Assembly: GCA_002269645.1 (NCBI GenBank)
Contig: NIVC01000495.1
Span: forward strand, 83,083-147,082
DNA: 64,000 bases
DNA from: Macrostomum lignano
Lineage: Eukaryota
Direction: 5' to 3'
Position numbers and translations under genes: made by a program. Under the pieces are notes generated by a model. That model saw only the letters and a list, made by a program, of their open reading frames with translations. It did not search any database and was not told the origin of the DNA. Numbering within the stretch: position 1 is the first letter of the stretch; each line of letters starts with the position of its first letter. Below are positions 1-64,000 of the stretch, one piece after another.

Positions 1-555
1 CCCCACTCTTATCTATCTAACCGCTCTCTACAAACACTCCCATCTATCTACCCGCTCTCTAGCACCACTCTCATCTATCTACCGCTCTCTAGCACCACTC
101 TCATCTATCTACCGCTCTCTAGCACCACTCTCATCTATCTACCGCTCTCTAGCACCACTCTCATCTATCTACCGCTCTCTAGCACCACTCTCATCTACCC
201 GCTCTCTACCGCCACTCTCATCTACCTCTCTACCTCTCTAACATCACGCTCTCTACCACCACTCTCATTTATCTACCCGCTCTCTACCGCCACTCTCATC
301 TACCCGCTCTCTACCATCACTATCATCTATCTACCCGCTCTCTACCGCCTCTCCTACCAATCTACCCGCTCTCTACCGCCTCTCCTACCAATCTACCAGC
401 TCTCTACCGCCTCTCCTACCAATCTACCCGCTCTCTACCGCCTCTCCTACCAATCTACCAGCTCTCTACCGCCTCTCCTACCAATCTACCCGCTCTCTAC
501 CGCCTCTCCTACCAATCTACCCGCTCTCTACCGCCTCTCCTACCAATCTACCAGC
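1..555. repeat. C-rich minisatellite (~30-31 bp units), intronic to the GPCR
   Basis: AGCACCACTCTCATCTATCTACCGCTCTCT repeats at 30-bp spacing (61-190), then drifts to CTACCCGCTCTCTACCGCCTCTCCTACCAAT units; truncated by the window edge. Confidence 0.9.
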
Positions 556-606
556 TCTCTACGGACACTCACCGCTGGCACCGCCCCTCCCGCCCCCCAA
601 TTCCAG

Positions 607-720
607 CCGAGCTCAGCCCGAACCAGTCCAGCCCGCGGATTTGTCCCGCCTTCTTTGACGGCATCCGCTGCTGGCGGGCCGCCGCCAACGGCTCCACTGT
701 CCGGCTGCCCTGCTACGAAG
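607..720 (+). CDS. pdfr: Class B1 (secretin-family) GPCR, PDF-receptor-like: exon a, hormone-binding domain (gene 5'-incomplete; 10 exons in window)
   Basis: ttccag|...|gtgagg; ELSPNQSSPRICPAFFDGIRCWRAAANGSTVRLPCYE matches the CPxxFDGxxCW...PC motif of the class B ECD. Exons 607-720, 2120-2283, 3609-3712, 5189-5336, 13769-13925, 14631-14700, 14797-14866, 14956-15041, 15188-15365, 15608-15838 join in phase without stops. The 5' boundary of this exon is less certain. Confidence 0.85.
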
Positions 721-1614
721 GTGAGGACTGCATGGCGTGCGGCGCGGGGATCTTGGGTCTGTGCTAGACTGGTACATGCACACAGATGATAGAGTTACTC
801 CGCTCGGCATGACCGCTTAACTCCCCCTCACAAGGGCGACCTTGGGGGTTATCGCAACTCTATGTATTCATTTGTGTACTAACCACTCTGAATCTGCTTA
901 ACTTGCATTCTGTAATGATGGCTACCCTACAATGAGAGGAGATAAGGTAAACAAAAGGTAATTAATAAACAAAGAAATTAAGAAAAACTATCAGGTGTCT
1001 TTGCCTAATTATTTACTCAAACTCATTCCCTGGGAGCGAATTTTTATCCACCATATTTTATTGAGCTCTCGTTTTTATCGAATTATTCTAAGTTCATTAT
1101 TAACGCGACTCACGACTCACCTTTGACATCACCACGCCTTTGACATCACCACGCATCAAAGCATCTCACCGAAGACTCTGTTCTAAGAACCGTCGCATAA
1201 ATTAATAAAACTCTTTCTCAGTAAAGACAACAAGCGTCATTTTCAGGCATTACAAAATTTAATAAGCATCTGAACACGCTTTCCCGCTCACGTGCCTCTC
1301 TCCAAACATGAGAAGATGTTTTTGTTGTTGGAAGTCCCAAATTTCCAGTTTCGAACCACGCGCAAAAGTGCAAAATCGGCAAAAATCCTCATGCAAAGCG
1401 TCGAATTCGCTATCTGGCACAATAAATGAGACACTGGCCCGCTCTCAGCTCGGGGGGGGGGGATTCACTCGATCCGCAAGTCCGACTTCCCCCGCTGCCG
1501 CCGGATTTTAACTGGAAATTTATAGCTGTATTTTGATTTCTAGATTTTGCTTTTTCTATCTAGAATTCGACTATAACAAGGGAGGGGCGCAGCAGTCCAA
1601 GTGAATGCCAAAGT

Positions 1615-2075
1615 AATTTACCTGCCGTTTGCTAATCATTTACCTGCCGTTTGCCAGTCATTTACCTGCCGTTTGCTAGTCATTTACCTGCCGTTTGCCA
1701 GTAATTTACCTGCCGTTTGCCAGTAATTTACCTGCCGTTTGCTAGTCATTTACCTGCCGTTTGCCAGTAATTTACCTGCCGTTTGCCAGTAATTTACCTG
1801 CCGTTTGCCAGTCATTTACCTGCCGTTTGCCAGTCATTTACCTGCCGTTTGCCAGTAATTTACCTGCCGTTTGCCAGTCATTTACCTGCCGTTTGCTAGT
1901 CATTTACCTGCCGTTTGCTAGTCATTTACCTGCCGTTTGCTAGTCATTTACCTGCCGTTTGCCAGTCATTTACCAGGCATTTGCCAGTAATGTACCAGCC
2001 ATTTACCAGACATTAACCAGCCATTTACCAGACATTAGCCAGTCATTTACCAGCGATTTGCCAGTCATTTACCAT
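1615..2075. repeat. 22-bp intronic minisatellite
   Basis: ATTTACCTGCCGTTTGCCAGTC/TA repeated ~16 times, degenerate towards 2075. Confidence 0.92.
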
Positions 2076-2119
2076 TCATTTATTTGTTAATCCGCCCATC
2101 CCGACGGACTCATCCACAG

Positions 2120-2283
2120 GCGCCGACACATTCGCCTTTCGGGTCTGCCACAGTTCGGGGCGCTGGCTGGGCCCGGACGGGCGGCCGGCGGCCAGCGCCG
2201 AGAACTCTTACTCCAACTACTCGGCCTGCATCACGCAGTTCTCGGCGGCCTTCGTCAAGAATAAATCCGTCAGGGAGATCTTT
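2120..2283 (+). CDS. pdfr: PDF-receptor-like GPCR exon b (ECD C-terminal half)
   Basis: ccacag|...|gtgagg; GADTFAFRVCHSSGRWLGPDG...YSNYSACITQF (AxRxC..G.W..NYSxC motif). Confidence 0.9.
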
Positions 2284-2335
2284 GTGAGGCCGATAAGCTG
2301 CGCCGCTGACTTGGAATAGAAGCATTGGTTCTTGT

Positions 2336-3543
2336 GTGACTGACAGCTGTAGCTTTGATGTGATTGACAGCTGTAGCTCTGGTGTGATTGACAGCTGTAG
2401 CTTTGAAGTGATTGACAGCTGTAGCTTTGATGTGATTGACAGCTGTAGCTTTGATGTGATTGACAGCTGTAGCTTTGATGTGATTGACAGCTGTAGCTTT
2501 GGTGTGATTGACAGCTGTAGCTTTGGTGTGATTGACAGCTATAGCTTTGATATGATTGACAACTGTAGCTTTGAAGTGATTGACAGCTGTAGCTTTGATG
2601 TGATTGACAGCTGTAGCTCTGGTGTGATTGACAGCTGTAGCTTTGATGTGATTGACAGCTATAGCTTTGGTGTGATTGACAGCTGTAGCTTTGATGTGAT
2701 TGACAGCTGTAGCTCTGAAGTGATTGACAGCTGTAGCTTTGGTGTGATTGACAGCTGTAGCTTTGATGTGATTGACAGCTGTAGCTTTGATGTGATTGAC
2801 AGCTGTAGCTTTGATGTGATTGACAGCTGTAGCTTTGAAGTGATTGACAGCTGTAGCTCTGGTGTGATTGACAGCTGTAGCTTTGATGTGATTGACAGCT
2901 GTAGCATTGTGTGATTGACAGCTGTAGCTCTGAAGTGATTGACAGCTGTAGCTTTGGTGTGATTGACAGCTGTAGCTTTGAAGTGATTGACAGCTGTAGC
3001 TTTGTGTGATTGACAGCTGTAGCTTTGATGTGATTGACAGCTGTAGCTTTGAAGTGATTGACAGCTGTAGCTCTGGTGTGATTGACAGCTGTAGCTTTGA
3101 TGTGATTGACAGCTGTAGCATTGTGTGATTGACAGCTGTAGCTTTGAAGTGATTGACAGCTGTAGCTCTGGTGTGATTGACAGCTGTAGCTCTGGTGTGA
3201 TTGACAGCTGTAGCTTTGATGTGATTGACAGCTGTAGCTTTGGTGTGATTGACAGCTATAGCTTTGGTGTGATTGACAGCTGTAGCTTTGGTGTGATTGA
3301 CAGCTGTAGCATTGTGTGATTGACAGCTGTAGCTCTGAAGTGATTGACAGCTGTAGCTTTGGTGTGATTGACAGCTATAGCTTTGGTGTGATTGACAGCT
3401 GTAGCTTTGGTGTGATTGACAGCTGTAGCTTTGTGTGATTGACAGCTGTAGCTTTGATGTGATTGACAGCTGTAGCTTTGATGTGATTGACAGCTGTAGC
3501 TTTGATGTGATTGACAGCTGTAGCTTTGATGTGATTGACAGCT
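2336..3543. repeat. 24-bp intronic minisatellite
   Basis: GTGATTGACAGCTGTAGCTTTGAT, ~50 copies with 23-bp variants; source of the spurious VIDSCSFD and KATAVNHI ORFs. Confidence 0.95.
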
Positions 3544-3608
3544 CTACGCATAGGTTTTGATAAAAGTAAAATAGGAAAGATAAACCGTCTCGCGGTCCGC
3601 CTCCGCAG

Positions 3609-3712
3609 TTGATTGACATGGCCGTTCGAGTCAACGAAGTCGTGGAAATTGTCGGCGATATTCTCTCCTGCGTGTTTCTCGCCAGCGCAATTCTCATCTT
3701 CTTCCGCTGCAG
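3609..3712 (+). CDS. pdfr: PDF-receptor-like GPCR exon c (TM1)
   Basis: ccgcag|LIDMAVRVNEVVEIVGDILSCVFLASAILIFFRC|gtgagc; hydrophobic TM1, phases 0/2 fit neighbours. Confidence 0.9.
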
Positions 3713-3975
3713 GTGAGCTAATTAACTCGAGGAATTAATCACGGTAATTATCGGGGTGAAAGTTCGTGTCAATCATTGCGAATGGGTCGGAGCAATCATC
3801 AGAAATTGAGCAATCAGTATTCCACTTCCATCTCTGCCTCTCGTTTGCAATTTGTCCTTTGGTTGTCATGTCGTGTCGTGTCGCTATCCACCTGACTGCG
3901 TACTTGTCGAACTTGCAGTCCATCAGTGGGTAGGCAATGAATGGCTGAACCAGGCAGTGCGAGCTCTCAGGGTTT

Positions 3976-5112
3976 ATGGACAGGCTGTGTACTCTGGGTA
4001 AGAAGCCAGGTATGTACATCAGGGAAGGAGTCTTAGAAAGGCTGTGTACTCTGCTTAATAAGCCAGGTATGTACATCAGGGAAGGAGTCTTAGAAAGGCT
4101 GTGTACTCTGGGTAATAAGCCGGGTATGTACATCAGGGAAGGAGTCTTAGGAAGGCTGTGTACGCTGAGGAAGAAGCCGGGTATGTACATCAGGGAAGGA
4201 GTCTTAGGAAGGCTGTGTACTCTGCGTAATAAGCCAGGTATGTACATCAGAGAAGGAGTCTTAGGAAGGCTGTGTACTCTGAGGAAGAAGCCGGGTATGT
4301 ACATCAGGGAAGGAGTCTTAGGAAGGCTGTGTACTCTGAGGAAGAAGCCGGGTATGTACATCAGGGAAGGAGTCTTAGGAAGGCTGTGTACTCTGAGGAA
4401 GAAGCCGGGTATGTACATCAGGGAAGGAGTCTTAGGAGGGCTGTGTACTCTGAGGAAGAAGCCGGGTATGTACATCAGGGAAGGAGTCTTAGGAAGGCTG
4501 TGTACTCTGAGGAAGAAGCCGGGTATGTACATCAGGGAAGGAGTCTTAGGAGGGCTGTGTACTCTGAGGAAGAAGCCGGGTATGTACATCAGAGAAGGAG
4601 TCTTAGGAAGGCTGTGTACTCTGAGGAAGAAGCCGGGTATGTACATCAGGGAAGGAGTCTTAGGAAGGCTGTGTACTCTGAGGAAGAAGCCGGGTATGTA
4701 CATCAGGGAAGGAGTCTTAGGAAGGCTGTGTACTCTGAGGAAGAAGCCGGGTATGTACATCAGGGAAGGAGTCTTAGGAAGGCTGTGTACGCTGAGGAAG
4801 AAGCCGGGTATGTACATCAGGGAAGGAGTCTTAGGAAGGCTGTGTACTCTGAGGAAGAAGCCGGGTATGTACATCAGGGAAGGAGTCTTAGGAAGGCTGT
4901 GTACTCTGAGGAAGAAGCCGGGTATGTACATCAGGGAAGGAGTCTTAGGAAGGCTGTGTACTCTGAGGAAGAAGCCGGGTATGTACATCAGGGAAGGAGT
5001 CTTAGGAAGGCTGTGTACTCTGAGGAAGAAGCCGGGTATGTACATCAGGGAAGGAGTCTTAGGAAGGCTGTGTACATGTACGTTGGAGAAGCCGAGAATG
5101 TACACCAGGGAA
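3976..5112. repeat. 57-bp intronic minisatellite
   Basis: GGAAGGCTGTGTACTCTGAGGAAGAAGCCGGGTATGTACATCAGGGAAGGAGTCTTA, ~19 near-identical copies; open in three frames only because 57 is a multiple of 3. Confidence 0.95.
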
Positions 5113-5188
5113 GGAATCTATCCTTAATAAATGTTTCATGCCATATCAGAATCGGTGCAGGGAACTATTAAACTACCTTTGATTGCAG

Positions 5189-5336
5189 CTGCCTCCGGAA
5201 CCAGCGCACCAAGATTCACCGCAACCTATTTCTGGCAATGCTGGCTCAGACGCTGCTGCACTTGCTCCTGGCGAGTAGGGAGATCGTGCTGAGCAGGGCC
5301 ACTGGCAGCCCGGCTGCTAGCGGCTTGAAGGCTCTG
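5189..5336 (+). CDS. pdfr: PDF-receptor-like GPCR exon d (ICL1/TM2)
   Basis: ttgcag|SCLRNQRTKIHRNLFLAMLAQTLL...KAL|gtgaga. LRNxRTKIHxNLFxAM resembles the PDF-receptor version of the class B IHxNLF motif. Confidence 0.92.
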
Positions 5337-5959
5337 GTGAGAAGACTGTTCAACTGAACCGAAGTAGCATTCAGTAGTTGTTCAATGAAGAGTTCATTTG
5401 TTAGAAAGAGAATTTTTTACGTTCTAGTAAGCTTAGAATTGTAATTGTAATATATTAGTAGCATAAGACATTCAAGTTTCAAGGAGTTTCAAGACACGAA
5501 ATTCTGCCAGAAGGTCGGATTTCTTTTCCATAAGCGCCAGTGTATTCAGTACAATCCTGTGCGCCAATCAGCACTGCGCCTCAGTGCAGCCTTGCCAAGC
5601 CTCCAAATTTCATCAGCACGTCGATCACATGTGTCTGCATCAGCTATGACTTCGTTGGTAACTGGCCTTCACTCAGGCGGAGCTTCTGGACCTTCAACAG
5701 GTGGCACCAGGTGACTATGGAAACCCTTTCCCCTTGGTAATTCGACGGGCAGAAAAAAGTAGTAAACTAATTAGTACGGAAAAGAGCAGAGCGATACACT
5801 GCCACGTGCTACTGCCACACTGCCAAATTCAGGGAATATGGGTAGTTAGTTTATTGATGCATTCAAACATAAACAAGTCAAACATTTTTTTACATTTTTG
5901 TCCTTCTTTGCTGAGTTAAAACTGTTTTAAAGAACACATTGGATGAGCCGTTCTGAGCC

Positions 5960-8900
5960 ATTCTAAGCCACTCAAGCCTCTCCAAGCCTCTCCAAGCCTC
6001 TCTAAGCCTCTCTAAGCCACTCCAAGCCTCTCTAAGCCTCTCTAAGCCACTCAAGCCTCTCCAAGCCTCTCTAAGCCACTCCAAGCCTCTCTAAGCCTCT
6101 TTAAGCCACTCAAGCCTCTCCAAGCCTCTCTAAGCCACTCTTAGCCTCTCTAAGCCACTCAAGCCTCTCTAAGCCTCTCCAAGCCTCTCTAAGCCTCTCT
6201 AAGCCACTCAAGCCTCTCTAAGCCACTCCAAGCCTCTCTAAGCCACTCAAGCCTCTCCAAGCCTCTCCAAGCCTCTCTAAGCCTCTCTAAGCCACTCCAA
6301 GCCTCTCTAAGCCTCTCTAAGCCTCTCTAAGCCACTCCAAGCCTCTCTAAGCCTCTCTAAGCCACTCCAAGCCTCTCTAAGCCTCTCTAAGCCACTCAAG
6401 CCTCTCCAAGCCTCTCTAAGCCACTCCAAGCCTCTCTAAGCCTCTCTAAGCCTCTCTAAGCCACTCCAAGCCTCTCTAAGCCTCTCTAAGCCTCTCTAAG
6501 CCACTCCAAGCCTCTCTAAGCCTCTCTAAGCCTCTCTAAGCCACTCCAAGCCTCTCTAAGCCTCTCTAAGCCACTCAAGCCTCTCTAAGCCTCTCTAAGC
6601 CACTCAAGCCTCTCCAAGCCTCTCTAAGCCACTCCAAGCCTCTCTAAGCCTCTTTAAGCCACTCAAGCCTCTCCAAGCCTCTCTAAGCCACTCTTAGCCT
6701 CTCTAAGCCACTCAAGCCTCTCTAAGCCTCTCCAAGCCTCTCTAAGCCTCTCTAAGCCACTCAAGCCTCTCTAAGCCACTCTAAGCCTCTTTAAGCCACT
6801 CAAGCCTCTCCAAGCCTCTCCAAGCCTCTCTAAGCCTCTCTAAGCCACTCCAAGCCTCTCTAAGCCTCTCTAAGCCTCTCTAAGCCACTCCAAGCCTCTC
6901 TAAGCCTCTCTAAGCCACTCCAAGCCTCTCTAAGCCTCTCTAAGCCACTCAAGCCTCTCCAAGCCTCTCTAAGCCACTCCAAGCCTCTCTAAGCCTCTCT
7001 AAGCCTCTCTAAGCCACTCCAAGCCTCTCTAAGCCTCTCTAAGCCTCTCTAAGCCACTCCAAGCCTCTCTAAGCCTCTCTAAGCCTCTCTAAGCCACTCC
7101 AAGCCTCTCTAAGCCTCTCTAAGCCACTCAAGCCTCTCCAAGCCTCTCTAAGCCACTCCAAGCCTCTCTAAGCCTCTCTAAGCCTCTCTAAGCCTCTCTA
7201 AGCCTCTCTAAGCCACTCCAAGCCTCTCTAAGCCTCTCTAAGCCTCTCTAAGCCACTCCAAGCCTCTCTAAGCCTCTCTAAGCCTCTCTAAGCCACTCCA
7301 AGCCTCTCTAAGCCTCTCTAAGCCTCTCTAAGCCACTCCAAGCCTCTCTAAGCCTCTCTAAGCCACTCAAGCCTCTCCAAGCCTCTCTAAGCCACTCCAA
7401 GCCTCTCTAAGCCTCTTTAAGCCACTCAAGCCTCTCCAAGCCTCTCTAAGCCTCTCTTAGCCTCTCTAAGCCACTCAAGCCTCTCTAAGCCTCTCCAAGC
7501 CTCTCTAAGCCTCTCTAAGCCACTCAAGCCTCTCTAAGCCACTCCAAGCCTCTCTAAGCCACTCAAGCCTCTCCAAGCCTCTCCAAGCCTCTCTAAGCCT
7601 CTCTAAGCCACTCCAAGCCTCTCTAAGCCTCTCTAAGCCTCTCTAAGCCTCTCTAAGCCTCTCTAAGCCTCTCTAAGCCACTCCAAGCCTCTCTAAGCCT
7701 CTCTAAGCCACTCAAGCCTCTCCAAGCCTCTCTAAGCCACTCCAAGCCTCTCTAAGCCTCTCTAAGCCTCTCTAAGCCACTCCAAGCCTCTCTAAGCCTC
7801 TCTAAGCCTCTCTAAGCCACTCCAAGCCTCTCTAAGCCTCTCTAAGCCTCTCTAAGCCACTCCAAGCCTCTCTAAGCCTCTCTAAGCCACTCAAGCCTCT
7901 CCAAGCCTCTCTAAGCCACTCCAAGCCTCTCTAAGCCTCTCTAAGCCTCTCTAAGCCTCTCTAAGCCACTCCAAGCCTCTCTAAGCCTCTCTAAGCCACT
8001 CAAGCCTCTCCAAGCCTCTCTAAGCCACTCCAAGCCTCTCTAAGCCACTCTAAGCCTCTCCAAGCCTCTCCAAGCCTCTCTAAGCCTCTCTAAGCCACTC
8101 AAGCCTCTCCAAGCCTCTCTAAGCCCTCCAAGCCTCTCTAAGCCACTCTAAGCCTCTCTAAGCCTCTCCAAGCCTCTCAAGCCTCTCTAAGCCTCTCTAA
8201 GCCACTCCAAGCCTCTCTAAGCCTCTCTAAGCCACTCAAGCCTCTCCAAGCCTCTCTAAGCCACTCAAGCCTCTCCAAGCCTCTCTAAGCCACTCTTAGC
8301 CTCTCTAAGCCACTCAAGCCTCTCTAAGCCTCTCCAAGCCTCTCTAAGCCTCTCTAAGCCACTCAAGCCTCTCAAGCCACTCCAAGCCTCTCTAAGCCAC
8401 TCAAGCCTCTCCAAGCCTCTCCAAGCCTCTCTAAGCCTCTCTAAGCCACTCCAAGCCTCTCTAAGCCTCTCTAAGCCTCTCTAAGCCACTCCAAGCCTCT
8501 CTAAGCCACTCAAGCCTCTCTAAGCCTCTCTAAGCCACTCCAAGCCTCTCTAAGCCTCTCTAAGCCTCTCTAAGCCACTCCAAGCCTCTCTAAGCCTCTC
8601 TAAGCCTCTCTAAGCCTCTCTAAGCCTCTCTAAGCCACTCCAAGCCTCTCTAAGCCTCTCTAAGCCTCTCTAAGCCACTCCAAGCCTCTCTAAGCCTCTC
8701 TAAGCCTCTCTAAGCCACTCCAAGCCTCTCTAAGCCTCTCTAAGCCTCTCTAAGCCACTCCAAGCCTCTCTAAGCCTCTCTAAGCCTCTCAAGCCTCTCC
8801 AAGCCTCTCTAAGCCACTCCAAGCCTCTCCAAGCCTCTCTAAGCCTCTCTAAGCCACTCAAGCCTCTCCAAGCCTCTCTAAGCCTCTCTAAGCCTCTCTA

Positions 8901-11900
8901 AGCCACTCCAAGCCTCTCTAAGCCTCTCTAAGCCTCTCTAAGCCACTCCAAGCCTCTCTAAGCCTCTCTAAGCCTCTCTAAGCCACTCCAAGCCTCTCTA
9001 AGCCTCTCTAAGCCTCTCTAAGCCACTCCAAGCCTCTCTAAGCCTCTCTAAGCCTCTCTAAGCCACTCCAAGCCTCTCTAAGCCTCTCTAAGCCACTCAA
9101 GCCTCTCCAAGCCTCTCTAAGCTACTCTAAGCTACTCTAAGCTACTCTAAGCTACTCTAAGCTACTCTAAGCTACTCTAAGCTACTCTAAGCTACTCTAA
9201 GCTACTCTAAGCTACTCTAAGCTACTCTAAGCCTACTCTAAGCTACTCTAAGCCTCTCTAAGCCTCTCTAAGCACTCCTAAGCCTCTCTAAGCCTCTCTA
9301 AGCCTCTCTAAGCCACTCCAAGCCTCTCTAAGCCTCTCTAAGCCACTCCAAGCCTCTCTAAGCCTCTCTAAGCCACTCTCAAGCCTCTCTAAGCCTCTCT
9401 AAGCCACTCCAAGCCTCTCTAAGCCTCTCTAAGCCACTCAAGCCTCTCTAAGCCTCTCTAAGCCACTCCAAGCCTCTCTAAGCCTCTCTAAGCCACTCCA
9501 AGCCTCTCTAAGCCTCTCTAAGCCTCTCTAAGCCACTCCAAGCCTCTCTAAGCCTCTCTAAGCCTCTCTAAGCCACTCCAAGCCTCTCTAAGCCTCTCTA
9601 AGCCTCTCTAAGCCACTCCAAGCCTCTCTAAGCCTCTCTAAGCCTCTCTAAGCCTCTCTAAGCCTCTCTAAGCCTCTCTAAGCCTCTCTAAGCCTCCAAG
9701 CCTCTCTAAGCCTCTCTAAGCCTCTCTAAGCCACTCCAAGCCTCTCTAAGCCTCTCTAAGCCTCTCTAAGCCACTCCAAGCCTCTCTAAGCCTCTCTAAG
9801 CCTCTCTAAGCCACTCCAAGCCTCTCTAAGCCTCTCTAAGCCTCTCTAAGCCACTCCAAGCCTCTCTAAGCCTCTCTAAGCCTCTCTAAGCCTCTCTAAG
9901 CCTCTCTAAGCCTCTCCAAGCCTCTCTAAGCCTCTCTTAAGCCACTCAAGCCTCTCAAGCCTCTCTAAGCCTCTCAAGCCTCTCTAAGCCACTCAAGCCT
10001 CTCTAAGCCTCTCTAAGCCTCTCAAGCCTCTCTAAGCCACTCAAGCCTCTCAAGCCTCTCCAAGCCTCTCTAAGCCACTCAAGCCTCTCTAAGCCACTCC
10101 AAGCCTCTCTAAGCCTCTCAAGCCTCTCTAAGCCACTCAAGCCTCTCCAAGCCTCTCTAAGCCTCTCTAAGCCACTCAAGCCTCCAAGCCTCTCTAAGCC
10201 TCTCTAAGCCTCTCTAAGCCACTCCAAGCCTCTCTAAGCCTCTCTAAGCCTCTCTAAGCCACTCCAAGCCTCTCTAAGCCTCTCTAAGCCTCTCTAAGCC
10301 ACTCCAAGCCTCTCTAAGCCTCTCTAAGCCTCTCTAAGCCACTCCAAGCCTCTCTAAGCCTCTCTAAGCCACTCAAGCCTCTCTAAGCCTCTCTAAGCCA
10401 CTCTAAGCCTCTCTAAGCCTCTCTAAGCCTCTCTAAGCCTCTCTAAGCCACTCAAGCCTCTCTAAGCCTCTCTAAGCCACTCAAGCCTCTCAAGCCTCTC
10501 TAAGCCACTCCAAGCCTCTCTAAGCCACTCTAAGCCTCTCAAGCCTCTCCAAGCCTCTCTAAGCCTCTCTAAGCCTCTCTAAGCCTCTCCAAGCCTCTCT
10601 AAGCCCTCCAAGCCTCTCTAAGCCTCTCTAAGCCTCTCTAAGCCTCTCCAAGCCTCTCAAGCCTCTCTAAGCCTCTCTAAGCCACTCAAGCCTCCAAGCC
10701 TCTCTAAGCCACTCAAGCCTCTCCAAGCCTCTCTAAGCCACTCCAAGCCTCTCAAGCCTCTCTAAGCCTCTTAGCCTCTCTAAGCCACTCAAGCCTCTCT
10801 AAGCCTCTCTAAGCCACTCCAAGCCTCTCTAAGCCACTCAAGCCTCTCAAGCCTCTCCAAGCCTCTCTAAGCCTCTCTAAGCCTCTCCAAGCCTCTCCAA
10901 GCCTCTCTAAGCCTCTCTAAGCCACTCCAAGCCTCTCTAAGCACTCTCTAAGCCTCTCTAAGCCACTCCAAGCCTCTCTAAGTCTCTCTAAGCCTCTCTA
11001 AGCCACTCCAAGCCTCTCTAAGCCTCTCTAAGCCACTCAAGCCTCTCCAAGCCTCTCTAAGCCACTCCAAGCCTCTCTAAGCCTCTCTAAGCCTCTCTAA
11101 GCCACTCCAAGCCTCTCTAAGCCTCTCTAAGCCTCTCTAAGCCACTCCAAGCCTCTCTAAGCCTCTCTAAGCCTCTCTAAGCCACTCCAAGCCTCTCTAA
11201 GCCTCTCTAAGCCACTCAAGCCTCTCCAAGCCTCTCTAAGCCACTCCAAGCCTCTCCAAGCCTCTCTAAGCCTCTCTAAGCCACTCAAGCCTCTCCAAGC
11301 CTCTCTAAGCCACTCCAAGCCTCTCTAAGCCACTCCAAGCCTCTCTAAGCCTCTCTAAGCCTCTCTAAGCCACTCCAAGCCTCTCTGAGCCTCTCTAAGC
11401 CTCTCTAAGCCTCTCCAAGCCTCTCTAAGCCTCTCTAAACCTCTCTAAGCCACTCCAAGCCTCTCTAAGCCTCTCTAAGCCTCTCTAAGCCACTCCAAGC
11501 CTCTCTAAGCCTCTCTAAGCCACTCAAGCCTCTCCAAGCCTCTCTAAGCTACTCTAAGCTACTCTAAGCTACTCTAAGCTACTCTAAGCTACTCTAAGCT
11601 ACTCTAAGCTACTCTAAGCTACTCTAAGCTACTCTAAGCTACTCTAAGCTACTCTAAGCTACTCTAAGCTACTCTAAGCCTCTCTAAGCCTCTCTAAGCC
11701 ACTCCAAGCCTCTCTAAGCCTCTCTAAGCCTCTCTAAGCCACTCCAAGCCTCTCTAAGCCTCTCTAAGCCACTCAAGCCTCTCCAAGCCTCTCTAAGCCA
11801 CTCCAAGCCTCTCTAAGCCTCTCTAAGCCTCTCTAAGCCTCTCTAAGCCTCTCTAAGCCACTCCAAGCCTCTCTAAGCCTCTCTAAGCCTCTCTAAGCCA

Positions 11901-12965
11901 CTCCAAGCCTCTCTAAGCCTCTCTAAGCCTCTCTAAGCCACTCCAAGCCTCTCTAAGCCTCTCTAAGCCTCTCTAAGCCACTCCAAGCCTCTCTAAGCCT
12001 CTCTAAGCCTCTCTAAGCCACTCCAAGCCTCTCTAAGCCTCTCTAAGCCTCTCTAAGCCACTCCAAGCCTCTCTAAGCCTCTCTAAGCCTCTCTAAGCCA
12101 CTCAAGCCTCTCCAAGCCTCTCTAAGCTACTCTAAGCTACTCTAAGCTACTCTAAGCTACTCTAAGCTACTCTAAGCTACTCTAAGCTACTCTAAGCTAC
12201 TCTAAGCTACTCTAAGCTACTCTAAGCTACTCTAAGCTACTCTAAGCTACTCTAAGCCTCTCTAAGCCTCTCTAAGCCTCTCTAAGCCTCTCTAAGCCAC
12301 TCTAAGCCTCTCTAAGCCACTCCAAGCCTCTATAGGCCATTCTAAGCCTCTCTAAGCCACTCTAAGCCTCTCTAAGCCACTCTAAGCCTCTCTAAGCCAC
12401 TCTAAGCTATTCTAAGCTACTCTAAGCTACTCTAAGCTACTCTAAGCTACTCTAAGCTACTCTAAGCTACTCTAAGCTACTCTAAGCTACTCTAAGCTAC
12501 TCTAAGCTACTCTAAGCTACTCTAAGCTACTCTAAGCTACTCTAAGCTACTCTAAGCTACTCTAAGCTACTCTAAGCCTCTCTAAGCCTCTCTAAGCCTC
12601 TCTAAGCCTCTCTAAGCCACTCTAAGCCTCTCTAAGCCACTCCAAGCCTCTATAGGCCATTCTAAGCCTCTCTAAGCCACTCTAAGCCTCTCTAAGCCTC
12701 TCTAAGCCTCTCTAAGCCACTCTAAGCTACTCTAAGCTACTCTAAGCTACTCTAAGCTACTCTAAGCTACTCTAAGCTACTCTAAGCCTTTCTAAGCCTC
12801 TCTAAGACTCTCTAAGCCTTTCTAAGCCTCTCTAAGCCTTTCTAAGCCTCTCTAAGCCTCTCTAAGCCTCTCTAAGCCTCTCTAAGCCTCTCTAAGCCTC
12901 TCTAAGCCTTTCTAAGCCTCTCTAAGCTTCTCTAAGCCTTTCTAAGACTCTCTAAGACTCTCTAA
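5960..12965. repeat. ~7-kb 10-bp satellite array in the TM2-TM3 intron
   Basis: AAGCCTCTCT with variants AAGCCACTCC, AAGCCTCTCC, AAGCCACTC (9 bp) and AAGCTACTCT; ~700 units; degenerate at both edges. Confidence 0.97.
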
Positions 12966-13768
12966 GAAATATAAATCATTCTAGGCCACTCAAACGCACC
13001 CAATATATGTGCAATCCTCCTTTTTTGACGCGAATTCGAATTGAGAATAAATCGGCACTAGAAGCCCACGACAAGTGAGTATGAATTTATTATGAAGAAA
13101 AAATTTGCATAATCAATCTAGTATAAATGCTTTGCTCGGATTCCACAGCCACTGAGCCAGTCCAATGGCAGCTGCAATATGGCGCCTACCCGACCCGGTT
13201 TGCCGGGGAGGCCGCTCACTCCCTTGCGGACAGCTGTTTTATTGATTTGCGCGAGTGGACGAGACGGCTAAGACTGCTTTAAACCCAGAGGCTAAATAGA
13301 ATAGAGGGCCCGCCGATTACCATTTTGCTGGCGGGTGGCCGGGTTGGGGGGGGGGGGGCAAGTCCCACTTTAATGGCAGATTCACTTCACCGGCTGCGTT
13401 AATTAGAGTTCTGCAGGCTGCTCACGATGTCCAGATCGGCAGATCCGGGATCTCTGCAGAATTCGCCTACCTCCCTTGGGGACTTGGGGGGAATACTGTG
13501 TAGTACTTGGGTACACTTTTTCCCTTCAATCATGATAGTTTGGAATTAGGCATCAGGATGGATCGCTATTCCCTGTCAAGGAAGCTGTCGTTGAAAAAAG
13601 CGATAAGCGGGAACGCCGCCATTCTTCCGAGCCCCTGGGTCGTCTGGTCATTCAGTCCATCCGTCATTTTCAAACTACCGAAACAGTTTTCTATGTGCTA
13701 TAATGTACTATCTCTCTCGCGTGTCTACAAACTTAAATTATAAACTACTAAAAAACCGCAACCAACAG

Positions 13769-13925
13769 CCGTATCTCTGCATTCTGCTCAAGTGCATCTG
13801 GGAAACCACGCGAACCTCCATCTTCGCGTGGATGCTGGCCGAGGGGATTAATATTCACGATAGGATCGCGGTCACCGTGTTCCAGACCAACACCGGAATG
13901 TGGCGCAACTACCTGCTGGGATATG
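13769..13925 (+). CDS. pdfr: PDF-receptor-like GPCR exon e (TM3/ICL2)
   Basis: caacag|PYLCILLKCIWETTRTSIFAWMLAEGINIHDRIAVTVFQ...LGY|gtgagt; class B WMxxEGxxxH motif with PDFR-like PYLC and VxVFQ. Confidence 0.92.
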
Positions 13926-14580
13926 GTGAGTCCTACGGGTGGCTCTTGATGCTGGTCTTGATGCAGTGAGTCCTGCGGGTGGCTCCTGATGCTGCTCTGG
14001 GATGCAGTGAGTCCTGCGGGTGGCTCCTGATGCTGCTCTGGGATGCAGTGAGTCCTGGGTGGCTCCTGATGCTGTTCTTAGATGCAGTGAGTCCTCCTGG
14101 GTGGCTCCTGATGCTGGTCTTGATGCAGTGAGTCCTGCTGGTTGGCTCCTGATGCTGGTCTTGGATGCAGTGAGTCCTGGTTGGCGCCTGATGCTGGTCT
14201 TTGATGCGGTGAGTCCTGAGTGGCGCTTGATGGTGGTCCTGGATGCGGTGAGTCCTGAGTGGCGCTTGATGGTGGTCCTGGATGCGGTGAGTCCTGAGTG
14301 GCGCTTGATGGTGGTCCTGGATGCGGTGAGTCCTGAGTGGCGCCTGTGAGTCCTGAGTGGCGCTTGATGGTGGTCCTGGATGCGGTGAGTCCTGAGTGGC
14401 GCCTGTGAGTCCTGAGTGGCGCTTGATGGTGGTCCTGGATGCGGTGAGTCCTGAGTGGCGCTTGATGCTGGTCCTGGATGCGGTGCGCCACGTGTGACTC
14501 CTGGGTCCTGATGGTGCTTTTGGATGCGGTCAGTCCTGAGGGTTCTATCGGGAGCTCCGGAATGCGGTGAGTCCTAAATG
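13926..14580. repeat. 39-41-bp minisatellite starting exactly at the 5' splice site
   Basis: GTGAGTCCTGAGTGGCGCTTGATGGTGGTCCTGGATGCG units, ~16 GTGAGT copies, the first being the real donor. Confidence 0.92.
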
Positions 14581-14630
14581 ATTCTCATTCGGCATCCCAG
14601 TTTCCCAGTTTGCCCTGGTGCATCCCACAG

Positions 14631-14700
14631 GTCTGCCCGTGGTTCCAACCATCGTCTGGTCTGGTGTTGTTCTGTGGCACAATGAGCACAACCCGAATAA
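14631..14700 (+). CDS. pdfr: PDF-receptor-like GPCR exon f (TM4)
   Basis: ccacag|GLPVVPTIVWSGVVLWHNEHNPN|gtaagt; completes GYGLP (class B GWGxP). Confidence 0.88.
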
Positions 14701-14796
14701 GTAAGTCTAAGTGAAATATCATCAGTTTTCGTGAGTCCAACTGCTGAAAATGTCCTCTGCGACACCCACCTCTAAACTTGACCGCAAAACTTTCAG

Positions 14797-14866
14797 GTGC
14801 TGGAAGGAGTCATTTTTCTCGAATTTCTACTGGATTCTGAGCGCCTGTCGAATTTTTACCTTTGCT
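14797..14866 (+). CDS. pdfr: PDF-receptor-like GPCR exon g (ECL2/TM5 start)
   Basis: tttcag|KCWKESFFSNFYWILSACRIFTFA|gtgagc; conserved ECL2 CW and WI. Confidence 0.88.
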
Positions 14867-14955
14867 GTGAGCTAAAAAAATGTTCAACTCTTGAAAACTT
14901 CTAACGATCCACCAATCGCTTGCAAACTGATGCCGATTGTCCTCAACTCACTCAG

Positions 14956-15041
14956 ATCAACATTGGCTTCTTGCTCAACGTACTTCGAGTTCTGGTGATG
15001 CGTCTGCGAGAGATTCGCTCCAATGAGACCCAGCAGATGAG
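14956..15041 (+). CDS. pdfr: PDF-receptor-like GPCR exon h (TM5/ICL3)
   Basis: actcag|INIGFLLNVLRVLVMRLREIRSNETQQMR|gtgggt; NxxFLxNxxRVLxxxLR motif. Confidence 0.92.
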
Positions 15042-15187
15042 GTGGGTGGCCGGTGGGTAATTTTTAGTTCTGAATGGTGACAAACTGCTATTAATACTAC
15101 TTATAGCGACTATAAAACCTTTTTATAGTTACTCCTAGGCCGAACTATCTCAAACTTCGGCAAGAATTTCCATTGAAACGTTTCTAG

Positions 15188-15365
15188 GAAAGCGCTCCGC
15201 GCCGCCTTCCTCCTGCTGCCCCTGCTGGGCATCACCAACGTGATCTGCACGGTGCCCGACCCGGTCAAAACAGTCAACTTCATCGTCGTCACGACGCTGA
15301 AATCCTGCCTGCTGAGCTTCCAGGGCCTGTTTCTGGCACTCATGTACTGCTTCCTGGACAAGGAG
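15188..15365 (+). CDS. pdfr: PDF-receptor-like GPCR exon i (TM6-TM7)
   Basis: ttctag|KALRAAFLLLPLLGITNV...SFQGLFLALMYCFLDKE|gtgaga; class B LxPLLG and SFQG..YCF motifs. Confidence 0.95.
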
Positions 15366-15607
15366 GTGAGACGCGAGCTCAGTACTGGAATAGCGGTGGA
15401 TCAAAGTGAGATCAAGCTGAGATTTTTATCAGATCTCAGCCAGAGGGCACAGGGTACACATGCTTAAGGAAGATAAGAAGGCTTAGCGGTCAGCAAAACA
15501 GGCATGGCTGCTTGGTTGCTTACTCGCTTCAGGTCAAGGTACGAGCTATATTTGTGGCCGCAACACCCACCATACTACCCCCCTCCCCCTGTTTCAATCC
15601 CATGCAG

Positions 15608-15838
15608 GTCCAGGCCACCCTCAGCCGCCTGCTTGCCCGCCATCGCCTGCGCCGAAGTCGAACACCCGGAAGCGCCTGCAGCGCCGGCGGCGTTGTCGGA
15701 GGCGGCATCGGCAGCGCCGGCGGAAGCACCAGCCGACGTGGCAACGGGAAAGAGACGATCGCCGACGAAGCTGGACTCCAGCTGACTGCCACCGCCGCGA
15801 TCTGTCACACGGCTGGAGTGCAGAGTCCGGCTGACTGA
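15608..15838 (+). CDS. pdfr: PDF-receptor-like GPCR terminal exon (helix 8, C-tail)
   Basis: atgcag|VQATLSRLLARHRLRRS...QSPAD*; continues E|VQ of helix 8; TGA at 15836-15838. Confidence 0.85.
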   Translation, partial: VQATLSRLLARHRLRRSRTPGSACSAGGVVGGGIGSAGGSTSRRGNGKETIADEAGLQLTATAAICHTAGVQSPAD

Positions 15839-16752
15839 AATTTGATGAAAAAATTCTACATTAACAGTGTCGACACTGGGATTTTGTTCTGCAAGGTCGA
15901 GGTCCAGCCTAGCGACGAGCTACTCTGCTTTTGCCGTCATTCATGCTGACACCCCGTCAAGCTAGTCAGTTCGGTGTGCTTCTAGTCGTTTCATTCTGTT
16001 GTGCGTCGCTTGGCTTAGATCTGAGTTTGAAGGCTGTTGTAGTAGCGCCTTCAGAGAGCGCTTTTTTAGCTTGTAGTCACAATCGCTTATGAGCATGCGC
16101 CCCAGGACCACTAGAAGTTACTATCGTATAACAGCGTTAACTTCTAGCGGTTCTTGGATAAGTAATAAGCAAGTCTGCAATGAACTTTTATTGTTTTTTT
16201 TTCAATTTTCGAGTGGAAGCTTGAGGTCTGAAGACAAGCAAGGCGAGACAGTTGAATTGTGGCTGAATGCATACACGTGAATTGCAGAGCCAGCCGACCA
16301 GATTAACCTGCCGAGTGTCCCAGTTCTTAAATCGAAAGGAAATGCTAAACTAGCGGAATTTGTTGACCAAGTTTTCCAGAAGAAGTTTTCTTATCGAGGG
16401 GCCTTTTGTGATGGAACTTTCCGTTCGCATTGGCAGCCAGTCACGCCGCTGAGGTCAACGCGACAGGGCGTTTCGCTGTAACGGTTTTGATAGACATGGT
16501 GGCAGCTCGGGCACGTGAGCCGCTTTTGCCGATTCTCCCGCTATAAAAGTCTGCACTGGAAGGACAGGTTGAGGAATTAAACTGAACTTCTACGGAAACT
16601 ATATTTAGAAATAAGCTGCGAGCTACTAAATCTGCACTGCATGGTACAGACAGTGGAAAGGATGGACTGCTTTTATGATTATCTTCACCATGCTTTACTG
16701 CCCGAGACAACTTTGGGGCGGAGAAGAGTACGAGTAGCCAGACTCAGAGAGG

Positions 16753-17755
16753 GATTTGATAGGCGAAGATAGGAACTTGATAGGGCAAGAGCGGGATTTG
16801 ATAGGTGAAGATAGGAATTTGATAGGGCAAGAGAGGGATTTGATAGGTGAAGATAGGAACTTGATAGGGCAAGAGAGGGATTTGATAGGGCAAAAGAGAG
16901 ATTTGATATGGCAAGAGAGGGATTTGATAAGGCAAATGAGATTTGATATGGCAAGAGAGGGATTTGATAAGGCAAATGAGAGATTTGATATGGCAAGAGA
17001 GGGATTTGATAAGGCAAATGAGAGATTTGATACGAGCGTATGGCAAGAGAGGGATTTGATAAGGCAAATGAGATTTGATATGGCAAGAGAGGGATTTGAT
17101 AAGGCAAATGAGAGATTTGATATGGCAAGAGAGGGATTTGATGGGGCAAATGAGAGATTTGATATGGCAAGAGAGGGATTTGATAAGGCAAATGAGATTT
17201 GATATGGCAAGAGAGGGATTTGATAAGGCAAATGAGAGATTTGATATGGCAAGAGAGGGATTTGATAAGGCAAATGAGAGATTTGATATGGCAAGAGAGG
17301 GATTTGATGGGGCAAATGAGAGATTTGATATGGCAAGAGAGGGATTTGATAAGGCAAATGAGATTTGATATGGCAAGAGAGGGATTTGATAAGGCAAATG
17401 AGAGATTTGATATGGCAAGAGAGGGATTTGATAAGGCAAATGAGAGATTTGATATGGCAAGAGAGGGATTTGATAAGGCAAATGAGATTTGATATGGCAA
17501 GAGGGATTTGATAAGGCAAATGAGAGATTTGATATGGCAAGAGAGGGATTTGATAAGGCAAATGAGAGATTTGATATGGCAAGAGAGGGATTTGATAAGG
17601 CAAATGAGAGATTTGATATGGCAAGAGAGGGATTTGATGGGGCAAATGAGAGATTTGATATGGCAAGAGAGGGATTTGATAGGGCAAGAGAGGGATTTGA
17701 TAGGGCAAATGAGAGATTTGATAGGGCAAGATAGGAACTTGATAGGTGAAGAGAG
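16753..17755. repeat. Intergenic 21/42-bp dimeric minisatellite between convergent genes
   Basis: Alternating GATTTGATATGGCAAGAGAGG and GATTTGATAAGGCAAATGAGA subunits with 19-nt variants. Confidence 0.93.
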
Positions 17756-18930
17756 TTTTGATTTACTGTAAGCGCCTCATACGTAAATGGTTTCCAGTAA
17801 AGTTTTTAATCAAAACTTTAAAACTAATTGTGACAAATTCTAAAGCCCCATCTCAATGTGCAATCTCTCAATAGAAGTAGTGATTGAAAATTGGGACTCA
17901 GCAGGTTCAAAGCTAAAACTCAAAACCACTGGTCACCGAGAAATGTCAGTAAATAAAATTCGAAGATCGGCACTTTCAGACAAGTAAAGCAAGAGAGTAA
18001 TATTCGATCAGATATATTTAAGTTTCTCTGCTCCATAGCACGATAGAACGCGTTACAATCTACGCATGCAGCACATCGTTGAAATACAGTTAGCTATTTA
18101 TATTACATTCGCACGAGCACAATACGAATCCTGGTCTTATAGTACGCAAGAGAACAATAATTGGAAACATCTGACACATCAGGTTAAGCAGCAACTGCAC
18201 AGAAGCGCCGCAGGTGGTGGCACACAGATTACAGGTTAATCGGAAACAATTAGTGCGTAGGATGATGCAACAAAATACAATGAAGTCGAGCACAGGAAAT
18301 CAGGGAGTTTATATCAACAAACATCTGCTACACTGATTTTGAAGTCGCCAAAACAAGAGAGGTGCAAGCTGTAAGCTGCGACAGTAACATACATGGCGTT
18401 AATGAATTAAAGAGTTAATCACGCAATGCTTCGAATGCTTCGTCTGGAGACCGACACTCCGCATCCAGATTTCTCCCTATCCTAGCAATCTTGCTTTCAC
18501 ATCAAATCTCGCTCTGCTACAGTGTAGTGCGACTCCATTCTAAACATTCGACTAAAATATAAACTCATAGAAAAACACGCATACATCTATAAATATTGCT
18601 CTGTGCGCGCCAGTGCTACTAAGAGAAGTACATACGAGTAGTACGTGCGAGAGTACAGCTAAAGCAATCGTTCGAGCGCTGGCTGAAATGCACGGCCAAG
18701 GCTGGACGCGATACGCGCCTGGCCGCCAGCGGGCGGACCAGACATACGGGGGGCTCACAACGCAGAGCAGATCGCAATAAGTGGTATTAATAGTATCGTC
18801 TGAGATCAGCGCGGCTGGTCAGGACGGCCTCTGGCATTCGAGAGCCGCTTCGGGCATCAAGCAACGCGGCACCCACTGAATGCGGTGGAATGTCATAAAA
18901 GAAGGCCGTGGAAGCCACCAAAGACGTGGC

Positions 18931-19497
18931 TTACTCGCTGACCAGCTCCTGCATCAGGGGCGGCACCTTGGCCAATTCCAGCGCCTTGGCCGCGTCGCTG
19001 TAGCAGGTGTCCAGCCAGCGAATCTGCACCAGCAGCAGCAGCGCCTTCTTGCTGGTGTACCTGGCCACCTGGCCGTCCAGTTTGCAGCTGCCAGCCGCAA
19101 TATCGTCCAGGTAGTTCAGGTAGTTCCACTGCACCTGGCGCAGGCTGGACTTCTCGGCATCCGTGAGGGCCAGCGGAACATCCTCCTCAAGCAGGTACAG
19201 GGCCATGAGCACCACGGCTGCCAGGTGGCAGCGCTCGCGAAACAGGCGCTGCATCTCTCGATAGAAGCCGATCAATGCGTTGTACATTCGCTCCACGTCT
19301 GCTGGGGTGTACAGCGCCCGGCCGTCCGTCAGACAGCGCTTGGTGAGGCACATAAAGGTGCTGTAAACGCCATCCCTGGCCGGTATGACGGCCTCGTCCA
19401 GTACCGGCCGGCCGCTGTCCACCGAATAGACCCACGCGTCCCTGTCCGGTTCGTAGTTCAGCTGGCTGATGATTTGCAGGGCGCCGAACACTCGAAA
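18931..19497 (-). CDS. Nuclear receptor, NR1J (HR96/DAF-12/NHR-8)-like: exon 5, LBD C-terminal part
   Basis: ccgccag|FRVFGALQIISQLNYEPDRDAWVY...VPPLMQELVSE*; NYxxxxxxW after helix 5 and an AF-2-like PLMxEL end. The stop overlaps a possible GTAAG donor, so the terminus could differ. Confidence 0.8.
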   Translation of the reverse strand, partial: FRVFGALQIISQLNYEPDRDAWVYSVDSGRPVLDEAVIPARDGVYSTFMCLTKRCLTDGRALYTPADVERMYNALIGFYREMQRLFRERCHLAAVVLMALYLLEEDVPLALTDAEKSSLRQVQWNYLNYLDDIAAGSCKLDGQVARYTSKKALLLLVQIRWLDTCYSDAAKALELAKVPPLMQELVSE

Positions 19498-19745
19498 CTG
19501 GCGGGGTGGATGGGGGCGGGAGCTCCGAGATTTAGAGGGGATAGGATCCCAACGAAATCTCAAATCCCGACATTATGAAGACTTTCTCAAGTATTGATAA
19601 AAGTGTCTCTGTAGCCGGTGGCTCATACGTGTCTTTAGGATGTAACACTAGTCCTTAATGAATGTCCCGATGGCGAGCATGGCCAAATCCTGTCCAGACT
19701 TGTCCCGCCACAAAAGCTACAGAGCCAAAAGGCACCCAGCCTCAC

Positions 19746-20290
19746 CTTGACGATGCGGCCAAGCAGAGCCTTGTCCAGCTGGTCAAAGTAGGGCAGCTGC
19801 GGGATCAGGCGGATCATCTTGCGGATGGGGTTGTCCATGCAGGCGAACCCGTCCTCCAGGTACAAAATCTTCATCAGCAGGGCGCCAGCCGACTTTCTGT
19901 CCTGCGGTTCTCGGTATTCGCGGACGCAGCTGGACAGCGCGCTGAACTTCGGGCTGGCCTCGAGCTGCTTGCTGTCAGGGCTGAGCTCCGGCTCGCTGGG
20001 CGACTCTGCGGCGTCCTCCTTCTCTTCGTCATCTTCATCATCTTCGTCTGTATCGGCAAAGTCGGCGGCCTCCTCCTTTACGCGCAGCTGGTGCGGCGGC
20101 GAGGGCTGCGACTGGGATCTGCCGGAGCCTGACGGGGCTTCGTCGCTGATGCTGCTGCGGCTGCCGCTGACGCTGGCGAGGGGCAGCGCGGCGAGCAGCT
20201 GGTTGATGTCCACGCTAGCCGGGATTCGACACCAGCGGTAACGCGGCTTCTTGAAGGTCGGCCGGGCCCGGCTACGAAGCTTCTCGTCGG
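19746..20290 (-). CDS. NR1J-like nuclear receptor exon 4 (hinge, LBD helices 3-4)
   Basis: gtgcag|SDEKLRSRARP...IRKMIRLIPQLPYFDQLDKALLGRIVK|gtgagg; phases 1/0 fit; acidic hinge and a degenerate helix 3-4 signature. Confidence 0.85.
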
Positions 20291-20531
20291 CTGCACGGAG
20301 GTGGCATAGTAAGCAGAATGGTAGGGTCAGAGTAGATAGAATAGAGAGAGAGAGTTGTCAGAATCGTGCATCAGAAAGGCTGCTTAAATCTGAATACAAA
20401 TGCAGAGTTGTAGTGGTTTAAGCCAGGGGATAACAACATCCAGTTTCAATTAGAAGCTAAAATTTCCCAGTTAATCCCGGGCGGTGTGAGAGGCAGCAAA
20501 GAGTCACATTCATCGGAAGGCTTCTACTCAC

Positions 20532-20655
20532 ACAAGATGAGCTCCTTCCGCATGCCCACAGCGAAGCACTTCCTCAGCCGGCAGGCCGTGCAGGAGCGGC
20601 GGTACTCGCGCAACACGTTGCAGTTGTTGTAGTGCAGGCAGCGGATTTGCGACGG
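20532..20655 (-). CDS. NR1J-like nuclear receptor exon 3 (zinc finger 2)
   Basis: ctcgcag|PSQIRCLHYNNCNVLREYRRSCTACRLRKCFAVGMRKELIL|gtgagt; C-x5-C-x9-C-x2-C plus RLxKCxxxGM. Not represented in the ORF track. Confidence 0.95.
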
Positions 20656-20722
20656 CTGCGAGACGGCGGACAGTGGGTGTTGCTAGGTGACTGATTGGCA
20701 CAACAGGATTTATCAGGATCCT

Positions 20723-21506
20723 CACCGTCTCCCCTCACTGTCTCCCTCACTGTCTCCCTCACCGTCTACCCTCACTGTCTCCCTCACTGTCTCCCTCACT
20801 GTCTCCCCTCACCATCTCCCTCACCGTCTCCCTCACCGTCTCCCTCACCGTCTCCCTCACCGTCTCCCTCACTGTCTCCCCTCACTGTCTCCCCTCACTG
20901 TCTCCCTCATAATCTCCCCTCACTGTCTCCCCCACTGTCTCCCTCACCGTCTACCCTCACCGTCTCCCTCACTGTCTCCCCTCACTGTCTCCCCTCACTG
21001 TCTCCCTCACTGTCTCCCCTCACTGTCTCCCCTCACTGTCTCCCCTCACTGTCTCCCCTCACTGTCTCCCTCACTGTCTCCCTCATAATCTTCCCTCACT
21101 GTCTCCCCCACTGTCTCCCTCACCGTCTACCCTCACCGTCTCCCTAAATGTCTCCCTCACCGTCTCCCTCACCGTCTCCCTCACTGTCTCCCCTCACTGT
21201 CTCCCCTCACTGTCTCCCCTCACTGTCTCCCCTCACTGTCTCCCTCACTGTCTCCCTCATAATCTCCCCTCACTGTCTCCCCCACTGTCTCCCTCACCGT
21301 CTCCCTCACTGTCTCCCTCACCGTCTCCCTCACTGTCTCCCCTCACTGTCTCCCTCACTGTCTCCCTCATAATCTCCCCTCACTGTCTCCCTCACTGTCT
21401 CCCTCACTGTCTCCCTCACTGTCCCCTCACTGTCTCCCCTCACCGTCTCCCTCACTGTCTCCCCTCACCGTCTCCCTCACTGTCTCCCTCACTGTCTCCC
21501 CTCACT
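20723..21506. repeat. 12/13-bp minisatellite filling the intron between the two zinc fingers
   Basis: CTCCCTCACTGT / CTCCCTCACCGT / CTCCCCTCACTGT, ~60 units; reads (A)CAGTGAGGG or CGGTGAGGG on the gene's sense strand. Confidence 0.93.
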
Positions 21507-21528
21507 GCTTCCAATCGGCCCTGCCTAC

Positions 21529-21766
21529 CTCTCGCTTGGCATTCCGCCTGAAAAAGGTTTTGCACGACTCGCACGTGGCCACGCCGAAGTTGTTGCCCGA
21601 GGCGGCCAGCTGGCAGACCAGGCACTCGGCGTCGCCAGACAGAACCGGCTGGCGGCTTCGCCGGGCAGGCTGCTGGTGCTGGTTCTGTTGTTGGTGCTGG
21701 TACTGCTGGTGCTGGACTTGCTGTGGCCAATAGATATCATCGGTAACCTCTTCCAGTTCAACGAAG
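21529..21766 (-). CDS. NR1J-like nuclear receptor exon 2 (Gln-rich A/B region and zinc finger 1)
   Basis: tcttcag|FVELEEVTDDIYWPQQVQHQQ...ECLVCQLAASGNNFGVATCESCKTFFRRNAKRE|gtaggc; C-x2-C-x13-C-x2-C, P-box ESCKT, FFRRNA typical of NR1I/J. Confidence 0.95.
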
Positions 21767-22374
21767 CTGAAGATTGAGTTTAATTAACAATTAGTTCAAC
21801 TCTTTCTTTTTGTGCTTTTAGTGGTTACGATATTCATTATTTGCTTATTTTATTATATTTATGGTATCATTTGCACAATTATATTAACAATTACTATTAA
21901 ACTACTTATAGTAGACGTGCCAATGGATTTGAAAATCAACTGTAATGTCTATAATTTCTATCAATAGTATATAAGAAAATACAATGTGGCATGATATAGC
22001 TTTTTGCTATCGGTTTGAGCTTATGGGCAGCAGGGCAGTTGACTAAATCCAGAGGGGTAGAAAGATGCACTCAAGTCTCCAGACAACTGCTGCTCCCAGT
22101 CTATGGGCCGAAAGTGTGACTGACTGTGACTGGTGAGCAAAGACGATCTTTGGAGCTTTAACTTAGTCCTCTTGTGTCTGCTAAAGACTTACCATCGCTC
22201 TCTAACCTACAAATCAGCAACAATATGAGCTTGGAAGATGAAGATAGCGACACTAGCTATGCAAAAACGGCCCCTGCAGACGAGCCCGCAACCAAAAACA
22301 TGGACAAAGATCAGTGATAGTTGAAATGGAGCTTATAAAAACAAATTTATATAAGTCGATATTTTTATAATTAC

Positions 22375-22403
22375 CTATTCGGATCGCTGTCCCATAGCGA
22401 CAT
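22375..22403 (-). CDS. NR1J-like nuclear receptor, probable first coding exon
   Basis: cagccATG TCG CTA TGG GAC AGC GAT CCG AAT AG|gtaatt (MSLWDSDPNS); the phase-2 end matches the exon 2 acceptor. Total CDS 1503 nt, 500 aa. Confidence 0.6.
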
Positions 22404-25274
22404 GGCTGATTTAGGGCAGTAATAATCTTATGTAACTTATAAAGTCCGGTCCAAATACAGTTTTACATGTGCCGCCGTCGCCTGCGGAATAGCTCGATGT
22501 CGAGATGGACGAGTGCGAAAATAAGAGAATCCAACGCCAGGGATAAAGAATGGCAGAGCGGGGGTCCGAAACGGGGGGTTGCCACTAGCTGGGGTGCCCG
22601 CGGCTGTCTGTCTGTATATACATGCAGTTTGTGTGCCAAACTGGCTGGCTCAACTGGCTGGGCGGATTCGCGGGTCCGCCGGGAATGGGGGGTGGGGGGT
22701 GGGTGCGCCGCAAACAGCGGAGGCGGGGAGGCGGCGCCCAGAAAACCCACCGGCCAATGCTAGGCGGGCTGGGTAGGCGAGGCCTGCACTATACAATCGT
22801 ACACACGCGCGCAAGTGAGTAATGCTGGTGAAGAGAGAAAAATAGACCTGAAATACGCGTCAGGGACGGGGCGGAACATGTGAAGGACAAACAGCGTGCA
22901 TGCCCTGAACTGTCCCGCGCCCACCTCTTCCCCGCTCTCCCCTTCATCTCTCCCGCTGCAATGTACTATAAGTGCTGTTGCACTTTTAACCATGCTCCTT
23001 CCAGAGAAGCTTTCCTTCTATTTTGCATGCTTTTTAGTTTAGTCTGGCAGGCGGTTCAGTGGCGTCAGTTAAGTGAGTCTGCTTGCGGACCGATGGTGGG
23101 TGCATGGCCCCACTTGTAGAATAATAGAACTGCTGCCATTACTTTGTCTGCTTTGTACTGAGCGAAGCTCGGAGATTCTGTATGGCTTATCTCCTCGTAT
23201 CAGGCGATTCTTTGTCTGTAATCCACGGCGTGTGCGACCCGAATATAACGCCTTATCTCCGACGGAGATAATGAGTTTCAGTTACCTCCGCTAGCCATGT
23301 ATAGCACGGATGCTTAGATAGCGCGGATACTTTTCACATGCGACAGATGTATGCTGAAAGGCTAGCTGGATGGGGGACAAATAATGTCAGGCGATACTGC
23401 AGTCTGCTGCGGCTGGATTTCCCGCTAGATAGACACCTTCCCAAAAAAAGACAGGATGGGCAAAAGGGAAATCGAGGTAATAGGACTGCCGCCTTCCCAT
23501 AAGAGGAGGGGCTCCCATAGCGCGCACTTGTAGAAGGGTTGAACTTTCGCTGGGAACTGGGAAGACCCATCAAGACAGCGGACGGACTTTTATCCGTCTT
23601 CCCCTTGTTGCGGTGTTCCAGCTCTTCATTGCTACCCACGACAGGAGCAGACCCATGCAAAACATTTAAGGTTCAACAAGCCTATTCCGGGCCGGACCGA
23701 CTTGGGAGCAATCGTAAGGTCAAACCGACTCCATGCACAGCTCAATGAAATTCCTAAGCTCAAAAAATCGATTAAAACTTAAGCTATAGGTTGCTCACAA
23801 AAACACGTGGCTGCATTTCTGCATCTAGGGAGTGGATCAGGATCAGGTGACAGAAAAACGGGGGAGCTGATAAGCAGATGAGGAGCAAGGAAAAACGGAA
23901 CTGCCACACGTGTCGTCATTTGGAAGATTTTCTATACATCTACTGCTGCAGCAAAAGCAGAATTTGAAAGCGATTGTCCAGTTGCTCGCCCCCCCCCCCT
24001 CCCGCAGATTCAGACAGAGCCAAACAGTTGTGACAACAATAACACGGCAAGCACTCAGCAACCCTGTCACAGTGGCAGCTCAACTGAGCACCGGACTGCA
24101 GGGGTTAGACAGGCTTGGCTGGCTGAGGTGGGTGAGCAGCCGCCCCTCATTCACTGTCTCACCCACCCGTCCTCGCAGCAGGCCAGCCAGCAACCCCAAA
24201 CCCGCCCTAAACCGGATCAGGCATTTAGCAAATATAGCTCTATCCAGCGGCCCAGCCCGCCTCACTCCACTGGTCAGGTCAGGCCAAGCGAATGCAGAAA
24301 CTGGCAAAATTTGTACAACGGCCAATTATATCGGGGCAGACTCGTAGTAAGTCGGATAGAGAGGCAGATGGAGAGTCAGGGAGATGTGCGAGAGAACTGA
24401 GGAAAGAAGACCTTTGAAAGCGCAGCCGGTTTGTTGAAAGGGTCTCTTTCCAGCCGCGCCTACAACTCGCTAATCCGGGAAGAAGGCGGGTTAGCCGGAT
24501 TGAACGGCCTAAGAAAAGTAGGCCGACCGGTCATTGCGACGCGCGACCTTTGCTGATTAAGGAGCCCGCAGAACACGGAGACTGTTTAACAAGAGATTGA
24601 TTAGGTCTCGCGTGCCAACAAACTTGAGTACCCTCAATTAAATTGAACTGAATAGAGTCTGAAAACTGATCTTTTCAATACGGAAAGCTTGTTGTCACGG
24701 GGCAGAGCAGCAGGCATTTTCCTTGAGCGACTCCAACAGGAAAATGATTGAGCAACCCAAATGAAATGTTTACGAATAAAATCTGAATTTACCGGACACA
24801 TTGTACAGTCGAGAAGCTTTGTGTATAGGGAAAAATATTACTATACTCGTATGCAGGCAGTTAAGGTTCCGAAAGGTCTGGAAGCAGAGGGACATCATTG
24901 CAGTGGCGCCTGTCTGTCTGTCTTAGTGCCGATCTGTCTGTTTGTCTGTCTTAGTGTCTGCTAGTCTGCCCGCCTCTCTGTCTGTCTGCCAGCCTGCCTT
25001 GGTGCCGCTGTGGGTTAGCGGGTTAATTTAAAGTACGCTATGCGTCACCCATCTAATTGTCATTCACTCTCAGTCTGATTGCGTCATCCACAGACTCATC
25101 TCTCATCGTACAGCATTGGGGTTATTTTTATCGTACGCGATTACAACGTGCTAACTTGTTAACATGCAGTACGCTAGTATAAATACGAGTATATAGCAAA
25201 TCGCGAGCAACTCAAATAGCAACTCTCTATTAACAAATCATTGAAGCTCAATTCAAACACAACAGTGTCGGTTT

Positions 25275-25765
25275 GCCAGCATGCCTTAGTGCCGGTCTGT
25301 CTGTCTGCTTGCCTGTCTGTCTGTCTTAGTGTCTGCTAGTCTGCCAGCATGCCTTAGTGCCGGTCTGTCTGTCTGCTTGCCTGTCTGTCTGTCTTAGTGT
25401 CTGCTAGTCTGCCAGCATGCCTTAGTGCCGGTCTGTCTGTCTGCTTGCCTGTCTGTCTGTCTTAGTGTCTGCTAGTCTGCCAGCATGCCTTAGTGCCGGT
25501 CTGTCTGTCTGCTTGCCTGTCTGTCTGTCTTAGTGTCTGCTAGTCTGCCAGCATGCCTTAGTGCCGGTCTGTCTGTCTGCTTGCCTGTCTGTCTGTCTTA
25601 GTGCCTGCCAGTCTGCCTTAGTGCCGGTCTGTCTGTCTGCTTGCCTGTCTGTCTGTCTTAGTGTCTGCTAGTCTGCCAGCTTGCTTTAGTGCCGGTCTGC
25701 CTGCCTGTCTTAGTGCCTGCCAGTCTGCCTTAGTGCCGGTCTGTCTGCTTGACTGTCTGTCTGTC
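25275..25765. repeat. 68-bp tandem repeat built from GTCT tetramers
   Basis: GCCAGCATGCCTTAGTGCCGGTCTGTCTGTCTGCTTGCCTGTCTGTCTGTCTTAGTGTCTGCTAGTCT at 68-bp spacing (25275, 25343...); a partial copy at ~24910-25005. Confidence 0.9.
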
Positions 25766-26606
25766 TGTCTGTCAGTATGCCCATCTTTCTATCAGTATTT
25801 TAAACTGCTATAACTCTAATAAGGTAAAAAAACTCACGAAAAGTTGAAATTCATTGTTTCGACTTCTTTCACAAGGCACACAGTAATAATATAATATGAT
25901 ATTAATAAGCTCACTCTAAGAATATTTTATCAGAGTGCGGTAACTGGAATCAGTGAGCAGCGAATCGATAAAATTTATTGAATATTTAAACAATTCTGCA
26001 AGAAAACAAAAGAGTTTGGCCGGACGAAAAACTCAGGTGCCAACAGATTTGCAGAGCCCAAACTTTAGTTTATGTACATGCCAGCGGCTCTTTCGCAACC
26101 AGCGCTACTTGTAAGTAGAGTAGTTGGAGTGCAGCCGCGCCGAACTAAAAAAATAATAGAAATTTTGCTAAGCAGTCGGTTTGAAAGATTGCAAAAATTT
26201 TAGATGCTAATACAGGTAGATAGGCGCAAATAACATAATAAGATAATTATGATTTTAATAAAGTCTAATAAGATCGACGTACACGAACATAATAACCACA
26301 TCTGTTGCAGCGGATCTACAGTAGATGAAGGGACATCCATACATGTATACATGTACACAACGCAGGCATGAATAAGAAGTTACCTTAATCCATAAAATTT
26401 CTAAATTTAACAGTTATCGAAATCGGAAACTAGCGCTTTGCAGAGCATTTTGAAAGCAGAAAAATGTAAGCCATGGCAGTCCAGGGACGCGAAATTACAG
26501 CTTGCATCTACAAGTAAAAACAAAACAACAACACAAGTCGCGGGGTTTCAACCCGCATTCAATTCAGGCAGCAGGCGAACGCAGACTTCTAGAGCAGCAA
26601 CTCGAA

Positions 26607-26958
26607 TCAGTCCTTGGGCCCCTGGTAATAGGAGCAGCGCACCTTGGCGTCCCAGCCGGCGGACAGCAGGCGCTGCGAGTCGAACGGATGCCAGCTGACG
26701 TCGCGGACTGGCGCGTTGCCGTGGGCGCCAGGCAAACGGCGAAGCAGGCGGCCGCTCAGGCAGTCCCAGATCAGCACGTCGCCGTTGGCTGAGCCCGCGT
26801 ACACGTAGCGCTGGCCGGTGGTGGCCTGGGGAGAGAAGCGGGCCCTCAGCAGGGTGCGGGACACCACGTGGCCGGTGAGGGTGGCCAGGCTCGGGTCGTC
26901 TGACAGCGGCGTCGAGTCGAATTGCGGCACGGACTGGTAGCGGTAGTCGAACTGGTGG
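26607..26958 (-). CDS. DCAF11: DCAF11/WDR23 (CRL4 substrate receptor, WD40) terminal exon
   Basis: gccccag|HQFDYRYQSVP...GHVVSRTLLRARFSPQATTGQRYVYAGS...VRDVSWHPF...SAGWDAK*; follows the DCAF11 DYR..GH.V..TL.R.RFSP..TGQ..Y.G pattern. Confidence 0.93.
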
Positions 26959-26999
26959 CTGGGGCGGGAGCGGTTTGGTTCGGTCCAGTTGATTCTTGA

Positions 27000-27340
27000 A
27001 CTCAACTGCACCCTCCCAGATGCTCTCAAACTCAATCGCACCCTCCCAGATGCTCTCAAACTCAACTGCACCCTCCCAGATGCTCTCAAACTCAACTGCA
27101 CCCTCCCAGATGCTCTCAAACTCAACTGCACCCTCCCAGATGCTCTCAAACTCAACTGCACCCTCCCAGATGCTCTCAAACTCAACTGCACCCTCCCAGA
27201 TGCTCTCTAACTCAACTGCACCCTCCCAGATGCTCTCAAACTCAACTGCACCCTCCCAGATGCTCTCAAACTCAACTGCACCCTCCCAGATGCTCTCAAA
27301 CTCAACTGCACCCTCCCAGATGCTCTCAAATTCAACTTCA
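27000..27340. repeat. 30-bp minisatellite in the last DCAF11 intron (26959-27370)
   Basis: CTCAACTGCACCCTCCCAGATGCTCTCAAA x ~11. Confidence 0.95.
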
Positions 27341-27370
27341 TCCATGCAGATACTCAAAGCCACGCCTTAC

Positions 27371-27787
27371 CCAGCCACTTTTCTGCGACACTCGTTAGTG
27401 AAATTGTTGGAGGCCGGGCGCCGCAGATCCCACAGCTTGATGCTCTGATCCTTGCTGTTGCTGAGGAAGTGCCGGCCGTCCTGCCTGCTGTCCAGATAGA
27501 CAACTCCGCATTGGTGCCCGCTGAACATGGCGGCCGGAGGCGCAGTTGACGCGGACCGGAGGCAGCGCAGGTCCCACAATTTGATGATGCCGTCGTCGCC
27601 GGAGCTGAGCAGCAGATTCGAGCCCCGGCCGCCGTCGGCCCAGCAGACGGTGTTGACATCGTTGTGATGCCTGGCCGGGTACCACATGGGCCGGCGCATG
27701 GCCAGGTCGTACAGGCAGAGGGAGCCGCCGTTGCATCCCACAACGAGCAGGTCGCCGCAGGAGGACCAGCGGTGGCAGAACATGCCC
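27371..27787 (-). CDS. DCAF11: DCAF11 exon 4 (WD40 repeats)
   Basis: cagcag|GMFCHRWSS...HHNDVNTVCWAD...SSGDDGIIKLWDLR...GHQCGVVYLDS...SNSKDQSIKLWDLR...KVAG|gtaagg; DWD/WDxR motifs; NAGNAG acceptor (alternative end 27790). Confidence 0.95.
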
Positions 27788-27954
27788 CTGCTGGGCCCAG
27801 GGGTGTGGAATTGGGATTTATTGCGGACACTCTGAGAGTAGCTCGGCATGCCTGAGCCTAAGCATGCGGGTTTTGGATTATGAAAGTGAAATTCGGGATA
27901 TTGAGATTGGAGGATGATGGAATCTGAAATTTAGGATGATTGAATTTCAAACAG

Positions 27955-29200
27955 GGAATTCGGGATGATTGGGATTGGGGAAATCGGGATGATTGGGATT
28001 GGGGAAATCGGGATGATTGGGATTGGGGAAATCGGGATGATTGGGATTGGGGAAATGGGACGATTGGGATTGGGGAAATCGGGATGATTGGGATTGGGGA
28101 AATCGGGATGATTGGGATTGGGGAAATCGGGATGATTGGGATTGGGGAATTCGGGATGATTGGGATTGGGGAATTCGGGATGATTGGGATTGGGGAAATC
28201 GGGATGATTGGGATTGGGGAATTCGGGATGATTGGGATTGGGGAATTCGGGATGATTGGGATTGGGGAAATAGGGATGATTGGGATTGGGGAATTCGGGA
28301 TGATTGGGATTGGGGAAATCGGGATGATTGGGATTGGGAAATTCGGGATGATTGGGATTGGGGAATTCGGGATGATTGGGATTGGGGAATTCGGGATGAT
28401 TGGGATTGGGGAAATAGGGATGATTGGGATTGGGGAAATAGGGATGATTGGGATTGGGAAATCCGGATGATTGGGATTGGGGAAATCGGGATGATTGGGA
28501 TTGGGGAAATAGGGATGATTGGGATTGGGGAAATAGGGATGATTGGGATTGGGAAATCCGGATGATTGGGATTGGGGAAATCGGGATGATTGGGATTGGG
28601 GAAATAGGGATGATTGGGATTGGGAAATCCGGATGATTGGGATTGGGGAAATCGGGATGATTGGGATTGGGGAAATAGGGATGATTGGGATTGGGAAATC
28701 CGGATGATTGGGATTGGGGAAATGGGACGATTGGGATTCGGGAAATAGGGATGATTGGGATTGGGGAAATAGGGATGATTGGGATTGGGGAAATAGGGAT
28801 GATTGGGATTGGGAAATCCGGATGATTGGGATTGGGGAAATCGGGATGATTGGGATTGGGGAAATAGGGATGATTGGGATTGGGAAATCCGGATGATTGG
28901 GATTGGGGAAATGGGACGATTGGGATTCGGGAAATAGGGATGATTGGGATTGGGAAATCCGGATGATTGGGATTGGGAAATCCGGATGATTGGGATTGGG
29001 AAATCCGGATGATTGGGATTGGGGAAATGGGACGATTGGGATTCGGGAAATAGGGATGATTGGGATTGGGAAATCCGGATGATTGGGATTGGGAAATCCG
29101 GATGATTGGGATTGGGAAATCCGGATGATTGGGATTGGGGAAATGGGACGATTGGGATTCGGGAAATAGGGATGATTGGGATTGGGAAATTGGGATGATT
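27955..29200. repeat. 24-bp G-rich minisatellite in a DCAF11 intron
   Basis: GGGATGATTGGGATTGGGGAAATC, ~50 copies, with 23-bp variants. Confidence 0.95.
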
Positions 29201-29284
29201 TCAAAAGTGGAGAATAAGAAAGTGAAAATCAAGCAAATAAAAGATGATCAATCCCAGGTGCTAAGCTGCAAGACCCGCACACAC

Positions 29285-29457
29285 CTGTAGGCGCCTTCGT
29301 CCGCATCGTCAGCGCTGAGCAGTGACAGCGGCTCGTGCAGGTCGGAGTGAACGCCAACCAGCTGCAGACAGTGAGACCAGCTACTGTACACCAGGTGATG
29401 GCCGGTCGGACTCAAAGACAGGTCAAGTACGCTCCAGCCAACGTCCCGGGCGAGCAC
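29285..29457 (-). CDS. DCAF11: DCAF11 exon 3
   Basis: gtgtcag|VLARDVGWSVLDLSLSPTGHHLVYSSWS...DEGAYR|gtgtgt; ARDVGWSVLD and YSSWS are DCAF11 hallmarks. Confidence 0.93.
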
Positions 29458-30225
29458 CTGACACAGGATGGAAATGACAAATTTGACTAAACAGCTGAGA
29501 AGTGAAATTCCACCTTGAAAATTCCATTTGATGCTCCAGAATTGAGAGATTCGAGTGCGTACCAGCCTCCCCAGTGAAAACGGTACCTACCGAGGCCAGT
29601 AGGCGCCCCAGTGTCACTTGCGTCGCCCAAAAGTCGTTTCAAAGTCGTTGCAAAGTCTTGGGCGACGCAAGTGACACTGGCGCGACGGTAAAGCGACTCT
29701 GGGGCCGTAGAGTCGTATTTGAGGCGTGCTGGAGTCGCTTGATGAATTAGACTCACATCTCTAGCGAAAGTTAAGCACCAACACGACACGCCAATAAAAG
29801 TGCACGTACGATCCCGGTCGCTGGGATTTTGTTTTAGTTGTAATTATAAATCCAGTTGCTTAGCTGGAACCTGGGGTTCAAAACTGGGACTTATGGAAGT
29901 CTGTCTGAGCTTTGTTGCTGAGTAATTAATTGTATAGTTGCTGAAAATTTGCCTTCGATGTCGAAAATTAAGTAAAAAAATGGCAATTTTAACCATGGGC
30001 CACTCAGCACATTTGCGTGTAAGTCACCTGCAGTTCAGGAGTGAGTTTAATATAAGTACTTTTTCATTTAAAGACAGACTCGTTTATTGGCCCCCCGATC
30101 CCCTTAGATTACCCACCCGTCAAAGTCACTTGAATTGTTATTCTTTTCATATAAAAAAGCTTTCCCATTCTTGCTTGCTACTGAAAGTAGAAAAGCAGCA
30201 TTTCAAGTCCGAAATTTCGACTCAC

Positions 30226-30748
30226 CGACTTGAGCGGCCGAAAATTTCCTTCACGCGTGTCGAACAGCCGGATTGGCGAGTTGGTGCCCTGCGCCGCGCA
30301 CATGAACACATCGCCTGGCTCGGAGAACAGGCCGCAAAAGAAGAAGCTGCGACCCTTCAGCACTACCCGGGTGTTGTTGGGCAGGTGCTGATGTGCCAGG
30401 TGGTAGCGCTGCTTGGCGCCAAAACTGAGACACCGGTTCAGCGCCACGTTTGCCACGGAAACTCGAGAGGCGCCGCCTCCGCGAGCGGACGCATCGCTGG
30501 CTGAGCTGGACTCGGCCGGGCCGGCGGCAGAGGTGCAGGAATTGAAGGGGAAGCAGAAGGATATGCCGCCTGCTTTTTGCCCGGCTGCGTGCGAGTGGCT
30601 GCAGCTCTCGGCCGCTCCGCCGCTGGAGTCCAGCAGCAGCCGGTGAACGCTGTGTCGGAGGCGGCTGTTTGCGAAGTCGGCCGACAAACGCGGCGGAGCA
30701 TCGTGCAGGCGGCTGCGGGAGCGGGTCGCGTAGGCGCTGTCGCGACCG
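30226..30748 (-). CDS. DCAF11: DCAF11 exon 2
   Basis: ...HLAHQHLPNN...FFCGLFSEPGDVFMCAAQ...IRLFDT...PLKS|gtgagt joins in phase to VLARDVGW. The acceptor (ccctcag at 30749-30750) was chosen by phase and is less certain. Confidence 0.85.
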
Positions 30749-30814
30749 CTGAGGGTTGCGAGCGGCGGTGGCTCAGTGAGTGCTGTGAGGCATCAGCTGG
30801 GGAGAGTCAACTGA

Positions 30815-31060
30815 GGGGTCAGCCCAGGTCACGAGTGAACTAGTGAAGGGTCAGTCCAGGTCACGAGTCAACTAGTGAAGGGTCAGCTCAGGTCATGAGT
30901 CAACTAGTGAAGGGACGGTCAAGGTCACGAGTCAACTAGTGAAGGGACGGTCAAGGTCACGAGTCAACTAGTGAAGGGACGGTCAAGGTCACGAGTCAAC
31001 TAGTGAAGGGTCATTTAAACTCACAGTGAACTAGTGAAGGCACATTCAAGGTCACAAATC
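30815..31060. repeat. ~32-bp tandem repeat in DCAF11 intron 1
   Basis: GTCACGAGTCAACTAGTGAAGGGACGGTCAAG x ~7, degenerate at the ends. Confidence 0.88.
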
Positions 31061-31090
31061 AAGGGTCAACAGCGCCAGCATAAAACTCAC

Positions 31091-31200
31091 AGCAGGTGCA
31101 GCAGCGACTCAATGCCGGGATGATCGAAGCTGTTATCACTGTCATCGCTCTCGTCTGACACGAGCTCAACATTATCGTCAATTTCCAACCGTCTGTGCAT
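31091..31200 (-). CDS. DCAF11: DCAF11 probable first coding exon
   Basis: ATG at 31200: MHRRLEIDDNVELVSDESDDSDNSFDHPGIESLLHL|gtgagt, phase 2; assembled CDS 1575 nt, 524 aa. Confidence 0.7.
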
Positions 31201-31440
31201 GTCAGGGGGTGTCGCTGGAAATGACAGACCAAGTATTATTGGAAAAAAATTGTTAGAATAAATAAAACAAATAAAAGGATTTTGACTCAACTACTGTAGA
31301 CCCTATAAAGGATATATTTGAGAACTGAGAGCAGCAATGATTCTTGATGAGTAGCTTTATAATAACAAAGTAAATTTATAATAATAAACATCGGGTCATA
31401 AACGCAGCGGTGAGCGTTACGTCAGCAAATTAACACAAAA

Positions 31441-31456
31441 TTTATTTCATTTTATT
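31441..31456 (-). terminator. Candidate poly(A) signals of RPRD1
   Basis: Two AATAAA hexamers on the minus strand (31441-31446, 31451-31456), ~210 nt after the RPRD1 stop. Confidence 0.5.
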
Positions 31457-31662
31457 GCAGAATGGGAAGAGAAACACGGCCCTCTGTAATCCGGGAACGG
31501 GCGGTATCAACTCAGTCACAATTTGGTCAATGCAAAGGGACAAGAATGCATAAAAGACATCAGAGCCAAGCCAGGAAATGCTTGCAAGCAACCAGGCGAT
31601 AGGGAAACACACAACAGTTACACTGTAAGAAATTAAAAATTGTGCAGCTGTGACACCCCAGC

Positions 31663-32747
31663 TCAGCTGAATAGGTCGCCAACACTGGGCAGGGGCGCCA
31701 GGCCGCCGGACACAGCGGGCAGGGAGGCCAGGTCCGGCAGGTTGGCCAGGTGGGAGCTCAGCTCCTTCTGCAGGCTGCGCAGCTCCCGCAGTCGGCGCCG
31801 CTGGTCCTCAAGCCGGCGCTGACCGGTGGCCAGGGCGGCACGCTGCTGGCGGCAGTAGGCGCGCAGGTCCGAGTGGAAGCCGCGGCGCCGCGCCACCTCG
31901 CTGGATAGCTGGGCGTTGTAGGCGGAGCAGACTTCGTCCGCCTGCGTCACCTCGCGGAGCAGCCGCTGGCAGTCTCGCCGGTTTTTGCAGGCGTCCACGG
32001 AGGCCTCCTCGACGATGTGCTTCGGGAAGCGAGATATTCGACGCCGCATCTCGGCGCTGCCGCTGGGTGCGGCGGCCAGGAACTGCAGCTCGGCGAGGAT
32101 CTGCTCCGAGTCCGGCTGCTCCTCCACCGCTTCGGCCTCGGCGGCTGCGGCAGCCGCTTCCCGGGCCTCGGCCAGGCCGGCACGGAGTGCCGACGCCGAC
32201 GCAGCGACACCGGCGCCGCCGCCGTAGCCGGTGGCGATGGCCGAACCGACGCCCACACCGTTGTTGTCATCATCGTCATCGCTGCCGACGCCGGCGTCCC
32301 GCAGTGCCGGGCTGACGGGACCCTCCTGCCCGCTGTCGTCGCTGTCACCCTCTTCTTCGTTCGGCAGATCGTCGTCATCGTCCTGCCCGACGGCCACACC
32401 GACGGCCACTGTCGCCGGAGCTGCTGCCGATGCGGCGCTGTCGGTGCCGGTCGACGCTGACGCGGTTTTGCCTTCGCTCTGCCGGCCGGCATTGCGTGGC
32501 GCGAATTTGTCCAGCATCTGGCGGCAGCACTGCAGCTGGTCGGGCTCGAACACGTGCCGCTCGTGCCAGATGCGGACCAGCCGGTCCAGGCTGGCCATCA
32601 CCTTGGCGTCGGCCGCCTTGGCGCAGTCCTTCATGGCGTGGGACAGCACGGCGCTGAACACGCGTAGGAACTCAGGGCCCTGCTTGCGGCTGTTCTGCAC
32701 AACATCGTTCATCAGGTAGAGCAGGGTCAGCTTCCGCTTTCGGTGCA
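31663..32747 (-). CDS. RPRD1B: RPRD1 (CID domain, Pol II CTD-associated; RPRD1A/B, CREPT-like) exon 2
   Basis: ttgacag|VHRKRKLTLLYLMNDVVQNSRKQGPEF...LVRIWHERHVF and C-terminal LPDLASLPAVSGGLAPLPSVGDLFS, both characteristic of RPRD1. Confidence 0.95.
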
Positions 32748-32886
32748 CTGTCAATGGGTGAGGGGTGGGCCTAAATTACATAAGTGCATATATGTGACAT
32801 TACTATTTCTATAGCCAATGCTTCATCAAAACAGACATTTTTGAGGCTTACTTCTTCACTAGCAAACAATCCTTGTACAAGCTATA

Positions 32887-33196
32887 TATTGGTTTTGTCA
32901 GCCTAACTGAGAATAAAGCCATCCAAAGTGAGAATCCTGCCTACGCTGACTGCGAAGGGCCTGGCTGCGTGCAGCCTAGTCTATGAGCCATAGACTATAA
33001 AGTAAAAGCAAAATAAAAGAATACGACGCATAGACCAATCGATTCTCACATTGGATGGCTTTTTATCACTTTGCTTGTCCTTTATTGTCTATGACCCATA
33101 GACTAAGGCTGCACGCAGCCAGGCCCTTCGCAGTCAGCGTAGGCAGGATTCTCACTTTGGATGGCTTTATTCTCAGTTAGGCTGACAAAACCAATA
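32887..33196. mobile_element. 310-bp MITE with ~90-bp perfect TIRs (TA flanks)
   Basis: TATTGGTTTTGTCAGCCTAACTGAG...GCGTGCAGCCT (32887-~32977) is the reverse complement of ~33107-33196; imperfect pairing continues ~30 bp further in. Confidence 0.9.
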
Positions 33197-33228
33197 CTAT
33201 TCATATTGGGTAGATAGACTTAGTCAAT

Positions 33229-35374
33229 GGGCCATATGCAGAAAGCTCTGTCTAGGGTAGTCTGGTCTTGAAAAGCTAGTCTGGACTTGGATTTGGTATG
33301 CAGAAACACAAACCCGTTGGATTTTGAGTTTTTAAAGTAGTCATGAAAGGTGAAGAGTTTTGCACCTTCTGCCTGACTTTCGCCTCTCTTATGCCTATTT
33401 TGTGCCACTTGTGCACCTTTCGTTCACCTGAGTGCCTCTGCAGGGTCAGAAGGTGAATTTAAGGCACGAACTAGGCGGTAGGGGCACAGGTGTCGTAGGG
33501 GAGTTAGGTGCATAAAAGGTGCACAGTGTGCATTATAGGCACAAAAGGTGAACAAAGTAGGAATTGGGGGCATTGGTGGAGTGAAAGGTGAAAAAGGTGC
33601 GCTGCGGTGGAGGTGCATAAAAAGTGTACAGTGTGCAATGGAGGCACGAAAGGTGAATAAAAGGTGCACAGTGGGCACTTTAGGCGTAGAGGCAATGCAA
33701 GGGGCGTTAAAGTTTCAATTGGCGAAGTTCTTTGCTACCTTTTCTCACTATTCGAAATTTTTCGTCACTAATGCAAACCTTTTTATCACTTTTCGGAACT
33801 TTTCCTGAGTATTTGAAAGTCATTAAAACTTATCAGTATAGGAAATGTTTACTTTCGTGGTTTGTCAGGATCAGGAAGGGGATAGCAGCGATTAGTATAG
33901 GTGTAAACAAAGCTTTTCTATGTTCAATCGGTGCATGCAATATACGAGTATGTAACTCTCAGTTAATTTTTTGTTACGAATTCTTAATGCGCTAATTCGT
34001 GCATAGGCATGAAAGGTGAGCGAGGTGCACAGAAGAGGCACTTTAGGGGTATATTTCGAGCGTGTTTTGGAAATGCACCTGTATACATATTTACGCCGCA
34101 CATGTACACCTTATGAACCTCTAATTCACCTTTCGTGCACTTTCTGCGCCCCTTCAGCACCTTTCCTACACCTGCTGTGCCTCACTTGTGAGCCTGCTGT
34201 TCACCTTTTGCGCACCTCCAGTGCCCCTTACGCACCTTTACTGCCCCTACCGCCCCAACCAATCAAAATTAAAAATTCACCTACTGCCTGACCACTTCAC
34301 CGATTTTACACCTTTCATGCCTCTTTTCAAAAATATTGGTGACATTTAGGCATAAAAGGTGCACTCAGGTGCATTTCCAAAACATGCACGAAATGGGCCA
34401 CTAAGGTGCCTCTTTTGTGCACCTCGCTCACCTTTTATGCCTCTGCAGGTGCATAACTTTTCCAACGGGAAAGTTAGACCGATCTACTATAGACAGAACT
34501 AGGGTAGCTAGACCATAGACTATAGACTGAACTACCCAAGTCTGAACTAGCTAGTCTGGACTAAGCTTTCTGCATATGGCTCATTCCATATAAGCATGGT
34601 CGTAACATGACAGGCTATTTTTACTTATAAAATGAAATCTAATAATAGCATTTACTAAACCAATATTTTAAATGAAAGATTATTTTGTCTAGAATATATT
34701 TATAGAGTTTCATATAGATATCATCATTAGTATAGATGCTATTAAACCTTAAATGACACTTATGGTCGTAACGACAGGATTTTTGACATATAGAAACTAA
34801 AAGGTAAAAGTCTTATAACATTTTTCATTTTTGATATTTTGCAAAAAATTTTTTTAATTTGACTAAGAACATCTTTAGAAGTCATACTCTTTAATTAGAA
34901 TATATAAACTCAAAAAGGCAACAAAGATACAAAAGAAAAGGCAGCCTTATGGTCGTAACATTATGGTCGTAACATATTTTTTTCTGTCAATTCAGTAACT
35001 TTGAGGTACTAATACATTAAAAATATAATAGATTATTTGGTCCCCAATGCTTTTATCTGATGATGTAAGTACTATACTTTTATCTATAGTTTGTTTCAAC
35101 CTTCAAAAGCTTTCTATTTGTTTTTAAAAGGTACAAAATCTTAATGATGTCTTTTGCTTCGAAAAATGTCCAAATTTTTACAAAAATGACTTTTTGCCAA
35201 TTGATAACATACTAATCCAACATTTTACCATTCCTTTATTCTTAGATTGTATATATTGCATATAAAAAACATTTGGTAAAATAAAAAAGGCTAATAAGGC
35301 AATGGCAAGCAAAAATATTGACTTTTTCTATTTTCCAAATATGTCCATCTTATATGGAATGAACCATATGGCCC
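33229..35374. mobile_element. Non-autonomous PIF/Harbinger-like element (GGGCC termini, 3-bp AAT TSD); right TIR interrupted by a MITE
   Basis: Left AAT|GGGCCATATGCAGAAAGCT; right AGCTTTCTGCATAT[insert 34578-35365 + ATAT]GGCCC|AAT. Superfamily inferred from termini only. Confidence 0.75.
34578..35365. mobile_element. 788-bp MITE family B, copy 1 (TIR GGCTCATTCCATATAAG, 4-bp TSD ATAT)
   Basis: TIRs at both ends; ATAT duplicated at 34574-34577 and 35366-35369; near-identical to copy 2. Confidence 0.92.
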
Positions 35375-36728
35375 AATGTAAGGTAGATGCAGTAGACTTA
35401 TAACTTAAGTAGTTGTGCAACTCAATTATTATAGTGCATTATTGAAACCATGGCTGGCCTCTTACTAGCAGCTACAACCATTGTTTATCATTGTTTTTAT
35501 TTATATTAATTATAGAATGATTTACTAGACTTTTTACTAGTTGAAAGTTGATCATCAATCTATTGAAACCCATTGTTCTTTCCATAAATATGTTCTACTT
35601 ATACAAAGGGTGTCCAGAAAATAGTGTTACTTTTTCTTGTTGCGGATGTTTGATACAGCTGCATTGACATAAATTTGGTGTAGTTTGAAAGCAACAAGTC
35701 TCTTCTTTGAAATGACTTAAGACATGATAGATTTGAATTTGGATTTTAAGAGGTATATGCATTTAAGTAGAGGGAGATCAGTCATAGACTTACAGAAGAT
35801 CAAATACAACTATACAAGTGTACCTGCTAAAATTAGCATTCTGCTCAATGGTAATCAATATTTTTGCATGCATGAGTTGTTTTATGGTCAAATGTGGCAC
35901 AGTAAAAAGCTTTTTTTGAAAGAATTCAACTAAACCAGTTGGGTCAAAAAATCTTTACTGTTGCTTAATTTTGATCCATTAATTGGCAAATGAACATGCA
36001 TTCAAAGACTAGGAAGCAACATGCCAGCTGATATTCATAAGGCAACTCTGAACTACACATGGCAACTATTCTGTCAGCAAAATGACAATGAACAAGTGGG
36101 TAAATGAGTTCAGGGGTGGAAGAACTGACATGAACTAGAACTAAACTGACTGAAGGTCAGGATACCCTGAGATCCATGCCAGTAGTGGCCTCATCTTGGA
36201 TCCATTCTTGACTTGATTGATAAAGACTACTACCAAAGCATCTGCAAAATCTGTCATACTATTTTATCAGAGAGATAATGAACAGGCAACTGAATGAGTT
36301 CAAGGGTAGAAAAACTAATGTGAGCGACATGCCAGGGTCAGGATACCATGAGATGTGATAGTAGCAGCCTAATAGATTGCATTCTTGACTTGATCATTGA
36401 TCAATGAAGACTGCCACCAAAGCATCTGCAAAATAGCTAATAAACTAGATTATTTAAAGTCCACAGTTTACAAATGTCTGCAGATGATTCATGTCAAGCT
36501 AAGTGCCTATTGGGTTCCCTAATAGCTCACTCACTGAGGATATAAAGCTAGATTGTCTATATAGAAAACTTGTGTCTAATGTTCTATAAGTCTATGACCA
36601 ATCTCCTTTTATTTAAATTAGTGATAGACCAAATGTGGATTTTTGCAAGTTTCTGAAACCGAATCCGAATGTACAAAAAAAATCCGAATTTGAATCCAAA
36701 TGTTTCCGAATGCAAGCAAAAAGTGTAA

Positions 36729-36826
36729 GGTAAACGGTGGGAGTAACTATGACTCTTTTAATTTACGAAAATGTCTTGTCATCTAATTAGTGCGATGTAA
36801 ATTGACTGACAAGATTCCATCTCTCC
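36729..36826 (+). pseudogene. Degenerate 28S rRNA fragment (R2/I-PpoI target region)
   Basis: GGTAAACGGTGGGAGTAACTATGACTCTTTTAATTTACGAAAATGTCTTGTCATCTAATTAGTG vs conserved eukaryotic LSU GGTAAACGGCGGGAGTAACTATGACTCTCTTAAGGTAGCCAAATGCCTCGTCATCTAATTAGTG: 55/64 by manual alignment to the sequence as I recall it. Confidence 0.88.
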
Positions 36827-36845
36827 TGGGCTTATTATTCGTACT

Positions 36846-37631
36846 GGCTCATTCCATATAAGCATGGTCGTAACATGACAGGTTATTTTTACTTATAAAA
36901 TGAAATCTAATAATAGAATATACTAAACCAATATTTTAAATGAAAGATTATTTTGTCTAGAATATATTTATAGAGTTTCATATAGATATCATCATTAGTA
37001 TAGATGCTATTAAACCTTAAATGACACTTATGGTCGTAACGACAGGATTTTTGACATATAGAAACTAAAAGGTAAAAGTCTTATAACATTTTTCATTTTT
37101 GATATTTTGCAATACATTTTTAAAATTTGACTAAGAACATCTTTAGAAATCATACTCTTTTATTAGAATATATAAACTCAAAAGGCAACAAAGATACAAA
37201 AGAAAAGGCAGCCTTATGGTCGTAACATTATGGTCGTAACATATTTTTTTCTGTCAATTCAGTAACTTTGAGGTACTAATACATTAAAAATATAATAGAT
37301 TATTTGGTCACCAATGCTTTTATCTGATGATGCAAGTACTATACTTTTATCTATAGTTTGTTTCAACCTTCAAAAGCTTTCTATTTGTTTTTAAAAGGTA
37401 CAAAATCTTAATGATGTCTTTTGCTTCGAAAAATGTCCAAATTTTTACAAAAATGACTTTTTGCCAATTGATAATATACTAATCCAACATTTTACCATTC
37501 CTTTATTCTTAGATTGTATATATTGCACAATATAAACATTTGGTAAAAAAATAGGCTAATTAGGCAATGGCAAGCAAAAATATTGACTTTTTTCTATTTT
37601 CCAAATATGTCCATCTTATATGGAATGAGCC
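36846..37631. mobile_element. 786-bp MITE family B, copy 2 (4-bp TSD TACT), inside the hAT element
   Basis: TACT|GGCTCATTCCATATAAG ... CTTATATGGAATGAGCC|TACT; direct repeat of 34578-35365. Confidence 0.92.
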
Positions 37632-38876
37632 TACTCGTACTTTTATCTTAGGGGTCGGATGTGATCACAATCGTGAATTCAGGACCATTTTTTCACGATA
37701 GTGATTTTGTTGAAACCTGTTCCAACGGTTGTAAATTTCTGCTTACGTTTTTATTAGAAATATAACTTTTCTACTTGATTTAGCAAAAAACATGAACACG
37801 AATATGTAAAGAATTAATAAATTTTAAATTTGTTGACTTGACAGCATTACGGCCGCAGAGTAGCTATTATCAATATACGAGTATGATTTCTTTTCTTGTT
37901 TGTTATTTTCAACACTTGTAACTTACGAGCTCAATATACATGTATGCTAATATAAATTCACAATCACGATCATGCCTGCTTTGAAAAATTCACGCATGAC
38001 CAAAATCTTCTGCTTGTCCAACCTCACTGATATCTATCGCAAAAACAAATTTAAAGAGACAGACTTAGATAGGAAATTCAGTTCTACTTCTACCATGTTA
38101 CATGAACATCTAATTCTAGTACTACTGACTATAGCTAATGAGTGACATATATATATACAGTCAGTGCAATTATGATAATTTTACTGTACGTACTGTACAT
38201 ACAGTCCATGTGACCCGTGCAGTTGCAATTTTGCATTTTGAAAAAACCTGTTATTACACTTAAACAATAATTATCAAAATATTTCTGTAACTTTAGGTTT
38301 ATTGTCTTACGGGTCCCTAGCTTTAGTAAATTTACTTATTTGACTTTTTTTTAAACATATATTGCTGCAAAAATAGACAATCGTAGAAAAAAAGAATAAC
38401 GTGATAGATTTTGCTCTTTGCCTTTTAAATTTCTTTCTTTTTAGTTTTTAGTTTCTTTATTTAATGGGTTACTTGCATGCTTTGGTTTCTTGATTTGTAA
38501 TATTTATTTTAGATTTTGATTTTAGAAGCACATTCGGAAATATTCAGAAAAAAAATTTCCGAATCCAAAACATTCGGATTCCTATAAAAGTAAGACTTTT
38601 TTTCGGATTTGGATTCCGAATCCGAATATTCGGATCCATCACTAATTTAAATGCACATATCTCTTAAAATACAAATCTAAATCAATTGCAGTTTAAATCA
38701 TTTTTAAAGAGACTTGCCACTTAACATTTTCAAACAATACCAAACTTATATCAATGCAATATATCAAATGTCTGCTACAAGTAAAAGTAACACTCTTTCT
38801 GGACATCCCTTATAGTACTTACTCTTAAATTCCCTATTGGAATAAATGGACAAAATACATCCAACTGTTTACATAC

Positions 38877-39044
38877 ATGCGCAACTTTGGGTATCACCCA
38901 GCCATTTCTATTGGCAACACACACATGTAAGTCTCTATTGGCTAAGAGCAATCGCGTGACTACTATTCCATCCAATAGCAACTTACATGTGTGTGTTGCC
39001 AATAAAAACGGCCGAGTGAATCCCAAGGATTGCGCCCAAGCATG
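38877..39044. mobile_element. Short palindromic MITE family C, copy 1
   Basis: GGGTATCACCCAGCCATTTCTATTGGCAACACACACATGTAAG ... ACATGTGTGTGTTGCCAATAAAAACGGCCGAGTGAATCCC; homologous to 40993-41178. Confidence 0.8.
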
Positions 39045-39131
39045 ACTCTTTGTCATAATTTTGGAATTTTCTAATAGCATATTGCAGCTAGTAAGCTAGA
39101 GTCAAAGCAAATATTGTAAATAGAGTTTTTA

Positions 39132-39195
39132 GGTAAATAGCAAAAGTAACTATGATTGTCTAATTAAGGCTAATTTTTTTGTCATTTAATTAGTG
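39132..39195 (+). pseudogene. Second, heavily C>T/G>A-mutated fragment of the same 28S region
   Basis: GGTAAATAGCAAAAGTAACTATGATTGTCTAATTAAGGCTAATTTTTTTGTCATTTAATTAGTG; anchors GGTAAA, AGTAACTATGA, GTCAT.TAATTAGTG retained at the same spacing. Confidence 0.6.
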
Positions 39196-39919
39196 CTTGT
39201 ACATATATTCAATACTAAAGTTAATATGTTCTGTGCTGTATTTTGTCTTTGAGCTACAATTTTAGGCCCTTTGTTATGTGTTAATAGGTATTCTATACTT
39301 ATTTTAATAGGTTAAATTGCTTAGAAAGTGTAAATTTTAAAGAAAAAAAATAAATATATTAAAATAAAAATACTTATTTATTTAATAGGCACAGCCTACC
39401 ATATTGAATCTGTTATAAATGCTTTTAATATTCTTTACCTTTTAAAAAATTATGAAGCCTAAAGCTATTTAACAATAATAACCTATAAAACCTAGATACG
39501 TAAAGATCTTTCAAAATTAAAATAAATCAAAAGAAAAAGACCCCTAAAAATTAATATTTTAATTATTGTAAAATATAATTAAAAGTGAACTTTATTGAAT
39601 TTTTTAAGCACTTTTATAAATATAAAGTTTCTTATCTTATCTTGTGTGCCTTATCTAATTTTTTAAATAGGCCTAGAAAAGTCAATTTAGAAATTTAATT
39701 TACCATTTATACTATATTATATATAGTATTTATACTTAAATTAAACTAAGCCCAGCATCTATTGACATTCTACTATAGTAAACATGTTACCTAATACATG
39801 CTATGCTAAAAGGGTACAATCTTGAAATACTTGTAACCTGGCCTAGTATTAAAAAATAGCTGAAATTGTATTTTAGTAGACAGTTTGTTTCAAATTTAAA
39901 GGATGATAGTTATACTTAC

Positions 39920-40067
39920 CCTTTTTCAGCTCTTTGTACCACAATTTCCCTACGTGCTTACATTTGTTTTTATTCTGAATTAACCAGCTTGACAAATTCT
40001 GAATGCTTGCTTGGGTACCATTTAGAGATCCAAGCTTCTCTAAAAATGTCTGATCAAACTGATCCAT
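39920..40067 (-). CDS. RPRD1B: RPRD1 exon 1 (CID N-terminus)
   Basis: MDQFDQTFLEKLGSLNGTQASIQNLSSWLIQNKNKCKHVGKLWYKELKK G|gtaagt; matches the CID start (EKKL..L..SQ.S.Q.LS.W) and its phase 1 fits the exon 2 acceptor. Total 410 aa. Confidence 0.88.
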
Positions 40068-40992
40068 AGTACTAACAAGTGATAATTGACAAAAACAGAG
40101 TCTTTAGCAATAAAATGTTGTTCTTGCTCCGCTATACTTTTAATGCAAGTATGCAACAGTCTGATCGTCAGGCTTATATGGCTTGGCTTGGCAAGCGAAG
40201 CGAAGCGGCGCAAGATATATCTTGAAAATTATTTTTAAATCTTTATTCAAACTGGTGCGAAAATAAAATTACGATTGACAAAATCGCGATTTGGCTTCCC
40301 ATTGGCAACTACAATATTAAGCTTGGCTTAAAGCTGTAAAAAGAGCTGTACTTGTGCACATGCGATCGCGAAAAGGCTAGAAAGTTTGTTCATTACTGAC
40401 TGTGAACTGAGCTCGAGCGAGAGCCGTGACTGCATTTCAGCGTTCATCTATTATAAAAAATCACTGTTCCATAGTTTGTTCTCCCAAGCCTTAGTTAAGC
40501 ACTGTTAGCTGGAGAGGACATATTCTAGTCAGTGTGCTTCATCAGGTTAACTGATGCATCGATGCTATGCTGCCGGTCTGCAAGCAGTGGATGCCCTAGT
40601 AGACATTCATGCCTATTGTCCAGCGGAAGAGAAGAACAACTCATCCTCCCCCATCGCCTTATCGGTGAGGGTTGAGTTGCCCACGTCCATTGGTTCGGAT
40701 TCACCCGCTTTTCCTGCCTCCAAAGAGTCTGAAAACCTTGTGGCAGGTGGTGTGTACACCTGGCCGCTTTGCGCCCCCTTCCCTCGGCGACTGGACTGCT
40801 GCTGCTGTTTTCTGTGCTATAGTTGAGCTTGAGGAGACGCTTACAGAGATGTGTGCTCTTCTTTGAGTTGCAGCACTGGAGAATTCACCCGTTCGTCTTC
40901 GTTGACTTGGAGATTTCCACGACGGATGCCTCATAGGGTCAGGTTGAACAGCCGCGGCCATTGTCGATAGTGCGCCACACTACGTCGAGAGC

Positions 40993-41178
40993 AGTTTGGG
41001 CTTGAGGTCCTTGGGAATCACCCGGCCGTTTCTATTGGCAACACACACATGTAAGCCGCTATATTGGCTGAGAACAGTCACGTGGCTTCTATTCTGTCCA
41101 ATAGCGACATACATATACACTGTATGTGTGTTGCCAATAGAAACGGTTGGGTGAATCCCTAGGCTGCGCCCAAGCATG
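40993..41178. mobile_element. Short palindromic MITE family C, copy 2
   Basis: GGGAATCACCCGGCCGTTTCTATTGGCAACACACACATGTAAG ... GTATGTGTGTTGCCAATAGAAACGGTTGGGTGAATCCC. Confidence 0.8.
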
Positions 41179-43271
41179 CTCGCCGAGAATCATCACAGCG
41201 GGTTGGAGCGACATACACTTCACCTTAGAGGCGTATGTCTCGTAGGTCGTCTCAAGGACCACTGTAGTCCTTGGGTTGTCTTTGAAATTCTTTGTCTTTT
41301 GGTCGTGGGTTGTTCGCATGGTAGCCCCCTGGAGAGTTCGAGGACACCGTGCCTCCTGACGGCCCAGCCGCGTCTCCAGCCTCAGCCTCCAGCCTCGGAG
41401 GTTTGCGAAGGCCTCAACCGTGGCCTGCTGGCCTTCCGCAGATGCAACAACGCAAACTTCTCCTGCCGCTTAAGGTTGCGGCGGATGTTGCGCTATCGTC
41501 GAACTTTAGCCGTGCGCCGATGTTTGGACTTGCGCTCAAGGTTGTCGGCGGTAGGCCCTCCAGTTGAGCCCAGGTTGGGCTGGGTTCGAGCTGCTGGTGC
41601 AGGTAGCATCTGAAGCGGCTGAGTACCGATGGAGACCATATCAGTTTTATTTGAATTGACAGAAAGCCAATAGCTGAAAGCGGGAGTGGAGCTACTCGTT
41701 ATGCGAGTTGAGTACCCAACTGACCAACTCCCAAGCCAATAGCCAGTTAACAAAATGACAGCTATAGCGACAGGACTACTCTCCGGCCTTCCAGCCCCAT
41801 CGGCACTGTCAAACACTTAGGCTTTAGAGGGTGAGCTAGTCAGTATATCCAACTTTGGCTGTAGCCACTGGATGGGTCGCTGGCTTCAAGGCTAGTAATT
41901 TGAGAGGCCTAGGTCGACATGCGAGACAGCGTAGGGGGATCTGAGGCTTGTAGACCTGCAGTCTTTACCCGCAGAATAGAGGGACAGGCGTGAAGCATCG
42001 CAGATCATGGCTCGAAAGACGATAGATACATGCAGTCTGTCTCATACTTCACTGACATGCTGAATACGCCTTCGCGAGCTAGACGGAGAGAACTCGAAAG
42101 CATGATGTAGAGCAGAACGCTCTGGTTGGTTGGGAAAAGCTGGATGTTCATTAATTGTTGAGACAGGAGTCAGCTATAAGGTAACCTCTAAGGCCAGAAC
42201 AGTTTCTCGATACGATCGTCACCGGTGTGCTGAGGCTACGAGCGCTCGTACTGTCTTCCTGTTGATACAAAAAAAACTACGAACGTATATACTGAGAAAT
42301 CCATGCGATTAGCTAGGGTAGTAGCCTTCTACAGGTACTTTAGCCGCAGCAGCATTAGTTGATTAGTACATGCAGTTCGAGTGTACATCTATTTCCATTC
42401 AGTTATAATTTTATAATCAAAATAAATGCCGATTGCAGAGAGCATGCTATTTAAGTTCCGTCATCGAGAACTTAATCTGCATTCGTGATCACTTGCAGTC
42501 GCAAAAGAGGGACTGCGCGGCCACCTACAGTTTGTGCAGAGTTGATTATGCAATGGGAGCAAGATTTTTCGAAAAATTGATGATTGCTAGCCACAAATTT
42601 TACTGGCCGAGTACTTTTATGGGATAAAAGCTGAGTGAATTATCGACCGTCACTCCCACAGAAAGCGGCTTATCTCTGAGATCAGGGCTTCAAGTTCTCG
42701 GAGCTTCAAAATGTATCTGCCGCGCTCAAAGAAAATGGTAATACGAGTACAATACTTCGAGCACTCTAGCCGTACTCAAGTTCAGCTTTGCATGCAGGCT
42801 TGATGACGATGTGCTGACATGAAATTTATGGCTGGTGCTTGTGACTGAATAGTTTCAGTATAGATTCTCCAATGTTGGGAAATTCGCTTTCTTGCCTATA
42901 AACTTTAAGCAATAGAAGACTGTTAAAACCAATTTGGAAGCTGCATGGACTATGGGCGATCCTTAAGGATTCAGCTTATTAATTGTATAAAAATCTCTAC
43001 TCTTAAGACGCAACGATTTTCTACTGTCAGATAATGCAGTGCTGAATCTTCCATTGGCCAAAGAAGCTCAGCTAAATCCTCATTGGCTCTGTGGGGAATA
43101 TTTAGAGAAGAGAGTTGCTTTAGCCACATCGATATTCCATTAGGGTTTACAGAATCTTGAAAAAGAAAACTGCCTTTTGGCACTGTCTTTTGCATCATAA
43201 TAAAAATACAGTTTGCAGTGAATTTTTAGCCCACATTCGAACCCTAGCATTCAACAGTATAACCTGCTGTA

Positions 43272-44429
43272 ATGACTCACACTAGTTCTCAAAAACCAAC
43301 GCAAGCTGCATTTCTGCACCGTTGCGTGTCGTTGAATGACCGTCACAGCACGCAGGTGTTTACTTTCATTCTGCCGCCACACCTGCTCAAGGGATACCTA
43401 CCAGAGTGCAGTTCGAAAGACTTTGTCTACGCCTACCAAAAGTGGCGCGTGGTGTTCACCAGGGACGATCGGCACCTGGGCTGCTTCCTGGAGCTTCGGA
43501 GTCCTGCCGAGCGGACTGAAGTACGCCTCGATTTCAGCTTCACTGTACTCAACCGGAACCACTTTACGGGTAACGAGACCTATCAGGAGAAGGGCATGGT
43601 GTTTGGCCCGTCCTGCATTCAGCTGGGCCGAGCCACCTGCCTGTGCGTGGCTGATCTGGAGCAGAGAGGCTTCATGTTCCCGGATGGCCGCGCATTGGTC
43701 GAGGTTGAGCTGCGCAGTGCGAGCACCGAGTTCAAGGAGGAAATTCTTCCTTCGCTCAGGGATGTCAGGGGCCAGCTAGATGCCGAAAGCATTGAGAGTT
43801 CCTATTTTACCTTCGCCAGCTGTGACTGGAACATGGTCGTCAATGTCCGCGAGCCTGACGGATGCGGCCGCCTGCAACCCTGCCAACCCAGCCTTCTCAT
43901 GCAAAGGCACAACAGCTTTGATCACCTGTGCCGCATCCGTTACCGGGCCAGTTTTCAGGCTGGTGGCTACATCTTCCACACGGAGGTCATCGACCAGCTG
44001 CTGGACGCCAAAGGCTACGGCCCAGCCCAGTCAATCGGTCAAGCAGCAGCTGGTTTATTCGCAAGTCTCAGCCCCCGAACCCCTCTGCGGCTGAGCATCT
44101 CCTTGCTGTCCGTGTGGCCAGTAACCCCGGTGGATCTGATTCCTACCAGCAGAAATAAGAGCGCGGCCAGATGCTATGACACTGACAAGCAGCAGTGGGT
44201 GGTAGAGAGCGACATTCTCGGTCGACAGCTTAGGCTGCGCTTGTTCTACAGCGACGTCAAGAATGTGCCGCGACATTTTGCTCGTCTGGTCAGCTGGAAC
44301 GCCTGCGTGGTGCCTGCAGACAAGAGCAGGCCGCCTGTCTCTGCTCTTAACGGACCTTTCACGGGATATTACTCGCAGAAGGATGGGGACGGCGGCTTTG
44401 AGGTCGAGGTGGAGGTGCCGGTTGAGGAG
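43272..44429 (+). CDS. Uncharacterised tandem MATH/TRAF-like domain protein with C-terminal coiled coil: exon 1
   Basis: 386-codon ORF with MATH-like beta-sandwich pattern (SKDFVYAYQKWRVVF...HLGCFLEL...DFSFTVLN...GF...VEVEL; second ESSYFTFASCDWNMVV; third QQWVVES..LRLRLFY); ends at GAG|gtaagt. Confidence 0.85.
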
Positions 44430-46830
44430 GTAAGTCGGGATGGGGTTTGTTTTCTTCTTTAAAGATGGGATTTGGTAGCGTTCTACATGTAGCTGTGCTG
44501 TGCAATTAATATGAGCTGTTTTTTTAAATATGCTATATATAGTAAGGGCCCCAATCAGCTGAATATATTCCACTGCAAGTGAACTCACCTCGACATATTC
44601 TACTCAATAGAATAGAATATTTCGCAGTAGAAACGTTTCAGCTATTATAGATGATAATGGTAATGGGTATGATGCTCCACTCGTAATATGGGAAAGCGTT
44701 CATATTAAAGATCCTTGATCTTTGAAGACTTCTCAGATCTGTAATTAATTCTTGTGTAAACGAAAGGAGCTTCCTCGTCAAAAGTAATTCACGGCTCGGC
44801 TGCACCGCTCATCCATCAGGTCGCGAGACGCTGAGCTCAAGCGACTGAGGCTTAATCGAACGGATCAGTAATCTGCATGGAGACTGGCGGGAACAGGAGG
44901 CGAGGAGTTGCTCAGGGCCTGTGAGCACGCGGGCATGAATAAGCCAGGCTGCTGTCTCCCCAGGTCACATCTCGTCAATAATAGAGCCCTGTTGACAAGC
45001 TTTTAATCAATTGGTTGGCTGGCTGTGTGCTGTAGACACTGAGCAGAAATCCTCATACTCGAGGCCTTTTAATTAGTTTGATATGGGGGCCACTTCAGCT
45101 TCCTCCTTTGCGCCAAGGACTTCTAGTCAATGCGGCGCCAATCCCCAAATTCTGACGTTGAAATCCGGCTTGAGACTCGCCTTCCAAATGCAGACCTGAT
45201 TTGCATAAAGCTGCAGTTATTGATCGGCCTCTGCGGCAAGTTCATAGGGGTCCGAGACCATGTCAAAGCAGTTCTAGTTCAGCTGCCATTCGGTAGACCT
45301 CTCCTCTCTCTCTAGTGCTTGTCTCTACGGAAAGTCAGACAGGAAGCGTACAGCCGCAGAGCTCAGTGGGAAACTCCTGAATTTAGGTTTAATAGGATTC
45401 CGATTGGAATCTATCAAATAGGCACCGCTTCGTCCTCCGGTAAGCTATTTATGGTACAATTCTGCTACGTCAAGTGAAAATACCACTCTGTCACACAGAC
45501 TGAGTTAAATCTGAGTCGCTCTCGCTCATGGCTTTGCCAAAATTCTGATGGGGCACACAACGCGGCGTCCTGGTGTTGTAGAATGCTTTCTGATGAATTG
45601 CTTACAGATTTGGGAAAGCGATTCGTGGAGCATTTGCAACATAGTGAGATGCCTTGTTTACACACAAAGGCCTGTGTGTGTACAAGAGAGCCACTTTGTG
45701 GGCAGATGCCATGGCCGGATTTTCCAATTCCCTCTCGCTTCAGCCCCTCCCCAGCCCGATCCCATTCCAGCAGACTCTCGCATCTTTCTGTCCGCGGAAT
45801 TCGCCTGTCTTTTCTGAATATCCTCTTCTGCTCATCTCACTTTTTTTGCTAATTAGTGAAGGATAGGTATGCAGGCTGTGCCTCTCAGTCTGCTTTCGCG
45901 GCAGAGTTTCCTGACCCGCTGGCTGCCCCGCACCTCATCAGTCTCGGCCGTCTGTTGCTGCATGGCGATCGCAAAGTTTGCCTGCTCACGCTCGCGAGTT
46001 TGCGGGACCTGCCAGTCCGCATTCCGGACTCGCCCGATTGCAAAATCATGCGCATTTGTTTATTGCTGAATTAGGCGGAGAAAGCCCGCACTGACTTGCT
46101 GTTTGCTTGCCCCCCCCCCCTGCCGCCCGATCTTAAGCTGCGGGCAAAGCTAATCCACTGGAAATGACTGAGATGCTATATATGTTAGGCGGATATTGCC
46201 CTTGGGACAAAAATAAATGCCACTCGCTTCCCATTTCGCTTTGGGATCTTTGAATGCCTCCGCTGAGTCCTCATCTGCCTCTTTTATAATTATGCATCGA
46301 TGACTGAGCATCCCGAGTCCTTCAGCCCAGCCGATTTGCCAGGCCTGAAACTTGGACCACCCACGCACCTTGCTAAAAATGTCACAGGGGTTATGCGCTG
46401 AGCTGCTGGATGCTCTGAGTCCTTGCTTCTTGCTTTGACAGAAATCCGATTAACCTCTTTGGACAAATCTTATCGCACACTTAGTGAGACATTTCCGTGT
46501 GTAAGTCGTGCGTGCTGTAAGATACAAATTAGCTAGCATTTAGCATTTCAGAATAAGATTTGAATTCATTTATCCGAGTTTCATAGGATCTTATGCAACT
46601 CAATAAACGTTACTTGTTGCTGTATTATGGGTGCTCAGAAAACTCAGACCATAAAGCATGTTTATAGTACGTTACGTGGCGTCAGCTTATGCAATTGCTC
46701 TGCTGCCAGAAGAGGGGCATTAAAATACTAAGGTAATTATTGTTCTATTTTATGTCTATAACGACGGCATGTGTTTAGCGCTCTAATATCTATGGCCAAG
46801 ACATATATCGTTCGTGTATTACTATTACTA

Positions 46831-47594
46831 TAGATTTTTACAGCCCATTTGGGCTTACGCGCATTGAATTTAATCCAAGATAGGCTTGCCAATGTAACTG
46901 GGCTTTTGTCTATGGTAGCAAGGCTGGCACAGCGGCATTTAGTTTGATCCAACGAGCATCAATTTGATCCAAACGCTCGTGAGCCATTCGGCAAATTCTT
47001 GCCCTCTTGCAACTGTCTGCTGGTTGTTGCGCACCGCTGGAATGTCGGCGTCTGTACCAACAATTTTCAGTCGTTTTTCCAGAGCTCTGCTGATAGTCGA
47101 AATGATGAAATCTGACAACCAACTGAAACTGTTCCTTCACTTCTGCTGCACTTCTACAACGTCAACAAAGGATTCGTCTCAACTGCATCGAGTAGCAGTT
47201 GGACCTCAGGCTCTCGCAACTTGCCTTGGCGATTGCCAACACCCTTTTGCAGGCGACCTCTGCCGGCAGTGGTTTTAACGCGCTAATGAATGCTGTAAAC
47301 CATCTTTTCTTTTACATTCGGCAGCCTTGCAATGTCATTTGGGTGTTTATTGAGTGCTTCGATCACAGCCCAATGGCACTCGTTCGACAGCTTAGCATAT
47401 GGTCCACAATTCTGGGACTGATCTTACTCCACCACAGCAGTTGCAAATGAAGCTATGGACCAAATTGATTATTGTTGGACCAAATTAAATGTCGCTGCCA
47501 GCCTTGATACCATAGACAAAAGCTCCGGTACATTGGCAAACCTATCTTGGATTAAACTCAATGCGCGTAAGCCCAAATGGGCTGCAAAAATCTA
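46831..47594 (-). mobile_element. Internally deleted IS630/Tc1-type DNA transposon in the MATH-gene intron
   Basis: TA|TAGATTTTTACAGCCCATTTGGG ... CCCAAATGGGCTGCAAAAATCTA|TA, ~140-bp TIRs. The minus-strand core gives an interrupted N-terminal HTH (IARLPNVKEKMVYSIH*RVKTT...LLDAVETNPLLTL...STISRALEKRL...VRNN...EFAEWL); no DDE domain. Confidence 0.85.
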
Positions 47595-48546
47595 TATTAA
47601 AACAATTTTTGCCGGCTTTTGGTCAGTCACTGTCCATTGGACAAGAAGTGGCCGGAAATCTTAGATCCGGCAACAATCATTTACAGATGGAAAACAATGA
47701 GCTATTGTTGCCAGGAAAGGGCTTTCGATTATTAGGTGTAAAAGGCAACAATAGATTTTTAGTTCCTTATATTTTTGAACAAAAAATTGCATATAAAAGT
47801 CAGTTAATAGCTGCTTGCAGCTGCTTGAAGGTTTCTTCAAACCAGTTTAAACTGAGAGTTATCGGGCGTCCCTTGGTTACAAACACTTTCGAATGTCATC
47901 GCTAATTCTCTCTCATTTTCTTTTTTGCCATGCAGCCTTGAATTAATAATAGTAATCCGAACGACAGTGAGCCGAAATGGCTTTGATCATAAATACCCTT
48001 TGTTCCTATATTTGTCGCTTATTTTCCCTAAAAGACCTGTACCTGTCAATCCGTTGAACACCTTTTCTTTGACAGCCTTTGAGAGCCGAATTGTCCTGCA
48101 GATGCTTGCGAATAGGACACAGGAGCATCGGTCCCGTCCTTTTGTTTTGACGCCCTTTCCTAGAAAGATAGAGGGAGGAAAGCCTCTTTATCCGCTTCGC
48201 TTACCAGGCACTGTCTACGTGCATAGTCTCATTCAATTTTTCAATCGACACACAGCAGAGAGGCGAGTTTCAGAGCGCCTTGTCGCACAATTTGTCAGCT
48301 TTCTGTTTGCTGCAACCGATTGTCGCGACTACAACTGACTTGAATTTCATGTAGAATTTAAGAAAATAGTTTTTTATCAAGAAACAAGAAAATTTTCTTT
48401 TATTGATACTAAGATGTATCTGCGTATTGAGAGCGCTCCAATGACCGGGTGACATGAGTCTCGTTCGTTTCAAGCGACCCGCTGCACTGCCTGAGATGAA
48501 CTTATAAAGATGCCAAAGGAATTTGCAATCCAAACTTCTCCCCCAG

Positions 48547-48689
48547 ATCTGCGACCACAACGCCGGCTACACAGAGCCGCGGACTGGCTGCCTGACGGTG
48601 TACATCGAGTGGCGGCACTCGCATCTGGTTTACCATGACTTCTATCACCACTACGACGATATTGTTCGGCTGCACAAGCACCAGATGAG
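48547..48689 (+). CDS. MATH-like protein exon 2
   Basis: ctcccccag|ICDHNAGYTEPRTGCLTVYIEWRHSHLVYHDFYHHYDDIVRLHKHQM|gtttga; phase 0 fits exon 1 and supplies the last strand of the third domain. Absent from the ORF track. Confidence 0.8.
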
Positions 48690-48913
48690 GTTTGATTAAA
48701 GAGTAAAAGCATGCATGTTTTACACACAGATGAGGAGTTTAAAGTTACATAAAAGTACAAATATATGCTGTACATGCTAGAGAATCGAAAATCATGGCTA
48801 AACTGAATGATTGGGCTAATAAGATCAATCAACTACACGCATACCTGTAACTCAATATCAATACCGACCAAAAAACTAACGAGTCCACTCCTGCCTTACC
48901 GCGTCCCTATCAG

Positions 48914-49259
48914 CCGGGAAGTGTCGACTCTGCAGTCGGAGAACTACAGCCTAGAGAAACAGATGTTCAACTACCAGTTGAGCATCTCGCGACACGACGC
49001 CGGTGGTGACATCGACGACACCACTGCTGGCAGCGGCGGCAACGGCTGCGCGCGCATCAGCATCTGCGCTGGATCCGAAGGTGCTGAGGTTTCGAACCAA
49101 GCAAGCTTTGAGGCCGTGTCCTCCAATGACTCCGGTATCTCAGCGGGAGAGGCCACGGGAGCGGCAGCATCTGCAGCAGGAGCCTCGGCGAGGCGCCCAA
49201 GCCACAGGTTGCTGCCAAATCTGCCAGCCTCCTTGCCGTATGGAAACCATGGGCAGTAG
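48914..49259 (+). CDS. MATH-like protein terminal exon (coiled coil and low-complexity tail)
   Basis: ctatcag|SREVSTLQSENYSLEKQMFNYQLSI...HGQ*; phase 2 fits. Assembled protein 548 aa. Confidence 0.8.
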
Positions 49260-50469
49260 TTGTATTGAACTTGTGTGCAGAATCGGCAGCCTATTCATTA
49301 GTCGTTATTGATCATGGTAACTGCTGCGTTCCAAAATCGAATTCCACTGATCATTTTGTTCATATCCCCTCTATTAAAGCATTCGCATCAAAGCCCTTTC
49401 GTCCGTTTAAAAGTTTTGTGATTTCTGGTATGTTATATTATGTATCGTAGGAGTTCCTGTTCAGTGCATAATAACTGCTTTCAATATACTTTATGAATAT
49501 TGTCATTCTGCCCACCAAAGTGGCTTGAATAAGACATGTAAAAAGGATTTTAATGTAAGTGTTTCTAACGTAAAAGCTAAATAGGTATATATTGTCCAGA
49601 GCACATGCCAATGCTTTGCCTCCCCCCGGGGCCCCGACTTGGTTGCGAAAAAAATCGAAATGAGCCATCAATGACCAAAATGAAAAGAAAGGATCCCTTT
49701 CTTACTTTTTTATGACTGCTTAGGAGTTTCTATAGGACAGCTGCATAATTACCTGTCTGTGGTGCCAAGCGAATGCCAGGCGCAGCAATCTTGGTGATCA
49801 TGAAATAAAATTCCGCCTGTTAATTTGCTTTTAGTAGAGAAAATTTTGCAATAAATAAACTACGTCATACATGCCGAGCGTAGCCACATAGCTAAAGCAT
49901 AGTTTTGTTCAAATAGCAGCTGCAACAATTGTTAAAACACATGATTGAAGGATATTCACTCCTTCCTCAAATGTTATATCCTTCCGCTGTCAACTCCCAA
50001 TCCTGCGCTGTCCCGAAGAACTTTAATCCCGATGCATCTGGTCCCCTAAGGAAAAAAGGAAAACTGCTGGTCTAAGGACTGCTCTGCGATTGCGATTAGC
50101 ATAATCGATATCTGTGTAGCTAAGCAAATTAACGTAAATACCATGAGCTCGAGTAGCGCAGTCCCATTTTAAGAAATTGTTTCTCATTCCTCTATGTACC
50201 TTATTATTAATTATCCCGTTCATGCTTGTATCATGACTGTATTGGAGTGTTTGATCTCTCTCTCTCTCTCTCTCTCTCTCTTTTGCTCTCGTCATTGCCT
50301 TCTCTCCCACGTGCCCTGGCATCGCGTTTTCGGCTTTCCACTGCTACACAACAGTGGCACGCTGCGCTCACTGTACCAAATTCGTATATTCATTTATATG
50401 CTCAAGTATACGGTCATGAAAGGCCGGATTCTACACCTACAAGAGCGCACTACAGTGGCATCGAAAGCA

Positions 50470-51156
50470 GGCCTACCCACCCTGCCGACTTTGAACTTGC
50501 GCGAGGAGCCCCATGCGGCACATACAAAGTGGAGCAAATGTTGGATCAGTTCCAGCTGTTTGCCGCGGCCGTTGATATCTCTGACCAGAAGCGACTGCGC
50601 CAACGCCTCTACACAGCAGGCGAGAACCTACAGGCCATTGCAGCCGGATTTGACGACACCGGTGATGACGTCGACAAGCTCGACAAGAAATCTCAATGAG
50701 CACTTCATCAGTCAATTCTAACTGTCCTTCACTCTGCTTCCAGCAGACAGGAGAGTCCCTGCACGACTGAGAGTCCCTGCGGCGGCTCAACGATACTGCG
50801 GACTGCTGCTGCAAATTCGAAGGCCTCCGGGATTCGCTGATAAGAGACCAGCTGATTGCCGGCTGCAGCTCCGAGCAGCTCCGCATGAGGCTGCTGGGAA
50901 TGGACAACGTGGACTTTGGCCAGGCAGTTCGGGTGGCCAGGGCAATGGAGGCAGCTGAGGCGCAGGCCAGCTTCATGGAGACCAGCGCTGCGACCGTGTA
51001 GGCCCGCCCGCCGCCAGATCAGCCGCAGAGATCACAGCTACGCAGACTGTGATCATACAAAAGTGCATCCGCTGCGGCAGCTTCTGCCAACGCAGCTGCA
51101 GTGAAGCGGTAGGCCAGACCTGCAACCGATGCAGCAAGCCGAATCAACAAGCCAAG
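50470..51156 (+). pseudogene. Decayed Ty3/gypsy-type LTR retrotransposon gag
   Basis: Across frameshifts: LPTLPTLNL..TKW / LDQFQLFAAAVDISDQKR..LYTAG / LNEHF / GES..LRRL..LRDSLIRDQLIAGCSSEQLRMRLL..AVRVARAMEA / KCIRCG..TCNRCSKPN (zinc-knuckle remnant). Confidence 0.82.
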
Positions 51157-51441
51157 CAGGGGCGTCGCCATGGATTTTTATCGTGGGGGGGGGGAGGGGC
51201 TATATCTTCAGAATCGGTGTTGTCAGCACTCATTATAGCGCCGCAGGCACTCATTTTAGCGCCGCAGCCACTCATTTTAGCTCCGCAGGCACTTTGTTTG
51301 TCGACCTGCAGCAAAATTATTGCATGATTTCCATAACGAGTCACAAGGTGGGGTGGGGGACAAAGCATTGGCGTGTCCCCCCATATCTTTTACTCGGGGG
51401 GACATGTCCTCCCTGTCCCCCCCCCGTTGGCGACGCCCCTG
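51157..51441. mobile_element. 285-bp hAT-type MITE interrupting the gag relic
   Basis: TIR CAGGGGCGTCGCCA ... TGGCGACGCCCCTG; imperfect 8-bp flanks AAGCCAAG / CCGCCAAG; internal 21-bp triplication. Confidence 0.82.
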
Positions 51442-51825
51442 CCGCCAAGGCCTCGCTGCTGTCCGGCTGGAGGAGTGCGAGCTCCGATAGTTGGCAGCGA
51501 GAAAGTGCAGTACCCCCGAACACCCGAACCCGTACTCATGAGACGGAATTACACTTCCGGTTCTAACAACAAACTTTTGGCAAGCAGTGTTGCCGCTCCC
51601 GCATACAGTATATTTTTCAGAGAATATAGCTGTGTATGAGTACATTCTGTCGAGGACTTTGCTTAAAAACCCGGTAATCTCCCCAATAAAACAAATTAGA
51701 AAGACTTTTTTTACTCGAATACTAATAAATAATAATTAGTCAGCCACATATAATGAATCTAGGTTTTTTAAATAACCTTTTTACTACATCTAAATGCTGT
51801 TGTTCTTAATATTGTCACTAATCAA

Positions 51826-54800
51826 CCACCCGTGTTTGCTTAAAACTAACGAAAACAGCACGATTTAAGTTTTTTGTTTACGGTATGACAGCATGCTGGT
51901 TGCTGTCTCAGCTTGCTGGTTAATCGAAAAATGATTGTTACAATATCAACAAAGCTAGTTAACTTTTTAGCGCCAATAAATGCATTCATGTTTTAGTAGC
52001 TTGTTGCAGGACTCTCTTTCTGCTGTGGGTTTCTTGTTAGTTAGTTTTAGACATGCATCATGACGGTAGGCCTAGGCCCTTGCAGCTTAAATTTAAATGC
52101 TTTCTACTCGCTGAAGGCACGTGCGTGCGTGCTGCTGGCCGGCAACTAGGAAACTAGGGTCTAAAATCCATGTAGTTCTAAAACTGAGCTGGGGTGAAGG
52201 CTGTGTGGCTAAGCCTACACATGACATGCCTAAACTAGGCTTACTACTATAAGGCATTGAATTAGACCTAGGTTGTGCTGTACCTGTAGCTTAGTAGAGA
52301 TTTTTTAATAAAATAATTGGTTCTAATTCTAAATTCTAATACTATGGTATTAAACGAACTAACAAGTCTGGTTTATTTAAGTGAAGTTAATTGTGTTGTT
52401 TAAAAGGTAATCTAGCCACTTGGTATAGGCCTACTCCTACTCCTAGGCCTAGGCCAGCCCCAGTGGGCCTAGCCAGGTAGAAGTTTAGTAGTAGGTAGGC
52501 GGTAGGCCTAGTAGTTGAGTGAGTTGAGTTGAGTAGAAAAAAGTAGGGCCTAAGCCTTTGCTTCCCATATAGTCATATGCAAAAAATATCAGTTTTTATT
52601 CTAGAGAGTAAGAGAGACTAAGAGTGAGTGCAATTCTAGGTTTAGACCTAATTAGAAAAAATAACCAGATATTGCTATAAAGTAGGCTATAATGCTAATA
52701 TTGTATTGGCCATTAAAAAAATATTTGACTTTGAAAAAGTTCTTGGCTATAAAGTAGTGTATATTTCATTGCTATATTATAATATTAAATAGGCCGGCTT
52801 CCAGACAGTCTGGCGACACAGCCGTGTCCCACTCATGAGGCCATTCTATCCTCGGAAAACATGGCCTTGCAGCCCAGCAATGAATGTAGTGGTGTAGCGC
52901 TGCATGTATTTCTAGCTTTATTTTACATTGTATTGAAAACATTTGTGCATATATGCACAAAAAAGTTCTTTCATTGAAACGGTTATACCCTTTTACATTT
53001 TACATATATATTGGCAATGCCAATGCCAATGGCTTAATTTAATTTAAGCAGTTCTATACACCTAAAAATATGGGCCCTAAAATTTATGCTTTTTCTTCAG
53101 TTAGTGTTATGGTATATAAAAGGCGCATATATCCAAGACCTATCTATATAATATAATGGTATTTCTATATATAAATAGTAATGTTAATTGCTAAATAAAA
53201 AATAGAGCTTGACTAGTAAACCATTTGCTAGTATATGACTGGGTTATTATTTTTTATTAACAGAGCCAGATTTGTCTATATTGTTGATATATTTCTAGCC
53301 AAAGCATTATAGTATTAGTTGCCTATATTAGCTATTAGCTATGCCTTGCCTAGATATAGTATAGGGCCTTAATTCTATCTAGCCTAGGATAGAACTCTAT
53401 AGCTTTAAGGACTTAATTTTAATGTAGGCCTATTAAGTTTTTAATCCATTTTACACAAAATTGACTATTTGATTTGATATCAAACCTATTTAATTTAAGC
53501 CCTAGGCCTAGCCAAAATAAATCATTGCTAAATAGAATTGAAATTTAAAATTAAATATACTAGGCCTAGCCTACCAAAATTTATATATACCAAGTTATAT
53601 ATAGTGCTAGGCCTAGGGCTAAAGAAAAGTTGAACCCTAATAATACTATTAATTATACTAATGAATTAGTGAGTAAACTTGAAGCCTGCCTACTAGGCCT
53701 AATATAAATAATTAAGCATACAAGCAAATATTAGAGATTTAGTATATTTGGTTTGGATTAATATATTCTAATTAGGTCTATATTTGATTCAAAATAGCTA
53801 AGCCTACCTAAGCTTTAGCCTAGGCTAAAGATAAAAGCATGAATTTAGCCTTTTTATTGGATTAAAATATGTTTAGTTAGCATGCTTGGGTTGGGTGTAA
53901 ACCCCTTTTTCATCTTTCTATATCCTATTTTCTTATTCTCTATCTTCTATCCTTATACTCTTTTCTACCCTTTTTACCCTCCCCTTACCTTTTGATCCTA
54001 TCCTCTTCAACCTATCTCTATCCTTTTCTACTAGGTTCTACCCTTGTTTATAGCTTTACATTTATTTGTGGCTTCATTCTCTTAGCCCTAGCCCTAGCCC
54101 CAGCTTAGCCCTAGCTTGAGATCAAGCCCCAGCTCAAGCTCTAGCCACACCACAGCCCTAGCAGCCAGCTCTAGCTTAAGCTCAAGCACTAGCCCAGTCC
54201 CAGCCCTATCCCACTCTATCCCAGCCCCTAATCTAGCCCTAACCTTAGCCCTAGCCCTAGTTCCTCCCCTAGCCCTGGCCTTAGCCTTAGTGCTTGTTAT
54301 CCCTGCCCCAGCTCTGGCCCTATCACTATCCTGCCCTAGCCCTAGCCCTTGCCCTAGCCCCAGCCCTAGCCCCAGCCCCAGCCCTAGCCCCAGCCTTTGC
54401 CCTTGCCCTAGCCTTAGCCCAAGCCCAAGCCCCAGCCTTAGCCCCAGCCCCAGCCTTTGCCCTAGCCTTAGCCCAAGCCCAAGCCCTAGCCCTTGCCCTG
54501 CCCTAGCCCCTGCCCTAGCCCTAGCCCCAGCCCTTGCCCTAGCCTTAGCCCTAGCCCTAGCCTTAGCCCAAGCCCAAGCCCTAGCCCAAGCCCTAGCCTA
54601 AGCCCTTGCCCCTGCCCCTGCCCCTGCCCCTGCATTTGCCCTAGCCCCAGCCCCAGCCCCTGCCCTTGCCCTAGCCCTAGCCCCAGCCCCTGCCCTTGCC
54701 CTAGCCCTAGCCCCAGCCCCACCCCACCCAAGCCCTACCCCACCCCAGCGTCAGTCCTACCCCACCCCATCGCCAGCCCTACCCCACCCTAGCGCCAGCC

Positions 54801-57800
54801 CTACCCCACTCCAGCCCCAGCCCTACCCCACCCCAGCCCTACCCCAGCCCTACCCCACCCCAGCCCTACCCCATCTCAGCGCCAGCCCTACCCCATCCCA
54901 GTCTTGGCCCTAGACCCCAGAACTGGCCCTTTCACTATCCTAGCCCTAACCCCAGCAGAATTCTACTTCTTTGACTCCTGCACCCCTGCACTCCCTACAC
55001 CCCGTGCACTCCACATGTGCTGTTTGTATTTTTATGAATGCTTTTTTGTTGCTTTAATCATTAATTCCTCCCAGACAGTCCTTCTAGGCTATCTTTCCTA
55101 GGCAGCCCCCAGGCAAACCTTTCAAGGCAGCTTTCCCAGGCAAACCCTCCCAGACAGCCCCCCTACCCTCCTCTACTCTTCTATCCTCTCCTTACTCTTC
55201 TCTACCCTTTATCCTCCTACTCTCCTCTACTATCCTACACACCTCTATCCTTCTCTACCCTCTACCCCTTCTCTACCCTCTTCTACCAGCTCCTCCCCTC
55301 CTCTGCAGCTATACCCTTGTCTATTGCCTTAACCTCCGTTACCAGCCTCACCCCCTACTCTCCTCTACCAGCTCCTACCCTTCTCTGCCCTTCTACCATT
55401 TCCTACCCTCCTACCTTCTACTCTCCCCTGCCCTGCTCTACCCTTCGACACTTTCCCTTCTCTCTTCTACCAGCTCCTACCCTCCTCTACCAACTCTTAC
55501 CCTCCTAGCCTCCGCCATCAGCTCCTACCCTCCTATAACAGGAGGAATAACAGGATAATGAACCTAGATTAGATTCTATCTACTATACTAGGTTAGTAGC
55601 CTATCCTACCTACTAGGCTGGGTAAGGATGGGTAAGGAGAAGAATATCAAGGCTAGGGGAGAATAGCAAAGAGAAAAAGGGAGAGTGAAAGACCTTAAGC
55701 AAACTGACTTCAACTACTCAGAAGCTTCTAAAAGGAATATTTGAGCAACTATTAGCATATAAGGTAGGGCAGTTTAGCACAACTTGCCTAGTACGAGCTC
55801 GTAGATAGGTATATTAGGACTAACTAGCCTTGTAGGGTACAGAGTTGTTTAGCAACTACTAGTCAGGTAGATAGAGTGGATTAGTACCTAGAAGACTGGC
55901 AGGTTGACCCGCGAAGCCTAACAGACTATAAAGTAGATTAGCACCTATAAGTCTAGACGGTAGAATGATAGGTATTATATTTACTAGCCTAGTAGGTAGG
56001 ATAGGCTACTAACCTAGTATAGTAGATAGAATCTAATCTAGGTTCATTATCCTGTTATTCCTCCTGTTATAGGAGGGTAGGAGCTGATGGCGGAGGCTAG
56101 GAGGGTAAGAGTTGGTAGAGGAGGGTAGGAGCTGGTAGAAGAGAGAAGGGAAAGTGTCGAAGGGTAGAGCAGGGCAGGGGAGAGTAGAAGGTAGGAGGGT
56201 AGGAAATGGTAGAAGGGCAGAGAAGGGTAGGAGCTGGTAGAGGAGAGTAGGGGTGAGGCTGGTAACGGAGGTTAAGGCAATAGACAAGGGTATAGCTGCA
56301 GAGGAGGGGAGGAGCTGGTAGAAGAGGGTAGAGAAGGGGTAGAGGGTAGAGAAGGATAGAGGTGTGTAGGATAGTAGAGGAGAGTAGGAGGATAAAGGGT
56401 AGAGAAGAGTAAGGAGAGGATAGAAGAGTAGAGGAGGGTAGGGGGCTGTCTGGGAGGGTTTGCCTGGGAAAGCTGCCTTGAAAGGTTTGCCTGGGGGCTG
56501 CCTAGGAAAGATAGCCTAGAAGGACTGTCTGGGAGGAATTAATGATTAAAGCAACAAAAAAGCATTCATAAAAATACAAACAGCACATGTGGAGTGCACG
56601 GGGTGTAGGGAGTGCAGGGGTGCAGGAGTCAAAGAAGTAGAATTCTGCTGGGGTTAGGGCTAGGATAGTGAAAGGGCCAGTTCTGGGGGTCTAGGGCCAA
56701 GACTGGGATGGGGTAGGGCTGGCGCTGAGATGGGGTAGGGCTGGGGTGGGGTAGGGCTGGGTAGGGCTGGGGTGGGGTAGGGCTGGGGCTGGAGTGGGGT
56801 AGGGCTGGCGCTAGGGTGGGGTAGGGCTGGCGATGGGGTGGGGTAGGACTGACGCTGGGGTGGGGTAGGGCTTGGGTGGGGTGGGGCTGGGGCTAGGGCT
56901 AGGGCAAGGGCAGGGGCTGGGGCTAGGGCTAGGGCAAGGGCAGGGGCTGGGGCTGGGGCTAGGGCAAATGCAGGGGCAGGGGCAGGGGCAGGGGCAAGGG
57001 CTTAGGCTAGGGCTTGGGCTAGGGCTTGGGCTTGGGCTAAGGCTAGGGCTAGGGCTAAGGCTAGGGCAAGGGCTGGGGCTAGGGCTAGGGCAGGGGCTAG
57101 GGCAGGGGCAAGGGCTAGGGCTTGGGCTTGGGCTAAGGCTAGGGCAAAGGCTGGGGCTGGGGCTAAGGCTGGGGCTTGGGCTTGGGCTAAGGCTAGGGCA
57201 AGGGCAAAGGCTGGGGCTAGGGCTGGGGCTGGGGCTAGGGCTGGGGCTAGGGCAAGGGCTAGGGCTAGGGCAGGATAGTGATAGGGCCAGAGCTGGGGCA
57301 GGGATAACAAGCACTAAGGCTAAGGCCAGGGCTAGGGGAGGAACTAGGGCTAGGGCTAAGGTTAGGGCTAGATTAGGGGCTGGGATAGAGTGGGATAGGG
57401 CTGGGACTGGGCTAGTGCTTGAGCTTAAGCTAGAGCTGGCTGCTAGGGCTGTGGTGTGGCTAGAGCTTGAGCTGGGGCTTGATCTCAAGCTAGGGCTAAG
57501 CTGGGGCTAGGGCTAGGGCTAAGAGAATGAAGCCACAAATAAATGTAAAGCTATAAACAAGGGTAGAACCTAGTAGAAAAGGATAGAGATAGGTTGAAGA
57601 GGATAGGATCAAAAGGTAAGGGGAGGGTAAAAAGGGTAGAAAAGAGTATAAGGATAGAAGATAGAGAATAAGAAAATAGGATATAGAAAGATGAAAAAGG
57701 GGTTTACACCCAACCCAAGCATGCTAACTAAACATATTTTAATCCAATAAAAAGGCTAAATTCATGCTTTTATCTTTAGCCTAGGCTAAAGCTTAGGTAG

Positions 57801-59778
57801 GCTTAGCTATTTTGAATCAAATATAGACCTAATTAGAATATATTAATCCAAACCAAATATACTAAATCTCTAATATTTGCTTGTATGCTTAATTATTTAT
57901 ATTAGGCCTAGTAGGCAGGCTTCAAGTTTACTCACTAATTCATTAGTATAATTAATAGTATTATTAGGGTTCAACTTTTCTTTAGCCCTAGGCCTAGCAC
58001 TATATATAACTTGGTATATATAAATTTTGGTAGGCTAGGCCTAGTATATTTAATTTTAAATTTCAATTCTATTTAGCAATGATTTATTTTGGCTAGGCCT
58101 AGGGCTTAAATTAAATAGGTTTGATATCAAATCAAATAGTCAATTTTGTGTAAAATGGATTAAAAACTTAATAGGCCTACATTAAAATTAAGTCCTTAAA
58201 GCTATAGAGTTCTATCCTAGGCTAGATAGAATTAAGGCCCTATACTATATCTAGGCAAGGCATAGCTAATAGCTAATATAGGCAACTAATACTATAATGC
58301 TTTGGCTAGAAATATATCAACAATATAGACAAATCTGGCTCTGTTAATAAAAAATAATAACCCAGTCATATACTAGCAAATGGTTTACTAGTCAAGCTCT
58401 ATTTTTTATTTAGCAATTAACATTACTATTTATATATAGAAATACCATTATATTATATAGATAGGTCTTGGATATATGCGCCTTTTATATACCATAACAC
58501 TAACTGAAGAAAAAGCATAAATTTTAGGGCCCATATTTTTAGGTGTATAGAACTGCTTAAATTAAATTAAGCCATTGGCATTGGCATTGCCAATATATAT
58601 GTAAAATGTAAAAGGGTATAACCGTTTCAATGAAAGAACTTTTTTGTGCATATATGCACAAATGTTTTCAATACAATGTAAAATAAAGCTAGAAATACAT
58701 GCAGCGCTACACCACTACATTCATTGCTGGGCTGCAAGGCCATGTTTTCCGAGGATAGAATGGCCTCATGAGTGGGACACGGCTGTGTCGCCAGACTGTC
58801 TGGAAGCCGGCCTATTTAATATTATAATATAGCAATGAAATATACACTACTTTATAGCCAAGAACTTTTTCAAAGTCAAATATTTTTTAAATGGCCAATA
58901 CAATATTAGCATTATAGCCTACTTTATAGCAATATCTGGTTATTTTTTCTAATTAGGTCTAAACCTAGAATTGCACTCACTCTTAGTCTCTCTTACTCTC
59001 TAGAATAAAAACTGATATTTTTTGCATATGACTATATGGGAAGCAAAGGCTTAGGCCCTACTTTTTTCTACTCAACTCAACTCACTCAACTACTAGGCCT
59101 ACCGCCTACCTACTACTAAACTTCTACCTGGCTAGGCCCACTGGGGCTGGCCTAGGCCTAGGAGTAGGAGTAGGCCTATACCAAGTGGCTAGATTACCTT
59201 TTAAACAACACAATTAACTTCACTTAAATAAACCAGACTTGTTAGTTCGTTTAATACCATAGTATTAGAATTTAGAATTAGAACCAATTATTTTATTAAA
59301 AAATCTCTACTAAGCTACAGGTACAGCACAACCTAGGTCTAATTCAATGCCTTATAGTAGTAAGCCTAGTTTAGGCATGTCATGTGTAGGCTTAGCCACA
59401 CAGCCTTCACCCCAGCTCAGTTTTAGAACTACATGGATTTTAGACCCTAGTTTCCTAGTTGCCGGCCAGCAGCACGCACGCACGTGCCTTCAGCGAGTAG
59501 AAAGCATTTAAATTTAAGCTGCAAGGGCCTAGGCCTACCGTCATGATGCATGTCTAAAACTAACTAACAAGAAACCCACAGCAGAAAGAGAGTCCTGCAA
59601 CAAGCTACTAAAACATGAATGCATTTATTGGCGCTAAAAAGTTAACTAGCTTTGTTGATATTGTAACAATCATTTTTCGATTAACCAGCAAGCTGAGACA
59701 GCAACCAGCATGCTGTCATACCGTAAACAAAAAACTTAAATCGTGCTGCTTTCGTTAGTTTTAAGCAAACACGGGTGG
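51826..59778. repeat. Giant inverted repeat: arms 51826-55619 and 55986-59778, 366-bp spacer
   Basis: Outer ends CCACCCGTGTTTGCTTAAAAC... / ...GTTTTAAGCAAACACGGGTGG; inner ends ...CCTACCTACTAGGCT / AGCCTAGTAGGTAGG...; only about three differences noticed; mirrored ORFs in the track (52772-52960 vs 58644-58832). Confidence 0.97.
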
Positions 59779-60044
59779 ATAAGCAAAAAATCAAGGACGA
59801 CTTAAGTAGAAGGACGGGAAACCTCGTTTCTTAGAAAAGTTTTGAAGGCACTTTTTCCCGAAAAAATACACTACGGAGATAGGAAGTTTTCATTTTTTCA
59901 GCACAAAAATTGTTATTGCGTTTGATAGGAGGCAGATCCAGTGTTCATCTTTTGATATGTTGTGCCTTTTTTATTGCTCTATCGATATTTAAAAAGCTTT
60001 TCGTTCAGAAAATTAGGATTCTATGTTAATTTTTTATTTGCAGC

Positions 60045-60975
60045 CAGTCCTGACACTAATTTGATTTGCAACCAGTCCTGACACTAATTTGATTTGCAGC
60101 CAGTCCTGACACTAATTTGATTTGCAGCCAGTCCTAACACTAATTTGATTTGCAGCCAGTCCTGACACTAATTTGATTTGCAGCCAGTCCTGACACTAAT
60201 TTGATTTGCAGCCAGTCCTGACACTAATTTGATTTGCAGCCAGTCCTGACACTAATTTGATTTGCAACCAGTCTTGACACTAATTTGATTTGCAGCCAGT
60301 TTTGACACAAATTTAATTTGCAGCCAGTCCTGACACTAATTTGATTTGCAACCAGTCCTGACACTAATTTGATTTGCAGCCAGTCCTGACACTCATTTGA
60401 TTTGCAACCAGTCCTGACACTAATTTGATTTGCAGCCAGTCCTGACACTGATTTGATTTGCAACCAGTCCTGACACTAATTTGATTTGCAGCCAGTCCTG
60501 ACACTGATTTGATTTGCAACCAGTCCTGACACTAATTTGATTTGCAGCCAGTCCTGACACTAATTTGATTTGCAGCCAGTCCTGACACTGATTTGATTTG
60601 CAACCAGTCCTGACACTAATTTGATTTGCAACCAGTCCTGACACTAATTTGATTTGCAACCAGTCCTGACACTAATTCGATTTGCAGCCAGTCCTGACAC
60701 TAATTTGATTTGCAACCAGTCCTGACACTAATTTGATTTGCAACCAGTCCTGACACTAATTTGATTTGCAACCAGTCCTGACACTAATTCGATTTGCAGC
60801 CAGTCCTGACACTAATTTGATTTGCAACCAGTCCTGACACTAATTTGATTTGCAGCCAGTCCTGACACTAATTTGATTTGCAACCAGTCCTGACACTAAT
60901 TTGATTTGCAGCCAGTCCTGACACTAATTTGATTTGCAACCAGTCCTGACACTAATTTGATTTGCAGCCAGTCCC
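60045..60975. repeat. 28-bp minisatellite ending in the splice acceptor of the acidic-protein gene
   Basis: GATTTGCAGCCAGTCCTGACACTAATTT x ~33; the last unit runs into ...TTTGCAG|CCAGTCCCAGCCATAATG. Confidence 0.95.
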
Positions 60976-60982
60976 AGCCATA

Positions 60983-61435
60983 ATGTCCACTGAGAACAGC
61001 AACGACCAGGAGGCTTCGGTTGACCGGGACCTAAACTTGAAGAAGCCCGCCAACGACCTTGCCGACGATTCCTGCGAGGGCGAAGGTGCCAACGGCGAAG
61101 AGGGCGACGCCGCCGGCGAGGACAACAGCCGCGCCAACGAATCTGACGATGACGAGGACGAGGGCGAGAGCGACGCTGAGGAGGATGAAGGAGAGGAGCC
61201 CGGCGAGGGCTACGGGGATGGCGATGGCGAAAGCGAGGCCGCTGCCAACAACAGTCGGAAGCGTCGCGTTGAGGATAACGAAGACGAAGAGGACGAGGAG
61301 GAGGTCGGCGACCAGGACTTCGACGAGGACGAGGCTGAGGAGGCCGTGCCGGAGAAGCGGTCGCGCCGAGCGCTGCCAGGCGACAGCAACAGCAACAGTC
61401 GGCAGTCGGTGGACGAGGTCAGCTCGTCTGCTTGA
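60983..61435 (+). CDS. Asp/Glu-rich protein N-terminus with NLS-like motifs (identity unknown; may splice at 61417)
   Basis: MSTENSNDQEASVDRDLNLKKP...RKRRVEDNEDEEDEEE...PEKRSRR; GC-rich codon usage like the other exons; possible donor GAG|gtcagc at 61418. Confidence 0.65.
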   Translation: MSTENSNDQEASVDRDLNLKKPANDLADDSCEGEGANGEEGDAAGEDNSRANESDDDEDEGESDAEEDEGEEPGEGYGDGDGESEAAANNSRKRRVEDNEDEEDEEEVGDQDFDEDEAEEAVPEKRSRRALPGDSNSNSRQSVDEVSSSA

Positions 61436-61526
61436 GCTCTGGTGATTTGGTGGCACCAGCTGCTGCCCGTGCTGACATGTGCGAGTGGTATTATACATAA
61501 TCAGTGGGAAAGTGCAGGCAACGATC

Positions 61527-62140
61527 AGGGTTCAGGCCTCAGAACTCAGGTGACACACATCTCCCCTCAGATCAGGCCTCAGAACTCAGGTGACACACAT
61601 CTCCCCTCAGATCAGGCCTCAGAACTCAGGTGACACACATCTCCCCTCAGATCAGGCCTCAGAACTCCGGTGACACACATCTCCCCTCAGATCAGGCCTC
61701 AGAACTCAGGTGACACACATCTCCCCTCAGATCAGGCCTCAGAACTCAGGTGACACACATCTCCCCTCAGATCAGGCCTCAGAACTCCGGTGACACACAT
61801 CTCCCCTCAGATCAGGCCTCAGAACTCAGGTGACACACATCTCCCCTCAGATCAGGCCTCAGAACTCAGGTGACACACATCTCCCCTCAGATCAGGCCTC
61901 AGAACTCCGGTGACACACATCTCCCCTCAGATCAGGCCTCAGAACTCAGGTGACACACATCTCCCCTCAGATCAGGCCTCAGAACTCAGGTGACACACAT
62001 CTCCCCTCAGATCAGGCCTCAGAACTCAGGTGACACACATCTCCCCTCAGATCAGGCCTCAGAACTCAGGTGACACAAATCTCCCCTCAGATCAGGCCTC
62101 AGAACTCAGGTGACACAAATCTCCCCTCAGATCAGGCCTC
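61527..62140. repeat. 40-bp minisatellite
   Basis: CTCCCCTCAGATCAGGCCTCAGAACTCAGGTGACACACAT x ~15. Confidence 0.95.
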
Positions 62141-62839
62141 ATTAATTCGAACTCATTAAACCAAGCAAGAAGTGTCCCACACACCAGCTGGTGAAGTCAG
62201 CGGCACAAGGCAATATTATTCATTGTTGTAAGAGCAGCTGTATTCCAAATACCTTTTTGTTCTTTGTTGTTTAAATGTTTGTTTTTTTAACTATTAATTA
62301 CACTAGCTAGCCCATTTAACTTTACTGTTTCACGTCGTCACAATTTGGACTCACTGTGCTCAACTATCTTATTAATGTTTTAGCAAGGTTGTGTTAATAG
62401 GTGTTTCAATTTTACTGAACTTAATGCTAGAATAATGTTTATGTATTATAGTTAACCTATAGCTCTGCTCGACATTAAATTGCAGTTAAAATTCACAGCA
62501 TAAAGACCACGACAAATGCGTATTAATTGGCTCTCTACTGCCAGCACTAGTAGTATATCCAGTTTTTTATAGTTTTTATCGACATAATAATCAAAGGTTT
62601 GTTAGTCAGCATTTACAAAGGCACAGGTGTTACCCGTCAGCAGCTGCTTTTATTATCTAATTATTATTTTATCAATTTACTGCGCTGTCAGTTTTAATTG
62701 TCTGTGGAATGCGGCGTCTACTAACTAAGTAGGCTCTAACGTGTTTTGTTAGTATTGTAAACGTTGGTTTTGTTGGCTGTTGTTTTTTTTTACTTTTTTT
62801 CATTCAGTTATTGGTTAGCTCCACAGATACTAGATTAAC

Positions 62840-63231
62840 TAGATGGGCCACTCAGCACATTTGCGTGTAAACTACTTTTAGTTCAGTAGTATGTTAAACA
62901 GAAGCATTATATTAGCTCTTAACTCTTAACCCCCTCCCTAACTTAAACCCTCCAACTGCGCCTTTCCACACTACCCCCTCCCCCCACCCGCCAATTTTTA
63001 TTGCCTTTCTCGGAATTCCAGCCTAAAGCTGGCATGTACATTTCAGTGGACTGTCTAATGTACATTATTGCTGAACCAATTAGCAAGTTGTTTACGCCTG
63101 CAAGCTTGGGCTTCTAAACTTATCAAAGTCATTTCAGCTGCCTTCAGCTGCCTTTATTTTTATAAAATAGCTTATGTATTCTTCTTTGCTACTGAACTGA
63201 AAGTAGAAAGTTAATTAGAGTGGCCCATCTA
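62840..63231. mobile_element. ~390-bp MITE with 14-bp TIR TAGATGGGCCACTC
   Basis: TAGATGGGCCACTC ... GAGTGGCCCATCTA; a related copy lacking the right TIR starts at ~29995 (ATGGGCCACTCAGCACATTTGCGTGTAA ... TTGCTACTGAAAGTAGAAA). Confidence 0.72.
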
Positions 63232-63524
63232 TCTGTGCTCAAACCTGATACGAAGACTGATTTTTGTCGTCATTGTCGCTGAACAGCTAAAAATTAATTA
63301 ATTAATTACTACTTCATTCGTTAATAAATTTGTTTTAAATGCACCTGTGTGTTTAGTGAAAAGTTTTTTTTTCATTTTTAATAAATACATTTTATTTAAC
63401 CATCTACAGAATTTTTCTGTTTCGCGTCGTTTACAAATCCAGATGTGCCGCTGTCCTGCTTGCATTGTTATACTCGGGGATCCTGTGGGTTAATAGCATT
63501 GCCTGACTTATCTAACACCCTTAC

Positions 63525-63958
63525 AGGTGCTTTAGCTCACCCTGTAACATCCCTGTCTAACACCCTAGCTGGTAGGCTTTAGCTCACCCTGTAACATCCC
63601 TGTCTAACACCCTAGCTGGTAGGCTTTAGCTCACCCTGTAACATCACTGTCTAACACCCTAGCTGGTAGGCTTTAGCTCACCCTGTAACATCCCTGTCTA
63701 ACACCTAGCTGGTAGGCTTTAGCTCACCCTGTAACATCCCTGTCTAGCACCCTAGCTGGTAGGCTTTAGCTCACCCTGTAACATCACTGTCTAACACCCT
63801 AGCTGGTAGGCTTTAGCTCACCCTGTAACATCTCTGTCTAACACCCTAGCTGGTAGGCTTTAGCTCACCCTGTAACATCCCTGTCTAACACCTTAGCTGG
63901 TAGGCTTTAGCTCACCCTGTAACATCTCTGTCTAACACCCTAGCTGGTAGGCTTTAGC
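63525..63958. repeat. 47-bp minisatellite
   Basis: CCTGTAACATCCCTGTCTAACACCCTAGCTGGTAGGCTTTAGCTCAC x ~9. Confidence 0.93.
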
Positions 63959-64000
63959 ACTCCGGAACTTCACTGTCTGAAAAGACACAATGAGCAATTA

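What the first reader, a model, noticed from the sequence alone, without database searches (positions are those of the whole stretch)
51826..59778. 7.95-kb near-perfect palindrome with unique flanks and no TSD
Seen: 3.79-kb arms differ at only about three positions that I noticed (a substitution at 51855/59749 and single-C indels near 54490 and 54915), around a 366-bp spacer. No target-site duplication or transposase is visible, and the flanks on the two sides are unrelated. Inference: a recent foldback element, a template-switch inverted duplication, or a palindrome kept by arm-to-arm gene conversion; it could extrude a cruciform or produce long dsRNA. Unique flanks on both sides argue against a simple hairpin-read artefact but do not exclude misassembly.
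Basis: seen in the sequence. Interest (0 to 1): 0.7.

Follow-up and report, generated by a model that had tools for sequence, protein, structure and literature searches.

The report
Young foldback-like palindrome in flatworm DNA
A 7.95-kb, almost perfect, non-coding DNA palindrome sits in a repeat-rich stretch of the flatworm Macrostomum lignano genome; it most likely is a recently inserted foldback-type mobile element, a known kind of repeat, though only the original sequencing reads or the genome's duplicate copies can prove it is real and mobile.

Summary
The palindrome is real in the sequence. The arms are 51826-55619 and 55986-59778, around a unique 366-nt spacer. They differ at 7 positions, not about 3: two substitutions and five single-C indels, all in C-runs, which look like leftover long-read consensus errors. 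There is no adjacent target-site duplication, the flanks are unrelated in both orientations, the arms have no coding capacity, and there is no adapter sequence at the centre.

The window is Macrostomum lignano: a neighbouring gene is 99% identical to one of its proteins. Published assemblies of this genome are PacBio CLR-based and rich in tandem repeats.

The new evidence is compositional. Outer arm, inner arm and spacer share a signature (CTAG 4-5x over-represented; 18 of the window's 19 TAGGCCTA) that both flanks lack, while the flanks resemble each other. The unit therefore looks like one foreign block inserted into host DNA. Each arm is built like a foldback transposon arm: unique flanking domain, tandem-repeat domain, inner domain, then a non-coding middle.

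Best reading: a young, non-autonomous foldback-type element (about 0.45). Rivals are an in-situ inverted duplication (about 0.25) and an assembly artefact (about 0.17). Copy number, empty sites and read support could not be tested here. Interest is modest.

The parts
51826..55619 (+). Left arm of the palindrome (3794 nt)
   Evidence: reverse-complement match to 55986-59778, with 7 differences in total.
51826..54082 (+). Outer 'flanking' domain of the arm. It is unique and AT-rich (GC about 0.26-0.43), with 9 copies of the palindromic octamer TAGGCCTA in two clusters, and is about 2-fold enriched in short palindromes. The terminus reads CCACCCGTGTTTGC.
   Evidence: CTAG O/E 4.1, GGCC O/E 10. 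TAGGCCTA occurs 18 of 19 times in the arms, against 2.2 expected in the whole window. No ORF exceeds 75 codons.
54083..54901 (+). Tandem-repeat domain of the arm. It holds about 136 degenerate copies of TAGCCC (= CTAGGG, a one-base variant of the TTAGGG telomere unit) grading into 16/22-nt GCCCTACCCCACCCCA(GCGCCA) units. The complementary strand is G-quadruplex-prone.
   Evidence: TRF; 16 G4 motifs per arm, lying between 54086 and 55163 in the left arm.
54902..55619 (+). Inner domain of the arm: pyrimidine-rich (purine fraction 0.24-0.31), non-tandem, CTAG-rich.
   Evidence: CTAG O/E 4.9.
55620..55985 (.). Unique, non-palindromic spacer or 'middle domain' (366 nt). It shares the arms' CTAG-rich signature and starts purine-rich.
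   Evidence: no similarity to the arms, the flanks or its own reverse complement beyond a 12-mer. CTAG O/E 5.1; tetranucleotide r is 0.37-0.47 with the arm parts and -0.13 to 0.01 with the flanks; no sequencing adapter.
55792..55803 (.). 12-nt perfect palindrome TACGAGCTCGTA, centred about 5 nt from the geometric centre of the whole structure (55802).
   Evidence: About 0.2 such 12-mers are expected in the spacer. Its significance is unknown.
55986..59778 (-). Right arm (3793 nt), the mirror image of the left arm with the same three domains in reverse order (tandem domain 56703-57521).
51576..51825 (.). Left host flank next to the insertion: AT-rich (GC 0.32) and CTAG-poor.
59779..60031 (.). 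Right host flank next to the insertion: AT-rich (GC 0.33) and CTAG-poor, followed by a 28-nt minisatellite at 60032-60974.

Best explanation
This is a genuine, evolutionarily very young, non-coding foldback-type repeat element, meaning a long-TIR, non-autonomous DNA element, inserted into an AT-rich intergenic stretch of the Macrostomum lignano genome.

Each 3.79-kb arm has a unique flanking domain, a tandem-repeat domain and an inner domain. A 366-nt non-coding middle domain joins the two arms.

Inferred, not shown: the element was mobilised in trans by a transposase encoded elsewhere, which recognises the termini. Alternatively it was born when a 4.2-kb element copy was converted into a foldback. 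The arms are identical either because the event is recent or because the arms repair each other by gene conversion. The five C-run indels are consensus errors, so the true arms differ at no more than 2 sites.

Likely consequences, also inferred: a local hotspot for replication stalling and ectopic recombination, and a long hairpin RNA (a small-RNA source) if the locus is transcribed through.
For: Shown:
- The structure has sharp ends, and the flanks are unrelated.
- Outer arm, inner arm and spacer share one unusual composition. CTAG O/E is 4.1, 4.9 and 5.1, against 0.11-0.74 in the flanks and 0.63 in the rest of the window. Tetranucleotide profiles correlate at 0.37-0.57 among the palindrome parts and at -0.13 to 0.22 with the flanks. 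The two flanks correlate with each other and with the rest of the window at 0.41-0.77. The 250 nt on either side have matching GC of 0.32 and 0.33. This fits a foreign block dropped into continuous host DNA.
- TAGGCCTA is essentially private to the arms: 18 of 19 copies, with 2.2 expected.
- The arm layout matches that described for the foldback element Tetris: flanking domain, tandem-repeat domain, inner domain and a non-coding middle domain (PMC4079207).
- The size has precedent. A transposase-less Galileo copy is 9,021 bp long with TIRs of 4,246 and 4,680 bp that contain tandem repeats (PMC4168063).
- The arms and spacer have no coding capacity, which is usual for foldback copies.
- DNA transposons were probably active recently in this genome: a perfect-armed MITE-like element lies at 32887-33196.

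Against an artefact:
- The spacer is unique and non-palindromic and contains no adapter.
- The arms disagree at only 0.18% of positions, and either arm can carry the longer C-run. This suggests two independently built, well-supported consensus stretches (inference).
Against: - There is no target-site duplication at the ends. The best candidate is a 6-nt AATCAA displaced by 10 nt on one side (P about 0.04), which is not convincing. In Galileo about 89% of copies with intact ends have identical TSDs, so this counts against the foldback reading by roughly 5-10 fold.
- No second copy of the arm, spacer or terminus exists in the 64-kb window. None was found in the public collections searched, but these hold essentially no flatworm DNA.
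- No transposase was identified.
- In classical FB elements the two arms often differ in repeat number; here they are equal.
- The termini match no superfamily consensus that I could verify.
Confidence: 0.45

Rival explanations
1. In-situ inverted duplication. A pre-existing 4.2-kb CTAG-rich segment (one arm plus the spacer, perhaps an old element copy) was copied in reverse next to itself. The mechanism would be fold-back repair or a replication template switch, triggered by fork stalling at the G-quadruplex-prone and pyrimidine-rich tract near the centre, followed by a switch back to the original template.
For: - Near-identical arms, a unique spacer of a few hundred nt and no TSD are what this mechanism predicts.
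- Sixteen G4 motifs per arm, plus a strongly strand-asymmetric tract, lie in the inner third of each arm. This offers a plausible stalling site (inference).
- Equal arm lengths, including every degenerate hexamer variant, follow automatically from copying.
Against: - Neither novel junction shows convincing microhomology. There is only a 4-nt GTAA match offset by 1-2 nt at the spacer edge and nothing at 59778/59779.
- The model needs two coincidences: the copied segment must start within about 130-240 nt of the left edge of the compositional island, and the copy must be inserted exactly at the island's right edge.
- The flanks resemble each other rather than the spacer.
Confidence: 0.25
2. Assembly or library artefact. 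Only one arm plus the spacer exists in the animal, and the second arm was created by a chimeric molecule or read, or by a misjoin in a long-read assembly of a very repeat-rich, redundant polyploid genome.
For: - The published M. lignano assemblies are PacBio CLR-based (Canu plus Pilon), fragmented and redundant.
- All five indels between the arms are C-run length errors typical of such consensus, so base-level quality here is imperfect.
- 29% of the window is tandem arrays.
- No independent read or assembly evidence could be obtained.
Against: - A missed-adapter or template-complement read gives a palindrome with no spacer or an adapter spacer, and its far side mirrors the near flank. Here the spacer is 366 nt of unique, native-looking, non-palindromic sequence with no adapter, and the far flank is unrelated.
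- The window has no Ns or scaffold gaps.
- An arm built from one chimeric read should carry many more errors than the 0.18% seen (inference).
- Random chimeras are not expected to win a deep-coverage consensus (the paper reports 130x PacBio coverage).
Confidence: 0.17
3. An old palindrome whose arms are kept identical by continuing arm-to-arm gene conversion, in the manner of sex-chromosome ampliconic palindromes, rather than a recent event.
For: - Arm identity is at least 99.8%, around a unique spacer.
- One of the only two substitutions lies 30 nt from the outer edge (51855), where conversion tracts would reach least often. This is a single data point.
Against: - The arms contain no genes that selection could act on.
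- Nothing shows an age greater than the arm divergence.
- The palindrome does not fade into diverged outer arms; the boundary is abrupt.
Confidence: 0.08

Closest known systems
Foldback-type DNA transposons (Drosophila FB, Tetris of D. virilis, long-TIR Galileo copies, sea-urchin TU elements)
   Same: - Very long terminal inverted repeats make up almost the whole element.
- Each TIR is modular: a unique flanking domain, then internal tandem repeats, then an inner domain, around a short non-coding middle domain.
- There is no transposase in the copy.
- The kb-scale size has precedent: 9-kb Galileo copies with 4.2-4.7-kb TIRs.
   Different: - No 7-10-bp TSD.
- Copy number is unknown and no cognate transposase is known.
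- The internal repeats are a 6-mer and 16/22-mers, a telomere-variant CTAGGG motif, rather than the 10-31-bp or 220-bp units of FB and Tetris.
- The two arms are equal in repeat number.
Fold-back inversions, i.e. inverted duplications produced by replication template switching or hairpin-capped break repair (described in yeast, C. elegans, and human CNVs and cancers)
   Same: Identical inverted arms separated by a unique spacer of a few hundred nt, no TSD, and secondary-structure-prone DNA near the centre.
   Different: - Those events usually run on to a chromosome end or are part of DUP-TRP/INV-DUP structures with junction microhomology.
- Here the structure is bounded on both sides, has no clear microhomology, and coincides with a compositional island.
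Hairpin (hpRNA) loci, i.e. long inverted repeats that yield endogenous siRNAs (Drosophila hpRNA genes)
   Same: A long inverted repeat with a loop, which would fold into a perfect 3.8-kb dsRNA stem if transcribed.
   Different: No evidence of transcription, a promoter or small RNAs was available, and the arms match no gene in the window.
Missed-adapter or template-complement palindromic reads, and whole-genome-amplification chimeras in long-read data (PMC6218980 describes the latter)
   Same: Kb-scale near-perfect palindromes in long-read-derived sequence.
   Different: - Those palindromes have no spacer or an adapter spacer, and their flanks are mirrored.
- Here the spacer is unique and asymmetric, with unrelated flanks on both sides.

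Membership tests
Foldback-type transposons | Long terminal inverted repeats that make up most of the element | tested here: met
   3.79-kb arms make up 95% of a 7.95-kb unit.
Foldback-type transposons | Modular TIRs with internal tandem repeats between a unique flanking domain and an inner domain, plus a non-coding middle domain (as defined for Tetris, PMC4079207) | tested here: met
   Domains are 51826-54082 (unique), 54083-54901 (tandem 6/16/22-mers), 54902-55619 (inner) and 55620-55985 (middle), with no ORFs.
Foldback-type transposons | Target-site duplication of 7-10 bp flanking the termini | tested here: not met
   No adjacent direct repeat of 2 nt or more. The best displaced repeat is AATCAA, 10 nt off on the right, P about 0.04. 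About 11% of Galileo copies with intact ends also lack identical TSDs.
Foldback-type transposons | Several dispersed copies sharing the terminal sequences | not testable with these tools
   No other copy in the window. The collections searched hold no flatworm genome.
Foldback-type transposons | A cognate transposase (MULE/FB- or P-type) somewhere in the genome | not testable with these tools
   The window ORFs tested gave no transposase domain. The rest of the genome was not available.
Template-switch or fold-back inverted duplication | Inverted arms separated by a unique spacer, without a TSD | tested here: met
Template-switch or fold-back inverted duplication | Microhomology, or short pre-existing inverted repeats, at the novel junctions | tested here: inconclusive
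   Only a 4-nt GTAA match offset 1-2 nt from the arm/spacer junction, and none at 59778/59779.
Template-switch or fold-back inverted duplication | An ancestral state with a single arm plus spacer at the same locus | not testable with these tools
   This needs the homeologous blocks of the M. lignano assembly, or sister species.
Long-read hairpin or chimera artefact | Palindrome centre with no spacer, or with adapter sequence | tested here: not met
   The spacer is 366 nt, unique and non-palindromic. No SMRTbell or ONT adapter was found within 3 mismatches.
Long-read hairpin or chimera artefact | Far flank mirrors the near flank, or the palindrome runs to a contig end or gap | tested here: not met
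   The flanks are unrelated in both orientations, at least 4.2 kb of sequence follows the right arm, and the window has no Ns.
Long-read hairpin or chimera artefact | No spanning reads, with arm depth half the flank depth | not testable with these tools
Gene-conversion-maintained ampliconic palindromes | Arms carry genes, and the palindrome is older than its arm divergence (shared across species) | tested here: not met
   The arms have no coding capacity. Age across species could not be tested.

The most novel reading that the evidence does not exclude
The unit could be the first recognised copy of a flatworm-specific class of long-hairpin element. It would be marked by CTAG/TAGGCCTA-rich arms and a telomere-variant (CTAGGG)n array, would insert without a target-site duplication (for example by a hairpin-intermediate or self-priming mechanism rather than classical cut-and-paste), and would serve as a hairpin-RNA source for small-RNA silencing in stem cells or the germline.
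Probability: 0.06. Interest if true: 0.65.

Novelty: new member of a known kind. Interest (0 to 1): 0.3.

Why it matters
If real, this is a very recent structural event in a model regenerative flatworm whose genome is known to be hard to assemble and is still reshaping after a whole-genome duplication. It would show that long-TIR foldback-type elements, which cause inversions and seed satellite DNA in Drosophila, are present and probably active in Macrostomum. It would also mark a likely fragile or recombination-prone site. If it is an artefact, it flags a class of error worth screening for in this assembly. In both cases it is one example of a known phenomenon and does not address a long-standing open question.

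Tried and rejected
1. Independent assemblies. Exact-protein look-ups of the neighbouring MATH-like ORF and its two homologues found nothing, or only an unrelated 4.9-kb metagenome contig.
2. A 985-aa composite query of stop-to-stop translations from the arm, spacer, both junction types and the near flanks, run against the 5.8-billion-protein collection, gave no hit.
3. The outer arm searched against plasmid and phage records in distant mode gave no match.
4. The 22-nt terminus searched in the metagenome, GTDB-genome and IMG/VR collections gave no match. This says little for an animal genome.
5. Rfam at gathering thresholds (whole window) and at permissive thresholds (51300-56100), plus a tRNA scan, found nothing relevant.
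6. Telomere-fusion relic: rejected. The arrays read (CCCTAG)n then (CTAGGG)n on the + strand, the opposite of a head-to-head telomere fusion, and the unit is a one-base variant of the telomere repeat (reasoning from the known TTAGGG orientation).
7. Two head-to-head copies of an ordinary transposon or LTR: rejected. Neither arm has its own TSD, TG..CA ends or a poly-A tail.
8. Virus or linear-plasmid ITRs: rejected. Only 366 nt lie between the arms, and nothing there is coding.
9. Hidden degenerate palindrome in the spacer: rejected. Only a 12-mer is self-complementary.
10. Literature on M. lignano (PMC5730564, PMC10733133, PMC12801592) does not mention palindromes or foldback elements.
Full report
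OBSERVATION

The repeat finder and a global alignment of the left half against the reverse complement of the right half give these parts:
- Left arm 51826-55619 (3794 nt).
- Right arm 55986-59778 (3793 nt).
- Spacer 55620-55985 (366 nt).

BLAST identity between the arms is 99.8%.

- Two substitutions, at 51855/59749 and 52715/58889.
- Five single-C indels, at 54495, 54842, 54914, 55158 and 55351.

Every indel lies in a C-run of 3-6 nt, and either arm can be the longer one. None falls in the longer A/T runs, although the arm has one A7, five A6 and four T6.

Beyond the arms the alignment falls to noise. The 5 kb to the left and the 4.2 kb to the right share nothing in either orientation; the best blastn hit is 27 nt at E=0.06. 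There is no adjacent direct repeat of 2 nt or more. The best displaced candidate is AATCAA, flush with the left end but 10 nt away from the right end, and 4% of random position pairs do as well. No other copy of the arm, spacer or terminus occurs in the window.

WHOSE DNA THIS IS

The window has no tRNA or Rfam hits. Tandem arrays make up 29% of it, with at least 15 different minisatellites.

It carries ordinary animal genes. A CID+CREPT (RPRD1-type) ORF at 31663-32754 is 99% identical to a Macrostomum lignano UniProt protein. A MATH-like ORF at 43272-44462 has its best hit, 70% identity, in the same species. So the window is M. lignano or a very close relative.

The literature describes this genome as follows:
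- It was assembled from PacBio CLR reads with Canu and polished with Pilon.
- More than half is repetitive, with 15% simple and tandem repeats (PMC5730564).
- About 70% of the assembly lies in three-copy paralogous blocks (PMC10733133).

C-run length errors are the expected residue of such a consensus. Short-read polishing works poorly where reads map equally well to two identical arms (inference). I therefore take the true arms to differ at two sites at most.

ANATOMY

Each arm has three domains.

1. An outer unique domain, 51826-54082.
- It is AT-rich.
- It carries nine copies of the palindromic octamer TAGGCCTA in two clusters. 18 of the window's 19 copies are in the arms, against 2.2 expected by chance in the whole window.
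- Short palindromes are about two-fold enriched.

2. A tandem domain, 54083-54901.
- It has about 136 degenerate TAGCCC units. This is (CTAGGG)n, a one-base variant of the TTAGGG telomere unit.
- These grade into 16/22-nt units.
- Most of the arm's sixteen G-quadruplex motifs (which span 54086-55163) fall here.

3. An inner pyrimidine-rich domain, 54902-55619.

The spacer is unique. It has no similarity to the arms, the flanks or its own reverse complement, except for a 12-nt palindrome, TACGAGCTCGTA, about 5 nt from the geometric centre.

Nothing here is coding. Stops occur every 15-30 codons in the unique parts, and no ORF exceeds 75 codons outside the low-complexity arrays. A composite query of all longer reading frames found nothing among 5.8 billion proteins.

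THE MOST INFORMATIVE NEW RESULT: COMPOSITION

CTAG observed/expected ratios:
- Outer arm 4.1, inner arm 4.9, spacer 5.1.
- The three flank segments 0.11, 0.38 and 0.74.
- The rest of the window 0.63.

Tetranucleotide profiles:
- The three palindrome parts correlate with each other at r = 0.37-0.57.
- They correlate with the flanks at only -0.13 to 0.22.
- The two flanks correlate with each other and with the rest of the window at 0.41-0.77.

The 250 nt on either side of the palindrome are both AT-rich (GC 0.32 and 0.33) and CTAG-poor.

So arm, spacer and arm form one compositional island, set into DNA that looks continuous across it. A discrete insertion predicts exactly this. An in-situ duplication of local DNA would need two coincidences: the copied segment must start at the island's left edge, and the copy must land at its right edge.

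COMPARISON WITH KNOWN KINDS

Foldback transposons are defined by very long TIRs built from a flanking domain, an internal tandem-repeat domain and an inner domain, around a non-coding middle domain. Tetris is the example I used, with TSDs of 8-10 bp (PMC4079207). This unit follows that plan domain for domain.

The size has precedent. A transposase-less Galileo copy is 9,021 bp long, with TIRs of 4,246 and 4,680 bp that contain tandem repeats (PMC4168063).

The one defining feature I could test that fails is the TSD. In Galileo about 89% of copies with intact ends have identical TSDs. A missing TSD therefore weakens the case but does not exclude it. In Drosophila, ectopic recombination between copies is known to exchange flanks (background section of that paper).

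Copy number and a cognate transposase could not be tested.

A perfect-armed MITE-like element elsewhere in the window suggests that DNA transposons were recently active in this genome. It has 91-nt arms at 32887-32977 and 33106-33196, a 128-nt spacer, and ends compatible with a TA duplication.

ARTEFACT?

A missed-adapter or template-complement read gives a palindrome with no spacer or an adapter spacer, and the far side mirrors the near flank. The evidence here does not fit that pattern:
- The spacer is 366 nt of native-looking, non-palindromic sequence.
- No SMRTbell or ONT adapter is present within three mismatches.
- The far flank is unrelated.
- The window has no Ns.
- The arms disagree at only 0.18% of positions, with errors on either arm. 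This suggests two independently built, well-covered consensus stretches rather than an arm resting on a single chimeric read (inference).

I could not see reads, so an artefact remains possible.

MECHANISM AND WEIGHTS

- Best (about 0.45): a genuine, very young, non-autonomous foldback-type element. It was either mobilised in trans, or arose when a 4.2-kb element copy was turned into a foldback. Its arms are identical because the event is recent or because of arm-to-arm conversion.
- Rival 1 (about 0.25): an in-situ inverted duplication by fold-back repair or template switching at the G4-prone tract. It fits the missing TSD and the equal arms. It lacks junction microhomology and needs the compositional coincidences described above.
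- Rival 2 (about 0.17): an assembly artefact.
- Rival 3 (about 0.08): an old palindrome maintained by gene conversion.

With a 366-nt spacer, cruciform extrusion from duplex DNA is unlikely. Snap-back of single strands during replication is possible, as is a long hairpin RNA if the locus is transcribed (my own knowledge of inverted-repeat behaviour, not tested).

VERDICT

- The feature is a new member of a known kind, and interest is modest (0.3).

Noticed in passing
window 32887-33196: A second perfect inverted repeat: 91-nt arms (32887-32977 and 33106-33196, 100% complementary) around a 128-nt spacer. It is MITE-like, its ends are compatible with a TA target duplication (Tc1/mariner style), and its sequence is unrelated to the big palindrome.
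   Followed up: partly
window 38879-39029 and 41008-41169: Two copies (87-90% identical over the matched stretches) of a short hairpin-forming, MITE-like repeat (TTGGG.ATCACCC.GCC.TTTCTATTGGCAACACACACATGTAAG...), each an inverted repeat with a 30-77-nt loop.
   Followed up: no
window 34577-35365 and 36845-37631: About 790-nt direct repeats, 98-99% identical and 2267 nt apart, inside a very AT-rich block (34-40 kb, GC 0.25-0.38). This could be an LTR pair of a small element or a tandem duplication. The block's tetranucleotide profile partly resembles the palindrome's outer arm (r = 0.53), and it holds the only TAGGCCTA outside the arms (39668).
   Followed up: partly
window 5962-12966: A 7-kb array of a 10-nt unit (TCTAAGCCTC, about 708 copies, 88% matches) with extreme GC skew (-0.6). 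Overall, tandem arrays of at least 15 different units cover 29% of the window.
   Followed up: no
window 55792-55803: A 12-nt perfect palindrome, TACGAGCTCGTA, lies within about 5 nt of the geometric centre of the 7.95-kb structure. About 0.2 such 12-mers are expected by chance in the spacer. Its meaning is unknown.
   Followed up: partly
window 31663-32754 (-) and 26548-27849 (-): An RPRD1-type gene (CID + CREPT domains), 99% identical to an M. lignano protein. Nearby WD40-like exons appear to be interrupted by, or fused with, a 30-nt tandem array at 26999-27337.
   Followed up: partly
window 43272-44462 (+): An intact 396-aa ORF with a weak MATH-domain match. It has only two relatives in the 5.8-billion-protein collection (70% to an M. 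lignano protein annotated as DUF2071, 35% to a metagenome protein), so it belongs to a lineage-restricted family.
   Followed up: partly
window 60962-61435 (+): A highly acidic 157-aa ORF (D/E-rich) 1.2 kb to the right of the palindrome, preceded by a 28-nt minisatellite at 60032-60974. It may be the nearest gene on that side, but its identity was not established.
   Followed up: no
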